Assembly: GCA_963555825.3 (NCBI GenBank) | Contig: CAUVXB020000001.1 | Location: 62,610-126,609 of the forward strand | DNA: 64,000 nt | DNA from: Alphaproteobacteria bacterium | GTDB taxonomy: Bacteria; Pseudomonadota; Alphaproteobacteria; JAAXGF01 | Reading direction: 5' to 3' | Shown: positions 1 through 64,000 of the stretch, piece after piece | Layout: every line of letters starts with the position of its first letter | How positions within the stretch are numbered: the first letter of the stretch is position 1 | Position numbers and translations under genes: made by a program | Notes under the pieces: model-generated | Database searches by the model: none | Told to the model about the DNA's origin: nothing | What the model saw: the letters and a program-made list of their open reading frames with translations, nothing else

Positions 1-654
1 GATCACGTCCGCTACCTGTTGAGACTCGCCGAGCTCGAGCTGATCGACCGCGAGCGCCGCATGGTCGAGCGGCGCATCAAGGCGGCGCGCTTCCCCGTGG
101 TCAAGAGCCTCGACAGCTTCGACTTCAAGGTCATCCCCTCGCTCAACAAGGCGCTGGTCCTGGAGCTGGCCCGCTGCGAGTACATCGAGCGCCGCGAGAA
201 CCTCATCGCGCTCGGCAACAGTGGGACCGGCAAGACCCACATCGCCCTCGGTCTCGGCCTGGCGGCCTGCCAGAAGGGCCTCTCGGTCGGCTTCATCACC
301 GCCGCCGCGCTGGTCCACGAACTCATCGAGGCCCGCGATGACAAGCAGCTGCTGAGGTTCCAGAAGAAGCTCGCCACCTACAAGCTTCTGATCGTCGACG
401 AACTCGGCTTCGTGCCGCTGTCGAAGACCGGCGCCGAGCTGTTGTTCGAGGTGTTCAGCCAACGCTACGAGCGGGGCTCGACCCTGGTCACCACCAATCT
501 GCCCTTCGACGAATGGACCGAGGTGTTCGGCTCCGAGCGCCTCACCGGCGCGCTCCTCGATCGCCTCACCCACCACGTCAACATCCTCGAGATGAACGGT
601 GACAGCTACAGGCTCAACCAGAGCCGCAGGCGTCAAACCCCGACTGCTAACTGA
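1..654 (+). CDS. istB: IS21-family helper ATPase IstB (5'-partial)
   Basis: Walker A GNSGTGKTH, Walker B LLIVDELG, and the TTNLPFDEW and DRLTHH motifs. The frame is open back to base 1, so the track start at 19 is an internal TTG. Confidence 0.9.
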   Translation, partial: DHVRYLLRLAELELIDRERRMVERRIKAARFPVVKSLDSFDFKVIPSLNKALVLELARCEYIERRENLIALGNSGTGKTHIALGLGLAACQKGLSVGFITAAALVHELIEARDDKQLLRFQKKLATYKLLIVDELGFVPLSKTGAELLFEVFSQRYERGSTLVTTNLPFDEWTEVFGSERLTGALLDRLTHHVNILEMNGDSYRLNQSRRRQTPTAN

Positions 655-845
655 ACCGACCACCCAGCCCACGCTTGACCCCGTGGGCCCACAGGTCCCT
701 CCCGCGCGCGCCGCCGCGTCAGCCTGTTGAGGGCACGCCGCGTCGCGCGCGGGGCCCTCCCGTGGACTACGGGGACAAGCCCGCAGCCGCCAAGCGGTCC
801 CTTCTTACACCGCCGAGGTGGTCCCTTTTTGCTCCGCCATTGACA
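1..845 (+). mobile_element. Right-hand portion of an IS21-family element (istB plus terminal region); the left part lies outside the window
   Basis: The IstB ORF is followed by about 190 bp of non-coding tail. The tail has three GGTCCCT copies (694-700, 796-802, 820-826) and ends ...TGACA at 845. A cupin ORF lacking its N-terminus continues from there. Confidence 0.75.
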
Positions 846-1106
846 AACTTCCTCAACAACGTCTCGGTGCCTTGGAAGCTGACCTGCGACGAGCTCATCT
901 ACTGTCATCAAGGGACCTTCCGTCTGATGTGCGACGGCGAAGCCTACGTCCTCAATCCGGGCGATATGATGCTCGTTCCCAAGGACAACGAGATCGCTTA
1001 CGAGGCCGACGGCAAGTGCGTCATCTTCTACGCGGCAAGCCCCGTCGATCGGAAGCAGCGGGCGGGGATCACCGAAGTGCCGGGCATCGATCCAGAGGAC
1101 ATGTGA
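846..1106 (+). pseudogene. Cupin-domain protein (EutQ-like), 5'-truncated by the IS21 end
   Basis: The C-terminal 87 codons read ...CHQGTFRLMCDGEAYVLNPGDMMLVPKDNEIAYEADGKCVIFYA, a cupin beta-barrel pattern. The upstream part of the ORF is IS21 tail read-through. Confidence 0.55.
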
Positions 1107-1208
1107 TCCGACGTTTCCCCGCCATGCCCTCGACCGACCGTAATCGGCTGCATGTTCGGCGCGCCCGCGCGGAAGAGGGAATTCGTCGATTGAATTGGCG
1201 CGGGCCGG

Positions 1209-2713
1209 CTATCGACCGGTTGGATCGGGCGCGCCTTCCCAAGCTTCGTAGGCGGCGGGAAAGACGTCTTCGACAGGCTCGTTTTCAGGCCAGTAATCGG
1301 CGAACCGAGCCCACGCGCGATCGGTCGAGCGGCGCACTTCGGCGAGCAGCCTTTCCTCATCCCAAACCGTGAGGCGCCCGTCTTCGACCAGCATGCGGCC
1401 TTGGACCATGACATGCTTCACCACTTCACCATCGCAGCTCTGGATCAACGCCTTGATGGGGTCGAGGAACGGCCCTGAGCGCAGTCGCCCGAAATCGCAG
1501 ACGACGCGATGTCGGCCTGCGCGCCCGGCGCCAGACGGCCCAAATCGGGCCGGTCGAGCGCACGAGCGCCCGCCAGAGTGGCGGCGTCGAAGATGTCGCG
1601 TGTCGACGCGTGTTCTTGATCGTGATCGGCGACCTTGCCCATCAGCGCGGCGAACTTGAGCTCGCCAAGGATGTCTTGGGGATAGCTGTCGGTGCCGATG
1701 GCCAGGTTGACGCCGGCGTCGCGATAGCGCTGGAGCGACTCGAGGAAGAGGCCACGCCGGGCAAACACCAGCGGGCAGTGAGCGACCGTCGCACCACTCG
1801 ATGCGAGCTTGGCCAGATCGTCGCCGTAGGGAAATGCGATCTGGCTGTGACCGGAGGTGTAGAGGACGTGGCCGAGCACGACCTCCGGCCCCAGAAAATC
1901 GAGATCATGCAGCATGGAGACCGGCGTGCGGCCGGTCTCACGGATCGAATCCTGGACCTCGATAATCGATTCGGCGCAATGCGTGGTAATGCCGACGCCT
2001 AAGTCCTTGGCTGCCTCCTTGGTGCGGCGCAGCAGCTCGTGGGTGGTCGCGTGGTATTCGAGCGGGACCAAGATGCCACGGAACCGGCCGCCGAATGCCC
2101 CGTCGTATTGTCGGATGAACGCGACCGCTCTCTCCAGACCCCTGAGGCCCGCTGCTTCATCCCACTGCATGCGATGGCGTCCGCCCTGGTCGAAGTAATG
2201 GTGAGCCGAGGCGTAACCGGGCGAGGTGTAGAGGCGGATACCGAGTTCGCCGGCCAACTCCACCATCGGCCCCATGCCGTCGCTCGCGGCGCCGCCACCG
2301 AGCTCGCCGCCCATGTCGACCACGGTGGTGGCGCCGCATTTCAGAAGCGACGCGAGACTGAAGCGGATACCGGCCTCCGGTGTCTCGTGGTCGTGAATGG
2401 TTGGGCCATTGACGCCCTTGGCGGTGCAGTAGTTCAGGAAGCCGGACCGGAAGAGGTCGCGACGGCCGCCGTCGAACACCATGCGATCGCCGGCATGCGC
2501 CCCGACATGACAGTGCATGTTGATGAGACCCGGTATGACGAGATCGTGTCGGGCGTCGATCTCGTTGTCTGCCTTGCCACGCCAGGTTTTGCCGACGTGC
2601 TCGATAATGTCGCCACGAACGACGACCACGCCGTCTTTGATGATGCGATGCTTCGCGCCGTCGAAACCGACGATCCAGCCACCGTGAATCACCGTAACGT
2701 CACCGCCCGACAT
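1209..2713 (-). pseudogene. Amidohydrolase (chlorohydrolase/deaminase TRZ/ATZ-type) with a frame disruption near 1505-1509
   Basis: N-terminal INMHCHVGAH metal motif. Start at ATG 2713 with GGAGA upstream. The 428-aa frame dies in ...AQADIASSAISGDCAQ. The expected continuation, VVCDFGRLRSGPFLDPIKALIQSCDGEVVKHVMVQGRMLVEDGRL, is in the next frame (ORF 1209..1448). Confidence 0.8.
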
Positions 2714-2837
2714 ATATCGTCTCCATGGCAAGGGTTGCGGCAGAAGATGCCAGTGAACTCGACCGCCGACCCTCCCTTAGAGTCCATCGCGCGCAGAAAT
2801 GCTAGCCCGTTGGGTCGGTCACCACGGGCCGACCGCG

Positions 2838-3134
2838 CTATGCGTTGACCGGCGGCTCGTGCGGCAGTCGGCTCAGCACGTCGCGGCCGTCTTCGGTGAT
2901 GACCAGCGTGTGGCCAGTCGACATCGCGACGCCGGAGTCGGCACCCGTGTACATGGCGTGCAGGAAGAACACCATGCCGGGCGCCGCGATCAGCGGGTTG
3001 CCCGAATAGAGCATCGGCGGCACGTCCATCCAGGTCGGACGGTAGGTCGCGCCCGGCGCATAGCCGCAGGCGGCAAAGCGGTGCACCGTCCGGCTCGCCT
3101 CGTCGAACACCCGGCGGTGGAGGTCAATGGGGGA
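2838..3134 (-). pseudogene. C-terminal fragment of an M24 Xaa-Pro peptidase/creatinase-type gene
   Basis: ...PGMVFFLHAMYTGADSGVAMSTGHTLVITEDGRDVLS is a typical M24 C-terminus. There is no N-terminal or central part here. The matching N-terminal fragment is at 10815-11178. Confidence 0.7.
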
Positions 3135-3863
3135 TCACGAAACCGGACATTCCGCCGCCGGCCGTTTTTGAAGGACAACGTTGGTCGTCACCAATTCGGG
3201 CTGATCGTCGCCGGCCAGTTCCGTAAGACCTATCTTGATGTTTAGCGGGTTGGCGCACCAAGCAGTAACAAACGCATCCTCGGCAGCGCCGCCGCTGCCT
3301 TTGGCGAGATTGAGAACGACCATGCCAGGTTGGCTGCTCCAGTCGGCGACAACATGGACGGGTATCTTGTCGTGTTCTTCGATCGTGGCGCTGAAGGCCT
3401 CCTCCACGCGGTTGAACTTGGGATAGGCGCGGCCAAGCCTGACTGGCGCCCGCAGTACGACGGGCGCGGCAAAGCCATCGATCTGATCGGTTGCGATCTG
3501 AAACTTGGCTTGGTTCGCCGCAGAATAGAAGACAACCGTCTCAGGCGCCCAAGAGAAGTACCGTCGGCCGTCGCGACTCAGCTGGTAGGAAACCCCGACA
3601 CGCAAGGCGGCGCCGTCGAATTCCGCCGCGTCGAGGTCGGTGGGCAGTGTGACTAGTGTCGCGGCCTCGAACCATTGCCCAAGAAGCCGATTTGCGATGT
3701 CCATCTCCACCTCTGGCAGCATCTCGCCTGTGGTGGTGGTGAGTTCGACGGCGATTTTCTCGTCGCGCGCGGCCGCCGGCATCGGCGTGGCCAACTCGAC
3801 CCCGCAATTTTGCCATCGCGATATTGACGAAACGGGGCAAATGAGGGCGCAAGGCGATCGCAT
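3135..3863 (-). CDS. Hypothetical protein; probably the C-terminal continuation of the upstream lipoprotein after a frame change near 3800
   Basis: Protein-like composition begins about at VELATPMPAAARDEKIAVELTTTTGEML. The upstream ORF becomes Arg/His-rich junk at the same point. There is no convincing independent start or RBS. Confidence 0.5.
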   Translation of the reverse strand: MRSPCALICPVSSISRWQNCGVELATPMPAAARDEKIAVELTTTTGEMLPEVEMDIANRLLGQWFEAATLVTLPTDLDAAEFDGAALRVGVSYQLSRDGRRYFSWAPETVVFYSAANQAKFQIATDQIDGFAAPVVLRAPVRLGRAYPKFNRVEEAFSATIEEHDKIPVHVVADWSSQPGMVVLNLAKGSGGAAEDAFVTAWCANPLNIKIGLTELAGDDQPELVTTNVVLQKRPAAECPVS

Positions 3864-6237
3864 CGGTCGCCTCGGGTGAACCGGCGCAGGGCTGCCCGTC
3901 TACGGTGTCAACGATCTCGATCGGATACCTGCCCGGTCCGAAACTCGTCCAAACGATCATCTCGGCCGGAGCCACACGGTCGGGCGTACGCGGCAGACTG
4001 TTCATGTCGAAGGTGACGGCAAGGCCGCGCATGTCTGGAAGCACCCGGAGTCCTTCGTGGCGCTTGCCGCGTAGATAGACCTCTGAACCGCGCCACAAAT
4101 TTCGTCCCTTGATGAGGAATTCAATTCGGCCTGCGCAAGCGGAAACCGGATTTGGAATGACCTCGGTGATCGTTGTCGACTCGAAGCCCGAAGGCAAGAG
4201 CCCGTCAGCGATGAAACCGGTCAACGTCGCCGTTGCGCGCTGCTGCGGCCTGAGGCGCAACGAAATCTGCCGTCCACCATCCGGTTGCATGTTGTTGAGA
4301 ATGCCCGTCCCTTGATGCCAGTTTCCGGCCCAAGCGGTGCGTATTTTCAACAGCATTTCTGGCCACCAGCCTGGCACCGAGACATCGGCATAGACGGGGT
4401 GGTTGGCAGAGATTTGGCGATAGACAAGCTGGTTCTCCTCGGGTTCCAAGATCGCCTTGGGCCCGAACACGTAACCAAATCGCGCCGTGGAGTCGGCGTC
4501 CTGCGTCAAACTCTGCCGATCGGTGTAGCCGATCACCAGGGGGGTACGCTCGATGGCTTCGGCGAGTCCGACGGCGGTGCGCGACGCCGCCGCACCGGCA
4601 TTGATGCCGAGACCTTGGGTCGGCAGTGTCGCCGCCAAGGAAAAGGCGAGCTGCATGGAATTCGCGGCGCTAGCCAGCGTCGACAATCGCTGGACCCGCT
4701 CGGTCGGCTGGGCCTGATAAGTATAGGGTTGCCCCCGCCAGCGGCATTCCGTGCCGTTGTGCCAAACTACGGTATCTACGAATGAACTCGGAACTGGAAG
4801 GGCTTCGATTTCCTTCCAGCAGCCAGGTGCCTGGACCCCAGCAGTCTGTGGTGCCTGATCCACAGCGGTTGAGGTGCCTTGTTCGCGAAGATCTCGCGCC
4901 CCGTAGGCCGCTTTGGAAAGCTGCGCCGCGAGCGCCCTTAAGTCATGCGATAATTCGATTTCGCCGGCGCCGCCGTCCCGCAGCAGCTCTGATCGATAAG
5001 AGGAAAGGAAGACCTCAATCGCGCTAAGTGACGGAAAAGTTTCAATTAGATTTTTCGACAGCGCGCCCGGATCATAGGTGATTGTTTCGCCGCTGTCGTT
5101 TTTCGCACATTTGTCACCCAACTCACGTGACATTGCCGACGCTTCCAACGCTTCGGCGATACATGGATTGTCAATTGCCTCGCGTACGATGTCTTGGTGG
5201 CCGGGGTACGTGAACAGGATCAGGTCATTCAAGCCCTTTTGTGTGTATACGGGATGTTCGAGCGGCACGTAGTCCATCAATTCATTTTGCAGCATTACCG
5301 TCTGCAATCGTTCCCATTCGACGGGATTGCCGGCGCTCTGCTCCTCGACGCCCCGGCGCATGAGGGAGACCAGCCAATCCAGGTAAAGCCGCGATACCTG
5401 GTCGGCGCGGGCTTCGGCGGACGCGATCTCGAGGTCGAGGACGCCGAACTTGTTCTTGACCGCCCCGGGCAGCACGGTCGCGGTGAACTGAAGGCGATAG
5501 AGGGCGTTTCCGTTCGCATCGTGGACATCGTCGAGCCCGACCTCGGTCAAGCGCTGGCGAATGCGGGCACGGTAGGCGTTTAGGTCCTCGAAATGCTCTT
5601 CGGGCGAAGACTCGAGGGACGACGAGCGGGCCCGCGGCCCTTTCCCGGGTTCGGGTGTCAGGCTGGCGACCAGATCGTTGGCCTTCTTCGCGGCCTCGGC
5701 CAGCCGAGTCTCGATGCTTGTGGTGTTGGGGTCGGTTATCGCCGTCGGCGTGCCCATATTCGCATTGGTCGGATTTAATGCAGCGTTCGACGGATCGGTC
5801 TGCCGCAGCTTGTTGAGCTCGTCGATTTCGTTCTGGAGCTTGATCAGCTCGATTTCGGCGCGCGCGGATTCGATGTCCTCGCGGCGCGCGAAATCACGGC
5901 CGATTGCCGGGTTGAACGAGATACCCAGCTGCCCGGCAAACGCCTCGATCACGGAAAGATCCCGCCTGATCTGAGGCTCGAAGGTCTGCGAGACGCTTTC
6001 CTGGAGCATGAATTCGAGGTGGCGTACTTCACGCAGGCGATCGTTGATCAGCGTCTCGCGGGAAATCACTTGAGGATCGCCTACCAGAATTGCGGCCGCG
6101 GTCTGGGCCGATTTCTCGTCGACTTTGCCGATCGAAAAATCGGCGTAAGGGTTGTCTTCGAATACCGAGCAGGCGGTCAGCGCCACCATGGTCGCCGCGA
6201 GCAGGACGCGCCGGGCGGAATGTCCGATTGATGTCAT
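3541..6237 (-). CDS. Large lipoprotein of unknown function; the real coding frame probably leaves this ORF near 3800
   Basis: ATG 6237 is preceded by GAGGGGAG. Signal peptide plus lipobox: MTSIGHSARRVLLAATMVALTAC. A coiled-coil-like stretch reads ARAEIELIKLQNEIDELNKLRQ. I recognise no family motif. The last 85 or so codons (GRVGHADAGGRARRENRRRTHHHH...) look out of frame. Confidence 0.7.
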   Translation of the reverse strand: MTSIGHSARRVLLAATMVALTACSVFEDNPYADFSIGKVDEKSAQTAAAILVGDPQVISRETLINDRLREVRHLEFMLQESVSQTFEPQIRRDLSVIEAFAGQLGISFNPAIGRDFARREDIESARAEIELIKLQNEIDELNKLRQTDPSNAALNPTNANMGTPTAITDPNTTSIETRLAEAAKKANDLVASLTPEPGKGPRARSSSLESSPEEHFEDLNAYRARIRQRLTEVGLDDVHDANGNALYRLQFTATVLPGAVKNKFGVLDLEIASAEARADQVSRLYLDWLVSLMRRGVEEQSAGNPVEWERLQTVMLQNELMDYVPLEHPVYTQKGLNDLILFTYPGHQDIVREAIDNPCIAEALEASAMSRELGDKCAKNDSGETITYDPGALSKNLIETFPSLSAIEVFLSSYRSELLRDGGAGEIELSHDLRALAAQLSKAAYGARDLREQGTSTAVDQAPQTAGVQAPGCWKEIEALPVPSSFVDTVVWHNGTECRWRGQPYTYQAQPTERVQRLSTLASAANSMQLAFSLAATLPTQGLGINAGAAASRTAVGLAEAIERTPLVIGYTDRQSLTQDADSTARFGYVFGPKAILEPEENQLVYRQISANHPVYADVSVPGWWPEMLLKIRTAWAGNWHQGTGILNNMQPDGGRQISLRLRPQQRATATLTGFIADGLLPSGFESTTITEVIPNPVSACAGRIEFLIKGRNLWRGSEVYLRGKRHEGLRVLPDMRGLAVTFDMNSLPRTPDRVAPAEMIVWTSFGPGRYPIEIVDTVDGQPCAGSPEATDAIALRPHLPRFVNIAMAKLRGRVGHADAGGRARRENRRRTHHHHRRDAARGGDGHRKSASWAMVRGRDTSHTAHRPRRGGIRRRRLACRGFLPAESRRPTVLLLGA

Positions 6238-6336
6238 TGTCCGTCTCCCCTCGTTAGGCAGCGTTCCCGGGCACAACGATCCTACCCGAGAGCGCTCCAA
6301 TGTGTCCCAATTCGGCTGGTCATCGGTCCATCGCGG

Positions 6337-6662
6337 TCAGACGCGCTTCAAAATTGAGACGTCGAGGAGTTCGAGGACCTTGTTGATATCGATCGCATAG
6401 GTCCAGTCTTCCTGCATGCGTCCCGTTCGAAGCTGTTCCTTCCATCCGCCCCAGAGCAAGGCGACGGGTCGGAAGGTCCCATCGTCCATTACGATGAGTT
6501 TACCGCTGTCGCCATGATCGCTAAACTGTTCGTCGTTTTCCTCGTCACCGATTATGAGGTAGTCGGTGTACTTTCTCTCGTCGTCGAAATCCCACTCAGA
6601 ATCGTACCAGGAATACGCGAATGCAGCGATGTGAGCTGGTCCCAGAAAATCGGACAGGGAGC
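6337..6662 (-). pseudogene. C-terminal fragment of a trypsin-like serine protease (carries the GDSG serine)
   Basis: ...SDHGDSGKLIVMDDGTFRPVALLWGG is the chymotrypsin-fold catalytic Ser motif. The N-terminus is cut off by the IS3 end at about 6663. Confidence 0.75.
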
Positions 6663-6683
6663 TAAGGTGTATTCCACCGGCTA

Positions 6684-6980
6684 ATGGAGGAATACGGGAT
6701 GACGGCACGACGACGGTTTACGGCGAAGTTCAAGGCCCGGGTGGCGCTGGAAGCGCTGCGGGGCGACAAGACGATCCAGGAGCTCGCGGCCAAGCACAAG
6801 GTGCATCCGAACCAGGTGAGCACATGGAAGCGCCAGGCGGTGGACGGTCTTGGCGAGGTATTCTCGAACGGCGTGGACCGCGCCCGTCGGGATCATGAAT
6901 CAGAGATCCACGGCCTCCATGCCAAGATCGGTGAGCTGACGGTGGAACGGGATTTTTTGGCCGGCGGGCTCAAGCGATGA
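6684..6980 (+). CDS. IS3-family transposase OrfA (HTH)
   Basis: RRRFTAKFKARVALEALRGDKTIQELAAKHKVHPNQVSTWKRQ is a typical IS3 OrfA. Confidence 0.9.
   Translation: MEEYGMTARRRFTAKFKARVALEALRGDKTIQELAAKHKVHPNQVSTWKRQAVDGLGEVFSNGVDRARRDHESEIHGLHAKIGELTVERDFLAGGLKR
6953..6959 (+). promoter_or_regulatory. Candidate -1 programmed frameshift heptamer T TTT TTG joining OrfA to OrfB
   Basis: The X XXY YYZ pattern is in the orfA zero frame (gaT TTT TTG). The -1 frame is the orfB frame. It lies 18 nt before the orfA stop. Confidence 0.6.
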
Positions 6981-7906
6981 GCCGGGGGGTGCGCAAGGCG
7001 ATGATCAGGCGTGACGCTGCCGACCTGAGCTTGGGCCGTCAATGCCGCCTGCTTTCGATCAGCCGGTCCGCGTTCTATTACGCGCCGAAGGGCGAGAGCC
7101 CGGAGAACCTGGCGCTGATGCGCCGCATCGACGGGTTGTTCATGAAGCATCCGTTTTACGGCAGCCGTCAGATGGTCCGCCAGTTGCGGCGCGAGGGGAT
7201 CGCGGTGGGCCGTCATCGGGTGCAGCGCTTGATGCGGCTGATGGGCCTCGAGGCGATCTATCAGGCGCCGAGAACCAGCACGCCGCACCCGGCGCACCGG
7301 GTTTATCCCTATCTGCTCAAGGGGTTGGCGATCGAGCGGCCCAATCGGGTCTGGTGCGCCGACATCACCTACATCCCCGTCCAGCACGGCTTCCTGTACT
7401 TGGTCGCGATCATGGACTGGGCGACCCGCCACGTTCTGTCCTGGCGGTTGTCGAACACCATGGACGCCTCTTTCTGCGTCGAGGCGCTGAACGACGCGCT
7501 GGCCCGATACGCCACGCCGGAGATCTTCAACACCGACCAGGGCAGCCAGTTCACCAGCCTCGACTTTACCGGTGTCCTCAGGGACGTGGGTGTCGCGATC
7601 TCAATGGACGGCCGGGGCCGCTGCATGGACAACATCTTCATCGAGCGCCTCTGGCGGTCGCTCAAATACGAGGCGGTCTACCTCCACGAGCTGACCGACG
7701 GTTTTGCGGCCGAACGGGTCATCGGCGAGTGGATCGGCTTCTACAACACAGAGCGGCCCCATTCGTCCCTCGACGGTCAAACGCCGGCGGAAGCCTACGG
7801 CGCCGGGCAGCCTGTGGATATGATGGATAAGTCTGACGGCTTACCCACATCCCCACAGGCTCAACAGCAACAAAAGGATGTGATAAACAGGATTTTGGCA
7901 GCATGA
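6977..7906 (+). CDS. IS3-family transposase OrfB (DDE integrase core)
   Basis: NRVWCADITYIP...LVAIMDWATR...FNTDQGSQFTS...ERLWRSLKYE gives the rve-type DDE pattern. Confidence 0.9.
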   Translation: MSRGVRKAMIRRDAADLSLGRQCRLLSISRSAFYYAPKGESPENLALMRRIDGLFMKHPFYGSRQMVRQLRREGIAVGRHRVQRLMRLMGLEAIYQAPRTSTPHPAHRVYPYLLKGLAIERPNRVWCADITYIPVQHGFLYLVAIMDWATRHVLSWRLSNTMDASFCVEALNDALARYATPEIFNTDQGSQFTSLDFTGVLRDVGVAISMDGRGRCMDNIFIERLWRSLKYEAVYLHELTDGFAAERVIGEWIGFYNTERPHSSLDGQTPAEAYGAGQPVDMMDKSDGLPTSPQAQQQQKDVINRILAA

Positions 7907-7925
7907 TCAGACAGCAGAATACACC

Positions 7926-8078
7926 TTAACCGACATTCCCCAGATGATATCCAAATTCGCGGAAATCGTACCACGGCCCCAACTCCAAGGGAACTCTGTT
8001 CCCATTGCAGCCATCCGATGACATGATTTTGGTAATCGGCCAGCGCGTGGAAGGCCATTTGGTCGTTTCTCTTGCCAT
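7926..8078 (-). CDS. Possible 50-aa ORF in the IS1380 3' tail, reading out through the terminal repeat
   Basis: MARETTKWPSTRWPITKIMSSDGCNGNRVPLELGPWYDFREFGYHLGNVG. The stop codon is supplied by the flanking TTAA. The same frame is conserved in the partial copies at 14444-14593 and about 59160-59300. It could instead be conserved non-coding end sequence. Confidence 0.3.
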   Translation of the reverse strand: MARETTKWPSTRWPITKIMSSDGCNGNRVPLELGPWYDFREFGYHLGNVG

Positions 8079-9572
8079 CCAGACACACCTCTCGTGTCGC
8101 AATCTCCTTGCCGTCGATTCCCTCGGCCTACGCCGGAGCGGGTCTTCGTCGTAGATCATCAATCAGGCTCAAGATTTTCTGGAACAAGCTTCTGGTGACT
8201 GCAACCTCGGCCAATTGAAATGTGACGTACCGGCCATGGCTGACAACTTTCGCACCGATCTTGACCAGCTTCTCCCTCAGCGTCGTCAGCGACCATTGCT
8301 CCACGGCATCGGGCAACGCCAGGGTACGCATGAAGTTGCCGAGGTTATAGGCGAGTGCATGCAGCTGGAGCCGGACGGCATTGTTGCGTAACGAACGGCA
8401 TGACAGCCGCGTCCACTTGATGGCGTTCTTGCCTTCCTTGATCCATTGCTCGGCAGTGCCGCGCTGATTGTAGAACGCAACAACCCGCTCGGCAGGACGG
8501 CTCAGGTTGGTGACGATGAAGCCGACGCGGGGATACAGTTCCCCTGAGTGCCACTCCACCTTGGCGACGACCCGGCGGGGCTTCGTCCAGCTACCGGCCC
8601 GATAGCTGAAGTTCGCGTAATACCGACGAACTTCCTTCGGCGGCCGACCGACGGGGCGCTTGAGCAGGTGCGCGATGCTGTCGTGCAGCACCTTGTTGGC
8701 CGGAAGCCGGATGGCGTACTTGAAGCCTTCCGCTTCCAGAAACTCATAAACCTCGGGCGAGGCGAAGGCGGCGTCACCACGGAAATAACGCCGGAGTGTC
8801 TTGTTCCGGTATCGAGCGACCACCGGGTCCAACACATCGCGCCATTCATGGGCGCTGTGCACGTTGCCCGGACGCAGGGCGCAACGCTCCAGATCGCCGA
8901 ACTGGTTGAACACGAACAGCGGGTGATAGCACGTGCAGCCGAAGTGACCGTTGTAGGCCGTGCCCTCCTGGTCACCGTAGGTCGGGCTGACGGAGCTGTC
9001 CATGTCGAGCACGATAATCTTCGGCGGCTTGCGCTCGTTAACCTGGTCGATCCAGATGCCCAAAAGGTCAGCGAGCGCGGCGAGGTTGTCATTGGTGGCG
9101 AGTAACTCCGTCTCGAACCGGCCCATCTGGCTGGTCGATGCGCCGCCGCGCTCGACAGCCCTGCCGCCGACGATCCACCGCATCGCAGGATCGCGCCCCA
9201 GCCGGTCGGCGTCGTTCACGTCCTCGTACCCGGCGAGACGACCATAGACGGATTGGCGAAGGAGACCGATGATGCCGTGCCAACCGTTCTTGCCGGTCCG
9301 GCTGTCAGCAATAACGTCACCGGCCAGCGTGGTCAGGCCGAGGGCTTCGTCCAGTTCACGATAGGCGAGCAGACCAGCGTCTGACGTGATCCGCGAACCG
9401 TGGAACTCGAACTTCAGTCTTCGGTCGAAAAACGCCCGCAGAAGCCCCCGATCCGACTCACCCTCCAGGTTCCGCATTCGACCCACCCTCCGTCTGATCT
9501 AATCCACTGATTCTTATACAGGAATCAGACGGAAACCGCATCAGATGGATCGGTCACTTGGGGAATGCGGGC
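7930..9572 (-). mobile_element. Complete IS1380-family insertion sequence
   Basis: Ends are CCGACATTCCCCAGATG (7930-) and the reverse complement of GGGGAATGCGGGC (9560-9572). TTAA lies on both flanks (7926-7929 and 9573-9576). It has a single 452-aa transposase. Confidence 0.8.
8128..9486 (-). CDS. IS1380-family DDE transposase
   Basis: 452 aa. FHGSRITSDAGLLAYRELDEALGL..., VLDMDSS..., RGDAAFASPEVYEFLEAEG..., AEQWIKEGKNAIKWTRLSC fit IS1380-type transposases in pattern and length. Confidence 0.85.
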   Translation of the reverse strand: MGRMRNLEGESDRGLLRAFFDRRLKFEFHGSRITSDAGLLAYRELDEALGLTTLAGDVIADSRTGKNGWHGIIGLLRQSVYGRLAGYEDVNDADRLGRDPAMRWIVGGRAVERGGASTSQMGRFETELLATNDNLAALADLLGIWIDQVNERKPPKIIVLDMDSSVSPTYGDQEGTAYNGHFGCTCYHPLFVFNQFGDLERCALRPGNVHSAHEWRDVLDPVVARYRNKTLRRYFRGDAAFASPEVYEFLEAEGFKYAIRLPANKVLHDSIAHLLKRPVGRPPKEVRRYYANFSYRAGSWTKPRRVVAKVEWHSGELYPRVGFIVTNLSRPAERVVAFYNQRGTAEQWIKEGKNAIKWTRLSCRSLRNNAVRLQLHALAYNLGNFMRTLALPDAVEQWSLTTLREKLVKIGAKVVSHGRYVTFQLAEVAVTRSLFQKILSLIDDLRRRPAPA

Positions 9573-10469
9573 TTAACTACGCTGCCAACCTGTCCAACAA
9601 AGTGGGACCACCTCAATGGTCCCTTTCTGGAACGATCGCGTTCTGCCTACAGCAAACACCTTTTGTCCAATGGGACCCATGGTGTCGAGGTCGAGTGGGA
9701 CCGGGTCACCCAGTTCGTGATATTCCACCTCGTCCTGTTCGTTAAGCACCGGCACGCGTGGGTCTATGTCCGATATAGGCCGAGTTGGGTGCAGCGGTGC
9801 GAAGGCACAGTCTACCCGATAATCGTTCTCGGGAAGGTCCACGATGCCCGGAAAGCGGACCTCGTCTGGGAGGTATTCGAATACCTTTGAAACTCTACCC
9901 AAGGGGACGCCGCCTCTTGTAGGAAACAAGAGCATGTCCCCCACTTCACCCGCGACGTGTTTGTTTGTGATCAGGCCAATATCACCATTGCTGGCCTGCC
10001 CAAAGCAGCCGAGCGTGCCATACCAGCCGGAACGGTGGTAGAGCTGTGCTCCGGGCGTAATGACGTCGCTCCATCCCTTTAATGACTCAAGAAGACTGAT
10101 TCTGCCCGGCGTCGACAGTTGTGGAGGTCCAATGATGTCGTCAGGACCGACCACGGGGGCTTTGTAACCGGGTTGAACTCCCGTCACATCGACAAGACCG
10201 ATCTCGAAGAATTCATCCTTTTTTCCTCCCTGAACAATATCTACTGGACAATAGAGACCGTTTGGCCCTTCGAGCCTGTCCTCGATGGCTATGCTATCGG
10301 GCAACCATTTCTTTGCGATTTTTCGCGGTACGAAGATTATTATACAGGGGTCCCCGTCACCGTTCTTGCGGCCAATGGCGCTACCCAGGTTCCCGTTAAT
10401 GGACTGAATATAATCGTTATTAAGTTCTCGAATTATTAGCAATTCCCGAAGATTGTTTGCTTGCGCCAT
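9573..10469 (-). pseudogene. N-terminal 297 codons of the trypsin-like serine protease (His and Asp of the triad), interrupted by IS1380/IS3
   Basis: ATG 10469 is preceded by GGGAGGA. There is no signal peptide. GLITNKHVAG carries the His and RVDCAFAPL the Asp. The frame ends in the TTAA target site of IS1380. Confidence 0.75.
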
Positions 10470-10814
10470 GACTGGTCCTCCCTACCAGCATGCAACTGCC
10501 GATTCTTGTTGAAATCACCGACTGATGCATTCTTGTGATATGGCCACTTTGTCCGTAACCGTTTGTTGAGATGTCCCCGTTTGCTCGTCCAGGTCGTGAT
10601 ATGCGTTGGCACAACTTTCTGACGAAGACGGATTGGGTATTAAACGAATCACTCTACAACGATTTCTTTATTTTGTCGCGCCGGTTAGGGGATCAAGATT
10701 CCATTGCCCTTCCTGCATACCGCACATCGCGTACGAAGTTCGATTTTTGCTGAGCGGCATTTGGCCTCAAGGATTGGTCTCGAAAGCAGCCCCGCATTAC
10801 GGCAAGTAATGAGA

Positions 10815-11178
10815 CGATGAACTCGATGCCGATGCGCGCGCCCTCGAGGCCCTTCTCGGCGCGGATGTCGCGCAGCTCGAGCGCCGGGTTTACGCCTTCG
10901 GCGCCGTACCAGACGCGGATGTCGGGAATGATCGAAGTCTCGCGCGCCTGCTGCACGTCGGGCCGGCGCGTCAAGAGCGTGATCGGCATCTCGTCGGCGG
11001 TCAGCACGGCGCACTGGGAGAAGACGTAGCCCGCGGTGTCGAAGCCGGTCAGGTAGTAGTGGCTCTCCCGGGCGAAGATTTACAGCGCGTCGAGGTCGCG
11101 CATCGCGTGCGCCCGCGCCCGGGCGATGCGTCTCTCGTGCTCCTCGCGCGTGAAAAACAGCACGGGCGTGGCCGCCAT
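10815..11178 (-). pseudogene. N-terminal fragment of the M24 peptidase/creatinase-type gene, with an internal stop
   Basis: MAATPVLFFTREEHERRIARARAHAMRDLDAL*IFARESHYYLTGFDTAGYVFS...LEGARIGIEF. There is an in-frame TAA at 11080-11082. Homology stops at about 10815, where A/T-rich island DNA begins. Confidence 0.7.
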
Positions 11179-11191
11179 CCTTGCCTTCCGT

Positions 11192-12871
11192 CTATCGTTC
11201 CGGCGCGCCGTGGCGTTGGCGGGTCTGCCATTCGGCGTCGAGCCAGACCGGTGCGTTCGAGGCGGCGAGCGGCGGGCGGCCGCGGATCAGGTCGGCGGCG
11301 CGCTCGGCGACCATGATGGTCGGCGCGTTGAGGTTGCCGTTGGTGATGGTCGGGAAGACCGAGGAATCGACGACGCGCAGCCGTTCGACGCCGCGCACCC
11401 GGCACTCGGGGTCGAGCACGGCGAGCGGGTCGTCGTCGTCGCCGATCTTGCAGGTGCAGGACGGGTGGTAGGCGCTCTCGCCGTTGGCGCGCACCCAGGC
11501 GTCGATCTCTTCGTCGGCCGTCATCGACGCGCCGGGCTGGATTTCCTCGCCGCGGTAGGGATCCATCGCGGGCTGCGCGATGATCTCGCGGGTCAGGCGG
11601 ATGCAGTGGCGCCAGTCGACCCGGTCGGCCTCCGCCTCGAGGTAGTTGAACAGAATCTTGGGCTTGGCCCTCGGATCGGCCGAGGCGATGCGCACCCAGC
11701 CGCGGCTCTTCGGCTTGTTTGGCCCGACGTGGACCTGGAAGCCATGGCCGTCGAACGCGGCGTTGCCGTCGTAACGCATCGCGGCGGGCAGGAAGTGATA
11801 CTGGATGTCGGGCCATTTGACGCCTGACTTGGAGCGGATGAAGGCGCAGGATTCGAAGTGGTTGGTCGCCCCTAGACCATCCTTGAAGAGCACCCAGCGC
11901 GCGCCGATAAGAAGCTTGCTGAGCGGGCCGATCTTGGAATTCAGCGTAATCGGCTGGGTGCAGCGGAACTGGAAGTAGACCTCGAGATGGTCCTGAAGGT
12001 TCTCGCCGACGCCGGCGAGATCGTGGACGACCTCGACGCCGGCCGCCTCGAGCACGGCGGCGGGGCCGATGCCCGAGAGCTGCAGGAGTTGCGGCGTGCC
12101 CACCGAGCCGGCGCTCAGGATGACTTCCTTGCGGGCACGCGCCTGGTGCATCGTGCCGCCGCGCTCGTAGGCGACGCCGGTCGCCGTCCGGCCGGCGAAG
12201 CTGACGCGGTGGATCAGCGCCTCGGAGACCAGCGTCAGGTTTGGCCGGCCGAGCGCTGGCTTGAGATAGGCGTTCGACGCCGACCAGCGCACGCCGTCCT
12301 TGACCGTCATGTGCATCGGCCCGAAGCCTTCCTGCTGGAAGCCGTTGTAGTCCTCGGTCTCCAGATAGCCGGCCTCGACGCCGGCGTCGATGAAGGCGCG
12401 GTAGAGCGGGTTGAGCCGCATGTCGTTGCCGTTGCAGGTCGCCAGCGGCCCATCGTCGCCGCGATAGTCGTCGGTGCCGCCGCGCCAGGTCTCGGCGCGC
12501 CGGAAGTAGGGCAGGCAGTGGCGGTAGCCCCAGTCCTTCGCGCCGTGTTGCTCCCAATCGTCGAAGTCGCAGGCGTGGCCGCGCACGTAGACCATGCCGT
12601 TGATCGACGACGAGCCGCCGATCACCTTGCCACGCGGGCAGTCGAGCCGGCGGCCGTCCATGTAGGGTTCGGGCTCGGTCTCGAATTGCCAGTTGTAGCG
12701 TTGCATGTTCATCGGGATCGACAGCGCGGTCGGCATCTGGATGAAGACGCTGCGGTCGCTGCCGCCGGCCTCGAGCACCAGGACACGGTTGGTCGGGTCC
12801 TCGGAGAGGCGGCCCGCGAGCACGCAGCCGGCCGAGCCGGCGCCGACGATGATGTAGTCGAACTCTTCCAT
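11192..12871 (-). CDS. betA: Choline dehydrogenase (GMC oxidoreductase)
   Basis: [40 protein letters not shown], and ...[11 protein letters not shown]...[24 protein letters not shown]. 559 aa. Confidence 0.9.
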
Positions 12872-12987
12872 GCGCCCGATCCCTCGACGTTACGCTATGG
12901 CAGAGGCTATCACTCCGCGTGCTGGTCAAGAAGCGCGCGATCGGTAAAGTGTCGCCTGCAGGCGAACCGCGGGAGAGAGGGCAAGGC

Positions 12988-14187
12988 TTGTACGACTACG
13001 CGATCATCGGCGGCGGCATCGTCGGGCTGTCGACTGCCTGGCAGTTGAAGCGTCGGCTGCCCGACCGCTCGGTGCTGGTGATCGAGAAGGAGGCGGCGGT
13101 GGCGCGCCACCAGAGCGGCCACAATTCGGGTGTCATCCACGCCGGCGTCTACTACCGGCCGGGCAGCATGAAGGCGCGTTTCTGCCGCGCGGGCGTCGCC
13201 GCGACGATACGCTTCTGCGAGGAAAACGACGTCGCCTACGATCAATGCGGCAAGCTGATCGTCGCGACCGACGCCGCCGAAGTCGGGCGCATGAAGGCGT
13301 TGTTCGAGCGCTGCGGTGAGAACCGCATCGCCGCCGAATGGCTCGGGGCCGAGGCGCTCGCCGAGCGCGACCCGCGAATCGCCGGCGCCGGCGCGATCCT
13401 GGTGCCGTCGACCGGCATCGCCGATTACCCCGGTATTGCGCGCGCCATGGCGCGGCTGTTCGAAGCGCTGGGCGGCGAGATCCGGTTGAACGCGCGGGTG
13501 ACGGGTCTGCGCGAGACCCCGGACGCGGTGATCGTCGGCGCCGGTGGCGACGCGATCGAGGCCCGGCGTCTGGTCGTCTGCGGCGGGCTGATGGCCGACC
13601 GCCTGGCGCGCATGATGGGGCTTACCGCCGACTTCCGCATCGTGCCGTTCCGCGGCGAATACTTCCGCCTGCCGCCGGCCAAGAACGACATCGTCCGACA
13701 CCTGATCTATCCGGTGCCCGACCCGGCGATGCCGTTCCTCGGCGTCCACCTGACGCGCATGATCGACGGCAGCGTCACGGTCGGGCCCAACGCGGTGTTG
13801 TCGTTCGCCCGCGAGCGCTACACCAAGGGCGCGGTGAGTGCGCGCGACGTCGCCGCGATGGCGTGCTTTGGCGGCTTCTGGCGGCTGATGGCGAAGAACC
13901 TCGCGTTCGGCGTCGCCGAGATGCGCAACTCGCTCTCGAAGCGGCGCTATCTCGAACACTGCCGGACGTACTGCCCCGAGCTCGAACTCGGCGACCTCGG
14001 CGCCTATCCGGCCGGCATCCGCGCCATGGCGGTGGCGCGCGACGGCGCCATGCTCCACGACTTCGTGTTCGGCGAGACGCCGCGCAGCATCCACGTCTGC
14101 AACGCGCCGTCGCCCGCCGCGACCTCGGCGATCCCGATCGGCGGCCACATCCTCGACAAGATCATCGAGCGCTTCGAGGCCGGCTGA
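12988..14187 (+). CDS. lhgO: L-2-hydroxyglutarate oxidase/dehydrogenase
   Basis: YDYAIIGGGIVGLSTA, HQSGHNSGVIHAGVYY, PFRGEYFRL, YPVPDPAMPFLGVHLTRMIDGSVTVGPNAV and CNAPSPAATSAIPIG closely follow E. coli LhgO as I remember it. I place the start at TTG 12988 after GGGAGAGAGG; the track start at 12919 is also possible. Confidence 0.85.
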   Translation: MYDYAIIGGGIVGLSTAWQLKRRLPDRSVLVIEKEAAVARHQSGHNSGVIHAGVYYRPGSMKARFCRAGVAATIRFCEENDVAYDQCGKLIVATDAAEVGRMKALFERCGENRIAAEWLGAEALAERDPRIAGAGAILVPSTGIADYPGIARAMARLFEALGGEIRLNARVTGLRETPDAVIVGAGGDAIEARRLVVCGGLMADRLARMMGLTADFRIVPFRGEYFRLPPAKNDIVRHLIYPVPDPAMPFLGVHLTRMIDGSVTVGPNAVLSFARERYTKGAVSARDVAAMACFGGFWRLMAKNLAFGVAEMRNSLSKRRYLEHCRTYCPELELGDLGAYPAGIRAMAVARDGAMLHDFVFGETPRSIHVCNAPSPAATSAIPIGGHILDKIIERFEAG

Positions 14188-14189
14188 AG

Positions 14190-14592
14190 CTTGCGGCACT
14201 GGAGCATTGGTCGCTGACGACTCTGCGGGCTTGAGCGGCAAAGCCGATCAAGGGTGGTCAAGATTGGTGCCAAGGTCGTCAGACACGGGCGATACGTCAC
14301 GTTCCAATTGGCCGAGGTTGCCGTGCCGAGGGAACTGTTCCGGAGAAACCTGAGCCCGATTGATGATCTACGACGAAGACCCATTCCGGCGTAGGCCGAG
14401 GAAATCGACGGCCAGGTGAAAACGACGGGAGGGGTGTGTCTGAATGGCGGAAAATCTGGGCAAATGGCCTTCCAAACGAGGACCGATCTCCAAAATCGGG
14501 CCCTCGGATGGCTGCGGAAGCGATGCCGTTCCCTTGGCGGTGGAACGGTGGTACGAATTCCACGGTTTTGGATGGCGTCTGGGGAATGTCGG
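14190..14592 (+). mobile_element. 3'-terminal fragment of a second IS1380-like element (transposase C-terminus remnant, tail and terminal repeat)
   Basis: ...LEHWSLTTLR...VVRHGRYVTFQLAEVAVPRELF...IDDLRRRPIPA, with frame breaks, aligns to the end of the 8128..9486 transposase. The tail and end GGGGAATGTCGG (14581-14592) match copy 1. It starts right after the lhgO stop. Confidence 0.8.
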
Positions 14593-14989
14593 TCAATACT
14601 GCTTAGGATTAACTGACGTGGTGCGGCGCGTTCGGTCGTCGAGTGACGATACGCCACCAAGGAGGGCGGACGCAGAAGTGGCGGAGGCGCTTGTCAGTCG
14701 GCCCGACCGGCTGGCGACCGGCAAGGATGGTGTCGACGATTTAGGGGGCCAGCAAAGCGAGTTGGATCCTGTGCCTAGCGTCCCTGGCGGCAAGCCCGCC
14801 GAAGCGTGCGATCTCGCGGATGAGGACAGGGCGAAAAATTTTCTTCAGAACAAACGCAATTGGGTAGAATAAGACCACTTGAGAGCATCCGGCTTGACGA
14901 CCTATGGCCGCACTTATTCATGTTGCGCGAGTCTGAGGCGCGCCGGGAGCGCTAGTTGCGACACCATCTTGCATCCCGAGTAGTCCCCC

Positions 14990-17638
14990 TTGCCTGATCC
15001 CGAAAACAAAGCCAGTCCCCTTACCGCAGCCGAGAGCAACCCTGGGGACACCCCCCGAGATGTCCCCAAGGGCGCTCGCGATAACGCCAGCCCAGAACGC
15101 GTCTCGACAGATCGGGCAGCCGCCGCCCGACAATATCCCGCCGTCACCGCCGCAGACGGGGGGAAGCTAACCGCGCCATCGCAGTTTTTCTTTTTCGCAG
15201 GTGTGTTTCTTCTCACCTTGACCACTTTGATGCTTGAAATAATTCAGACACGAATTCTTTCCGTTGTCTCATGGTATTATTTCGCGTTTTTTATTATCAG
15301 CATCGCGATGTTCGGCATGACCGCCGGCGCGGTTTGGGTTTACATGCGGCACGACCGGTTCACGGAAAAGACGCTGTCTCGCGACCTCGTTTTTTCCACT
15401 ACGGCGTTTGCGCTGAGTATCGCGTTGTCGCTGGCCGTGCAGATGACCTTGGTACCGACCGTGGTGAGAACCGTGACGTCGATCATCGTATGGGTCGAAC
15501 TGGCGATCTGCATGGCCGTTCCTTTCTTCTTTTCCGGCGTCGCGGTGAGCTTGGCTCTGACTCGCAGCCCCTATTCCATTGGTCGGGTGTACGGGTTTGA
15601 TCTGGCCGGGGCCGCGCTCGGCTGCTTGGGCGCGTTATTGGTGCTCAACATCACCGACGGCCCCTCGGCGATCTTGTGGACGGCGGCGATAGGCGCGGCG
15701 GCTGCCGTTGCCTTCACCAAATCGGGGATCGGCGTTGCGTCTGGTGAAGAGCCCGCGCTGATTTCTGTATTGCGGCGACCGAAGCTGGTACTTTGCCTCC
15801 TCGCGTTCGTCGCGCTGGGTAACAGCCTGGCCGAGAATGGACTCCGGCCGCTGGCGATCAAAGGACAAATTGCATTGCCGACCGTGGCGATCGAATTCGA
15901 AGAGTGGAACACGTTCTCACGGATTATCGCGCAGCGAACCGTCAAGAGAGAGCCGCATATGTGGGGTCCCTCGCCGATGATGCCGCAGAACAGATGGCTG
16001 ATCGATCAAAAAAAGATGACCATCGATGGACAGGCCAGCTCGAGGATGTATCGCTTCACGGAAAACGTGGAGGATATGGCGTTTCTGAAATACGACATAA
16101 CCAACTTGGGCTATTTCCTGCCCGACCGTGAACGGGCAGCGGTGATCGGGGTCGGCGGCGGGCGAGACCTGATGTCGGCCTGGACGTTCGGCGTCCGCGA
16201 CATCACCGGCGTCGAGATCAACCCGATCTTCATCAAGCTGTTGACCGGCCTGCCCGAATTCGCCGACTTCGCCGGCCTGAGCAGGCTCGGCGGAATTACA
16301 CTCGTCGTTGACGAGGGGCGTAGCTGGTTCGCGCGGACCGACGAGAGCTTCGATGTCATCTTGATGAGCTTGGTCGATACCTGGGCCGCGACCAGTGCGG
16401 GCGCGTTCTCGCTGAGCGAGAACGGCCTTTACACGTTGGAGGCATGGCGGGTCTTCCTCAATCGGCTGACGCCACGGGGTGTTTTCTCGGTTAGTCGTCA
16501 CTTCGCCCCCAGCAACGTCGATGAGGCGGGCCGCTTGGTAAGCCTGGCGACGGCGACTCTGATGGACATGGGTTATACGGCCCCGCAGCGCCACATTTTT
16601 CTCGCCGCCGCGGGCAAAGTGTCTACGTTGCTGGTCTCACGGTCGCCCTATTCGTCGGCGGACCTTAAGGTCCTGGAAGACGTCGCCGATCGATACCAGT
16701 ACCAAGTGTTGGTGAGCCCGACGAAGAGGCCGGCCTCGGAGGTGCTGTACAACATCGTCACGGCGCGTGACAAGGCGCAGCTCGAGCGATACACCGCCGG
16801 CCTCGTGCTCGATCTCACGCCGCCAACCGACGAGCGGCCGTTCTTCTTCAATCAATTGCCGCCACTGCAAGCCCTCAAGGTCTTATTCAGGTCGCGAGAT
16901 GCCGTCAGAGGCGAGGGGACGGCAAGCGGTAACCTCGCTGCCACGGTGGTCCTACTGCTATTGTTTCTCGTTTCGACTTGGCTCGTCGCCGCGACCATCA
17001 TCATTCCGATCCTCCCGGCCATCGAAGACGTGGGCGCTCGTTTGGTCACCGGAGGCACCGGTTACTTCGTGCTCATCGGCATCGGTTTCATGACCGTCGA
17101 GATCGGGCTGTTACAACGAATGTCTGTGTTCCTCGGGCCCCCGGTCTATTCGCTCAGCGTCGTCCTCTTCACCTTGATTCTGGTGACCGGCATAGGGAGT
17201 TTCATCTCGGACAGGCTCCGGCTCGACAGCCCGAAGAAGTTCGCCATCTGGTGCGCCCTGACCGGTGGCTACGTCATCCTACTTCCGTTGTGGCTGCCGA
17301 CTCTCCTCCTCGTCTTCGACAGTGCCAACCTTTTCAGCAGGGCGGCCCTCTGCGTCGGCGTGATTGCGCCGGCGGCGGTTCTGATGGGCGCGGGCTTCCC
17401 GACCGGCATACGACTGATCTCCGCCGTCGATCGCGGGCCGACGCCCTGGTTCTGGGCGATCAACGGCGCGACGGGCGTGCTTGCGTCGATCATCGCCGTT
17501 GCGTGCAGCATTTCCTTCGGCATCGACGTCACCCTGCGCGTCGGCGGTGTTTGCTACCTTCTCTTGTTGCCCGCCGCGCTGACCATCGGATTTCGCGGAT
17601 CAACCGGTGCGTCGGGCCACGCGGTGGCCACAGTCTGA
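14990..17638 (+). CDS. Polytopic membrane protein with a central spermidine-synthase-like (SAM-MTase fold) domain
   Basis: Multiple hydrophobic helices lie at both ends. The central part reads AAVIGVGGGRDLMSAWTFGVRDITGVEINPIF...VILMSLVDTW. The region is visibly A/T-richer. The start is uncertain (TTG at 14990; the first ATG is at about 15228). Confidence 0.65.
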   Translation: MPDPENKASPLTAAESNPGDTPRDVPKGARDNASPERVSTDRAAAARQYPAVTAADGGKLTAPSQFFFFAGVFLLTLTTLMLEIIQTRILSVVSWYYFAFFIISIAMFGMTAGAVWVYMRHDRFTEKTLSRDLVFSTTAFALSIALSLAVQMTLVPTVVRTVTSIIVWVELAICMAVPFFFSGVAVSLALTRSPYSIGRVYGFDLAGAALGCLGALLVLNITDGPSAILWTAAIGAAAAVAFTKSGIGVASGEEPALISVLRRPKLVLCLLAFVALGNSLAENGLRPLAIKGQIALPTVAIEFEEWNTFSRIIAQRTVKREPHMWGPSPMMPQNRWLIDQKKMTIDGQASSRMYRFTENVEDMAFLKYDITNLGYFLPDRERAAVIGVGGGRDLMSAWTFGVRDITGVEINPIFIKLLTGLPEFADFAGLSRLGGITLVVDEGRSWFARTDESFDVILMSLVDTWAATSAGAFSLSENGLYTLEAWRVFLNRLTPRGVFSVSRHFAPSNVDEAGRLVSLATATLMDMGYTAPQRHIFLAAAGKVSTLLVSRSPYSSADLKVLEDVADRYQYQVLVSPTKRPASEVLYNIVTARDKAQLERYTAGLVLDLTPPTDERPFFFNQLPPLQALKVLFRSRDAVRGEGTASGNLAATVVLLLLFLVSTWLVAATIIIPILPAIEDVGARLVTGGTGYFVLIGIGFMTVEIGLLQRMSVFLGPPVYSLSVVLFTLILVTGIGSFISDRLRLDSPKKFAIWCALTGGYVILLPLWLPTLLLVFDSANLFSRAALCVGVIAPAAVLMGAGFPTGIRLISAVDRGPTPWFWAINGATGVLASIIAVACSISFGIDVTLRVGGVCYLLLLPAALTIGFRGSTGASGHAVATV

Positions 17639-17681
17639 CCGCGCGTCCACTGTTCGACTCTGAATATGCCGGCCAGTGTAC

Positions 17682-17915
17682 GTAAGCAGCTCGCAGAATC
17701 AACGTCGCGAACCAACGGAATTTACATAAATAACATAAGCAGTTTACATTTTAAGGTGACGGTGATGGTTCACGGCTAAAAGTAAGCAGTTACTTTGTTG
17801 CACGCTATGGGTCAGGGGCGTGGTGCCTTGCGCGTCTTCAACTGCTCATTGCCTCGCTCGTGCTCATGCTTAAACCGCGACCGCCGACGACTCGGAAGAA
17901 TTGTAAACTGCTTAC
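17682..17915. repeat. Four copies of a GTAAGCAG(T/C)T(T)ACA-like motif (three direct, one inverted) in an A/T-rich intergenic region
   Basis: gtaagcagc at 17682-17690, ataagcagtttacatt at 17735-17750, gtaagcagttacttt at 17782-17796, and tgtaaactgcttac at 17902-17915 (the reverse complement of gtaagcagtttaca). Confidence 0.6.
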
Positions 17916-18070
17916 GTGTAAAAAATAGGGCACCGCCCGCTTAATCGTCGAGCGGCGAGACGTCTTCGCGGTGGAGGGATAAACCGGGTCAAAACACCAT
18001 TACGATCCGCAGCCAATGGTGGATGGCGGCTTATACTGATGCGGCAACGACCGCAGGGGGAGGCGCGGCC

Positions 18071-18994
18071 ATGTCGATCCGTCGTCTGAGGACGCTGCTG
18101 GCGATCGCCGAGCGGGGGAGCTTCGCCGGCGCCGCCGCTGACGTGCATGTCTCGCAGGCGGCGGTCAGCATGCAGATGAAGTCGCTCGAGGACGAACTCG
18201 GCGTCACGCTGTTCGACCGAAGCCGGCGGCCGCCCGCGCTCACCCCGTCGGCCCACGCCCTGCTGCCCAAGGCGCGCGAGATCGTCGGCGGCTACGACGA
18301 CCTGGTCCGCACGGTGCGCGACGGCGGCGGCCTGGCCGGCGAGCTGACCATCGGCGCCCTGCCGACCACCATGACCGGCCTGGTGCCCAAGGCGATCAGC
18401 GCGCTGCGCGCGCGCTATCCCGAGCTGCGCGTCCGGGTCGTGCCGGCGCTGTCGGCCGAGCTGATGGCGCAGGTCGAGCGCGGCCAGCTCGACGCGGCGA
18501 TCGTCAGCGAGCCGCCCTATGCCCCCGCCCGTGTCGAATGGTCGGTCTTCGCCGCCGAGCCGCTGGTCGTCGTCGCCGCCGAGGATGCGACGGCCACGAC
18601 GCCCGAGGCGCTGCTCGCCGCGCACCCCTTCATCCGCTTCAATCGCCAGGCCTGGGTCGGCCGGTTGATCGACGAATGGCTTCAGCAAAGCGGCATCCAG
18701 GTCCGCGAGGCGATGGAGCTCGATACGCTCGAGGCGATCGCGACCATGGTGTTCCACGGTCTCGGCGTCTCGATCGTGCCGCTGACCAGCGTGCCGTCAC
18801 CCAACCCGCTGGCGCTCAAGCGCGTGCCGCTGGGTTCCGGCGCGCGGCCCCGGCTGCTCGGCGTCGTCGTCCGGCGAGATTGCCCGAAGCGCCGGCTGAT
18901 CGATCTGTTCCGCGAAGAGCTCGTCGAGCTGGTGCGCGCCGCCGGACGGGCGACGCCGATGGGCCCGACCGCCCTCGGCGGAATTTCGAAATAG
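18071..18994 (+). CDS. LysR-family transcriptional regulator
   Basis: MSIRRLRTLLAIAERGSFAGAAADVHVSQAAVSMQMKSLEDELGVTLFDR is an N-terminal wHTH, followed by a substrate-binding domain. Confidence 0.9.
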   Translation: MSIRRLRTLLAIAERGSFAGAAADVHVSQAAVSMQMKSLEDELGVTLFDRSRRPPALTPSAHALLPKAREIVGGYDDLVRTVRDGGGLAGELTIGALPTTMTGLVPKAISALRARYPELRVRVVPALSAELMAQVERGQLDAAIVSEPPYAPARVEWSVFAAEPLVVVAAEDATATTPEALLAAHPFIRFNRQAWVGRLIDEWLQQSGIQVREAMELDTLEAIATMVFHGLGVSIVPLTSVPSPNPLALKRVPLGSGARPRLLGVVVRRDCPKRRLIDLFREELVELVRAAGRATPMGPTALGGISK

Positions 18995-19101
18995 GTTCAG
19001 AGTTTCTGATATAAAACTTAATTTCAATTTGTTTTTCATTAAGTGAAGTTGATATTAAAATGATTGCCGATCGGTCGGCGGGACTAGGCCCGTCGCGGGC
19101 A

Positions 19102-19845
19102 ATGGACTTCCCAATGACGGCTGACGGCACGGCGCAACTCGACGTCTCGGTCTGGCGCGGCGATGGCGGTGGCGGGCGCTTCGTGCGCTATGCCGTGCCC
19201 GACCGCGAGAGCCAGACCGTGCTCGACGTGGTGACCTGGATCCAGCGCCGCCTCGACCCCACGCTCGCCTACCGTTTCTCCTGCCGCGTCGGCATGTGCG
19301 GTTCCTGCGCCATGACGGTCAACGGCAAGCCGCGCTGGACCTGCCGCAGCCACGTGCGCAAGGTCGCCAAGGACGGCCGTCTCGAGATCGGACCGTTGCG
19401 CAACCTGCCGGTCATCAAGGACCTCGCCTGCGACATGACCGTGTTCTTCGACAAATGGGTCAAGGCCGAGGGCCGCTTCGTGCCGACCGCGACGCGCGCC
19501 GATCCGGTGGCGCCGATCTCGCCCGCGACGCCGGCGCGCCAGGCGGCCGACGCCGCGATCGAATGCATCAACTGCGCGGTCTGCTACGCTGCCTGCGACG
19601 TCGTCGCGTGGCAGCCGTCCTATCTCGGCCCGGCCGCGCTGAACCGCTCCTGGACGCTGGTCAACGACGAACGCGACGGCGGGCAGGGCGCGCGGCTGCG
19701 CGCCGTCGCGGGCGACGCCGGCTGCCACAACTGCCACAGCCACCAAAGCTGCATGACCCATTGCCCGGTCGAGCTCAACCCGACCGCGTCGATCGCCGGA
19801 CTCAAGCGCGCCACGGCGCTGGCCGCGCTCAAAGGCGAACTCTGA
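19102..19845 (+). CDS. Succinate dehydrogenase/fumarate reductase-type iron-sulfur subunit
   Basis: Cys clusters CRVGMCGSC, CINCAVCYAAC and CHNCHSHQSCMTHCP. Confidence 0.85.
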   Translation: MDFPMTADGTAQLDVSVWRGDGGGGRFVRYAVPDRESQTVLDVVTWIQRRLDPTLAYRFSCRVGMCGSCAMTVNGKPRWTCRSHVRKVAKDGRLEIGPLRNLPVIKDLACDMTVFFDKWVKAEGRFVPTATRADPVAPISPATPARQAADAAIECINCAVCYAACDVVAWQPSYLGPAALNRSWTLVNDERDGGQGARLRAVAGDAGCHNCHSHQSCMTHCPVELNPTASIAGLKRATALAALKGEL

Positions 19846-20174
19846 TGCTCGGCATCCGTCTCTACCTCGCCCAGCGCTTGACCGCGATGATCATGGCGCC
19901 GCTCGTGATCGGTCACATCGCGTCGATGATCTATGCCGTTCGGGGCGGGCTCGACGCCGCCGAGGTGCTCTCGCGCACCCAGGGGAGCGTCCTGTGGGGG
20001 CTGTTCTACGGCATCTTCGTTGTCGCCGTCTCGATCCACGCCGCGATCGGCCTGCGCGTCGTGGTGCACGAGCATCTGAAGCTCGCCGGCCGGGCGCTCG
20101 ACGGCTTTACGCTCGTCGTCGGCCTCGGCCTGCTGGCGCTCGGCGGCCGCGCGGTCGTCGCGGTGGTACTGTGA
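19845..20174 (+). CDS. Small hydrophobic membrane-anchor subunit (SdhD/FrdD-like)
   Basis: 109 aa, three hydrophobic helices. The start overlaps the upstream stop (TGATG). SIHAAIGL is a possible haem-ligand His. Confidence 0.65.
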   Translation: MLGIRLYLAQRLTAMIMAPLVIGHIASMIYAVRGGLDAAEVLSRTQGSVLWGLFYGIFVVAVSIHAAIGLRVVVHEHLKLAGRALDGFTLVVGLGLLALGGRAVVAVVL

Positions 20175-20515
20175 TGATCCGGCCGCACCGCAACCATCCG
20201 CTCTGGTTCGCCTTCGCGCTGCACCGGCTGTCGGGCGTCTGTCTGGCGCTGTTCCTGCCGGCGCACTTTTACGTGCTCGGCCTGGCGCTGACCGAGCCCG
20301 CCGCGCTCGACGGCTTCTTGCAGTGGACCGACGCACCGCTGGTCAAGGCGGCCGAAATGGGGCTGGTCGGCCTGCTTGCGGTCCATCTGTTCGGCGGCCT
20401 GCGCCTGCTCGCCCTGGAATTCCTGCCGTGGCGCGACTGGCAGAAGAGCGCCGCGGCGACCGCCGCCGCCGTCTCGCTGTTCGTCGCCGGCGGCTTCCTG
20501 TTCAATGCGGTTTAG
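20174..20515 (+). CDS. Membrane-anchor/cytochrome b-type subunit (SdhC/FrdC-like)
   Basis: 113 aa. The HRLSGVCLALFLPAHF motif is typical of SdhC-like subunits. TGATG start overlap. Confidence 0.65.
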   Translation: MIRPHRNHPLWFAFALHRLSGVCLALFLPAHFYVLGLALTEPAALDGFLQWTDAPLVKAAEMGLVGLLAVHLFGGLRLLALEFLPWRDWQKSAAATAAAVSLFVAGGFLFNAV

Positions 20516-21049
20516 CCCGGACTTCTCACCATGGACAGGTGCGGCACGGCAGATATCGGACGACAAGCTAGGAAAGGCGTGTAGCGCGATGCCAGTACTC
20601 CCTTGCACGATTCCACGGCACGTAGGATCGCGTTTCCCGTTTCCTCGGCAGTCGGGGGCGTGACGGCGATGCCTTGGCATCGCAGAGCGTTCCCGACGCC
20701 CCGAGGGGGCGGGAAACGCGACCTGCAGGGCGGCCTTGCGCGGCCGCCGGCGGCGTTGCCCGGCGCTTGCGATGCGCCCAGCATCACGGCGCGCCGGGCG
20801 CCTTGCCGGACGACCGCGCAAGGCCGTCCTACGTACCGTGGAATCGTGCAAGTGAGTACTCGCGCATCGGGCAAGCGCATTGACGCCGCCTGTCGTCCGA
20901 GATCCGCCGCCCTTAAGGGTCGCGCCGGGCGGGGCGGGCGCGGCGTCGAAGACCTTGACCGTGGCCCAGGCCACGCTCGGCGGCCTTCTCCTGGCGGATC
21001 GGCTCCGCCCGACGCGATGACGCGCCTGTCCATGGTGAGAAATCCGGGC
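20515..21049. mobile_element. 535-bp palindromic MITE-like element flanked by TA
   Basis: 25-bp terminal inverted repeats: GCCCGGACTTCTCACCATGGACAGG (20515-) versus the reverse complement of 21025-21049 (24/25). Nested internal inverted repeats, for example cttgcacgattccacggcacgtagga near 20600 and its complement near 20830. TA lies at 20513-14 and 21050-51. Confidence 0.8.
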
Positions 21050-21055
21050 TAGCCG

Positions 21056-22786
21056 ATGATCGAACGCCATGACACCGACGTTTTGATCCTGGGCAGCGGC
21101 GGCGCCGGGCTGTTCGCCGCGCTGCACGCCCTGAAGGCCGCGCCCGAGGCCAAGATCACCATCGCGGTCAAGGGGCTGATGGGAAAAAGCGGCTGCACGC
21201 GTATGGTGCAGGGCGGCTACAACGTCGCGCTGTCGTCCGGTGATTCGGTCGAGCGGCACTTCATGGACACGATCGCCGGCGGCAAATGGCTGCCCAACCA
21301 GGACATGGCGTGGCGGCTGTGCGAGACCGCCGTGACCCGCGTCCAGGAACTCGAAAACGAGATCGGCTGTTTCTTCGACCGCAACCCCGACGGCACGCTG
21401 CACCACAAGGCCTTCGCCGGCCAGACCTTCGACCGCACGGTCCACAAGGGCGATCTGACCGGCATCGAGATCATCAGCCGGCTGATGGAGCAGGTGCTGG
21501 CGCGGCCCATCGAGCGCATGGAGGAGCACCGCGCACTCGCCTTCATCCCGACCAAGGATGGCGCCGCGTTGGCCGGCGTGCTGCTCGTCGACATGCGCCG
21601 CGGCGTCTTTCGTTTCGTCCGCGCCAAGGCGGTACTGCTCGCCACCGGCGGCGGGCCGACGATGTATCGCTACCACACGCCGTCGGGCGACAAGACGATG
21701 GACGGGCTGGCCATGGCGCTGCGCGCTGGGCTCACGTTGCGTGACATGGAGATGGTGCAGTTCCACCCGACCGGTCTGCTTGCCGGCCACGACACGCGGA
21801 TGACCGGCACGGTGCTCGAAGAGGGCCTGCGCGGCGCTGGCGGTTACCTGCTCGACGGTGACGGGCGGCGCTTCATGTTCGATTACGACACCCTGGGCGA
21901 ACGGGCGACCCGCGACATCGTCAGCCGCGGAATCTACGACGAGATGCGCCGCGGCCGGACGACGCCCAACGGCGGCGTCTACATCCAGATGAGCCATCTC
22001 GGCCCCGACGACGTGCGTGCGCGATTCAGCGGCATGGTCAAGCGCTGCGCCGACTGCGGCTTCGACCTCGCCGGCGGCCGGGTCGAGGTCGTGCCGACGG
22101 CGCATTACTTCATGGGCGGCGTGGTCTGCGATACCGACACGCGGACCACCTTGCCCGGCCTCTACGTCGCCGGCGAGGACGCTGGCGGCGCCCACGGCGC
22201 CAACCGGCTGGGCGGCAACGGCGTCGCCAACTCGACCGTCTTCGGCGGCATCGCGGGCGATGTCATGGGCCCGGCGGCGGTCTCCGGCGGCGCCTTGCGC
22301 GAGCCCGACGAGGCGCTGATCGAGGCCGAAGTCGCCCGCGCCCGGCACCCGTTCACCAAGAAACCGGGCGACGCAAACGCGTTGCGCGACCGGCTGATGG
22401 ATACGATGTGGGACGACGTCGGCGTGTTGCGCACCGCCGAGGGTCTCGCCCGCGGGCTTGCCACGCTCGCCGACATCGGCGCCGAGCTGATGGCGATCGG
22501 CCTGGCGGACGACGATATCGTGTTCAACATGACCTGGCATGATTGGCTCAACTTGCGTAGCCTGATCGAGGTCAGCGAGGCGATCACCCGGGCCGCGCTG
22601 GCGCGCGAGAACTCGCGCGGCGCCCACTATCGCGAGGACTTCCCCGACCAGGGCGAGCTCGCGACCTCGACCTTCACAGTGGTGCGCCGCGAGGGCGACG
22701 CGCTGACGGTTGGCCGACAGCCGGTCGACTTCACCATCGTCCGGCCCGGCGAGACGCTGCTCGACGACAAGGAGGCAACGGCATGA
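21056..22786 (+). CDS. Succinate dehydrogenase/fumarate reductase-type flavoprotein subunit
   Basis: DVLILGSGGAGLFAAL, QFHPTG, ERATRDIVSR, PTAHYFMGG and GAHGANRLGGNG. The covalent-FAD His position reads Cys (KSGCTRMVQGG) by my alignment. Confidence 0.85.
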   Translation: MIERHDTDVLILGSGGAGLFAALHALKAAPEAKITIAVKGLMGKSGCTRMVQGGYNVALSSGDSVERHFMDTIAGGKWLPNQDMAWRLCETAVTRVQELENEIGCFFDRNPDGTLHHKAFAGQTFDRTVHKGDLTGIEIISRLMEQVLARPIERMEEHRALAFIPTKDGAALAGVLLVDMRRGVFRFVRAKAVLLATGGGPTMYRYHTPSGDKTMDGLAMALRAGLTLRDMEMVQFHPTGLLAGHDTRMTGTVLEEGLRGAGGYLLDGDGRRFMFDYDTLGERATRDIVSRGIYDEMRRGRTTPNGGVYIQMSHLGPDDVRARFSGMVKRCADCGFDLAGGRVEVVPTAHYFMGGVVCDTDTRTTLPGLYVAGEDAGGAHGANRLGGNGVANSTVFGGIAGDVMGPAAVSGGALREPDEALIEAEVARARHPFTKKPGDANALRDRLMDTMWDDVGVLRTAEGLARGLATLADIGAELMAIGLADDDIVFNMTWHDWLNLRSLIEVSEAITRAALARENSRGAHYREDFPDQGELATSTFTVVRREGDALTVGRQPVDFTIVRPGETLLDDKEATA

Positions 22787-23712
22787 TCAAGATCGACCGC
22801 ATCGAAGAGGTCGCCTTCGAGCTGATGGCCAAGGCCAGCATCGAGATCCCGGCCGACTTCCGCGAAGGCATCAAGGGCATGGCCGACGAGGAGACCGAGG
22901 AGCTCTCCAAGTTCGTGCTGCAGACCATGATCGAGAACTGGGAGGCGGCGGAACTCGACCGCCGGCCGATGTGCGCCGACACCGGCCTGCCACGTTACTA
23001 CGTCAAGGCCGGCAACGAGGCGCGAATCGAGGGCGGCTTCGTCGCGCTCGAGAAGGCGCTGCGCAGCGCCACCGCGCGCGCGACCCAGGCGATCCCGCTG
23101 CGACCCAACCGGGTCCACCCGATCAGCCGCAAGGACCTCAACAACAACGTCGGCCAGCACGCGCCCGAGGTGCAGTACGCCTTCGAGCCCGACGGCGACT
23201 GGCTCGACATCACCACGGTCCACAAGGGCGGGCTGTTCGGCACCGACTACCGCATGCTGTTCCCGGGCGACGGCATCGACGGCATCAAGCGTTTTTTCCT
23301 CGACGTCATGGTGCAGTTTGGCCGCCGCGGCCTGGCCTGCCAGCCGGCGATCGTCGGCGTCGGGCTCGGCGGCAACAAGGACACCTGCATGCGCCTCGGC
23401 AAGGAGGCCGCGTGCCTCAGGCCGGTCGGCGAGCGCAACCCCGATCCCGAGATCGCCACGCTCGAGCTGGAACTCAAGGAGCTCGGCAATTCGATCGGCA
23501 TGGGGCCGATGGGCTTCGTCGGTCATTCGATGGTGATCGATTGCAACATCGAGATCGGCTACACCCACACCGGCGGCATGCCAATCAGCGTGCACACCTT
23601 CTGCCTGTCGTCGCGCCGCGCCACGGCCCGCATCTTCGCCGACGGCGCGATCGAATACCGCGCCGACCCGAAATGGTTCACCCCCTACTACCGGCGGGAG
23701 GGCATCCAATGA
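22783..23712 (+). CDS. Fe-S hydro-lyase alpha subunit (class I fumarate hydratase / L-tartrate dehydratase TtdA-type)
   Basis: RPMCADTGLPRYYVKAG, HKGGLFGTDYRML and VGVGLGGNKD match the fumarate hydratase N-terminal domain pattern. Confidence 0.8.
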   Translation: MIKIDRIEEVAFELMAKASIEIPADFREGIKGMADEETEELSKFVLQTMIENWEAAELDRRPMCADTGLPRYYVKAGNEARIEGGFVALEKALRSATARATQAIPLRPNRVHPISRKDLNNNVGQHAPEVQYAFEPDGDWLDITTVHKGGLFGTDYRMLFPGDGIDGIKRFFLDVMVQFGRRGLACQPAIVGVGLGGNKDTCMRLGKEAACLRPVGERNPDPEIATLELELKELGNSIGMGPMGFVGHSMVIDCNIEIGYTHTGGMPISVHTFCLSSRRATARIFADGAIEYRADPKWFTPYYRREGIQ

Positions 23713-24383
23713 CCGTGGCCAAGCGCAATACCGTCCGCCTCGAAATGCCGGTCAGCGACGCGGCGCTCGCCGCGCTCGAGCAGGGTGACGTCGTCTTTCT
23801 GGACGGGCTGATCTACACCGCGCGCGAGGGGGTCTATCGCCGCGTGCTCGAGGAAGGGATCGACCTGCCGGTCGATGTCGCAAAGATTTCCAACGTCAAC
23901 TTCCATTGCTCGCCGGCCGCCAGCGTGCGCGACGACGGTTCCTACAACGTCGGCGCGGTGACCGCGACGGCGAGCTTCCGTTTCGCCAAGTGGCTGCCGG
24001 CGTGGTTCGCGCTGACCGGCGCCAAGGTCATTATCGGCAAGGGCGGCATGTCGGAAGAGACCTACCGCGAGCAGTTCGTGCCGCGCGGCGCGCGCTATTT
24101 GACGACCGTCGGCTACGGCACCGGCGCGCTGCTCGGCCGTGGCATCAAGCGCACGGTAGGCGCCCACTGGATCGCCGAGCTGGGCAACGCCCAGGCGCTG
24201 TGGATCTTCGAGGTCGAGAACTTCGGGCCCTTCATCGTCGACAGCGCGGCCGACGGCTCGAGCCTGTTCGAGCGCTCGAACCGCCAACTGAATGCGCGCA
24301 TCGACAAGCTTTACGAAGGTCTCAAGCCGGCCGCGCTCGGCCGCTACGGCGAAACCACCTCGCGCGAAGACGAAGTCATCTGA
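23709..24383 (+). CDS. Fe-S hydro-lyase beta subunit (fumarase C-terminal domain / TtdB-type)
   Basis: GDVVFLDGLIYTAREGVYRR...KVIIGKGGMSEET. ATGA start/stop overlap with the alpha subunit. Confidence 0.8.
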   Translation: MTVAKRNTVRLEMPVSDAALAALEQGDVVFLDGLIYTAREGVYRRVLEEGIDLPVDVAKISNVNFHCSPAASVRDDGSYNVGAVTATASFRFAKWLPAWFALTGAKVIIGKGGMSEETYREQFVPRGARYLTTVGYGTGALLGRGIKRTVGAHWIAELGNAQALWIFEVENFGPFIVDSAADGSSLFERSNRQLNARIDKLYEGLKPAALGRYGETTSREDEVI

Positions 24384-24433
24384 TCGAACCAGGCGCGCGC
24401 CACCAACGCTTGTTTCCAACAACGCGAGAAAAA

Positions 24434-24490
24434 GGTGGCAGACACCATTATTATTAATTGATAAATCGACATATAATGGTGTCTGCCACC
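24434..24490. terminator. Bidirectional hairpin between convergent genes
   Basis: Perfect 17-bp stem ggtggcagacaccatta / taatggtgtctgccacc with an A/T-rich loop, flanked by aaaaa and ttt. Confidence 0.7.
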
Positions 24491-24563
24491 TTTAGCCGAG
24501 CCCTTTCGTCATGACTAGGCTGAAGTCGCGATGTTTGTCGGATGGCTTTGGGCGGATCGGCTA

Positions 24564-25244
24564 TTACTGGTGGCCGCCGCCGCCCTCGTCGGTCGGCAGA
24601 CCGACCTCGATGGTCGGCGGACCGCCCGCGTTGTCGGCGAGCCCGATGTCGAAGGCCGGCGCGTCGACGCCCTCGGTGACCTTGCCGGTCGGGTCGACGC
24701 TGACGCCCATGGCGATGCCGAGGCCGGCCGACTGGCCGCCGCGTAGCGCGGTGACGACGCTGCTGCCGCGGAACATGTACACCGTCGTCGTGCCGTCGGC
24801 GCCGACACGGACGACGAGGTCGGTGCCGCGAATGCCGATCAGCGCGACGGGCGTGCGCAGTTGGATACTTCGCTTGTCGAGCTTGCCGGTGATGAAGCGG
24901 AACACGCCCTCGCCCAGGTCGAGCACCATCTCGCCGGCGCGGGTGTCGGGGTCGTAGACGAAGCGGTCGAGCGTGACCTGGCTGGACGAGCCGAGGCGAA
25001 GCCGGGTCTCGTCGAGGAACTGGAGATGCAGGGCGCCGTCCTTGATGGTTTCGACCAGTTCGTCGGTCACCACGGCGTCGGTCCGGTAGAGCATCTCCTT
25101 GGCGCCCTCGGGCGCCGTGCCCCAGGCCCGCACCCTGATCCGCTCGACATTGCCGATCTCGCCGGCGGCCATGGCAACCGGCACACCGATTGTCAATAAA
25201 ATTGCCGCCCAGGCCAAGCTGGCGGCCAACGATTTACCCATCAT
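24564..25244 (-). CDS. Secreted FecR-domain protein
   Basis: Signal peptide MMGKSLAASLAWAAILLTIGVPVAMA, followed by a beta-rich FecR-like region (...DGALHLQFLDETRLRLGSSSQVTLD...). Confidence 0.6.
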   Translation of the reverse strand: MMGKSLAASLAWAAILLTIGVPVAMAAGEIGNVERIRVRAWGTAPEGAKEMLYRTDAVVTDELVETIKDGALHLQFLDETRLRLGSSSQVTLDRFVYDPDTRAGEMVLDLGEGVFRFITGKLDKRSIQLRTPVALIGIRGTDLVVRVGADGTTTVYMFRGSSVVTALRGGQSAGLGIAMGVSVDPTGKVTEGVDAPAFDIGLADNAGGPPTIEVGLPTDEGGGGHQ

Positions 25245-25485
25245 CCCAACACCCTCCGGCCCTCGAGCCCACGTCACACAAGCGGTCGGCACCCACACCG
25301 GCCGGCCGCCCGATGACGACCATACACAGAAAGCCGCCATCTGTCGATCAATTCACCGCAGGAACCCGGCGTAAGCCCCCGATTCGGCGCAATATTCCGA
25401 TGCCGACCGTCGATCCGAGCCGCGACAGACGGCCGCAACTGGTCTATCGTCGCACCGAGGACATATCCTGGGAGGAGAGGCGAGG

Positions 25486-26226
25486 ATGGACGCGCGGCTG
25501 ACCGACTACAAGGTTCTGACCTTCGACTGTTATGGCACTCTGATCGACTGGGAATCGGGTATCTGGGACGCGCTCCAGCCATTGCTGATGGCCAACGACT
25601 GCGACGCGATCATGCGCAACCAGGGCCTCGAGGCCTTCGGCAAAATCGAGAACGCCCAGGAGTCGGAAACGCCTGACATGCTCTATCCCGTCGTGCTGGC
25701 GCGGGTTCACGCGAGCTTTTCCGCGCGGTTCAACTTGCGCGTGACCGACGAACTCACCGCCGCGTTCAGCGCCTCGGTGCCCCATTGGCCGGCCTTCCCC
25801 GATACCGCAGACGCGTTGCGCGCACTCAAGCGGCACTTCAAGCTGGTCATCCTGTCGAACGTCGACCGCGATGGCTTCGCCGCGTCGAACCGCAAGCTGG
25901 GCGTCGCCTTCGACGCTATCTACACGGCCGAGGACGTCGGCTCGTACAAGCCGACGCCGCGCAATTTCGAATACATGTTGGAACGCTTGAGCGCCGATCT
26001 CGGGCTCGATGCGGGCGACGTGCTGCACACCGCGCAGAGCCTGTTCCACGATCATGTTCCGGCGCGCGCCTTCGGCCTCGCCAACGCCTGGATCGACCGG
26101 CAGGGACTCGACCAGGGCGGCAACTGGGGCGCGACGGCGCCGGTCGCCGAGCGGCCCGAGGTCGACTTCCTGTTTCCCACCATGGCCGCGATGGCCGAGG
26201 CGACGCGCGCCGAGGCGAGCGGCTAG
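25486..26226 (+). CDS. HAD-superfamily hydrolase, haloacid dehalogenase type II-like
   Basis: LTFDCYGTLIDWE (DxYGT), ILSNVD, YKPTPRNFEY. Confidence 0.8.
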   Translation: MDARLTDYKVLTFDCYGTLIDWESGIWDALQPLLMANDCDAIMRNQGLEAFGKIENAQESETPDMLYPVVLARVHASFSARFNLRVTDELTAAFSASVPHWPAFPDTADALRALKRHFKLVILSNVDRDGFAASNRKLGVAFDAIYTAEDVGSYKPTPRNFEYMLERLSADLGLDAGDVLHTAQSLFHDHVPARAFGLANAWIDRQGLDQGGNWGATAPVAERPEVDFLFPTMAAMAEATRAEASG

Positions 26227-28262
26227 ACGACGAGGCGTTCGCGGCGCGGCGTATCGCCGGCGCCGAATGCGCGCGCGTATTTGTGGCCGGCATAAACCGC
26301 GGCGGCGATCGACGACGGCGCGGCGCAGTCGCCGATGCGTTCGAGCGTCTTGACGCCCGCTGCCTCCAAACGTGCCGGATCGGCGGCGAGCGCGCTGTAC
26401 AGCCCTTCGCTCGGCTCGCGCGAGGTGACCACCACCAGCGTATCCGCGGTGATCGTCGAGGGGCGCTCAGAGAACGCGCAGGAAAGGGTACAGGACGCGC
26501 CGTCGAAGCCGGTGACCAGCTGCGAGACGACGATCTCGACCTCGAGTTCGATCATGCGCGCCTGGATGCGCGGCTGGTCGAGCGTGTACTCGCAGTGCGG
26601 CGAGACGACGCCGGCGCTGGTCACCAGCGTCACCGAGCGGCCCACGGCACGCAGCTTTTCGGCGATCACCGGCGCGATGTAGAAGTTGTCGTCGTCGTAG
26701 ACCACGACGTGGCCCTCGGCCGCCGCGCCCGCCATGACGTCGCTGGGCGACAATACGCGCTCGTGTTCCCAGCCCTCGATCGGCGTGAAGCTCGATCGGC
26801 CGATGCCGTTCCTGCGCCACGCCGCGCCGGTCGCGATGCAGACGTGCGGGAAGCCGAACTCGAGCACCTGCTCGGCCGAGAGTTCGCTGTCGCGGTAGAT
26901 TTCGACGTTGGGCATCTTGCCGATCTGATAGACGCGGTAGTCGCGCACCCGGCCCCATTCGCCCAAGCCCGGCAGCTTGCTCTCGGCGTCGACGCGGCCA
27001 CCGAGCTCGGTGGTCGCCTCGGCCAAGGTGACCGAAACGCCGCGTTCGCCCAGGGCGCGCGCTGCCTCGAGCCCGGCGGGCCCGGCGCCGACGATCAGGA
27101 CGCCGTCGTCCGACGTCTTGGGCGGGATGATCTCGGGGTGCCAGCCGCGCCGCCACTCCTCGCCCATGGTCGGGTTCTGCGTGCAGCGGATCGGCACGCC
27201 CAAGCCGTCGCCGACGATGCACATGTTGCAGCCGATGCATTCGCGGATGTCGTCCGCGCGGCCCTCCTCGATCTTCCGGGGTAGGAACGGATCGGCGATC
27301 GACGGGCGCGCCGCGCCGATCAAGTCGAGGACGCCGCGTTTGATCTGGCCGACCATGGTGTCGGGCGAGGTGAAGCGTCCGACGCCGACGACCGGCTTGG
27401 TGGTCACCTGCTTGACGAAGGAGATGAAGGATTCCTGCGCCGCCTCGGGCGCGAAGCGCGAGGTCCGCGCGTCGGCCGCAAAATGCGCGATGTTGACGTC
27501 CCACAGGTCGGGCAGTTCGGCGAGCATCTCGACGATCTCGCGGCCCTCGCCGTCGAAACGGATACCGAGGTCGGCGTCGAGGCCGTCGACGGCGAAGCGG
27601 ATGACCACGCCGCAGCGGTCGCCGACCGCGTCCTTGGTCTCCTCCAAAAGCTCGCGTGTCAGACGCACGCGGTTCTCGAGCGAGCCGCCGTATTCGTCGG
27701 TGCGCTGGTTCTGCACCGGCGAGAGGAACTGGTGCGGCAAGTAGCCGTGCGCCGCATAGACGTAAACCAGGTCGAAGTCGGCCTGCTTGGCGCGGATCGC
27801 CGCGTCGCGGTGCCAGCGGCGCAGTTCGCGGATGTCGGTCTTGTCCATCGCCCGGGTCTGGCCCGACCTGTGCCAGGTCGGCATGCTGGTCGCGGCGACG
27901 CCGGCCTCGCGCGTCAGGTCGTTGGACGACGAGAAGCCGCCGTACCACAGTTCGCAGTCGGCGAGCGCGCAGTGGCGATGCACCGCCTCGGTCATCGCCG
28001 CGTGGTTCTTGACGTCGTCGTCGTCCCACAGGGTGCAGTAAGGGGCGGGCGCATCGTCCGACGACGGGTGGATCGAGCAATACTCGGTACACACGACGCC
28101 CCAGCCGCCCTCGGCCTTGACCTCGCGTATGCGGTTGAGCGTCGCGGGCATGTCCGATCCCATGCCCGAGCAGTGCGGCACCTGATAGAATCGGTTGGGC
28201 GCCGTCACCGGGCCGATCTTGACCGGTTCGAAGAGAATGTCGTAACGCGGATCGCGGGCCAT
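26223..28262 (-). CDS. Iron-sulfur flavoprotein of the trimethylamine/dimethylamine/histamine dehydrogenase family (OYE-like FMN domain, 4Fe-4S and ADP-binding domain)
   Basis: MARDPRYDILFEPVKIGPVTAPNRFYQVPHCSGMG matches the TMADH N-terminus, including the Cys used for 6-S-cysteinyl-FMN. Also CIGCNMCI...C and VLIVGAGPAGLEAA. Confidence 0.8.
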   Translation of the reverse strand: MARDPRYDILFEPVKIGPVTAPNRFYQVPHCSGMGSDMPATLNRIREVKAEGGWGVVCTEYCSIHPSSDDAPAPYCTLWDDDDVKNHAAMTEAVHRHCALADCELWYGGFSSSNDLTREAGVAATSMPTWHRSGQTRAMDKTDIRELRRWHRDAAIRAKQADFDLVYVYAAHGYLPHQFLSPVQNQRTDEYGGSLENRVRLTRELLEETKDAVGDRCGVVIRFAVDGLDADLGIRFDGEGREIVEMLAELPDLWDVNIAHFAADARTSRFAPEAAQESFISFVKQVTTKPVVGVGRFTSPDTMVGQIKRGVLDLIGAARPSIADPFLPRKIEEGRADDIRECIGCNMCIVGDGLGVPIRCTQNPTMGEEWRRGWHPEIIPPKTSDDGVLIVGAGPAGLEAARALGERGVSVTLAEATTELGGRVDAESKLPGLGEWGRVRDYRVYQIGKMPNVEIYRDSELSAEQVLEFGFPHVCIATGAAWRRNGIGRSSFTPIEGWEHERVLSPSDVMAGAAAEGHVVVYDDDNFYIAPVIAEKLRAVGRSVTLVTSAGVVSPHCEYTLDQPRIQARMIELEVEIVVSQLVTGFDGASCTLSCAFSERPSTITADTLVVVTSREPSEGLYSALAADPARLEAAGVKTLERIGDCAAPSSIAAAVYAGHKYARAFGAGDTPRRERLVV

Positions 28263-28415
28263 GGCCGTCCCCCTAAGCATGTCGTGTCGTTCTCGTCGCT
28301 CAGCCTGCCACGGCGGAAGGGCCGCGCGCATCAGAAGATTTGCCACAAGGATGGACGGGCCTGGGCTTGCCGCTTATAGCTGGACGATGCTCGGCACCCT
28401 CGCACGGACGTGTCC

Positions 28416-30509
28416 ATGGCGCACGAACTCGACTGTCTCCTCGATCCATCCTGCGTCGCCATCGTCGGCGCGTCCGAAGACCTCGGCAAGTTTGGCGGCC
28501 GTGCGTTCGCCAACCTGATCGAGGGCGGCTATCAGGGTCGGATCGTGCCGATCAACCGGGCGCGCGAGACCTTGCGTGGGTTCGCCTGCTTCGCCGCGAT
28601 CGGCGACGTGCCCGAACCGATCGACGTCGCCGTGCTGGCCGTGCCCTCGGCCTATGTCGACGGCGTCGTCGCCGAATGTGCGGCGGCCGGGGTCAAGGCG
28701 TGCATCGTCGTCTCGTCGGGCTTCGCCGAGCTGGGCGCCGACGGCGCGGCGCGCCAGGACGCCCTGGCCGCGACGGCGCGCGCCGCGGGCATGGCATTGT
28801 TGGGCCCCAACTGCCTGGGCCTTGCCGTGCCGCGCCGAGCGCTCGCGCTCTCGCCGACTGTCGTCTTCACCCTGGGCGGGGATTTAAGCGACGGCGGCAT
28901 CGCGCTGGTCAGCCAGTCGGGCGCGCTGATGACCCAGATGTACGCCGTGGCGCTCGATGGCGGCGCTGGGTTCAGCGGCTGTGTCTCGGTCGGCAATCAG
29001 GCGGATCTGGAGCTCACCGACTTCGTTGAGTATTTCATCGACGATCCGGCGACGCGTGTCATCGCCTGCTATGTCGAGGGGCTGATCGCGCCAGGGCGCT
29101 TCGTCGCGGCGCTGGCGCGCGCCCGCGCCGCCGGCAAGCCGATGCTCGTCACCAAGGTCGGGCGCACCGAGGCCGGCGCCGACGTCGCCCGCTCGCACAC
29201 CGCGTCCATCGCCGGCGCGTTCGCCGCCTTCGAGGCGGTCTGTCGGCGTCATGGCGCGACCCTGTTCGACCAGGCCGAGGACATGATCCGCGCCGCCGAC
29301 GTGCTCGATCGTTGCGGCCGGGCGCCCGGCACGCGCTATGCGGTGATCTCGGGCTCGGGCGGCGGCGCGGCGCTGGCCACCGACAACCTCGCCCAGACGC
29401 CCTTCGAGGCGGCGCGCCTGTCGAATGCGTCGCTCGCGGCGCTTGCCGACGCCTACGCCGAACCGCAGCGCAAGCTGCCGCTCGACCTCGGCGCCCATCT
29501 CGCCGGCTATGGACCCGACCGCTCCGTGCAGGTCGCCGAGACGGTGATGAGCGACCCGGGCGTCGATTGCGGCATCCTCGTCGCGACGCCGCAGCCGTTC
29601 ATCCCCGAAACAATCGACGCCTTCGTCACCGCGAGCCGGAACAACGACAAGCCGACACTGGTGATCGCCCAGGCCGGCCTGGTGCGCGACGAGATGGCGC
29701 AAGTCCTGGCGCGCCACGACTATCCCGTGCTGCCCAGCCTGGGCGCCGCGATCGGTTGTCTGGCAACTTTCGCGCCGGCCGAAGACATCGGCGGCGAAAC
29801 GCCCGACACCATCGACCTTCCCGGCGAGCTCACCGCATCGGGGCGTCTCACCGAGACGCAATCGAAGGCGTTGCTCAACGCCGCCGGCGTGCCGACGACG
29901 AACGACGTCTTCGCGGCCACCAAGGACGACGCGGTCGCGGCGGCCGACCGGCTCGGCTATCCCGTCGTCTTGAAGGCGGTGTGCCCGACGCTGGTGCACA
30001 AGAGCGACGTCGGCGGTGTGCGCGCCGGGCTCGCCGACGCGGCGGCGGTCGCGGCGGCGTGGGATGCGATCGCCGAGGGGTTGGCGTGCCACGGATACGA
30101 TGACGTCGAGGGCTGCATCGTTGCGGAGATGGTCGCCGGCGTCGCCGAGCTGATCGTCGGCGCACGCTGCGACCCCGACTTCGGACCGATGATCGTGATC
30201 GGCTTCGGTGGTACGTGGGTCGAAGTCGTCGAGGACGTCCAGGTCGCCATGGCGCCGATTTCGGCACGCCAGGCCGAGGCCATGATGCGACGGCTCAAAC
30301 TCTGGCCGTTGCTCGACGGCGCGCGCGGCCAACCGGCCGCCGACGTCGCCGCGGCCGCCGAGGCGGCGAGCCGAGTGAGCCATTTGGCCGCGGCCTTGGG
30401 CCGGCGTCTCGTGGAACTGGACGTAAACCCGTTGATCGTCGGCGTGGCGGGTAGCGGCGCCGTCGCCGTCGACGCCCGCGCGACACTGCAGGAGGAGGGC
30501 CATGGCTGA
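28416..30509 (+). CDS. ADP-forming acyl-CoA synthetase (fused CoA-binding/ligase and ATP-grasp domains)
   Basis: VAIVGASEDLGKFGGRAF, VPSAYVDGVVAECAAAGVKACIVVSSGFAE, LGPNCLG, and a C-terminal ATP-grasp (LGYPVVLKAV...HKSDVGGV). Confidence 0.85.
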   Translation: MAHELDCLLDPSCVAIVGASEDLGKFGGRAFANLIEGGYQGRIVPINRARETLRGFACFAAIGDVPEPIDVAVLAVPSAYVDGVVAECAAAGVKACIVVSSGFAELGADGAARQDALAATARAAGMALLGPNCLGLAVPRRALALSPTVVFTLGGDLSDGGIALVSQSGALMTQMYAVALDGGAGFSGCVSVGNQADLELTDFVEYFIDDPATRVIACYVEGLIAPGRFVAALARARAAGKPMLVTKVGRTEAGADVARSHTASIAGAFAAFEAVCRRHGATLFDQAEDMIRAADVLDRCGRAPGTRYAVISGSGGGAALATDNLAQTPFEAARLSNASLAALADAYAEPQRKLPLDLGAHLAGYGPDRSVQVAETVMSDPGVDCGILVATPQPFIPETIDAFVTASRNNDKPTLVIAQAGLVRDEMAQVLARHDYPVLPSLGAAIGCLATFAPAEDIGGETPDTIDLPGELTASGRLTETQSKALLNAAGVPTTNDVFAATKDDAVAAADRLGYPVVLKAVCPTLVHKSDVGGVRAGLADAAAVAAAWDAIAEGLACHGYDDVEGCIVAEMVAGVAELIVGARCDPDFGPMIVIGFGGTWVEVVEDVQVAMAPISARQAEAMMRRLKLWPLLDGARGQPAADVAAAAEAASRVSHLAAALGRRLVELDVNPLIVGVAGSGAVAVDARATLQEEGHG

Positions 30510-31242
30510 GCCAGCCGTCAGCTACACCGTCGAGGACGACATCGCGGTGATCGTCCTCGAACGGGCGGATTCGCGCAACGCAATCAACATCGACATCCTC
30601 GAGGGACTGGAGGCGGCCTGGCAGCGCTTCAACGAAGCGGACGAGCGCGTCGCCGTGCTGGCCGCCCGCGGCGAGCATTTCTCGGTCGGCCTCGACCTCA
30701 AGGCCCCGCCGCCGGATATGTGGCGCTGCGTTCCGGGCGTCGGCGTCGACGTCGCCAAGCCGATCGTCGCGGCGGTCAGCGGCTGGTGCGTCGGCGGCGG
30801 GCTGATCCTGATTCAGATGAGCGACCTCTGCGTCGCCGCCGAGAACACGAGGTTTCTTTACCCCGAGGCCAAAGTCGGCGTGACCGGCGGGCTGATCGCC
30901 GGGCTGGCGGCGCGCGTCCCGGTCAAGATCGCCATGGAGCTGATGCTGCTCGGCGAGCCGGTCGACGCCGAGCGCGCCTATAGCGTGGGCCTGATCAACC
31001 GCGTCGTGCCCGACGGCGAGCATATCGCGGCGGCCAAGGCGATGGCCCACACCATCGCCGGCTATGCGCCGCTGGTGACCGCGGCGCTCAAGCAGCTGGT
31101 CGGCGACATGGTTCCGGTCAGCGCGACCGAGACGGCCTACCGCACCAAGAAGACGCTGGACGCGATCATGACCAGCGACGATCTGGCCGAAGGCGTCGCC
31201 GCCTTCAAGGAAAAACGCCCGCCCAAATTCAAGGGAAGCTGA
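30502..31242 (+). CDS. Enoyl-CoA hydratase/isomerase family protein
   Basis: Crotonase pattern IAVIVLERADSRNAI...GEHFSVGLDLK...AAVSGWCVGGG. Confidence 0.8.
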   Translation: MAEPAVSYTVEDDIAVIVLERADSRNAINIDILEGLEAAWQRFNEADERVAVLAARGEHFSVGLDLKAPPPDMWRCVPGVGVDVAKPIVAAVSGWCVGGGLILIQMSDLCVAAENTRFLYPEAKVGVTGGLIAGLAARVPVKIAMELMLLGEPVDAERAYSVGLINRVVPDGEHIAAAKAMAHTIAGYAPLVTAALKQLVGDMVPVSATETAYRTKKTLDAIMTSDDLAEGVAAFKEKRPPKFKGS

Positions 31243-31266
31243 GCGGCTCGCGGCCGGGCAGGAGTG

Positions 31267-31908
31267 TCAACCGGCGCCGATGCCAGGACCGAAATGAGCC
31301 TCGTGGACCGGTTTGATCTTCGGCCGTTCCATGACCGTTTCGGCCAGCCGGTAAATCTTCGGCCAGTCGCGCCGCATGGCGTCGTAGTCGCCCCACCATT
31401 GGGTGATCATCCAGACGTAGATGTCGAGGGTGCCGAATCGGTCGCCGAGGTAGTAGGGCCCGTCGCCCAACGCGGCCTCGAAGATGCCGTAGTGGCGGCT
31501 GAGATACGCCGTCGCCGCTTCGACGATACCGGCCGCACCCGACGGATCGGTGGTGTAGAACGCCCGCCGCATGCGGAGATATTCCGGTCCCCAGATGTTC
31601 GTGACGAAGAACAAAAGCCAGCGATTGACCTGTGCGCGTTCGACCGATCCAAAGGGTGCCGCGAGGCCGGCATCAGGATGCGCGTCGGCGAGATGCATCA
31701 GGATTGCGATGTTCTCGGTCAGCACTGACCCGTCGGCAGGTTCCAGGACCGGCACCTGCTGACACGGGTTAAGGCGGGTGAACTCTTCGCTGCGCTGGGC
31801 GCCGGCCGCGAGATCGATGTCGACGATTTCGACCGGCGCCTCGATCTCGGCCAGTGCCGCGCGGACGGAAACGCCTCCTGTCCCTTGTCCGTCGTACAAG
31901 CGGTACAT
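31267..31908 (-). CDS. Glutathione S-transferase family protein
   Basis: The thioredoxin-like N-domain includes NPCQQVPVLE. ATG 31908 lies 7 nt after GGAGG. Confidence 0.7.
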   Translation of the reverse strand: MYRLYDGQGTGGVSVRAALAEIEAPVEIVDIDLAAGAQRSEEFTRLNPCQQVPVLEPADGSVLTENIAILMHLADAHPDAGLAAPFGSVERAQVNRWLLFFVTNIWGPEYLRMRRAFYTTDPSGAAGIVEAATAYLSRHYGIFEAALGDGPYYLGDRFGTLDIYVWMITQWWGDYDAMRRDWPKIYRLAETVMERPKIKPVHEAHFGPGIGAG

Positions 31909-32014
31909 GGTCATCCTCCGAGTTTGCGAATGCGTTGTCACTATAGGCGCGGCTGCGGACGATCGGCAGTCAGCATCGCTTTCCGTATTAAAAGATTTTC
32001 TTTATACTGGGGCG

Positions 32015-32962
32015 ATGCCACGACGGCTCAAATTCCTCAACGCCCTGCACGCGTTCGAAGCTGCCGCGCGCTTGGGAACCTTTACCCGGGTGGCGCAGGA
32101 GCTCGGCGTCACGCCGGCCGCGGTGGGGCAACAGGTTCGCATCCTCGAGGGCTATCTGGGCTGCAAGCTTTTCAAGCGAACAAACCAGGGCTTGCAGGCG
32201 ACGGCGAACGCGTCGCTCGCCCTCGCGGACTTGCACAGCGGATTCGATCGGTTGGAGGCGGGCTTCGGTCGATTGGTCGGTCAGGCCGGCGACAACCGGC
32301 TTTCCGTGAGCGTCGCGCCGGCACTCGCCTGGCGGTGGCTGACACCGCGAATTCAACGGTTGTACCAGCGATGTCCGAACATCGACTTACGCATGGACGC
32401 GTCGTTGCGCCTGGTCGATGTCGCGGGTGGCGAGTTCGATATTGCGGTTCGATACGGCGAGGAAGAACCGGGCGGTTTGGTCAGTCCCGTTCTGTTCGAA
32501 GAACACCAGCTCCCGGTTTGCGCGCCGGGCCTCTGGCAAGACGGCGGATGTTCGACGCGCGAAGACCGATTGCTGAACCTGCCTTTGATCCATGTCGAAA
32601 GCGAGACGAGCGATACGAGCGTCTCGACCTGGCGAGACTGGGCCGCGCCCCGGCTTTACGCGGAAGACGACCGGTTCGACCGGGGACCGCGATACCCGAG
32701 TTCGGCCATGGCGCTTCAGGCCGCCCTAGACGGTCAGGGCGTCACGATCAATGGCCTGGTCCTCGTCATCGATGATCTCGTCGAGGGCAGACTCGTCGCG
32801 CCGCTCGGGCCTGGCAGCGCAGTGAAGCAGCGATTTGCCTACCGTCTCGTCTATGCGCCGCTTCGACATCCGACGGCGATTCGGACGACGTTTCTGCAAT
32901 GGGTCAACGCGGAAGCGGTCAAAACGAAGAGTCTCATGGCAGATTTCCTATCTGCCGGTTGA
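32015..32962 (+). CDS. LysR-family regulator (GcvA-like)
   Basis: LNALHAFEAAARLGTFTRVAQELGVTPAAVGQQVRILEGYLGCKLFKR. Confidence 0.85.
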   Translation: MPRRLKFLNALHAFEAAARLGTFTRVAQELGVTPAAVGQQVRILEGYLGCKLFKRTNQGLQATANASLALADLHSGFDRLEAGFGRLVGQAGDNRLSVSVAPALAWRWLTPRIQRLYQRCPNIDLRMDASLRLVDVAGGEFDIAVRYGEEEPGGLVSPVLFEEHQLPVCAPGLWQDGGCSTREDRLLNLPLIHVESETSDTSVSTWRDWAAPRLYAEDDRFDRGPRYPSSAMALQAALDGQGVTINGLVLVIDDLVEGRLVAPLGPGSAVKQRFAYRLVYAPLRHPTAIRTTFLQWVNAEAVKTKSLMADFLSAG

Positions 32963-33051
32963 CCGCGAGTCCAAAGAGCATAGCATTCGATGGACGATCG
33001 AGGCGTCGGCGCTTATAGCTGAGCAAAACTCGGCAATCCACGACACTTCGG

Positions 33052-34365
33052 ATGGCTCTCATGGCGGAACGCTACGACGCGATCATCATCGGCGCGGGGA
33101 TCATCGGCGCGGCGACGGCGCTGGCGCTCGGGCGCAAGGGCTGGCGAACGCTCAATGTCGACAAGCTGCCGGCCGCCGGCTATGGCTCGACCTCGGGCTC
33201 CTGCGCGATCATCCGGCCGTATTACTCGACGGTCGACGGCTCGGCGCTGGCCTACGAGAGCCATTTCTACTGGAAGGACTGGGAAGCTTTTCTCGGCGCG
33301 CCGGACGAACGCGGGCTGGCGCGCTATGTCAACTGCGGCTGCCTGGTCATGAAGACGCCGCAGAACGACTATCTGCGCAAGACCTGCGCGATCATGGACG
33401 AGGTCGGCGCGCCGTGGCAGGACATGTCGGCGGCCGACGTGGTCGAGCGCATGCCCTTCATGCAGCTCGATTCGTATTGGCCGGCCAAGCGCGCGGACGA
33501 TCCGGCGTTCGGTGAGCCGACCGGCGAAACGGTGCCCGGCGCGGTGTTCTTCCCGTCGGGCGGCTACGTTACCGACCCGCAGCTCAGCGTGCACAACCTG
33601 CAGCGCGCGGCCGAGGCCGTGGGCGCCGAATTCCGCTTTACCTGCGAGGTCGCCGGCATTGCGCAGGACGGCGGGCGCGTCGCCGGCATCACGCTGGCCG
33701 ACGGCGAGACGCTCGCGTCGCCGGTCGTGCTCAACGCCTCTGGACCGCACTCGTTCAAGATCAACGAGATGGCCGGCGTCATCGAGGGCATGAACGTCAA
33801 GACGCGCGCGTTGCGCCACGAGGTCGCCCATGTGCCGGCGCCCGAGGGCGTCGATTTCGAGCGCGACGGCTGTGTGTTCTCCGACAGCGACATCGGCGGC
33901 TATGCGCGCCCGGAACTCGGCAACCACATCCTGATCGGCAGCGAGGACCCACCCTGCGACGAGCGCGAATGGGTCGACCCCGACGACTTCAACCGCGACT
34001 TCACCGACCAGTGGCGCACCATGGCGATGCGGCTCGCCCAGCGCATCCCCGAGCTGCTGATCCCGAGCAAAATGAAGGGCGTGGTCGAGCTCTACGACGT
34101 CACCGACGACTGGATTCCGATCTACGACAAGTCCGACTTACCGGGTTTCTACATGGCGGTCGGCACCAGCGGCAACCAGTTCAAGAACGCGCCGATCGCC
34201 GGTGAGATGATGGCCGATCTGATCGAGGCCTGCGAGGCCGGCCGCGACCACGACGCCGACCCGATCGACTTCCACCTGAAGCACATCGACCACACCTTCA
34301 GCCTCGGTTTCTTCTCGCGCCGACGCGAGATCAACCCGGACAGCAGCTTCTCGGTGCTCGGCTAG
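33052..34365 (+). CDS. FAD-dependent oxidoreductase (DAO / sarcosine-oxidase-beta-like)
   Basis: YDAIIIGAGIIGAATALAL Rossmann motif, 437 aa. Confidence 0.75.
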   Translation: MALMAERYDAIIIGAGIIGAATALALGRKGWRTLNVDKLPAAGYGSTSGSCAIIRPYYSTVDGSALAYESHFYWKDWEAFLGAPDERGLARYVNCGCLVMKTPQNDYLRKTCAIMDEVGAPWQDMSAADVVERMPFMQLDSYWPAKRADDPAFGEPTGETVPGAVFFPSGGYVTDPQLSVHNLQRAAEAVGAEFRFTCEVAGIAQDGGRVAGITLADGETLASPVVLNASGPHSFKINEMAGVIEGMNVKTRALRHEVAHVPAPEGVDFERDGCVFSDSDIGGYARPELGNHILIGSEDPPCDEREWVDPDDFNRDFTDQWRTMAMRLAQRIPELLIPSKMKGVVELYDVTDDWIPIYDKSDLPGFYMAVGTSGNQFKNAPIAGEMMADLIEACEAGRDHDADPIDFHLKHIDHTFSLGFFSRRREINPDSSFSVLG

Positions 34366-34633
34366 CGCATCCTGTCAGGAAAGGGTGTCGGCAACTGGGC
34401 AGCCTCATCGAATCCATCAGACAACTAGTCTCCGGCAATAAGGTAGCGATCGCCGTCATCATCGGTGCCGCCGCCCTGGTGCCGATCTGGATATTCGTCT
34501 GGCCCGAGCTCGGTCCCGTGCTGGGCGATATCTGGCAGAAGGTCCTTACCGGCCGTACTGTATCGATGTAGCTTCGACGGAACGTGCTCAATCAGGCCAA
34601 ACCCGTGGCGAAACTACTGATGTGCTCCCGGCT

Positions 34634-35698
34634 ATGACCGCGACCGCCTTTCTCACCCACCTGCTGTTCGGCGGGGCGCTGGCCGCCTGTTCGGCCGGGT
34701 TGACGCTCGTCATGATGCGCGCCGGCATCGCCGATGTCCCCAATGAGCGTTCGTCGCATGTGCTGCCGACACCCAAGGGCGGCGGCATCGCGGTGGCCGC
34801 GAGCTTCTTCCTCGGCGTCGTCGCGCTCTACCTTGTCAGTGACGTTGCGCGGCTGCCCGAGGCGCGCTTCATCGGCTTCATCGCCATCACCTTCGCCATC
34901 GTCGTCTTCGCGCTGATCGACGATCTGAAGGCCCTCAGGGCACGCACCAAGCTGGTCGCGCAACTCGTCGCCGCCGTGCTGTTCGCTCTGTTGGTCGCGC
35001 GCATCTCGCTGCCTGCCACAGGCGTGGTCACGTTGGGCATATTTAGTTATGTTATAACAATGATTTGGATAATTTTTTTCATAAACGCCTATAACTTCAT
35101 GGACGGCATCAACGGCATCGCCGGCGGGGCCGCGTTGATCGCCGCGGCCGGGCTCGCCGTGACCGCGATGGCGGCCGATGCGGCCTTCGTCTATCTCGCC
35201 TGCATCTCGCTGTTCGGCGCGGTGCTGGGGTTCTTCTTCTTCAACTTTCCGCGCGCCCGCATTTTCCTCGGCGATTCGGGCAGTCAGTTCCTCGGCTTCG
35301 TCTTCGCCGGGCTCGCGGTGATCGGCAGCGCGGCCGAGCCGGCCAAGGTCTCGATCTTCGTCGTGCCGATGATCTTCTACCCGTTCCTCTATGACGTGAC
35401 TGCCACGCTGCTGTTCCGCGCGGCGGGCGGCAAGAATATCTTCAAGGCGCATCGCGAGCATCACTACCAGCTGCTGGTCCGGCTCGGCGCCGCGCACGTT
35501 GCGGTCAGCAGCCTGTACTTCGCGCTCATCGCGGCCCACGGCCTCGCCGCGTTCATGCTGCAGGCCGCCGATCCGGCGACGCGCATCTATTGGCTCGCCG
35601 CGCCACTGCCGGCCTACCTTATCGCGACCTTCGTGCTGTATAAGAAGGCCAGCGCGGCCGGGCTGATCCGGTTCCGGCCGCCGGGCGACGACGGGTGA
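34634..35698 (+). CDS. Polyprenyl-phosphate N-acetylhexosamine-1-phosphate transferase (WecA/MraY family, GT4)
   Basis: Polytopic protein with NAYNFMDGINGIAG and FLGDSGSQFLG. The start is either GTG 34622 or ATG 34634. Confidence 0.8.
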   Translation: MTATAFLTHLLFGGALAACSAGLTLVMMRAGIADVPNERSSHVLPTPKGGGIAVAASFFLGVVALYLVSDVARLPEARFIGFIAITFAIVVFALIDDLKALRARTKLVAQLVAAVLFALLVARISLPATGVVTLGIFSYVITMIWIIFFINAYNFMDGINGIAGGAALIAAAGLAVTAMAADAAFVYLACISLFGAVLGFFFFNFPRARIFLGDSGSQFLGFVFAGLAVIGSAAEPAKVSIFVVPMIFYPFLYDVTATLLFRAAGGKNIFKAHREHHYQLLVRLGAAHVAVSSLYFALIAAHGLAAFMLQAADPATRIYWLAAPLPAYLIATFVLYKKASAAGLIRFRPPGDDG

Positions 35699-36264
35699 CG
35701 GCGATGACGACGACGCTTCATCAGGCCGCAAGCGCGGCCGACATCGAGGCCGCACACGGGCTGTTCCTGGCCTATGCCGAATCGCTCGACTTCAGCCTGT
35801 GCTTCCAGGGCTTCGACGGCGAGCTCGCGCAATTGCCCGGCTATTATGCGCCGCCCACCGGGCGCGTGCTGCTCGCCCGTGTCGACGGCGAGCTCGCCGG
35901 CTGCATCGCGCTGCGCGACCTGGGCGAAGGCAATTGCGAGATGAAGCGGCTCTACGTCGATCCCGGATTCCGCGGTCTCGGCCTCGGCCGGAGGCTCGCC
36001 GAGGCGGTCATCGCCGAGGCGCGCGCAATCGGCTATGCGCGTATTCGGCTCGACACGCTGCCGTCGATGGTCTCGGCGCGCGCGCTCTATGACTTGCTCG
36101 GTTTCACCGACATCTCGGCCTACTACCACAACCCGGTCGAGGGCGCGGCGTACAAGGAACTCGTCCTGCGTGACGGGCCGGCGGCCGGCGCGGCGCAGTC
36201 GGGCCTCGACCCTCATACCAAGGATCAGTCGGCGGCGCCAAGCCGTGGCGACGACGCGGCGTAG
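35695..36264 (+). CDS. GNAT-family N-acetyltransferase
   Basis: LYVDPGFRGLGLGRRLAEAVIAEAR is the acetyl-CoA binding motif. Confidence 0.8.
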   Translation: MTAMTTTLHQAASAADIEAAHGLFLAYAESLDFSLCFQGFDGELAQLPGYYAPPTGRVLLARVDGELAGCIALRDLGEGNCEMKRLYVDPGFRGLGLGRRLAEAVIAEARAIGYARIRLDTLPSMVSARALYDLLGFTDISAYYHNPVEGAAYKELVLRDGPAAGAAQSGLDPHTKDQSAAPSRGDDAA

Positions 36265-36959
36265 CGGGGCGCCGGCAGCGCCGCGATCGGCGTCGCCTTG
36301 ATCTCTTGGATCAGCTTGAGCCGAATCGCTTCGGCGAAATCGCGGTAATCGTCGGCGACGATGACGAAGGCGCCGACGCCGCCAATCACCGCGAGCCGGT
36401 AATATTCGTCGAGCGTCGGGTCCTCGTTGAGAATGGCGAGCCCGTTGACCGTGATGCCCGCCGCGACCGCGCGCGGCGTCGCGGTGACGACGTAACCGCC
36501 CATGTTGTTGCGTCCGTCGCCCGAGACGTCGATCACCTTGCGCGCCGCCGAGACGCGCCCGAGCATGGCGATCGAAAAATCGATGGCGTGGCTGATCGCC
36601 GTGCCGCCCTCGTTCACCAGGCGTGGCGTGCGGTCGATCCTGCCGGCGATCAGCTCGGCGGTCGTTGGGCCGTGCACCTCGGTCCAATCGAACGCCGGCA
36701 CCTGGGCGTCGGGGCTCGCCCATTGGACCAGCGTGACCGCGATGCCGTTGGGCGCCGATGAGGCGATGGCGTCGTGTACCGCCGGGTGGCGAAAGGCCTC
36801 GGCCAGGCCGCGCATCTGAAGATTGAACTCCCAGGGTTGGACGCTCGACGAGGTGTCGACGGCCAGCACGATCGCGAGATCGACCCCATCGACGGCGCGC
36901 ACCGGGGCAGGGGCCGATAGCATCAAGGCGGCGAACAGGATGGGCACGAGGCGTGTCAT
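36225..36959 (-). CDS. DUF1194 / von Willebrand A-like secreted protein
   Basis: Signal peptide MTRLVPILFAALMLSAPAPVRA, then LAIVLAVDTSSSV..., VIDVSGDGRNN, ITVNGLAILNE, YYRLAVIGGVGAFV. Only the last 244 codons of the 545-aa track ORF are credible. Confidence 0.75.
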   Translation of the reverse strand: MTRLVPILFAALMLSAPAPVRAVDGVDLAIVLAVDTSSSVQPWEFNLQMRGLAEAFRHPAVHDAIASSAPNGIAVTLVQWASPDAQVPAFDWTEVHGPTTAELIAGRIDRTPRLVNEGGTAISHAIDFSIAMLGRVSAARKVIDVSGDGRNNMGGYVVTATPRAVAAGITVNGLAILNEDPTLDEYYRLAVIGGVGAFVIVADDYRDFAEAIRLKLIQEIKATPIAALPAPRYAASSPRLGAAD

Positions 36960-37021
36960 GGCGCCCAGCCTATCGCGCGGTCGGCGGCGCTGGATAGCGA
37001 CAAGAATTGCCGTCGCCGTCT

Positions 37022-38350
37022 TCAAGCGCGCTCGATCGCCTGGTCGAGGTCGGCGATAATATCGTCGACGGTCTCGAGGCCGATCGAGACGCGCACGACA
37101 TCGGGCCCGGCGCCGGCTGCCGCGCGCTGCTCGTCGCTGAGCTGGCGGTGCGTCGTCGAGGCCGGGTGCAGGATCAGGCTGCGCGTGTCGCCGATGTTGG
37201 CGAGATGCGAGAACAGCTCGCACGCCTCGACCACGCGAATGCCCGCCTCGTAGCCACCATCGACGCCGAAGGTAAAGACCGCGCCGGCGCCCTTGGGCAG
37301 GTACTTCTTGGCCAGTGCATGGTAGGGGTCGGACGGCAGCCCGGCGTAGGACACCCAGGCGACCTTGGGGTGCGCGGCGAGCCATTCGGCGACCGTCTGG
37401 GCGTTGGCGCAATGGCGCTCCATGCGCAGCGGCAGGGTCTCGACGCCCTGCAGCAGAAAATAGGCGTTCATCGGCGACAGTGCCGGGCCGAAGTCGCGCA
37501 GCGTGACGGCGCGCGCCTTCATGGTGAAGCCGAAGTCGCCGAAGGTCTCGGCGAAGGTCAGGCCGTGGTAGCCCGGATCGGGCTCGGTCATGGTTGGAAA
37601 CTTGCCGCCCTGCCACCAGTCGAAGCGGCCCGATTCGACGACCATGCCGCCCATCGAGTTGCCGTGACCGCCGATGAACTTGGTCATCGAATGGATGACG
37701 ATGTCGGCGCCCCACTCGAAGGGCCGGCAGAGATACGGCGTCGCCATGGTGTTGTCGACGATCAGCGGCACGCCGTGGCGCCGGGCGATCGCACCGACCG
37801 CCTCGAGGTCGACGACGATGCCGCCCGGATTGGCCAGGCTCTCGACGAAGATCGCCTTGCATTTCGGTGTCATCGCGCGCTCGAAGTTTTCCGGATCGCC
37901 GGGGTCGACGAAATGGCAGGTCCAGCCCATGCGCTTGAAGGTGATGCCGAACTGGGTCAGCGAGCCGCCATACAGGCAGTTCGCCGAGACGAATTCGTCG
38001 CCCGGGTCCAAGAGCGTGGCGAAGGCGAGGAACTGGGCGGCGTGGCCCGTGGCCGAGGCAACCGCGGCGCGGCCGTCCTCGAGGCTCGCGATGCGCTCCT
38101 CGAGCACCGCGACGGTCGGGTTGGTCATCCGCGAGTAGATGTAGCCGAAGGTCTGCAGATTGAACAGCGAGGCGGCGTGGTCGACGTCGTCGAAAACATA
38201 AGACGTCGTCTGAAAGATTGGCGTCGAGCGCGCGCCCGTGGTGGCGTCGGGTCGTGCGCCGGCGTGGATCGCGCGCGTCTCGATGCCGTAATCACGCGGC
38301 GCCCCTTCGGCCGCCAGTGCCTCGTCCAGCGCGTCGTTGTCCTGGGTCAT
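37022..38350 (-). CDS. metY: O-acetylhomoserine aminocarboxypropyltransferase (sulfhydrylase)
   Basis: STPIFQTTSYVFDD, YSRMTNPT, and HSMTKFIGGHGNSMGG (PLP lysine). Confidence 0.9.
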   Translation of the reverse strand: MTQDNDALDEALAAEGAPRDYGIETRAIHAGARPDATTGARSTPIFQTTSYVFDDVDHAASLFNLQTFGYIYSRMTNPTVAVLEERIASLEDGRAAVASATGHAAQFLAFATLLDPGDEFVSANCLYGGSLTQFGITFKRMGWTCHFVDPGDPENFERAMTPKCKAIFVESLANPGGIVVDLEAVGAIARRHGVPLIVDNTMATPYLCRPFEWGADIVIHSMTKFIGGHGNSMGGMVVESGRFDWWQGGKFPTMTEPDPGYHGLTFAETFGDFGFTMKARAVTLRDFGPALSPMNAYFLLQGVETLPLRMERHCANAQTVAEWLAAHPKVAWVSYAGLPSDPYHALAKKYLPKGAGAVFTFGVDGGYEAGIRVVEACELFSHLANIGDTRSLILHPASTTHRQLSDEQRAAAGAGPDVVRVSIGLETVDDIIADLDQAIERA

Positions 38351-38351
38351 G

Positions 38352-38846
38352 TCAGATCGCCTTCTGGCGTTTCGACGAGATGATCTTCGAGTTGATGCCG
38401 CCCCAGCTCAGCTCGCCGGTCAAGCGGCCGTATTCGATCTTCGGGCAACGGTTCATGATCACGGTGAGGCCGGCCGCCTCGGCGCGCGCCGCGGCCGCGT
38501 CATTGCGCACGCCGAGCTGCATCCAGACCACCTCGATGCCCTTCTCGGCGGCCAGCTCGATGGCCTCGTCGGTGACCGTGCCGGCCGCCTCGGCGCCGCG
38601 GAAGATGTCGACCATCTGGAACCGGCCGGGCACGTCGGCGAGGCTGGCGTACACCGTTTGGCCGAGGATCTCGTCGCCGGCCGCCTTGGGATTGACCGGC
38701 AGGACGTGGTAGCCCTTGTCCCGCAGGTACTTCATGGCGAAGAAGCTCGGCCGGTTCCAGTTTGCGCTGGCGCCGACCATGGCGAAGCTCCGACAGCGGC
38801 GCAGGATGTCGCGCAGCAGCGCGTCCGGGTAGTGGTCGTGCGCCAT
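38352..38846 (-). CDS. CoA-binding domain protein (YccU-like)
   Basis: FAMVGASANWNRPSFFAMKYLRDKGYHVLPVNP...VDIFR. Lies directly downstream of metY. Confidence 0.75.
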   Translation of the reverse strand: MAHDHYPDALLRDILRRCRSFAMVGASANWNRPSFFAMKYLRDKGYHVLPVNPKAAGDEILGQTVYASLADVPGRFQMVDIFRGAEAAGTVTDEAIELAAEKGIEVVWMQLGVRNDAAAARAEAAGLTVIMNRCPKIEYGRLTGELSWGGINSKIISSKRQKAI

Positions 38847-38853
38847 GCGGCTA

Positions 38854-38879
38854 GCCCGGATTTCTCGCCATGGACAGGC
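38854..38879. repeat. Solo copy of the MITE terminal repeat, flanked by TA
   Basis: gcccggatttctcgccatggacaggc matches the 20515 element terminus (one mismatch in the shared 25 bp). TA at 38852-53 and 38880-81. Confidence 0.7.
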
Positions 38880-39682
38880 TACTCGCCGCGCCACACCGGC
38901 GCGCGTTTTTCGATGAAGGCGTCGACGCCCTCGCCGGCATCGCGGGCGAGCATGTTGCGGGTCATCGTCTCGGACGCGTAATCGTAAGCCTCGGCGACGT
39001 CGAGCTCGAGCTGGTCGTAGAAGGCGCGCTTGCCCATGGCCATGGTGTAGGACGACTTGCTGGCGATCTTGGCGGCGAGCTCGGCCACCGCGGCATCCAG
39101 CTCCTCGGCCGGCACGGCGCGGTTGATCAGGCCCATACGCGCCGCGCTCGCGGCGTCGATCGCGTCGCCCGTCAGCAGCAACTCGAGCGCATGCTTGCGC
39201 CCGACGTTGCGCGCCAGCGCGACCATCGGCGTCGTACAGAACAGCCCGATGTTGACCCCCGGTGTGGCGAACTGCGAACGATCCGAGGCGATCGCCAGGT
39301 CGCAGGTGGCGACGAGCTGCAGTCCGGCGGCGCTGGCGACGCCGTCGACCTTGGCGATCACCGGCTGCGGCAACCCGGTGAGGCACTTCATCATGTGGCT
39401 ACAGGTGTCGAATACCCGCTGGAAGAATGCCGCGTCGTGATTCGCGCGCAGCTCCTTCAGGTCGTGCCCGGCGCAGAACCCTGGCGCGCTTGCCGCAACG
39501 ACCACGACGCGCACGGCGCGGTCCTCGGCGATCGCGTCGAGTTCGCCCTGGAGCAGGCCCGTCAACTCGGTCGACAGGCTATTGCGCGCCGCGGGACGGT
39601 TGAGCGTCAGCGTCGCGACGCCGGCATCGTCGCTGCGCAGCATGATCGCGTCATCGGTCGCGGTATTGGCAAGGGCGCTCAT
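38879..39682 (-). CDS. Enoyl-CoA hydratase/isomerase family protein
   Basis: VATLTLNRPAARNSL..., FCAGHDLKE, AKVDGVASAAGLQLV. Confidence 0.85.
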   Translation of the reverse strand: MSALANTATDDAIMLRSDDAGVATLTLNRPAARNSLSTELTGLLQGELDAIAEDRAVRVVVVAASAPGFCAGHDLKELRANHDAAFFQRVFDTCSHMMKCLTGLPQPVIAKVDGVASAAGLQLVATCDLAIASDRSQFATPGVNIGLFCTTPMVALARNVGRKHALELLLTGDAIDAASAARMGLINRAVPAEELDAAVAELAAKIASKSSYTMAMGKRAFYDQLELDVAEAYDYASETMTRNMLARDAGEGVDAFIEKRAPVWRGE

Positions 39683-39812
39683 CGTAATCTCCCGGCACGG
39701 CCGCAAATTGCTGTGAGCGATGGTTTACCCCCGGGTGCGCCGCCGATCAAGTCTGCGCACATTGCCGCCCGGCGCGCCGGGCGATAAGCTCGGCGGCCGT
39801 TTGGAGGAAAAC

Positions 39813-40265
39813 ATGAGCGATCAAACCCCGGCCCGTATCACGGTCGAAGAGTTCGCGCGCCTGGCCGCCGAGAAGCTTCCGGTGGTCGCCCAGTTCGGCA
39901 TCCTCTGCGAGCGCATCGAGGCGGGGCGGGTGTGGATGCGCATGCCGTGCGGCGACGGCGAACTGCTGCGCCCCGGCGGCACGGTTCACGGGCCGGCCAT
40001 GATGACGCTCGCCGACGTCACCATGTACGTCGTCGTGTTGAGCCTGATCGGTCGGGTCGAGCTCGTCGTCACGACCAATCTGACGGCCAACTTCCTGCGC
40101 CGCCCGGCGCCCGTCGACATGATCGCCGAGGGCCGCCTCCTGAAGCTCGGCAAGCGCCTCGCGGTCGGCGAGACCTCGCTCTACAGCGAGGGCGACGACG
40201 CGCCCGTCTGCCACGTCACCGCGACCTATTCGATCCCGCCGCGAGCGGACAATTCCGGTGCATAA
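39813..40265 (+). CDS. PaaI-family hotdog thioesterase
   Basis: RPGGTVHGPAMMTLADV... hotdog pattern. ATG follows GGAGGA. Confidence 0.7.
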   Translation: MSDQTPARITVEEFARLAAEKLPVVAQFGILCERIEAGRVWMRMPCGDGELLRPGGTVHGPAMMTLADVTMYVVVLSLIGRVELVVTTNLTANFLRRPAPVDMIAEGRLLKLGKRLAVGETSLYSEGDDAPVCHVTATYSIPPRADNSGA

Positions 40266-40316
40266 CAGCGCTTCGCCGAGGCGTCGGAGTGTGCACAGCG
40301 AACCCCGGAGGCATGG

Positions 40317-40547
40317 GTGAAGACGACGCGCTATTTCGACGAGCAGGTTCTCAGGAAGAGGCCGTATCTTCGGCGCGAGTGGTGCGCCATCGTAATTGAG
40401 AACCCGGTGCACCGGGAGGTTCAGCCGGATGGACGGGTGCGCTATTGGGGTTACGTCCCCGAGCTCGGCGAACGGGCGCTACGTGTGGTAACATTAGAAG
40501 ACGGCGAGACGGTCCATAACGCGTTTCTCGACCGCGACTTTGGTTAG
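40317..40547 (+). CDS. Small hypothetical protein (possibly DUF4258-like), partner of the DUF2283 gene
   Basis: 76 aa. GTG start 5 nt after GGAGG. 8-bp gap to the next ORF. Confidence 0.45.
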   Translation: MKTTRYFDEQVLRKRPYLRREWCAIVIENPVHREVQPDGRVRYWGYVPELGERALRVVTLEDGETVHNAFLDRDFG

Positions 40548-40555
40548 AGGCGAAA

Positions 40556-40771
40556 ATGAAGCTGCATTATTACGCCGAGACGGACAGCCTTTACATCGAG
40601 CTCCAGGCGAACCCTGGGGTCGAAGCCCGGGAGATAGCACCTGATCTGGTCGTTGATTTCGACGCCGATGGTCACGTCGTCGGCATCGACATCGACCATG
40701 CCTCCAAGCATCTCGACCTTTCGACCGTCGACACGGTCGATTTGCCTTTAATCGAGAGAGAGACCGCCTAG
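40556..40771 (+). CDS. DUF2283-domain protein
   Basis: MKLHYYAETDSLYIEL...VVDFDADGHVVGIDIDHAS is the characteristic DUF2283 pattern. Confidence 0.75.
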   Translation: MKLHYYAETDSLYIELQANPGVEAREIAPDLVVDFDADGHVVGIDIDHASKHLDLSTVDTVDLPLIERETA

Positions 40772-40791
40772 CGGCACAACTCGGGTACGTA

Positions 40792-40823
40792 TACACTCGT
40801 GATCGCGTACACTCGTGATCGCG
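40792..40823. repeat. Perfect tandem duplication, 2 x 16 bp
   Basis: tacactcgtgatcgcg occurs at 40792-40807 and is repeated at 40808-40823. Confidence 0.8.
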
Positions 40824-40988
40824 CGACGGCCCCGCCCGGCTCGGCGCGGTGATCCTCACGACGCTGACTGTTTACTTCACCATCGCGCCGCGGGCGGGGC
40901 GGTTGAAACACATTGCACTACTATAATACCGCAATCGTAATTTCTTGAAATTGTGTGGTTATTTTCGAATTAAACGTCGATTTACGCG

Positions 40989-41017
40989 TTGACACGGAGA
41001 TTTTCCGTGGCATACTC
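40989..41017 (+). promoter_or_regulatory. Candidate sigma70-type promoter of rplM-rpsI
   Basis: TTGACA (40989-40994), a 16-17 nt spacer, then CATACT/ATACTC (41011-41017). An A/T-rich tract lies upstream, and the site is 56 bp before the rplM ATG. Confidence 0.45.
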
Positions 41018-41072
41018 CGCGCCTCCGCAAGCAACCCCCGGGGCCGCGCCGGAAACGGCGAAGGCGATCGAC

Positions 41073-41537
41073 ATGAAGACCTATTCAGCGAAGCCATCCG
41101 AGGTCGAGAAGAAGTGGTACGTGGTCGACGCCGAAGACGTCGTCCTCGGCCGTCTCGCCGCGGTCGTCGCGACGCGCCTGCGCGGCAAGCACAAGACGAC
41201 GTTCACGCCGCATATCGATTGCGGCGACAACATCATCATCGTCAACGCCGAGAAGGTGAAGACGACCGGCAACAAGCGGGACGGCAAGATTTACTATTGG
41301 CACACCGGCTATCCGGGCGGCATCAAGGAACGCACGTTGGGCGCCGTGCTCGACGGCAAGCATCCCGAGCGCGTGGTCATCAAGGCGATCGAGCGCATGA
41401 TTTCGCGCAATCCGTTGGGCCACCGCCAGATGAAGAACCTGCACGTCTACGCCGGTGTCGATCACCCGCATGCCGCCCAGCAGCCCGAAGTGCTCGACGT
41501 CGGCGCGATGAACCCCAAGAACAAAAGGACCGCGTAA
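41073..41537 (+). CDS. rplM: 50S ribosomal protein L13
   Basis: [29 protein letters not shown]...[10 protein letters not shown]. Confidence 0.95.
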
Positions 41538-41540
41538 GCC

Positions 41541-42062
41541 ATGGCCGAGGAAACGCGCACGCTCACCGATCTCAAGGACCTGAAGAGCGCGGCTCCGGCG
41601 CCCGAGGCTGCGCCCGAGGCGCCGACCGAGGCGCCGACCGAGGAAGCCATCGCGCTCGAGCCCAAGATCGACGAACTGGGCCGCGCCTACGCGACCGGCA
41701 AGCGCAAGAACGCCATTGCGCGCGTCTGGATCAAGCGCGGTACGGGCCGGGTCACGGTCAACAACCGCGACATCCTGGTGAACTTCGCGCGTCCGGTCCT
41801 GCGCATGATCATCAACCAGCCATTCGAGGCGGTGAACCGGGCCGGCGAGTTTGACGTCTGGTGCACGGTGACCGGCGGTGGCCTGTCGGGCCAGGCGGGC
41901 GCGGTGCGCCACGGTATCTCGAAGGCGCTTGTGCTGTTCGAGCCGACAATCAGGCCCGCGTTGCGCGCCGGCGGCTTCCTGACCCGCGACGCGCGTGTCG
42001 TCGAGCGCAAGAAATACGGCAAGCGCAAGGCGCGCCGCAGCTTCCAGTTCTCGAAGCGGTAA
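41541..42062 (+). CDS. rpsI: 30S ribosomal protein S9
   Basis: [11 protein letters not shown]...[19 protein letters not shown]...[19 protein letters not shown]. Confidence 0.95.
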
Positions 42063-42089
42063 TCCCCGGAAGGGCAATCCTGGTGTAAC

Positions 42090-42123
42090 ATCGGGCGCTC
42101 CGTCGGGGGCGCCCGATTTCGTT
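42090..42123 (+). terminator. Rho-independent-type hairpin after rpsI
   Basis: Stem atcgggcgc (42090-98) pairs with gcgcccgat (42109-17), followed by ttcgtt. Confidence 0.55.
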
Positions 42124-42148
42124 CCGGCACGGGAGATAAGGACAGGCG

Positions 42149-43096
42149 ATGACCGCGAAGGTTTTCATCGACGGCGAGGCGGGCACCACGGGCCTGCAAA
42201 TCCGGGCGCGGCTCGAGGCGCGGGCCGATCTCGAACTGGTCAGCCTGCCCGACGACCAGCGCAAGGACGCCGCGCGCCGCGCCGCGGCGCTGAATTCGGT
42301 CGACCTGGTCATCCTCTGCCTGCCCGACGACGCCGCGCGCGAGGCGGTGGAGATGATCGATAACGCGGACGTCCGCGTGATCGACGCCTCGACGGCGCAC
42401 CGCACGGCCGACGGCTGGGTTTACGGCTTCCCGGAGTACGACGCGGGGCAGGCGGCGCTGATCGCCGGTGCGACGCGGGTCTCGAACCCCGGCTGCTACG
42501 CCCTCGCCTCGGTGGCGATCGTGCATCCACTCGTTGCCGCCGGTGTCTTGCCGGCCGACTGGCCGGTCACGATCAATGCGGTCTCGGGCTATTCGGGCGG
42601 CGGCAAGGCGCTGATCCAGAGCTTCGAGGATCCCGCCGCGCCTGACCCGATCGACGGTGCCTTCCACGTCTACGGTCTCTCGCTCGAGCACAAGCACGTG
42701 CCCGAGATTGCGCGCCGCGGCGGCCTCGCGAGACGGCCGCTGTTGATGCCCAGCGTCGGGCGTTTCCACCAAGGCATGATCGTGCAGGTGCCGCTACTTC
42801 TCGGCGCGCTGCCCGGTACGCCGACGCCCGCCGAGCTGCATGCGATCCTCGCCGATCACTATTGCGGCTGCCAATTCGTCACCGTCGCCGAGGAGTCGGC
42901 GAACCTCGCGCGGCTCGACCCGGAGAGCCTCAACGGCACCAATGAACTGCGTCTATACGTCTTCGGCAACGCCGAGCATGGCCAGGCGGTGATCGCCGGC
43001 GTGCTCGACAACCTGGGCAAGGGCGCATCGGGCCAGGCGGTGCAGAACCTGAACCTGATGCTCGGCCTCGACGAAGCCGCCGGGCTCCGGCCGTGA
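42149..43096 (+). CDS. argC: N-acetyl-gamma-glutamyl-phosphate reductase (short, type-2 form)
   Basis: [21 protein letters not shown] (catalytic Cys), [10 protein letters not shown]. Confidence 0.9.
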
Positions 43097-43614
43097 CCGG
43101 CGGCGTCATCCTGCCCTATCAGGGGCGCACACCGCGCATCGCCGACGACGTCTTCGTCGCGCATGGCGCGGTGATCGTCGGCGACGTCGAGATCGGCCCG
43201 CAGTCGAGCGTCTGGTTCAACTGCGTGCTGCGCGGCGACCTCAACGCCATCCGCGTCGGCGCGCGTAGCAACATCCAGGACGGCACCGTCGTCCACATCG
43301 ACAGCCGGGAATTCTCGACCACGATCGGCGACGACGTGACGATCGGTCACATGGCGCTGATCCATGCCTGTACGCTCGAGGACCGCTGTTTCGTCGGCAT
43401 GGGCGCGACGGTGATGGATGGCGCGGTCGTCGAGACCGGCGCAATGGTCGCCGCCGGCGCGCTGGTCACGCCGGGCAAGCGCGTGCCCTCCGGTGATTTG
43501 TGGGGCGGCCGCCCGGCGCGCCGCATGCGCGCGCTCACCGACGAGGACACCAGCCTCTTCGCCGAGATCGTCGACGGATACGTCCGCCTCGCCGCGAACT
43601 ACGCTAGAGAATAA
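43093..43614 (+). CDS. Gamma-carbonic-anhydrase-like / hexapeptide-repeat protein (YrdA/PaaY family)
   Basis: Left-handed beta-helix repeats. [24 protein letters not shown]...IGHMALIH. Confidence 0.85.
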
Positions 43615-43730
43615 TCCGATCGATTGGAATCGGTCGGATTATGCCAGCCTGCGACCGCAGGCCGCCGCTTATGCGGCGAAAGCTTGCGCGGCGATTGAGC
43701 GCAGGCCATCTTTACCCAGTAAAGATGGCC
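43615..43730 (+). repeat. Four-hairpin intergenic repeat, copy X
   Basis: It starts at the first base after the stop codon. It aligns with the reverse complement of 50279-50399, with compensatory changes in the stems. Confidence 0.75.
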
Positions 43731-43847
43731 GGAAAAAATGGGTTAGGGGGTTAACCCCTAACCGCCCGCCCCAGGGGAGAGGCGGCCTTCACGTTCCCGG
43801 GCGCTCACCCTTGATGCGACACCCATCGCAATTTTCGAGGCGGATTC

Positions 43848-44117
43848 ATGGAACAGGAAAAACCGCGGCCGGGATGGGTGCGGACATTCTTGGCGCTCGT
43901 CTTGCTGGTCATCGGGGTCGGTATATGGACTTCCGTTGTGACGGCTATGGGCGATCCTCCTTTATTGGGCGAGGTCGGCACACTGGCTATTTTTGCTGTA
44001 GTTTTCGTCGGATTTTTCCGTTCAAAATCATCTCCCGCGGCAAAAACCGACCCAACACCGTCTCGCCCCAACAACCCGACGGTTGTGCGAAAAACTCTGA
44101 GTTGGTGGAAAAAATGA
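43848..44117 (+). CDS. Small two-helix membrane protein, hypothetical
   Basis: 89 aa. The hydrophobic segments are FLALVLLVIGVGIWTSVV and LAIFAVVFVGFF. It lies inside an 840-bp insert. Confidence 0.4.
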   Translation: MEQEKPRPGWVRTFLALVLLVIGVGIWTSVVTAMGDPPLLGEVGTLAIFAVVFVGFFRSKSSPAAKTDPTPSRPNNPTVVRKTLSWWKK

Positions 44118-44237
44118 TGCGCGCCGGATTGTCCAAACCCTCGATTTCGCATGTTTTCCATTGGCGCTCGCGGCTGACTCAGGCACCGGCCGCGTGTACT
44201 CGGCGAATCGACGCGGCCATTGTGATATACTCAAGCG

Positions 44238-44393
44238 ATGGAACGCTTCGCCCAAATTCCGAAGCCTCCGCCGGACCCGCCGCCCGAGCCGGTGCGCAAG
44301 CCCAACGGCGACCCTCCGGACGAGCCCGGCGAGTACCCACCAGTCCCACCGATGGAACCACCGCCCCCTGTTCCGCCGCCGCCGCCTTTTTGA
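44238..44393 (+). CDS. Possible 51-aa proline-rich ORF
   Basis: MERFAQIPKPPPDPPPEPVRKPNGDPPDEPGEYPPVPPMEPPPPVPPPPPF. It is below the track cutoff. The opposite strand reads Gly-rich, so the coding strand is uncertain. Confidence 0.2.
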   Translation: MERFAQIPKPPPDPPPEPVRKPNGDPPDEPGEYPPVPPMEPPPPVPPPPPF

Positions 44394-44451
44394 GCGCGAG
44401 GGCAATCGACGACATCGACATATACCGCTCTGCCGCAGCGTCCATAGATTA

Positions 44452-44523
44452 GCGCGGCGACGAGGACGCCACCCTCTTCGCCGAGGTCGTCGACGGCTAC
44501 GTCCGCCTCGCCGCGAACGATGC
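44452..44523 (+). repeat. Degenerate duplicate of the last 70 bp or so of the gamma-CA-like gene
   Basis: gcgcggcgacgaggacgccaccctcttcgccgaggtcgtcgacggctacgtccgcctcgccgcgaac aligns to 43539-43603 with about 8 mismatches. Confidence 0.75.
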
Positions 44524-46611
44524 TAACCGACTGCCCAGGGGAACGGCGGCTCGAACGACGCGGGCACCTGCTCGATACGGAACGGCTGGTCGGCGACGTC
44601 CGGCCCGTCGAGCGCGCGGGCGGCTTCGTGGCCACCGAACACCGCCTCCGATAGCAGTGCCGGCGCCAGGCAATCGCCGACCGCCCTGACCGATTTGATG
44701 CCGGCCTTCGCATTCGCGTCCTCGTCGCCGACGAGGTCGTGGTAGAGCGTTTCGTTGGGACTGCGCATGGTGACCAGGATGACGCTCGAGGCATTCAGGA
44801 AACGGGCCGGTTCACCGTAGACTCCAGTCACCTCGACCTCGCTCTCGGAGATCGCCGCGAGATTGTGGTTGGCGAGAACGGCGACGCCCGACGCGACCAG
44901 CCGCCGCTGGATCTCTGCCAGGTCCAGGGTGTAGAGCGTCCAGGGCGAGACCTGGGCGAGTGGCGTGACGATGGTGACGTCATGGCCTTCGCCGGCCAGC
45001 TTCTCGGCCAGGCAGCCGCCCATGACATAGGTATCGTCATCGAAGATCACGACCGGCGAACGGACCTCGGCGCCGGCCATGACATCGTCGGGTGTCAGCA
45101 CGTGGTCCTGGGCATGGCCCTGGACCGGACGGAAATTATGCGCACCGACTCCGTCGCGCCGCCAGTGAGCGCCGGTCGCGACGATGACGTGCTCGAAGCC
45201 GAACTCGCGCACGTGATCGACGGTCAGCTCGCTTTCGCGGTAGACCGTGACGTTCGGCATCTTGTTGATTTGGCCGACGCGCCAGTCGCGCACTCTGATC
45301 CATTCGGCGAGGCCGGGTAGGCGTGCAACGGCGATCAGGTGGCCGCCCAGCTCGCGCCCGGCTTCGGCCAGAGCGACCTCGTAGCCGCGTTGGCCGGCCG
45401 CGCGCGCCGCCTCGAGACCCGCCGGGCCGCTGCCGACGACCAGCACCCTGTCGCCGGAGCCCTTCTCGGGCACCGTCTCGGGGTGCCAGCCGCGGCGCCA
45501 TTCCTCGGTCATCGTCGGGTTCTGAGTGCAGCGGATCGGCACGGTCAGCGAATTCGAGGCGAGGCAGATGTTGCAGCCGATGCATTCGCGGATGTCCTCG
45601 GGTCGCCCTTCCTCGATCTTGCGCGGCAGGAACGGGTCGGCGATCGAGGGCCGCGCCGCGCCGATCAGGTCCAGCACGCCGCGCTTGATCATCGAGACCA
45701 TCGTGTCCGGGCTGGTGAAGCGACCGACCCCGACGACCGGCTTCGTGGTAAGCGACTTGACGAAGGCGATGCCGGGCTCTTCCCAGCCCTCCTTACGAAA
45801 GCGCGAGCCCAGCATGTCGTCGAAGCCGCCGACGTTGACGTCCCAGAGATCGGGCATCTCGGCCAGCATCTCGACCACGGCGCGGCCGTCTTCGGCGGTG
45901 ATCGCATCGGGGCCGTATTGCTCGTCGACACAAAACCGGATCGCCACGGCGCAGGCGCCGTCGGCCTCCTCGCGGGTTTCCTCCAACACCTCGCGGAGCA
46001 GGCGGGCGCGGTTTTCGATGCTGCCACCATATTCGTCGCTGCGCTGGTTGATGCGCGGCGACAGGAAGTCGGTGAACACGGTCAGGCTATGGCCGACGTA
46101 GACATAGACGATGTCGAAGCCGGCCTCGACGGCGCGCCGCACGCCGCGACGATGCCAACGGCGCAAGGCGCGAATGTCGCTCTTGTCCATGGCGCGGCCC
46201 TGCGCCGGAAAGTCGCGCGGCTGCATGGGTCGCGGCGACGGTCCCATGGTCGGAATGCGCGTGTACGTGTTGTGGCCATACAGGCCGGCGTGCGCCAGCT
46301 CACAGCCGGCCAGCGCGCCGTGGCGATGTACCGCCTCGGTCATCAGCGCGTTGGTGCGCACGTCCTCGTCGGTCCACAGGCGCGCCGAGGCGGTCGGCGT
46401 CGTGTCGGCCGAGGGGTGGGACCGTGCACCACTCGGTGCACACCACGGCCCAGCCGCCTTCGGCCTTGATGCCGCGCATGGCCGCCTGGGTATGCGGATA
46501 CCGGTAGCCCGAGCCGTTGCAGTGGGGCACCTGGTAGAAGCGGTTCCTCGCCGTGACGGGACCGATCTTGACCGGTTCGAAGAGAATGTCGAAACGCGGA
46601 TCCCTGGTCAT
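44523..46611 (-). pseudogene. Second TMADH-family iron-sulfur flavoprotein (paralog of 26223..28262) with a +1 frame disruption near 46417-46420
   Basis: ATG 46611 follows GGGAGAAGG. MTRDPRFDILFEPVKIGPVTARNRFYQVPHCNGSG...GGWAVVCTEWCTV, then the frame is lost in a C-run. Removing one C restores HPSADTTPTASARLWTDEDVRTNALMTEAVHRH, which joins ORF 44523..46361. Confidence 0.8.
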
Positions 46612-46747
46612 TGCCTTCTCCCTTCCCGGTCGTGCGCGCGCCTGTGACGGGTCGTGGGCACGATGATGGCGGTTGCGCCGCGAGCGTAGCACAGCATCGC
46701 TCTGAACTGTGACGACGGTCACAGTCTGGCCCTAAAATCGTCGATTT

Positions 46748-46763
46748 TGTGATGCATATCACA
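46748..46763. promoter_or_regulatory. Perfect CRP/FNR-family-type palindrome TGTGA-N6-TCACA
   Basis: tgtgatgcatatcaca (extended ttttgtgatgcatatcacaaa, 46745-46766) lies in the divergent intergenic region between 46611 and 46897. A half site, tttgtgat, is at about 46788. Confidence 0.5.
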
Positions 46764-46896
46764 AACTTAAGGCTTGGAATCGCCCGGTTTGTGATGGCCG
46801 TCATAGCGAATAATCGCGGAGTCAGGGATGGTGGTATCAGAGATTGAGGGCGGCCGGAGACAACGGCCCCCGAACGCGAAAAGGGAAGGTCGGCAG

Positions 46897-47391
46897 ATGT
46901 TTCGTCAGGTTCTGGTTCTTACGGCGGTTTTCGCAGGTGTCTGGGCGCTCGGCAGCGACGAGCCCGCAAGCGCCGATGTCGCGCATGCCGCCACCGCGAC
47001 CCCCGCCGAGACGATTGCGGCGCAGCCGGCCGATCTTCCGAAGGTTCCCGTCCACATCGGTTATCACCGCGGCTACGACCGCGTCGTGTTCGTCTGGCCG
47101 TCGCCGGTCGACTACAGCGTGACGCGCAAGGGCGATTGGGTCGAGTTGCGCTTCACCAGCGCCGCCGACGTCGATCTTGCCGATTTGAACGCACATTTCT
47201 CGAACCATGTTGGCGCGGGCCAAGTGACGGTCGACGGCAAGAAGACCCGTGTGAGCCTTGCCATCGACCCGTCGCTGCGCCTGCGCCACTTCCGCTCGGG
47301 CACCAAGGTGGTGTTCGACATCTTGGTGCCGACCGCGCCGCGCACCCCGTCGGTCCAGCTCGCCGACGCCGGCGCGCCGGCGACCGACTGA
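46897..47391 (+). CDS. Secreted hypothetical protein (AMIN-like beta domain?)
   Basis: Signal peptide MFRQVLVLTAVFAGVWALG, then DRVVFVWPSPVDYSVTRKGDWVELRF...TKVVFDI. Confidence 0.5.
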   Translation: MFRQVLVLTAVFAGVWALGSDEPASADVAHAATATPAETIAAQPADLPKVPVHIGYHRGYDRVVFVWPSPVDYSVTRKGDWVELRFTSAADVDLADLNAHFSNHVGAGQVTVDGKKTRVSLAIDPSLRLRHFRSGTKVVFDILVPTAPRTPSVQLADAGAPATD

Positions 47392-47615
47392 TGCAGCGAG
47401 CCATGTCAGCCGAGAAACGGAGAACAGTCATGCATGCCGACCTCACGAGCCACGACGACGCGGCCGACCACGTCCACGAATTCGCCGCCAGCCTGATCCA
47501 GACGCTGGGCCGCGAGGAAGCGGTCTGGATCTGCCGGTCGAACAGCTGGGACGGCGTGCTCAGGGTCATCGAGTCGCCCGTGGACTACGGCCCGGCAACG
47601 AAGGTCACACATTGA
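47391..47615 (+). CDS. Small hypothetical protein
   Basis: 74 codons, TGATG overlap with the upstream gene. Non-junk composition (HEFAASLIQTLGREEAVWICRSNSWDGVLRVIE). Confidence 0.3.
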   Translation: MQRAMSAEKRRTVMHADLTSHDDAADHVHEFAASLIQTLGREEAVWICRSNSWDGVLRVIESPVDYGPATKVTH

Positions 47616-47814
47616 TGCGCTTCATGATTTTGCCATCCGGCCGTTCCCCCGACGGCCGGCCGCGCGGACGGTCACACACCCCCGACTGATCCGCGCATCG
47701 CTCAACGTTCCGGCGTGATGGACCGCTTGAGATTCTCCCCTAGTATCACGCGATTTGAGTAGCTTCGGCGGCCGTCACCCCCGGCCGCCGAAGGCTTTTC
47801 TGGGGCGGGACAAC

Positions 47815-48741
47815 TCAGACGGGCGTGACCCGGAAACCGACCCGTGGGAAGTGGACGCAGACCTCGCCGACGCGGGCGTCGTTGCGCAGGATCGAGATGG
47901 TCTCGCGGTCGACGCGGTGGACCGTGCCGGTCACCAGCGGATCGCCGCCGTCGACGTCGGGCACCACCGAGACCGCCATGCCGGGCGCCAGGCCCTGCGG
48001 GTCGTCGGCGTCGGCGCCTTCGGGCGTTTCGGTCGTCGCGGCGCGGGCGATGTCGAGTGCCTCGCCCGCCGTCATCTCGGACGGGCTGCCGTGGCCGATC
48101 GCGGCGACGCGCCGCTCCCACGCCTCCAACGCCGGGAACTGGCTCAACAGGCTGGGGCCGCCGTCCCAGCGACCGCGGATGAACCAGACCAGGTAATACG
48201 CCAGCGCGTCGGGCAGGCCGGGTTGATCGCCCAGGACAAAGCGCCGGCCGGTGGCGAGGCGATCGTCGATCCAGCCGAGCTGGGTGCGCAGCTGAGCGAG
48301 GATATGCGGCAGGTCGGCCTGGACGGCGGCGAAATCGGCGTCGGGGCCAAGATAGAGCCGGCCGCGGTCCTTGGCGAAGGCCTCGGGCAGCTGGTCGGCG
48401 GCGGCGCCGAGGACGAGCTTGACGGTGGTGTCGAACAGCGCGCCGTCGGTCCAGCGGCTGACGCCCCAAGCCATGCCCGCGGCATTGCCCGGGAAGAAGC
48501 TCGGCTCGGGGCAGCGCCGCTCGAGCTCGCGCAGGATGCATTGGCTGTCGCAATAGACGTCGGCGCCGGCCTGCAGCACCGGCGTTCGCCGGTAGCCGCC
48601 CGTCAGCGGCATCAATTCGGGCTTCGGTGGCAGGCGCGGGATCTCGACCGAACGCCAGGCGATCCGCTTGATGCCGAGCCCGACGCGCACCTTCTCCGAT
48701 ACCGGCGACTGCGGGTAGTGGTGCAGGATGATCTCGGTCAT
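47815..48741 (-). CDS. Glutathione S-transferase family protein with a C-terminal extension
   Basis: ILHHYPQSPVSEKVRVGLGIK...YRRTPVLQAGADVYCDS. Confidence 0.7.
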   Translation of the reverse strand: MTEIILHHYPQSPVSEKVRVGLGIKRIAWRSVEIPRLPPKPELMPLTGGYRRTPVLQAGADVYCDSQCILRELERRCPEPSFFPGNAAGMAWGVSRWTDGALFDTTVKLVLGAAADQLPEAFAKDRGRLYLGPDADFAAVQADLPHILAQLRTQLGWIDDRLATGRRFVLGDQPGLPDALAYYLVWFIRGRWDGGPSLLSQFPALEAWERRVAAIGHGSPSEMTAGEALDIARAATTETPEGADADDPQGLAPGMAVSVVPDVDGGDPLVTGTVHRVDRETISILRNDARVGEVCVHFPRVGFRVTPV

Positions 48742-48753
48742 GGCGGCGCTCGA

Positions 48754-49779
48754 CTAATAGCCGCGCGCGGCGTCGACTTTGTTGAGCAGCGGCTCGCCGG
48801 CCAACAATCGCCGCAGGTTCTCGAACAGCACGTCGAGCGTATAGGGGATGTAGCGATCGGTGTCGTCCGACGACATATGCGGCGTGATCACCAGGTTGGG
48901 CACATCCCACATCGCTGAATCGGCGGGCAGGGGCTCGGGATCGGTGACGTCGAGGATGGCGCCGTCGATCTTCTTCCCGGTCAGCGCCTCGACCAGCGCG
49001 TCGTTGTCGATCACCGCGCCGCGCCCCATGCTGATCAGCCCGGCGGTCGGCCTCATCAGCGCGAATTCAGCACGCCCCATCATGCCGCGCGTCTCGGCCG
49101 TCAGCGGCGCCGCGCAGAGCACGAAGTCGGCGCGCGGCAGCATCTCGTGCAGCCGGTCGGGTGTCGCCATCTCGTCGACCGCCTGGTGCGGCGCGCCGCT
49201 CGGGCGCACGCCGACGACATGCATGCCGAGCCGCTTGGCGGCGGCCGCGCCGGCGCCGCCCATGTTGCCGACGCCGACCACCAAGAGCGTCTTGCCGCCG
49301 ACGTGGGTGGCATAGCTCTCGTCCCAGTCGTGCGCCTTCTGGCAGGTGATGAAATGCGGCAAGCGGTTGTTCAGCATGAGGATCGCCATGGCCATGAACT
49401 CACCCGCCTTCTCGGCGTGTGCGCCCGAGTTGTTGGTCAGCACGGCGCCGGCGGGCAGCCAGTCGAGCGGCATGATCTTCTCGGCGCCGGCGCCGGTCTG
49501 AAAGCAGAACTTGAGGCGCGGCGCGACCTCGGCCAGGCGATAGAGATTGGGACGCCATTCGGCCAGAACGGGGGTCGGCAGGACGATCACATCGGCCGTC
49601 GGAACCGCGTCGTCGAAGCCTTCGAGGTCGTAACTGATCGTCGTCGTTGCGATGCGCTCGGCTACCTCGGGGTGGCGCTCGAGCGCACCGTCCATGCGCT
49701 CGCGCGTGACATGGTAGACGAGGTCCTGCGCGATGCGATTTTCGACATGGATGTGAAGGCCTTGCGATTGATCGGACAC
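48754..49779 (-). CDS. D-isomer-specific 2-hydroxyacid dehydrogenase family protein
   Basis: GKTLLVVGVGNMGGAGA NAD motif, ...MGRGAVID..., ITPHMSS. GTG start after GGAGA. Confidence 0.8.
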   Translation of the reverse strand: MSDQSQGLHIHVENRIAQDLVYHVTRERMDGALERHPEVAERIATTTISYDLEGFDDAVPTADVIVLPTPVLAEWRPNLYRLAEVAPRLKFCFQTGAGAEKIMPLDWLPAGAVLTNNSGAHAEKAGEFMAMAILMLNNRLPHFITCQKAHDWDESYATHVGGKTLLVVGVGNMGGAGAAAAKRLGMHVVGVRPSGAPHQAVDEMATPDRLHEMLPRADFVLCAAPLTAETRGMMGRAEFALMRPTAGLISMGRGAVIDNDALVEALTGKKIDGAILDVTDPEPLPADSAMWDVPNLVITPHMSSDDTDRYIPYTLDVLFENLRRLLAGEPLLNKVDAARGY

Positions 49780-49920
49780 GTTTGGCGGTCTCCATATGGC
49801 TGGTTTTCGAGGCGCCGGGAGTGTGTCACGGGGCCGGGGCCGTGAAAAGGCGGTTTTGTCCGACGCGCGCGGCGACTACACTGCGCGGCCCAATTGAGCA
49901 TTTGCCCGGAGGACAATCCC

Positions 49921-50268
49921 ATGAGCATCACCCGCCACGGCGTCGGCGCCCGCATGAGTCAGGCCGTCGTTCACGCCGGCACCGCCTATCTCGCCGGCCA
50001 GGTCGCCGACGACACCTCAGTCGGCGTCGCCGGCCAGACCGAACAGATCCTCGCCAAGATCGATGCACAATTGGCCGCCGCCGGCACCGACAAGTCGAAG
50101 CTGTTGTCGGCCCAGCTCTGGATCACCGACATGGCGAGCTTCAACGAGATGAACGCGGTGTGGGATGCCTGGGTGGCGCCCGGCGAGACACCGGCGCGCG
50201 CCTGCGTCGAGGCGCCGCTCGCCGCGCCCCAGTACCGGGTCGAAATCATGGTGACCGCGGCGGTCTAG
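49921..50268 (+). CDS. RidA/YjgF-family protein
   Basis: TAYLAGQVADD...QTEQILAKIDAQL...ARACVEA...VEIMVTA. ATG follows GGAGGA. Confidence 0.8.
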   Translation: MSITRHGVGARMSQAVVHAGTAYLAGQVADDTSVGVAGQTEQILAKIDAQLAAAGTDKSKLLSAQLWITDMASFNEMNAVWDAWVAPGETPARACVEAPLAAPQYRVEIMVTAAV

Positions 50269-50278
50269 TTCATTGTGC

Positions 50279-50399
50279 GGTCATCTTTACGCGTTGCGTA
50301 AAGATGACCTGCGCTCAATCGCCGCGCATGCTTCCGCCGAACGGTCGGCGGCCCGCGGTCGCGGGCTGGCATACTCCGATCGATAACAACCGATCGGAG
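50279..50399 (-). repeat. Four-hairpin intergenic repeat, copy Y
   Basis: It lies between the convergent RidA and isochorismatase-family stops. It is the reverse-complement homolog of 43615-43730. Confidence 0.75.
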
Positions 50400-50405
50400 T
50401 ATGCT

Positions 50406-51089
50406 CTATCTCAGCGCGTCGATCATCGCCTGGGCGGTGGCGACGGTGCCGAAGACGCCGTCGGCGCCCGCGATCATCGCCATCGCACGTTCGTGGGACG
50501 CCGCGGTGACCGCGCCGCAGCAGTCTTCGAGCACCACGCAGTCGTAGCCTCGGTCGAGCGCCTCGCGCAGGTTCGACTGGATGCAGCAGTTGGTCGTCAC
50601 GCCGGTCAGCACCAGATTCTCGATGCCGCGCGCCTTGAGGTACGTGTCGATGCCGGTGGTGCCGAAGGCGCCATAGCCGTTCTTGTCGAAGACCGCCTCT
50701 CCGTCGCGCGGCGCGAGCTCGGCGATGATGTCCCAGCACGCCTCGCCGGCGATCAGGCAGCGCCCCAACGGACCTTCGTCGCCGACCACGACGGCATCGC
50801 CGGCCGCGCCGCGAAAGCGGCGGTGTGGCTGGACGTCGGACATGTCGGGCCGGAAGGTCTCGCGCGTGTGAACGACGGTGAAGCCGGCGTCGCGCATCGC
50901 GGCGAGCACGCGGCGGATCGGCTCGATCGGCGCGCGCAAGGGCGCCAGATCGAGGCCCATGCGGTCGATGTAGCCGCCCGCGCCGCAGAAGTCGGTTTGC
51001 ATGTCGATGACGGCGAGCGCGGTGTTGCCGGGTTCGAGCCGGCCGCTCAGGGGGAACGGGTAGGGGGTCGACGCGACGGTCCTGGTCAT
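50406..51089 (-). CDS. Isochorismatase-family cysteine hydrolase
   Basis: TALAVIDMQTDF..., LVLTGVTTNCCIQS (catalytic Cys). Confidence 0.85.
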   Translation of the reverse strand: MTRTVASTPYPFPLSGRLEPGNTALAVIDMQTDFCGAGGYIDRMGLDLAPLRAPIEPIRRVLAAMRDAGFTVVHTRETFRPDMSDVQPHRRFRGAAGDAVVVGDEGPLGRCLIAGEACWDIIAELAPRDGEAVFDKNGYGAFGTTGIDTYLKARGIENLVLTGVTTNCCIQSNLREALDRGYDCVVLEDCCGAVTAASHERAMAMIAGADGVFGTVATAQAMIDALR

Positions 51090-51160
51090 CGGCTCCTCAC
51101 GGCACGGTCGGCGGGCGTCCCGGCGCATGCAGGCGCCGGTCCTTCACGAGGATGATAATA

Positions 51161-51418
51161 CCAAGGACCAGTGATAGAGACCCATAGAGATCGCGTCCGC
51201 TTTTCGCCGGTGAGGTAAGGGAGCCGCGGGCGATGCAGCGCATCGGCTAGGCAACCTGGCGCCCGCCGGCGATAAGCGGACGCGACCCGAAGGGCGGCTT
51301 GCCGAGGCTCTCGGACGTCGTTGCGCCCGCCTCGCGATGCGCTGCATCGCCGCGACGGACGCGCCTAGCCGAAAACCACGGCAAGCCGTCTCTAGGGGCC
51401 TCTATCACTGGTCCTTGG
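51161..51418. mobile_element. 258-bp MITE-like palindromic element with TA flanks
   Basis: 30-bp terminal inverted repeats: ccaaggaccagtgatagagacccatagaga versus the reverse complement of 51389-51418 (28/30). TA at 51159-60 and 51419-20. The interior is largely self-complementary. Confidence 0.8.
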
Positions 51419-51466
51419 TATAAAGCAGAATGAGGGTCGACGTGCCGCGTTACGCCTTTGCCGGCG

Positions 51467-51808
51467 TCACGCCATCGCCGGGTTGCAGCCGTACGGTTCG
51501 AACGCGATTTTATGGAGGCCGAGCAGGTCCCTGACCTCGGCGCGCCGGTCGTAGACGTCGGGGTTCAGCCGGACGTGAACATGCGTCGCGCCGCGCTGCT
51601 GAATCATGTAGAACTTGTAATTGTCGGCGTCGACATGCTTGCCCAGATCACCCTCGCCGACGAAGATGGGAACCCAGCGCCGGCTGCTGTCGAGGCGGGC
51701 GAATACAAAGTTTCCCTTCTGATTGGATTCGAACGAAATCGGCAGTTCGTAGACCTGGTAGGTATAGGTCTTTCTCGACGTTCCGATCCAATTGCTCGTC
51801 ATTGCCAT
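51467..51808 (-). CDS. Small hypothetical protein, possibly GIY-YIG-like
   Basis: GNFVFA-(10 aa)-IFVGEG spacing resembles GIY...YIG. It lies in an A/T-richer islet next to the MITE. Confidence 0.4.
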   Translation of the reverse strand: MAMTSNWIGTSRKTYTYQVYELPISFESNQKGNFVFARLDSSRRWVPIFVGEGDLGKHVDADNYKFYMIQQRGATHVHVRLNPDVYDRRAEVRDLLGLHKIAFEPYGCNPAMA

Positions 51809-52000
51809 GGCGTATCCTTCATCCGACCGTGTGGCCCCGCGTCCCCAATCCTCGATTCTTGGTCCTTATCGATTGCCGTCGCTATTTGAGTACCATTCGA
51901 GTGGGCCCGCCACAATCCGAGGAGATTCCCAATATAGTGTAGGGAAATCCCTAGATATCCGCGCGTTTCAGAGCCTTTTCGGCTGCATTCCGGCGTCCAA

Positions 52001-52738
52001 TCAGGGTCGCGCGGTGACACCACCATCGACGATCAACTCGGTGCCCGTGATGTAGGCTGCCCGGTCGGACAGCAGGAACAGGCAGGCGTTCGCCATGTCC
52101 TGCGTCGAGCCGACGCGGCCAAGCGGCACGTGGGCTGCCGTCGCGGCCTTCGCACCGGGGTGTTCGTCCCAGCGCGCCTGCATCGGCGAGTCGGTGCTGC
52201 CGGGCAGGATGGTATTGGAGCGGATGCCGTCGGCGCCGAACTGCACGGCGATCGACTTCGACAACGCGATCATGCCCGCCTTCGACGCCTGGTAGGCGTC
52301 TTGCGGCCTGTCGTCGCCGCGCAGCGCCTGGACCGACGAAAAATGCACCATCGCGCCGCCGCCCGCGGCGCGCATCGCCGGCACCGCGTGACGCACCGTG
52401 TGGACCATCGATTTCAGGTTGATCGCCATGATGCGGTCCCACAGATCGAGGTCGATGTCGACCAACGATTGGTCGCGGCCGAACCACAACACGCCGGCGG
52501 CGTTGACCAGATAGTCGAGCCGGCCGTGCGTCGCGACCGCGTCGGCCATCGCCTCGGCGACGAACGCCTCGTCGGTCAGATCGCCGGTCAGAACCAACGC
52601 GCCGTCGAGCCCTGCCGGGATGGGCTCGACGTCGACGGCCGTGACCCTGGCGCCCCGGGTCAGCAGGTCGCGCGCGATATTGCCGCCGATGCCGCCCGCC
52701 GCGCCGGTGACGAAAGCGGACTGTCCTTCGAAGCTCAT
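52001..52738 (-). CDS. Short-chain dehydrogenase/reductase (SDR)
   Basis: VTGAAGGIGGNIA, NAAG, and YQASKAG catalytic motifs. Confidence 0.85.
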   Translation of the reverse strand: MSFEGQSAFVTGAAGGIGGNIARDLLTRGARVTAVDVEPIPAGLDGALVLTGDLTDEAFVAEAMADAVATHGRLDYLVNAAGVLWFGRDQSLVDIDLDLWDRIMAINLKSMVHTVRHAVPAMRAAGGGAMVHFSSVQALRGDDRPQDAYQASKAGMIALSKSIAVQFGADGIRSNTILPGSTDSPMQARWDEHPGAKAATAAHVPLGRVGSTQDMANACLFLLSDRAAYITGTELIVDGGVTARP

Positions 52739-52838
52739 GGCAATATCCCATTCGGTTGCGTGCCGATGTTGGCACGATTCGGTGCCCGATCCCAGGCTCG
52801 CCGGGTTAGACTCCGCTCCGGCAATCCGGGGAGTAATC

Positions 52839-54275
52839 ATGAGCGCCACGACGAAAATAGAAAACGCGTCCTGGGTCATCGCCTGGGACGGCGCGGCCGA
52901 AAGCCACGTCTACCTGCGCGACGCCGACGTGGTGTTCACCGGCGCCGACATCGATTTCGTCGGCACGGGCTACGGCGGTACGGCCGACACCGTGATCGAC
53001 GGTGCCGGCCTGATGGTCATGCCCGGCCTGGTCGACATCCACGCGCACCCGGGCGACGAGCCCAAGAGCAAGGGCCTGTTCGAGGAGATGGGCAGCCCGA
53101 TGCTGCACAACACCTCGCTGATCGAATACATGCCGCTGGTGCGCGGCGACCTCGATGGCGCAAACGCGGCGCTCGAATTCGCGCTTTGCGAGCTGCTCAA
53201 GAGCGGCTGCACGACGCTCTGCGACCTATCGGGCGTGCGTGAGGGCTGGCTCGACACGCTGGCCCGAAGCGGCATCCGCGGCTACGCGGCGCCGATGTTC
53301 CGTTCGGCCCGCTGGTATACGCCGAACGGCCATGAGCTCTGCTACGAGTGGGACGAGGACGCCGGCAAGCGGGCCTTCGCCGCGGCGCTCGAGGTGGTCG
53401 ATGAGGCCGAGGCGCATGACTGCGGCCGGCTCAAGGGCATGATCTCGCCGGCCCAGATCGACACCTGCACCGCCGATCTCCTGAAGGACAGCGCGGCGGC
53501 CGCCAAGGAGCGCAGCATGCCGTGGACCGTGCACGCCTCGCAAAGCGTCGTCGAGTTCCGCGAGATGGTGCGGCGCCACGGCCAGACGCCGGTCGAATGG
53601 CTCGACGGATTGGGCCTCCTCGGCCCCGACAAGATCATCGCCCACGCGATCTTCGTCGACCACCATCCGTGGCTCGGCTGGCCGACCATGGACGACCTCG
53701 ACCGGCTCGGCGGCGCCGGCGCCAACATCGCGCACTGTCCGAGCAACTTCGTGCGCCGCGGCATCTTGCTTCAGGACTTCCGCGCCTATCGCGAGGCCGG
53801 CGTCACCATCGGGCTCGGCACCGATACCTTCCCGCACAACATGATCGATGAGATGCGCTGGGCGGTGACGCTGGCCAAGGTCGCGGCGGCCGACGTCCAC
53901 GCGATCGGCGCCGGCGACGTACTCGACGCAGCGACGGTCGGTGGCGCACGGGCGCTTGGGCGCGACGACATCGGCCGGCTCAGCGCCGGCGCCAAGGCCG
54001 ACATCGTGCTGGTCGATCTGGCGCATCCGTCGATGCTGCCGGTGCGCGACCCGCTGCGCAGCCTGATGTTCTCGGCGCTCGAGCGGCCGGTGCGCGACGT
54101 CTACGTCGACGGCGCGTTGGTCGTCAAGGACGGCGATTGCCTGACGCTGGACCACGCCGCCGCCGGCGCGCGCCTGCAAGCGGCGCAGGCCCGCGCGCTG
54201 GCCGGCGTCGCCGAGCGCGATTGGGCGGGCCGCTCGGCCAACGAGGCCTTCCCGCTGTCGCTGCCGGTGCGCTGA
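52839..54275 (+). CDS. Amidohydrolase (chlorohydrolase/deaminase TRZ/ATZ-type)
   Basis: PGLVDIHAHPG, ...HASQS..., GLGTDTFPHNM. It is a paralog of the disrupted gene at 1209..2713. Confidence 0.8.
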   Translation: MSATTKIENASWVIAWDGAAESHVYLRDADVVFTGADIDFVGTGYGGTADTVIDGAGLMVMPGLVDIHAHPGDEPKSKGLFEEMGSPMLHNTSLIEYMPLVRGDLDGANAALEFALCELLKSGCTTLCDLSGVREGWLDTLARSGIRGYAAPMFRSARWYTPNGHELCYEWDEDAGKRAFAAALEVVDEAEAHDCGRLKGMISPAQIDTCTADLLKDSAAAAKERSMPWTVHASQSVVEFREMVRRHGQTPVEWLDGLGLLGPDKIIAHAIFVDHHPWLGWPTMDDLDRLGGAGANIAHCPSNFVRRGILLQDFRAYREAGVTIGLGTDTFPHNMIDEMRWAVTLAKVAAADVHAIGAGDVLDAATVGGARALGRDDIGRLSAGAKADIVLVDLAHPSMLPVRDPLRSLMFSALERPVRDVYVDGALVVKDGDCLTLDHAAAGARLQAAQARALAGVAERDWAGRSANEAFPLSLPVR

Positions 54276-54489
54276 GGGTGGCCCGGGTCCAATCGACATT
54301 CAGTAATCGCGGGCCGTCTGTCGCCGACCCCGATAGAGAGCCGAAATCGGTCTTTAAAGGAGGGCCAGACCCTTTTTTAAACCATTGATTTTAAGCCATT
54401 TTAAAGGGGTCTGTATTTTAAACCGGATTTGATCTGCGGCGGCTCGATGAAGCGCCGCGAGCAGGGCTAATCGACAGGATCCCCCCACA

Positions 54490-54939
54490 CTATTGTTTGG
54501 ACTCGAGGGCAAAATCCAGCCCGCGCGTCTTGCCCCACCACACTTTACCCAAATACAGCCCGGGCTCGACTTCTCTGATCTCGTCTCGAACCTTCTTGGC
54601 AAAGAACGAGGTCGTGGAGTAATCGATGACGATGGTGTCTTTGCCGTCCATCCAGCTCGCATCCCGATAGACCTTGGCCACGATGAAGGTGAGGCTGAAA
54701 TAGGTGATCTTGTTGACGAGCACACCTGCGTCGGCGTCCGGCGCGAAAATGTCGAACACCTTACCTTGCCAAGCCAACAACCTCGTCAATGCGGCCACGC
54801 TCTTCGAGAACAAGGAGCCGGCCAGAATCGCCGTGCCTCGAGTATCGCCGTTGGGTAGCTCGCCGGCGGACGCATTCTTGTAGATATCGTCGAGCTCCTC
54901 TCGGGACATCTGCAGCCATTTCTTGATCCGGTCGTCCAT
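54490..54939 (-). CDS. Small hypothetical protein (weak resemblance to GXWXG/DUF4334-type proteins), third gene of the haem operon
   Basis: ATG follows GGGAGG, with a 41-bp gap to the upstream gene. LAWQGKVF and VYRDASWMDGKDTIVIDY...LYLGKVWW. No signal peptide. Confidence 0.5.
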   Translation of the reverse strand: MDDRIKKWLQMSREELDDIYKNASAGELPNGDTRGTAILAGSLFSKSVAALTRLLAWQGKVFDIFAPDADAGVLVNKITYFSLTFIVAKVYRDASWMDGKDTIVIDYSTTSFFAKKVRDEIREVEPGLYLGKVWWGKTRGLDFALESKQ

Positions 54940-54980
54940 TGCAAAACCTCCCTATTTCTCGAGTTAGGCTATGTCCTTGA

Positions 54981-56066
54981 TTACAGTTGGGAGTTCTGTT
55001 GCGCGCGAAACTCCGCTATCTCGTCGTACAACTCCTTGCGAACACGATTCATCCCACCAAGCGGTTTGTGAGCGCTGAGTGCGTTCCATGGATTGAAGCT
55101 CATTGCCTCGCACTCGGCCATCGAGTTTGCGCCTTGAAATTCCTGATCCTCCACGACGATCGTTGCTACCGTGGTAAATGGCGAAATGTCCTCGTCCCAG
55201 ATCACCGATGCGTCCTCGATCGGCATGACTTCGGCATCGCTTTGAAACTGCACCATGAACGCGAAGCAAGCCGGTGCCCGTTGCAGATGGTTGGCCATGG
55301 CGCTGCTCAAATGACCCGCATCGGGCTCATCGGGTTGGTCGGTGGTTACGGTCGAGCACGACCTGAGCGAGTACTTCACTGCAGAGGTCGAATCGTCGCC
55401 GTATCGGTAGGGTGTGGTGCTCCAATACCGAATATCGAAAGGGCTCGCCGGCGTGTCTCGTGCTTTGAACAGGATCCACAGAGACTTGGGGTGACTGAGA
55501 AAATACAGCCACCGCCGGTCGTCCGCGGTTGCCTCGATGAAGCTCAGAAAGTCCTCCGGCGTGGCGGCGAACAAAGCCGGATAGCTGTTGAACAGAAAGT
55601 CCTGAGCCAGGGTCTCGCCGCCAGTGAGATCCGCATCGGTGATTTCGGGGATCTTCACCGAGAGTCCGCGAAGATCCTTCTCGCGATCGTCCTCCGTGCT
55701 GGCATTAGCAATTCGCAGGATGGCGGGATAGGTGGCAGGTTTCGAAAACAAGCCACGAGCGAGCTTCTCCGGCAGGGCGTCGGCCACCGTGAATGCCGCG
55801 TCGAAGCACCCCAGGCTTTTCGCTTGGTTGAAACGCTTTACGAGACCGTCGTTTTTCAGCCGCTCGAGACTCACCTCCTTGATCAGCCGGATCATCTCGC
55901 GAGTCACTTCCGCCTCGTCCGGCTGTACGTACTCTTCTCCCAGACCCAGGTCGGGGCTGTCGCCGCAGCTCGCCACAAACAGCGTCAGTGCCAGCGCAAA
56001 CGTTGAGCGCTGCAATCGGTGCAATAGTGTTGCGGGTGCAGCGCTGTATCGCTTCCGTGACGTCAT
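54981..56066 (-). CDS. Catalase-fold (catalase-related) haem lipoprotein
   Basis: I place the start at ATG 56066, so the gene does not overlap the upstream one. Lipobox LFVASC. RFNQAKSLGCF aligns to the catalase RVVHAKGAGAF. The proximal-ligand motif is NRVRKELYDEI (Tyr codon 55026-55028). Confidence 0.7.
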   Translation of the reverse strand: MTSRKRYSAAPATLLHRLQRSTFALALTLFVASCGDSPDLGLGEEYVQPDEAEVTREMIRLIKEVSLERLKNDGLVKRFNQAKSLGCFDAAFTVADALPEKLARGLFSKPATYPAILRIANASTEDDREKDLRGLSVKIPEITDADLTGGETLAQDFLFNSYPALFAATPEDFLSFIEATADDRRWLYFLSHPKSLWILFKARDTPASPFDIRYWSTTPYRYGDDSTSAVKYSLRSCSTVTTDQPDEPDAGHLSSAMANHLQRAPACFAFMVQFQSDAEVMPIEDASVIWDEDISPFTTVATIVVEDQEFQGANSMAECEAMSFNPWNALSAHKPLGGMNRVRKELYDEIAEFRAQQNSQL

Positions 56067-56115
56067 TTTGTCTAGGTGGGTCACCGGGCTCACTGCTGTA
56101 TGGCTTGATCCGTCC

Positions 56116-58977
56116 TCATTGCACGTCCGCGAATGCGGGATCGGCCTCCGCGCCCTTGCGGGCGACCCACTGGAGCGAGTAATACTCACTGCGGTCACGT
56201 GCCCAGGGATCGAAGACGTTGATGACGGTCTCGAGCTCGTCCTCCAGCTCCGGGATGACGCGGAGCAGGATCCGTTTCAGGGGTGACACCTCCTGCTCGT
56301 GGCCGTTCGGTTCACCGTTCTCCATGACCGTGCCGTCGGGGCCGTTGTCGTTCACCCAGGCGAGGCCAAACGTGGAGTAGAACTCCGGCCGGAAGCTCGA
56401 GGTGTAAAAGCGGTCGCTGAACAATCGACGCGACGCGTTCAAGATGAATACCTGGAACTGGGTTTCCGAAATCGCATAGCCGTGGGGCCGCGTCGTTTCG
56501 GCGAGCCAACCGACCACCGTGTCCAGGTCCTCGATGTTGTCGACCTCGCTACCGTCCCGGTGCCCCAGGCAGTCGTTGATCGGCTCACCGTCGTCGTCGA
56601 CCTGCGCCGCCGTGATGATGACCTTAGCGTTGCACTTGTGGGTGCCGTAGACCTCGCGCAGCAGCTTCACGAGATTCCTTTGATCGGCAAGCTCATTTTT
56701 CTCGGCGTCCGTGAGCGAACCTTCGCGCTTCCGCAGGCGCTCGTCGATGAAGTCGTCGAAGCTGGTCAGCGACTTCAGCCCGTATTGCCGGCGGAACTCG
56801 TTGAAGCGGGGAACGCCGCGTTCACGGTCCCGGAGGATGTCGAGCGCCACCACGTCCAGCTTCTCCGTGCCAATGCCTTTCAGGCGCTTCGGCATCTTCA
56901 GATTCTGCAGAAACTGCGGGTGATTCTGCAGCGCCAGCTGCCCCAGCCGCTGGCGCCCGAGACTGAGCCCCCAGTTGGCCATGCCGCCAGCGTGCATCGC
57001 TTCCGTCGCGTCGCCGCGGAACGTTTTGACGACGGGATCCTTGCGCGTGATGACGTTAGGATCGTTGCCCAAATCCCGGTACTCGATCAGATCGGGCAGC
57101 AGGGCGTGCAAGCGGTAGACGGTGATGAACTCCTCGGGGAAGTTGAACGGCGAGCCGAAGTGGTTCACGCCGCCGTTCACGTCGTCCGGAACCGTCAGGT
57201 CCCAGCCTTTCTTGGTGCTGCCCGTGCCGATGATTCCCGGCCCGGAGGCAAACACTGAGTACCATGAAGTCGCCTTGGACCCCTTTTCGGACATGCCGAG
57301 TTTGTCGACGACTCTGGCGAGCGCCTTCTCGATCAGTGGATGACCCTTGACCAAGCCGTACCAGTTGGAATTCATGGCGGCATAGAGCGGTTCGTCGTAC
57401 AGCAGCTGCGGGGTCCATTCGATGGTGTGAATCTTGGCGATTTCCGCCGCCACGACGAGCCGCGCGATCTCGAACAGCTCGTCGGCGCTCACTTCCTTAT
57501 ATCTGATGACCTTGTCGGCGTTGTCCGGATCGCGGAGCCCGGAATCGTCGTTTGGCGTCTGCGCCGCCTGGCTCCGGAACGCGTCGACGAAGGCGTTGTG
57601 CTCGCGGACGAACAGGTTGTGAAAGAAGCTCAATCCAATCGTCCAGTTGTCCGGAAACGCGGTGGCTTCCTGGCCGACCCACTCGGGATTGATGTAACAA
57701 TCGGCGGGATCACCTTGACAGCTTTCGAACGTCGGAAGGTAACCGAACCTGTCCCCTCCGTTGGTCCGTCCGTCGACCGGCACCATCAAAAGCTTGGCGG
57801 GGTCCCCCGGATCCCGCCTGACGCGGCGGCGGGACCGTTCGTCATAGCCGTAGATCTGCGACGCGTCCCACCACGCCGTGACATAGTTTCGCGTGGTCTT
57901 GTGCGCCCGGGAAAGATACGTCTTGCCATTGTGCTCGAAGGTCTCCGGTTCGGTTTCATCGGCGAAGAGCGCCGGATCCATTCGATCGCCCGGGCGGCAT
58001 CCGAGATCCGCGGTGGGGCACCCAACTTTCATCGGCTCCTTGTCAGTATCATTGCGGCCCTCGCTCAGATGTGAGAACCAGTCATGGTTCATGAACTGGA
58101 TCCAGAAGGCGGCCAGCACGTTGAAGAAGGGCGCTTTCTTGTAATCGCAGTTGGCATCCGTGAAATTGCCCTTCAGCCCCATGCCCTCGTTGCACTTTTC
58201 GAGATTATCCTGCACCCGGGTGAACAGCTTGCGGCTGATCACCTGCGGGTCCGGCTTCAACAGGTCGATGCGGTCTCCGTGTCGATTCTTGGTCAACTCG
58301 TCGTAGCCTAGCCGCGGGAACGTCTCCTCGAACTGGACATTCCTGGCGAAGACCTGGCCGGTGGAGCCCATGGCCGGGTTCTTCATGTCATTGCAAATCC
58401 CGGTGAGGGTCCGATGGCGGATGAGCGGGCCTTCGCAGGTTTGCGCGCCGTCATCGTCGACGCCCAGGTCGGCGTATTCGGGATGATCCTTCGGCAGGCG
58501 CATCTCCGGCCACGTCTTCACCGTCTGCCCGTCGACACCGTCGCGTCCCGTGACGTAATCCTTGAACGTATAGTTGTCGAATAGATTAAACTTGATGAGC
58601 TCGATCCGCTCGTACTCGAGATCCATCAGCGCGCCATCGATGCCGAATCCGTCTTTCAGGAAGTGCCGTAAGAAGCCGGTGAAGGCCAACCACTCGCCCG
58701 ATTTCGAGTCGTCGTCGGCCGCGGCCCAGTAGTTTGCCCAATCGACCCACGGGGTGCTCCGGAACGCGACGGCCTTGTCGTCGCCCCGGCATCTCGCCGT
58801 GTCTTCCTGCACCTTACCCAGGAAGCGATGCTCTCTGGTTTTCGCGATGGGCCGGAATCCCCCCCACACCATGCTGGTACACGCGACATAATCATACCCG
58901 GCCACGTTCGAGATACCGACGTAAAGCCCCAGAGCCACCACGATCGCCAACACGGCCAACGATGCTTTCCTAACCAT
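56116..58977 (-). CDS. Animal-haem-peroxidase-superfamily protein of the alpha-dioxygenase/cyclooxygenase-like branch, membrane anchored
   Basis: N-terminal hydrophobic anchor. RTLTGICND, WIQFMNHDW (His codon 58084-86), DASQIYG, FHNLFVREHN, IHTIEWT, VYRLHALLPD (Tyr 57115-17, His 57106-08). Confidence 0.8.
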   Translation of the reverse strand: MVRKASLAVLAIVVALGLYVGISNVAGYDYVACTSMVWGGFRPIAKTREHRFLGKVQEDTARCRGDDKAVAFRSTPWVDWANYWAAADDDSKSGEWLAFTGFLRHFLKDGFGIDGALMDLEYERIELIKFNLFDNYTFKDYVTGRDGVDGQTVKTWPEMRLPKDHPEYADLGVDDDGAQTCEGPLIRHRTLTGICNDMKNPAMGSTGQVFARNVQFEETFPRLGYDELTKNRHGDRIDLLKPDPQVISRKLFTRVQDNLEKCNEGMGLKGNFTDANCDYKKAPFFNVLAAFWIQFMNHDWFSHLSEGRNDTDKEPMKVGCPTADLGCRPGDRMDPALFADETEPETFEHNGKTYLSRAHKTTRNYVTAWWDASQIYGYDERSRRRVRRDPGDPAKLLMVPVDGRTNGGDRFGYLPTFESCQGDPADCYINPEWVGQEATAFPDNWTIGLSFFHNLFVREHNAFVDAFRSQAAQTPNDDSGLRDPDNADKVIRYKEVSADELFEIARLVVAAEIAKIHTIEWTPQLLYDEPLYAAMNSNWYGLVKGHPLIEKALARVVDKLGMSEKGSKATSWYSVFASGPGIIGTGSTKKGWDLTVPDDVNGGVNHFGSPFNFPEEFITVYRLHALLPDLIEYRDLGNDPNVITRKDPVVKTFRGDATEAMHAGGMANWGLSLGRQRLGQLALQNHPQFLQNLKMPKRLKGIGTEKLDVVALDILRDRERGVPRFNEFRRQYGLKSLTSFDDFIDERLRKREGSLTDAEKNELADQRNLVKLLREVYGTHKCNAKVIITAAQVDDDGEPINDCLGHRDGSEVDNIEDLDTVVGWLAETTRPHGYAISETQFQVFILNASRRLFSDRFYTSSFRPEFYSTFGLAWVNDNGPDGTVMENGEPNGHEQEVSPLKRILLRVIPELEDELETVINVFDPWARDRSEYYSLQWVARKGAEADPAFADVQ

Positions 58978-59157
58978 CGGACGTCCCTTCCCGATTGTCT
59001 TTTGCAGCGGCTCTTTTCACCCTTGTCTGTATGGCCTGGTGACGCGACGGGCGACGGATACGCCGGATCGGCCCATCCAGTTGTGCGCGTGCGATCCCGA
59101 AAACCTACTTTATGCAATTTTAAAGAGAAGACATCAAATTTTTTTCATGTCTTATGA

Positions 59158-59335
59158 CTGACATTTCCCAGATAACCTCCAATTCCGTGGCAATCATACG
59201 AAGATTGCACCACCATTCGAGTTGTTTTTCCTCCGCAACCATCCGATCGCTTGATTTTGGTGGTTTGGCCGTATTCGGAAGCCCATTCGGCCAAATTGTT
59301 CGTCTCCCAGATACGCCTCTTCCGGCAAGGAGTAC
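59158..59335 (-). mobile_element. Orphan 3' end (about 175 bp) of a third IS1380-like element
   Basis: ctgacatttcccagataacctccaattccgtgg...ccatccgatcgcttgattttggtgg...ggaagcccattcgg aligns with 7930-8100 and with the reverse complement of 14420-14592. No transposase gene is attached. Confidence 0.7.
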
Positions 59336-59339
59336 CTGG

Positions 59340-59476
59340 AAGGGCAGGTTTTCACGACCGTCGCAACCGACGATGTCGAAGCCGTCCTTCCCGAAGGCGA
59401 AGCGGGCTTCGCCGCCGCAGACATGACAACGCGTCGGGGCGGGATGAACGCTCTCGTCGCCCGACGTTCGCGTCAT
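59340..59476 (-). pseudogene. Short 5' gene fragment (Cys-x2-Cys N-terminus), truncated at the IS1380 remnant
   Basis: MTRTSGDESVHPAPTRCHVCGGEARFAFGKDGFDIVGCDG... then runs into IS-derived sequence. Confidence 0.25.
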
Positions 59477-59520
59477 CCTCGGCGGCGTCGCCCGGCGGCC
59501 GGAGGGTCCGCAGGGACGCC

Positions 59521-61317
59521 CTACTCGGCGCGCACCTTGGCGTAGGTGCCGGGCGCGTCCTCGATCGGCGTCAGCTTGCCCTCGCCCGGCGTGCGCGCCG
59601 CGATCTTCTTGCCCGAGCGTTTGGCGTTCCAGCGCTTCCAGTCGGGCCACCACGAGCCGGGATGTTCGGTCGCGCCGGCCAGCCAGGCGTCGGGCGTTGT
59701 GGCGATCTCGTCGCTCGTCCAATGGCCGTATTTGTTGGCCGCCGGCGGATTGATCACGCCGGCGATATGGCCCGATGCGGCCAGTGTGAAGCGCACTGGC
59801 CCGCCGTAGAGCTGGGTCCCGGCATAGGTCGATTTCCACGGCGCGATATGGTCGTCGCGTGTCGACAGGAGATAGGCCGGTGTCGCGACCTTGCGCAGAT
59901 CGATTGGCACGCCGGCGAGCGAGATGCCGCCCGGCTTCGAGAGCAGGTTCTCTTGGTACATCTTGCGCAGATAGAAACTGTGCATCGCGGCCGGCATGCG
60001 CGTCGTGTCGGCGTTCCAGTACAACAGGTCGAAGGGGAAGGTATCCTTGCCCATCAAGTAGTTGTGGACCACGAACGACCAGATCAGGTCGTTCGAGCGC
60101 AGCATGTTGAAAGACGTCGCCATCGCCGAGCCGTCGAGAAAACCATCGCGGTCCATGCGTTCCTCGAGCGAGGCGATCTGTTCCTCGTCGATGAACACCT
60201 CGAGCTCGCCGACCTCGGCGAAGTCGACCAGGGTGACGAAGAAGGTCGCCGCCTTGATGCGGTCGTCACCGGTCTCGGCCATGTAGGCGAGCGTCGCGGC
60301 GAGCAGCGTGCCGCCCAGGCAATAGCCGATCGCCGTGACGTCGCGCTCGCCGGTCGCCTGCTCGATGGCGTCGAGCGCGGCGAGCGGGCCCTCGGCCATG
60401 TAGTCCTCGAACGTCTTGTGCGCGAGCTTTGCATCGGGGTTGACCCAGGAGACGACGAACACGGTGAAGCCCTGATCGGTCGCCCATTTGATGAACGAGT
60501 TCTTCGGCTGCAGATCGAGGATATAGAACTTGTTGATCCACGGCGGCATGATCAGGAGGGGCCGTTTGTAGACGGTCTTCGTGGTCGGCTCGTATTGCAA
60601 GAGCTGCATCAGCTCGGTCTGGAAAACGACCTTGCCCGGCGTCGCGGCGACGTTCCTGCCGAGCTCGAAGGCATCGAGGTCGGTCATGCTGATGCGCAGC
60701 TTGCCCTTGCCGCGCTCGAGATCGCCCAGCAGGTTGTTCAGGCCGCGCACGAGGTTTTCACCCTTGCTCTCGATGGTCGCCTTCAGCACCTCCGGATTGG
60801 TCATGACGAAGTTGCTTGGCGCCATCGCATCGACGAACTGGCGGGTGTAGAAATCGATTTTCTTGGCGGTCTTATCGTCGAGACCCGCGACGTCGTTGAC
60901 GGTCGACTGCATCCAGCGCGCGGTCAACAGATACGACTGCTTGATGAAATCGAAGACTTGATTCTCGCTCCAATCGTCGTGTTTGAAACGGCGGTCGCCG
61001 CGCTCCGGCGCGATGACGGGATCGCTCTCGCGACCCATCATGCGTTCCGCCGTGTGCTGCCACAGCGACATGTAGTCCTGCCACAGCGACATCTGCGCTT
61101 GCATCATCTTCGCCGGGTCGGCCATCATCTTGGCGGTCAAATCGAGAAACGCCTTGCCGATGTTGAGTGGGTCGGCCATGCCGAATTGACCGTCCGCGCC
61201 CTGCCGCTCGAGGAATTCGCTCAGTATGCGTTGGCTGCGCGCCGCGATCTCGGCCATGTCGCCCGAGGTGTCGGTGGCGCCGTCCGCGGGCGGCTCGTGC
61301 GGCTGCTGATCGGCCAT
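59521..61317 (-). CDS. phaC: Class I poly(3-hydroxyalkanoate) synthase
   Basis: RRFKHDDW, PLLIMPPWINKFYILDL, lipase box GYCLGG, and DDHIAPW. ATG at 61317. Confidence 0.9.
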   Translation of the reverse strand: MADQQPHEPPADGATDTSGDMAEIAARSQRILSEFLERQGADGQFGMADPLNIGKAFLDLTAKMMADPAKMMQAQMSLWQDYMSLWQHTAERMMGRESDPVIAPERGDRRFKHDDWSENQVFDFIKQSYLLTARWMQSTVNDVAGLDDKTAKKIDFYTRQFVDAMAPSNFVMTNPEVLKATIESKGENLVRGLNNLLGDLERGKGKLRISMTDLDAFELGRNVAATPGKVVFQTELMQLLQYEPTTKTVYKRPLLIMPPWINKFYILDLQPKNSFIKWATDQGFTVFVVSWVNPDAKLAHKTFEDYMAEGPLAALDAIEQATGERDVTAIGYCLGGTLLAATLAYMAETGDDRIKAATFFVTLVDFAEVGELEVFIDEEQIASLEERMDRDGFLDGSAMATSFNMLRSNDLIWSFVVHNYLMGKDTFPFDLLYWNADTTRMPAAMHSFYLRKMYQENLLSKPGGISLAGVPIDLRKVATPAYLLSTRDDHIAPWKSTYAGTQLYGGPVRFTLAASGHIAGVINPPAANKYGHWTSDEIATTPDAWLAGATEHPGSWWPDWKRWNAKRSGKKIAARTPGEGKLTPIEDAPGTYAKVRAE

Positions 61318-61502
61318 AAATTCCCCTCTTGGGCTAGGCGGTGGTCCGGTACGCCGCCGGGCGGCGCCTCGGTTCTTTATGCGGGGCGGTAAATCAGGTA
61401 ATGTTCGCCGACGCAAGGGATAATATGATAATAGAGCCCGAGCTTTCCAAGGCGCGGCACGCATTGGATGGTTTCACGATATACTGGGAGCGACGAGTCA
61501 TT

Positions 61503-62732
61503 ATGCAAGGGCCCGGCAACAACACCTTAGACCGCGACGGCGGCACCGCGGTTTGGCGCGCGATTCTGATCGGCGCCGGCGCGCTCGCGCTCGCGGGCTG
61601 CACCTCGGTACCCGATTATGCCAACCCGGTAGAATGGTACCACGGCGTCGTCGATACTTTCGACGATGAGGCCGCGACCGATGTCGCCGCGCCGCAGCCG
61701 GTGCCTGGCGCGGACGAGCCCTATCCCAACCTGTCCGAGGTACCCGTTGCGCCGCCGCGCGAAATGTCGGTCGCCGAGATGGATACCGTCGCCGAGGGCC
61801 TGATCGCCGATCGCGAGAATGCGCGCTATACGGACGAGGAAATCCGCCGACAGGGCGACGAGACGACGACGCTCGCCGCGCCCGAGGTAACGGCGCCGGT
61901 CGTCATGGCTGAAGCGGTGCCTCCGGCCGCGACCGTCATCATGGAGCCGGCGCCCGGGGAACGCGCTCAGGTGCCCGAGGCGCCGCCGATGCCGCCGGCC
62001 CAAACTTCGGCCGATGCCTGGCCGCAGGCGGCGCTGCAGCCGGCCGCCGGCATCGAGCAGCCGGCCATGCCGAGCCCGACCTACCAAAATACCGCAGCGG
62101 CAATCCCGGCCTACAGTCCGACGCCTGTCGCAGTCCCGTCGCCCGTTTATACGCCGGCGTCCGCGCCGGTCTATCAGCCGACGGCGCCGGCCGACGTCAA
62201 GCGGTCGTTTAGCAATTACTTCTCGGCGTCGGGGCCGGCGGCCGTTGCGCCGCCGCCCAGCCAGAGCCAAATCGCCATGGCCGGCGCCGGCTCGGTGCCG
62301 CTGGGCACGCCGATTGCCGGCGGCATCACCCCGGCGCAAAGCATCACCGACTACAGTTCGCTGCGCGCCGGCGCCTCGGTCCGCGCCGCCGTGGTCATCT
62401 TCCGCTCCGGTTCGGCCAAGCTATCGGGCGAGGGGCGCAAGGCGTTGCGCGAAGTCGCCAGGCTCTACAAGGAGGGCGGCGGCCGCAGCGTCCGTGTCAT
62501 CGGCCATGCCTCGAACCGGACGCGCGAGATGTCGGCCGAGAAGCATGCGCTGGTCAATTTCGACGTTTCGTTGAGGCGCGCACACACCGTTGCCGATGAG
62601 TTGATCCGCTTGGGCGTGCCGGCCCAAATCTTGTATATCGGCGCGGTCTCGGACACCGAGCCTGTGTACTTCGAATGGATGCCATCCGGCGAGGCGGGCA
62701 ATCGCCGGGCCGAAGTCTTCATCGAATTCTAG
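61503..62732 (+). CDS. OmpA-family lipoprotein with a Pro/Ala-rich linker
   Basis: Lipobox LALAGC. C-terminal OmpA-like domain (FRSGSAKLSGEGRKAL...VIGHAS...SLRRAHTVADEL...NRRAEVFI). Confidence 0.8.
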   Translation: MQGPGNNTLDRDGGTAVWRAILIGAGALALAGCTSVPDYANPVEWYHGVVDTFDDEAATDVAAPQPVPGADEPYPNLSEVPVAPPREMSVAEMDTVAEGLIADRENARYTDEEIRRQGDETTTLAAPEVTAPVVMAEAVPPAATVIMEPAPGERAQVPEAPPMPPAQTSADAWPQAALQPAAGIEQPAMPSPTYQNTAAAIPAYSPTPVAVPSPVYTPASAPVYQPTAPADVKRSFSNYFSASGPAAVAPPPSQSQIAMAGAGSVPLGTPIAGGITPAQSITDYSSLRAGASVRAAVVIFRSGSAKLSGEGRKALREVARLYKEGGGRSVRVIGHASNRTREMSAEKHALVNFDVSLRRAHTVADELIRLGVPAQILYIGAVSDTEPVYFEWMPSGEAGNRRAEVFIEF

Positions 62733-62733
62733 G

Positions 62734-64000
62734 ATGAGCGTGCCGTTGCGCGTTGGCGTCGCCGGCCTTGGCACGGTGGGCGTGGGCACACTCGAACTGC
62801 TCGCCGAGAACGCCGATCTCATCGCCGAGTGCTGCGGTCGCCGCATCGAGGTGACGGCGGTCTCGTCGCGCGAGCGAGACCGTGAGCGCGGCGTTGACAT
62901 CGGCGATATGACTTGGCACGACGACGCGGTGGCGCTGGCCGGCGACCCCGACGTCGACGCCGTCGTCGAGTTGATCGGCGGATCCGACGGCGTTGCGCTC
63001 GATCTCAGCCGCGCGGCATTGGCCGGCGGCAAATCGCTGGTTACCGCCAACAAGGCGATGGTTGCGCACCACGGCGCCGAACTCGCCGTCGCCGCCGAGG
63101 CGGCCGGCGCCGCGCTTGGCTACGAAGCCGCCGTCGCCGGCGGCATTCCGATCATCAAGGCGCTGCGCGAGGGTCTCGCCGCCAATCGCGTTCGGCGCGT
63201 CTTCGGCATTCTCAACGGCACCTGCAACTATATTCTGAGCGCCATGCGGGACGGCGGCCGCGACTTCGCCGAGGTGCTCGCCGAGGCCCAGGAACTGGGC
63301 TTCGCCGAGGCCGACCCGAGCTTCGACATCGATGGCGTCGACACCGCGCATAAGCTGGCCATCCTGGCGAGCGTCGCGTTCGGCTGCCCGGTCAACTTCG
63401 ACGCCATTCATATCGAGGGTATCCGCCATGTCACGGCGCTCGATATCGATTACGCCGCGGAGCTGGGATTCGACATCAAGCTGCTCGGCGTCGCCGCGCT
63501 GACCGAGCGCGGCCTCGAGCAGCGCGTTCATCCCTGCATGGTAGCGAAGGACTCGCCGATCGCCCATGTCGACGGCTCGTTCAATGCCATCGACGTCGAT
63601 GTCGACTTTGCCGACCGGACCATGTTCGTCGGACGCGGCGCGGGTGCTGGCCCGACGGCATCGGCGGTGGTCGCCGATCTCATCGATATCGCGCGCGGCC
63701 AACGCCTGCCGGTGTTCGGCAAGCCCGCCGAAGCGCTCCAACCGATCGCGGCCGCGGCGATGGAGAACCACAAGGGCGCGTACTACATCCGCCTGATGGT
63801 GATCGACCGTCCCGGCGTCATGGCCGACGTCACCGCCGCGTTGCGCGACGAGCAGGTGTCGGTCGAGGCGTTGCTGCAGCGCGGCCGCAACCCGGGCGAC
63901 GTCGTGCCCGTGGTGCTGACCACGCACGAGACCGAGGAGGCGGCGATGCGGCGCACTCTGGCGCGCATTGCCGAGCTCGACGCCGTACAAGAGGCGCCAC
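62734..64000 (+). CDS. hom: Homoserine dehydrogenase (3'-partial; absent from the ORF track because there is no stop in the window)
   Basis: My translation from ATG 62734: MSVPLRVGVAGLGTVGVG...LVTANKAMVAHHG...ILNGTCNYILSAM...EADPSFDIDGVDTAHKLAIL, followed by an ACT domain. The frame is open to 64000. Confidence 0.9.
   Translation, partial: MSVPLRVGVAGLGTVGVGTLELLAENADLIAECCGRRIEVTAVSSRERDRERGVDIGDMTWHDDAVALAGDPDVDAVVELIGGSDGVALDLSRAALAGGKSLVTANKAMVAHHGAELAVAAEAAGAALGYEAAVAGGIPIIKALREGLAANRVRRVFGILNGTCNYILSAMRDGGRDFAEVLAEAQELGFAEADPSFDIDGVDTAHKLAILASVAFGCPVNFDAIHIEGIRHVTALDIDYAAELGFDIKLLGVAALTERGLEQRVHPCMVAKDSPIAHVDGSFNAIDVDVDFADRTMFVGRGAGAGPTASAVVADLIDIARGQRLPVFGKPAEALQPIAAAAMENHKGAYYIRLMVIDRPGVMADVTAALRDEQVSVEALLQRGRNPGDVVPVVLTTHETEEAAMRRTLARIAELDAVQEAP

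Follow-up and report, generated by a model that had tools for sequence, protein, structure and literature searches.

Three intact, co-directional minus-strand genes (g1, g2, and g3) in the 64-kb stretch of DNA analyzed here (the window) are read, with somewhat more confidence than doubt, as a two-enzyme envelope module that oxygenates fatty acids, accompanied by a cytoplasmic barrel protein of the lipid-binding type, the region being probably horizontally acquired. The trio is not the stand-alone unit of the original prediction; it is usually the first half of a cluster of six genes, previously unstudied, that occurs in at least 160 bacterial species and probably oxidizes fatty acids. More than 1,300 homologues were found for each of the three proteins, so the trio is not a chance set of open reading frames (ORFs).

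Table 1. Positions in the window of the three genes, their predicted functional sites, and the elements on either side.
Feature	Position	Strand	Description
g1	56116..58977	-	953 aa; predicted exported haem protein, alpha-dioxygenase type, peroxidase-cyclooxygenase superfamily
g1 signal peptide or signal anchor, residues 1-27	58897..58977	-	MVRK and hydrophobic core, without lipobox Cys; predicted
g1 distal His298 (WIQFMNHDW)	58084..58086	-	Aligns with the rice alpha-DOX distal His
g1 Tyr621-Arg-Leu-His624	57106..57117	-	Predicted radical-forming Tyr and proximal His; aligned to rice Y379/H382
g2	54981..56066 (from ATG)	-	361 aa; predicted catalase-fold ("mini-catalase") haem lipoprotein
g2 lipobox V31-A-S-C34	55965..55976	-	Read from sequence
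g2 R78-F-N80-Q81	55824..55835	-	Predicted haem-propionate Arg; Asn-Gln where cAOS has Thr66-His67 and catalase Val-His
g3	54490..54939	-	149 aa; predicted beta-barrel protein of the cytoplasm (calycin/FABP-like) and hub of the wider cluster
Spacer, phaC stop to g1 start	58978..59520	.	543 bp; presumed promoter region
Palindromic hairpin with T/A runs	54353..54381	.	Between the convergent g3 and amidohydrolase genes; terminator-like

The ORF coordinates agree with the originally described intergenic gaps of 49 and 41 bp when g2 is started at its ATG; the g2 ORF is extendable upstream to a GTG at 56198. The block was also correctly placed after the stop of the amidohydrolase ORF at 54275, which is convergent with g3, and its A/T-richer character was reproduced, with a GC of 0.592 for positions 54276-59520 against 0.655 for the remaining window. 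GC3 was 0.70-0.82 in the block versus 0.88-0.91 in the flanking genes. Because GC and GC3 are lower than in the flanking genes, the trio was probably gained by horizontal acquisition. The hairpin downstream of g3 is likely a bidirectional terminator, and no sigma-70 consensus site was found in the 543-bp spacer upstream of g1. An orphan IS1380 end had been proposed as the border of the block at 59158. This insertion-sequence end found no support, as the sequence has no repeat partner elsewhere in the window, the spacer has no match among 72,556 plasmids, no transposase ORF lies near 59158, and a near-identical strain has a spacer of equal length upstream of g1. No lipase or lipoxygenase gene occurs near the trio within the window, which counts against a fatty-acid module.

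The g1 protein matches PF03098 (An_peroxidase), scoring 216 bits where the gathering cut-off is 25 (E 1e-63), and its closest solved relatives in a single-sequence search are the rice and Arabidopsis alpha-dioxygenases (alpha-DOX; E 1e-55). For placement by profile E-values, the g1 family profile was compared with alpha-DOX, MPO/LPO, and COX-1, giving 1.5e-70 to 1e-65 for the rice and Arabidopsis alpha-DOX, about 1e-6 for MPO/LPO, and 5.6e-4 for COX-1. Judged by these values, g1 belongs to the alpha-dioxygenase branch of the animal-haem-peroxidase superfamily, nearer to alpha-DOX than to COX or true peroxidases, in line with the fatty-acid dioxygenase side on which it had been put. All motifs originally quoted for g1 are present in the translation. 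The reading of its Tyr-x-x-His as radical-forming Tyr plus proximal His is likewise upheld, since the Y379F mutant 4KVL shows F exactly in the Tyr621 column of the alignment. H517 (AKIHTIEWT) and R851 (NASRRL) align to rice His311 and Arg559, which, in work of 2008 attributed to Koszelak-Rosenblum, reportedly bind the fatty-acid carboxylate. H298, H517, Y621, H624, and R850/R851 are invariant across 18 g1 homologues from several phyla. In MPO/LPO-type peroxidases, the Asp just before the distal His (D-H-D) forms a covalent ester to haem. At this position g1 reads F-M-N-H-D-W and alpha-DOX F-M-V-H-D-W, so that the residue before the distal His is Asn in g1; with N-H-D instead of D-H-D, and the haem-ester Asp absent, g1 departs from the true peroxidases of the MPO/LPO type.

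We know of no alpha-DOX that is paired with a catalase-like gene, and the 2-hydroperoxide product of alpha-DOX decays spontaneously. Proteobacterial alpha-DOX-like sequences have previously been noticed only in a tree. The closest sequence relatives of g1 are the plant and cyanobacterial alpha-DOX, represented by those of rice (4KVJ/4KVK) and Arabidopsis (4HHR/4HHS) and by CalDOX and LepDOX (PMC8720084). By alignment, g1 is predicted to carry the complete catalytic and carboxylate-binding set, with equivalents of five rice residues: the distal His, His311, Tyr379, His382, and Arg559. While alpha-DOX has one catalytic domain (about 620 aa) and no signal peptide, g1 is approximately 330 residues longer and has a signal, a conserved N-terminal domain of 190 aa, several inserts, and ten Cys, invariant in its family, which make up five conserved Cys pairs. 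The additional domain and inserts suggest that the substrate may be other than a simple free fatty acid. The mean Kyte-Doolittle hydropathy of the g1 N-terminus is 2.7 over 15 aa, and among 119 homologues a hydrophobic N-terminus occurs in 102 and a lipobox in 86. g1 is accordingly predicted to be an exported haem-b protein.

A catalase fold is indicated for g2 by both sequence and model. Its family profile reached the coral catalase-related allene oxide synthase (cAOS) at 1.6e-8, MAP-2744c at 5e-7, and catalases at 3.5e-6 in the PDB, and the AF2 model (pLDDT 92) found 184 PDB chains at E<=0.001 with Foldseek, of which all 50 of the 50 listed are catalases or catalase-related. The best matches were 3e4y (8e-17) and 1u5u (2.6e-16). 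The g2 sequence of the window misses the PF00199 Pfam model, while its homologues match it. The lipobox and the proximal R-x-x-x-Y of the original prediction were both recovered, as VASC with Cys34, fitting the pattern [LVI][ASTVI][GAS]C, and as R343-x3-Y347; a lipobox is found in 78 of 119 homologues, and conserved Cys pairs are invariant in the family. g2 retains Tyr347 as the predicted haem ligand, the haem-propionate arginines, and the distal Asn160. The by-eye assignment of Gln to the distal His position was borne out by the family profile, which aligns "KRFNQAK" of g2 with "ERVVHAK" of catalase and places Gln81 in the distal-His column. All 33 aligned homologues, a diverse set, share R78, N80, Q81, N160, R343, and Y347. 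Since Asn80-Gln81 invariably replaces the acid-base His, g2 was rejected as a monofunctional catalase (PF00199), although the distal Asn160 is present. g2 is best described as a predicted lipid-anchored mini-catalase-fold haem protein. The delivery of haem b to Sec-exported g1 and g2 is a point counted against an envelope module.

The nearest structure to g2 is MAP-2744c, a 33-kDa protein of Mycobacterium avium ssp. paratuberculosis (3E4W/3E4Y; E 8e-17, TM 0.64-0.75, 21-22% identity). MAP-2744c is a bacterial mini-catalase without catalase activity, described as an organic-peroxide-dependent peroxidase, and it retains the distal His; unlike g2, it is cytoplasmic and has no described dioxygenase partner. 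g2 lacks the distal His used by MAP-2744c, cAOS, and the catalase-related hydroperoxide lyase (cHPL) and may therefore handle hydroperoxides differently. The coral cAOS/HPL fused to 8R-lipoxygenase (1U5U, 3DY5; PMC5617202) share with g2 the mini-catalase fold and a fatty-acid dioxygenase partner. Arg64/Arg102/Arg360, Asn137, and Tyr353 of cAOS (PMC5617202) correspond to R78/R118/R354, N160, and Y347 of g2, whereas Thr66-His67 is replaced by Asn80-Gln81 and identity is about 17%; g2 departs from the cAOS/cHPL residue set. It also differs from the coral fusion in being a separate, lipoprotein-anchored gene whose partner is a haem dioxygenase and not a lipoxygenase.

No Pfam, NCBIfam, or PDB sequence match was obtained for g3, the best conserved protein of the trio, with 1,469 homologues at 68-79% identity across classes. 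Its AF2 model consists of 8-9 strands and helices with a pLDDT of 79.7, which is only 55-67 over residues 41-90. The best Foldseek match was the uncharacterized 4mve (TM 0.60, E 2e-4), and FABP, CRABP, and lipocalin matched weakly (TM 0.4-0.5, E about 0.07 or higher). The model suggests a calycin-like barrel that weakly resembles fatty-acid- and retinoid-binding barrels. Of the originally proposed exported operon, envelope targeting stands for g1 and g2, given their signals and lipoboxes, and fails for g3, as none of 119 homologues has a signal peptide or lipobox. g3 is preceded by the ribosome-binding site GGGAGG, and within its family there are fusions to P450 and RoxA-like dihaem oxygenase domains. 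The separation of a cytoplasmic g3 from the exported g1 and g2, and its loss in close relatives, weigh against one joint module.

Synteny of the trio, which had been set as a check, was found in dozens of genomes. The usual order of the cluster is g1-g2-g3-X-Y-Z, with Y being a DyP-like haem protein and Z a second catalase-like protein whose family, like g2, lacks the distal His; no characterized relatives were found for X. The window holds only g1-g2-g3. Of the 57 loci counted for adjacency, three are cut by a contig end; upstream DNA was readable at the other 54, and at 53 of these g1 immediately precedes g2. The g1-g2 pair occurs alone in one locus (L088) and with a degraded g3 in another (L089). 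As the two genes are nearly always adjacent and the pair persists without an intact g3, g1 and g2 are probably functionally coupled. A link of the cluster to lipids is drawn from the genes adjoining related loci: four Nitrosomonas/Nitrosospira loci, among them that of N. europaea, have a lipoxygenase gene immediately before g1, and Z is followed by a patatin phospholipase gene in 8 loci and a Tle1-like phospholipase gene in 7.

The chemistry, i.e., alpha-oxidation and the fate of the hydroperoxide, we infer as follows. A peroxide-primed Tyr621 radical of g1, located in the periplasm or on the outer side of the inner membrane, would take a hydrogen, probably at C2, from a free fatty acid, and the addition of O2 would yield a fatty-acid hydroperoxide. 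At the haem of g2, this hydroperoxide may undergo reduction, lyase-type cleavage, or rearrangement, with the amide side chains possibly steering O-O cleavage as does the active-site Asn of CYP74 enzymes. g3, having no signal peptide, could bind a hydrophobic molecule in the cytoplasm, either substrate or product.

The locus could instead serve envelope defence or repair against peroxidized lipids. g1 would then be mainly a peroxidase or O2-consuming scavenger of oxidized envelope lipids and g2 an organic-hydroperoxide peroxidase like MAP-2744c; detoxification would be completed in the cytoplasm by the DyP-like and catalase-like proteins that the full cluster encodes. The structural proximity of g2 to MAP-2744c, the four peroxide-handling haem folds of the full cluster, and the cytochrome bd oxidase genes adjoining the cluster in Sedimenticola agree with this. 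The cluster is also present in strict anaerobes (Syntrophus, Desulfobulbales) and in microaerophiles, where O2 or peroxide scavenging fits, and its presence in strict anaerobes sits awkwardly with an O2-dependent biosynthetic pathway. Defence is nevertheless considered unlikely, since g1 keeps the alpha-DOX-specific Tyr-x-x-His and carboxylate-binding residues without the haem-ester Asp, neither g2 nor Z has the distal His that efficient formation of compound I requires, and the lipoxygenase and phospholipases adjoining related loci make lipid hydroperoxides rather than clear them.

Fatty-acid oxygenation is also preferred over a different substrate for g1, whether a carboxylate of another kind or a molecule that is secreted or part of the envelope (lipopeptide, lipoprotein acyl chain, aromatic acid, or protein Tyr cross-link), with g2 and g3 serving that chemistry. 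The conserved N-terminal domain and large inserts of g1, absent from alpha-DOX, would suit such a substrate, as would the lack of characterized relatives of X and g3 and the distant g3 relatives found in unrelated contexts and fused to an ADC-like domain. It is made improbable by the conservation of the carboxylate-anchoring His/Arg pair and channel-lining motifs of alpha-DOX, by the lipid enzymes neighbouring the cluster in other genomes, and by the weak likeness of g3 to fatty-acid- and retinoid-binding barrels. Finally, the trio might be an inactive remnant of X-Y-Z loss with no present function: X, Y, and Z are missing from all 64 kb, just 7 of 79 informative loci have no X after g3, g3 is shrunk to a 30-aa stub in a close relative, and a near-identical metagenomic assembly has g1 split into two called ORFs. 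This is very hard to reconcile with three full-length ORFs with all invariant catalytic residues intact, a strong ribosome-binding site at g3, and 14 cluster members at >=90% identity that retain g1. The trio without X-Y-Z moreover recurs in Kangiellaceae (L043), besides the solitary g1-g2 pair of L088.

There is precedent for combining a haem dioxygenase with a catalase-related hydroperoxide enzyme encoded next to it. The linoleate 10S-DOX of Nostoc punctiforme works with a 10S-hydroperoxide lyase, likewise catalase-related, from an adjoining gene (Brash et al. 2014, J Biol Chem 289:13101; cited in PMC9579011 and PMC13049297). The two systems share a superfamily haem dioxygenase beside a small catalase-fold protein that consumes its hydroperoxide, and the same two-step logic is proposed for g1-g2. 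On the published description, the Nostoc dioxygenase is set apart as COX-like, with about 31% identity to COX, while g1 is alpha-DOX-like and COX-1 is barely detected. Compared with the Nostoc pair as published, g1 and g2 are of exported lipoprotein type, g2 has Gln at the distal His, and g3 and usually X, Y, and Z are added.

Another pair, the oleate-diol synthase PA2077/PA2078 of Pseudomonas aeruginosa, is encoded by two adjacent haem-enzyme genes, the first for a fatty-acid dioxygenase and the second for an enzyme that converts the hydroperoxide (PMC4496055), as in the arrangement proposed here. Its protein family is unrelated to g1/g2, the fold being that of dihaem cytochrome c peroxidases, with haems at CXXCH, but a g3-type domain is joined to RoxA-like dihaem proteins in other organisms. 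Both Pseudomonas enzymes are located in the periplasm and use fatty acid from outside the cell.

On balance, the three minus-strand genes of the region 54490-58977, namely g1 (alpha-dioxygenase-like haem protein), g2 (catalase-fold lipoprotein) and g3 (small barrel protein), are best read as an envelope fatty-acid-oxygenating pair together with a cytoplasmic hydrophobic-ligand-binding barrel protein. The folds, catalytic residues, export signals and gene linkage are the established part of this reading. The region consists of three long ORFs, whose chosen starts match the 49- and 41-bp gaps of the original prediction. The g2 ORF stays open as far as a GTG at 56198, and a 367-aa product is called in other assemblies. 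A convergent amidohydrolase gene with its stop at 54275 lies downstream, and upstream the 543 bp between a PHA synthase stop codon and the g1 start form a spacer. The A/T-richer block described earlier is borne out by a GC content of 0.592 against 0.655 in the remainder of the window and by GC3 values of 0.82, 0.70 and 0.78 in g1, g2 and g3, below the 0.88-0.91 of the flanking genes. The composition of the block is distinct, not extreme. No matches to PADLOC defence-system or PHROGs phage families and no named NCBIfam family were obtained for the three proteins, and no Rfam RNA elements were found in 54000-59600. In a near-identical metagenomic strain g1 is split into two called ORFs of 496 and 458 aa, through a real frameshift or an error of assembly; g1 in the window is intact.

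Positions of the features discussed (L-numbers are loci in other genomes)
Feature	Location	Strand	Length	Remark
g1	56116..58977	-	953 aa	ORF reading
g2	54981..56066	-	361 aa from first ATG	ORF reading
g3	54490..54939	-	149 aa	GGGAGG ribosome-binding site in front
Palindromic hairpin	54353-54381			T/A runs; between the convergent g3 and amidohydrolase genes
g1 His298	WIQFMNHDW			aligned with rice alpha-DOX distal His
g1 His517	AKIHTIEWT			aligned with rice alpha-DOX His311
g1 Tyr621 / His624	VYRLHALLP			aligned with rice alpha-DOX Tyr379 / His382
g1 Arg851	NASRRL			aligned with rice alpha-DOX Arg559
Split g1	L001/L002:5106-7969			near-identical strain
Six-gene cluster, example	L016:6036-14536			Sedimenticola
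cydAB	L016:15082-17823			after the cluster
TIR-domain protein	L016:3908-4813			upstream of g1
g1-g2 pair	L088:7025-11104			g3 absent
g1-g2 with g3 stub	L089:1-3557
Lipoxygenase gene	L028:197-1894			N. europaea ATCC 25978
Phospholipase genes, examples	L011:8427-10172; L064:12837-14405
Distant g3 relative P0388	L085:6001-6435
Repeated segments	26984-28274; 45329-46623		about 1.3 kb
Inverted segments	7926-8303; 14200-14596
Inverted repeat arms	51158-51190; 51389-51421		33 nt
TAGCCCGGA..TCTCACCATGGACAGG element	20513-20546; 21013-21055; 38848-38890	both		short palindromic element

PF03098 matched g1 with an E value of 1e-63, and the sole strong relatives in the PDB were the rice and Arabidopsis fatty-acid alpha-dioxygenases (alpha-DOX; E 1e-55 to 1e-50). 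A family profile of 18 homologues run against the PDB reached alpha-DOX at 1.5e-70, myeloperoxidase and lactoperoxidase at about 1e-6 and COX-1 at 5.6e-4, in agreement with the earlier placement of g1 in the fatty-acid dioxygenase branch. The Tyr and His assignments of that placement also held, as the Phe of the Y379F mutant 4KVL falls exactly in the Tyr621 column and so fixes the alignment register. His298, His517, Tyr621, His624 and Arg851 do not vary among the homologues, which were drawn from Gamma- and Deltaproteobacteria, Nitrospirales, Bacteroidota and Acidobacteriota. In true peroxidases the residue before the distal His is the haem-ester-forming Asp; this position is held by Asn in g1 and Val in alpha-DOX, not by Asp. 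Compared with alpha-DOX, g1 has a conserved 190-residue N-terminal domain and several inserts in addition. Ten cysteines are invariant in the g1 homologues, and the N-terminus consists of MVRK followed by a hydrophobic segment with a mean hydropathy of 2.7. A lipobox ends the signal sequence in 86 of 119 homologues; the window g1, which is without its Cys, would be periplasmic, either cleaved or anchored.

The window g2 itself gave no match to the Pfam catalase model; PF00199 is matched by many of its homologues, which are annotated "catalase family protein". The g2 family profile found the coral catalase-related allene oxide synthase (cAOS) at 1.6e-8, the mycobacterial mini-catalase MAP-2744c at 4.9e-7 and true catalases from 3.5e-6. 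The best structural matches of the AlphaFold model (pLDDT 92) were likewise MAP-2744c (8e-17) and cAOS (2.6e-16), with the large catalases behind. Profile alignment sets "KRFNQAKS" of g2 over the catalase "ERVVHAKG", which puts Gln81 at the distal-His position and confirms the exchange of His for Gln that had been proposed by eye. Arg78, Asn80, Gln81, the distal Asn160, Arg343 and the proximal Tyr347 were invariant in 33 diverse homologues, and judged by this alignment the exchange is a family-wide feature rather than a one-off. The residues defining cAOS are R64, R102, R360, T66, H67, N137 and Y353 (PMC5617202); of these, g2 has counterparts of the Arg, Asn and Tyr residues, whereas Thr-His is replaced by Asn-Gln. 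A lipobox, VASC with Cys34 in the window g2, is present in 78 of 119 homologues, and the invariance of four further cysteines (87, 237, 267 and 319) in the 33-sequence alignment fits an extracytoplasmic protein. Targeting of both g1 and g2 to the envelope, as originally predicted, is upheld by a signal segment in the one and a lipobox in the other, both common among homologues.

For g3, 0 matches were found in Pfam, NCBIfam, PHROGs, PADLOC and PDB sequences; its profile gave a single chance-level NTF2 match among the PDB sequences, and a Pfam scan of 43 family members returned no consistent family. With identities of 68-79% to gamma-, beta- and deltaproteobacterial copies, compared with 55-61% for g1 and 44-60% for g2, it is the best-conserved protein of the trio, and 1,469 homologues were collected. 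None of 119 homologues carries a lipobox and the N-terminus of the window copy is hydrophilic, so g3 is taken as cytoplasmic. Its AlphaFold model (pLDDT 79.7, lower over residues 41-90) has two N-terminal helices followed by an 8-9-stranded antiparallel sheet. The sole significant Foldseek match was the uncharacterised structural-genomics protein 4mve (TM 0.60), with weak matches to fatty-acid-, bile-acid- and retinoid-binding proteins and lipocalins, and a calycin-like barrel is predicted from the model with moderate confidence. The invariant or near-invariant polar residues W57, G59, K60, N76, S95, D98, D106, Y107 and R118-D-E-I-R122 suggest that g3 may be more than a passive pocket. Fused forms of the g3 domain also occur in a 50%-identity library, the partners being a cytochrome P450, RoxA-like dihaem cytochrome c proteins and an acetoacetate-decarboxylase-like domain (P0405, P0439, P0430 and P0476, none in the window); two of these three partners are haem oxygenases. 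Gene neighbourhoods of distant g3 relatives were unrelated or uninformative. One such relative, P0388 (about 41% identity), lies in a contig that looks phage-like, with many small ORFs (RNaseH_like, DUF4031); P0388 itself had no PHROGs match.

A genome scan with g3 gave at least 160 species-level loci, from which 80 were kept and, with one found via g2, 81 (L003-L083) were analysed by counting neighbours through tblastn mapping. Of the 81 loci, 57 have a g2 orthologue immediately upstream of g3, and at 53 of these 57 g1 immediately precedes that g2; a contig end cuts three more, and L004 is the one exception. X, Y and Z, the three genes that follow g3 directly, were present at 72 of the 79 loci with readable downstream DNA, and all six genes stand in line at 39 of the 81. 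The canonical unit is g1-g2-g3-X-Y-Z. The three-gene operon first proposed is therefore conserved in synteny, but as the first half of what is usually a six-gene cluster.

X, Y and Z were not found anywhere in the 64-kb window. X (about 432 aa) is hydrophobic in a central segment. It has no Pfam or PDB relative, even by profile, and no relationship to the DyP-like Y was detected. Y (about 510 aa) gave weak DyP matches and contains "FGFVDG" (GXXDG-type) and "HIRRSNPR", which we take to be DyP features. Z (about 400 aa) alone had no significant match in the PDB and is called catalase-like because it is a g2 paralogue of 28% identity; its distal-His column holds Asn, and the distal Asn is also absent. 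A signal peptide was found in none of X, Y and Z. One variant, seen in Nitrosomonas, is g3-X-Y-Z by itself or with g1 a few kb ahead of it. Kangiellaceae L043 and the window have only g1-g2-g3, L088 has only g1-g2, and at L089 a 30-aa g3 stub accompanies g1-g2. The cluster divides into an exported module of two genes and a cytoplasmic module, with g3 at their junction. At L089, g2 is the closest relative of the window copy with 89% identity, yet g1 is only 61% identical, which suggests recombination between g1 and g2; an OYE-type flavin oxidoreductase follows the stub. In Sedimenticola (L016), cydAB, encoding cytochrome bd oxidase, comes after the six genes, and a TIR-domain protein is encoded about 1.2 kb upstream of g1.

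In Nitrosomonas europaea ATCC 25978, g1 is preceded at a distance of 56 bp by a same-strand lipoxygenase gene (PF00305, E 9e-58), and the same lipoxygenase stands directly upstream of g1 at three other Nitrosomonas/Nitrosospira loci. Directly after Z, a patatin-like phospholipase is encoded at eight loci, one of them alphaproteobacterial, and a Tle1-like phospholipase at seven methanotroph loci. These neighbours are fatty-acid releasing or oxygenating enzymes and give an independent indication of a lipid link. In the window, no lipoxygenase or phospholipase gene adjoins the trio.

In the reaction sequence we propose for the oxygenating pair, a peroxide-primed Tyr621 radical of g1 would take a hydrogen from a fatty acid that His517 and Arg851 hold by its carboxylate, and addition of O2 would yield a hydroperoxide. 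In alpha-DOX, this carboxylate-holding geometry places C2 beside the tyrosine. The membrane-tethered g2, in the same compartment, would then convert the hydroperoxide. Lacking the acid-base His, g2 could not follow the known catalase or cAOS mechanism; one possibility would be amide-assisted cleavage, for which the active-site Asn of CYP74 enzymes is a precedent. On the cytoplasmic side, g3 may hold a hydrophobic substrate or product. The main rival, scavenging of O2 or lipid peroxides at the envelope, draws on the fact that strict anaerobes (Syntrophus gentianae, Desulfobulbales) carry the cluster and on the resemblance of g2 to the peroxidase-type MAP-2744c; we consider it unlikely, though a serious competitor. 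That g1 acts on a substrate other than a fatty acid appears improbable, and an inactive remnant is more improbable still, as the ORFs are intact and the catalytic residues invariant.

More speculatively, the fatty-acid-oxygenating reading may extend to an undescribed oxylipin system that spans envelope and cytoplasm in several phyla. There, replacement of the otherwise universal distal His by an amide (Gln in g2, Asn in Z) would define a new catalytic class of catalase-fold proteins acting on O-O bonds, and the 150-residue g3, which exceeds all the enzymes in conservation, would as a new lipid-handling hub or enzyme join the periplasmic dioxygenase pair to the cytoplasmic DyP-like/catalase-like pair. 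The known repertoire of the catalase fold would widen if g2 and Z proved to act on hydroperoxides despite lacking the distal His. Neither export nor a dedicated hydroperoxide-processing partner would have a precedent among alpha-dioxygenases, should g1 prove to be one. To our knowledge, no activity is known for any of the six proteins.

The pairing of a mini-catalase with a haem dioxygenase in place of a lipoxygenase, put forward as new, has a demonstrated precedent in Nostoc punctiforme, where a COX-like 10S-dioxygenase and the catalase-related 10S-hydroperoxide lyase encoded beside it work together (Brash 2014, as cited in PMC9579011 and summarised in PMC13049297). The Nostoc dioxygenase is COX-type whereas g1 is alpha-DOX-type, and the present pair is further set apart by the export of both proteins, by the invariant Gln for distal His in g2 and by its embedding in a conserved six-gene cluster. 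Its companions there are a second His-less catalase-like protein, a DyP-like protein, the membrane-associated X and the g3 barrel. Proteobacterial alpha-DOX-like sequences had previously appeared only as leaves of a tree (PMC8720084). Literature searches of incomplete coverage returned no description of the cluster or of g3, which is absence of evidence only, and nothing relevant for the N. europaea locus tags NE1239-NE1245. Characterised bacterial oxylipin enzymes are few, comprising lipoxygenases, the P. aeruginosa dihaem diol synthase and the Nostoc 10S-DOX/lyase pair. The interest rests more on the widespread multi-haem cluster than on the window trio; at least 160 species representatives carry it, among them model organisms such as Nitrosomonas europaea, methanotrophs and sulfur-oxidising symbionts. 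Membrane remodelling, signalling or O2 tolerance in nitrifiers, methanotrophs and anaerobes could be affected by fatty-acid oxidation at the envelope, and alpha-DOXs are wanted as fatty-aldehyde biocatalysts (PMC8720084, PMC9305512).

An 'orphan IS1380 end' had also been placed at 59158. The whole-window repeat search found no second copy of this sequence in the window, the 543-bp spacer gave 0 matches in the plasmid collection, and the candidate was dropped for want of a repeat partner and a database match. The spacer has an identical length in the near-identical strain. Other repeats do occur in the window. Two segments 18.3 kb apart share 73-83% identity and are probably paralogous genes, while two inverted segments about 6 kb apart, with 79-90% complementarity, could be oppositely oriented duplicate genes or the arms of a composite element. 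The arms of the 33-nt inverted repeat are 94% complementary with 198 nt between them, and a local dip in GC (0.566 at 51500-51999) follows closely downstream. The element TAGCCCGGA..TCTCACCATGGACAGG is possibly a REP- or MITE-like repeat.
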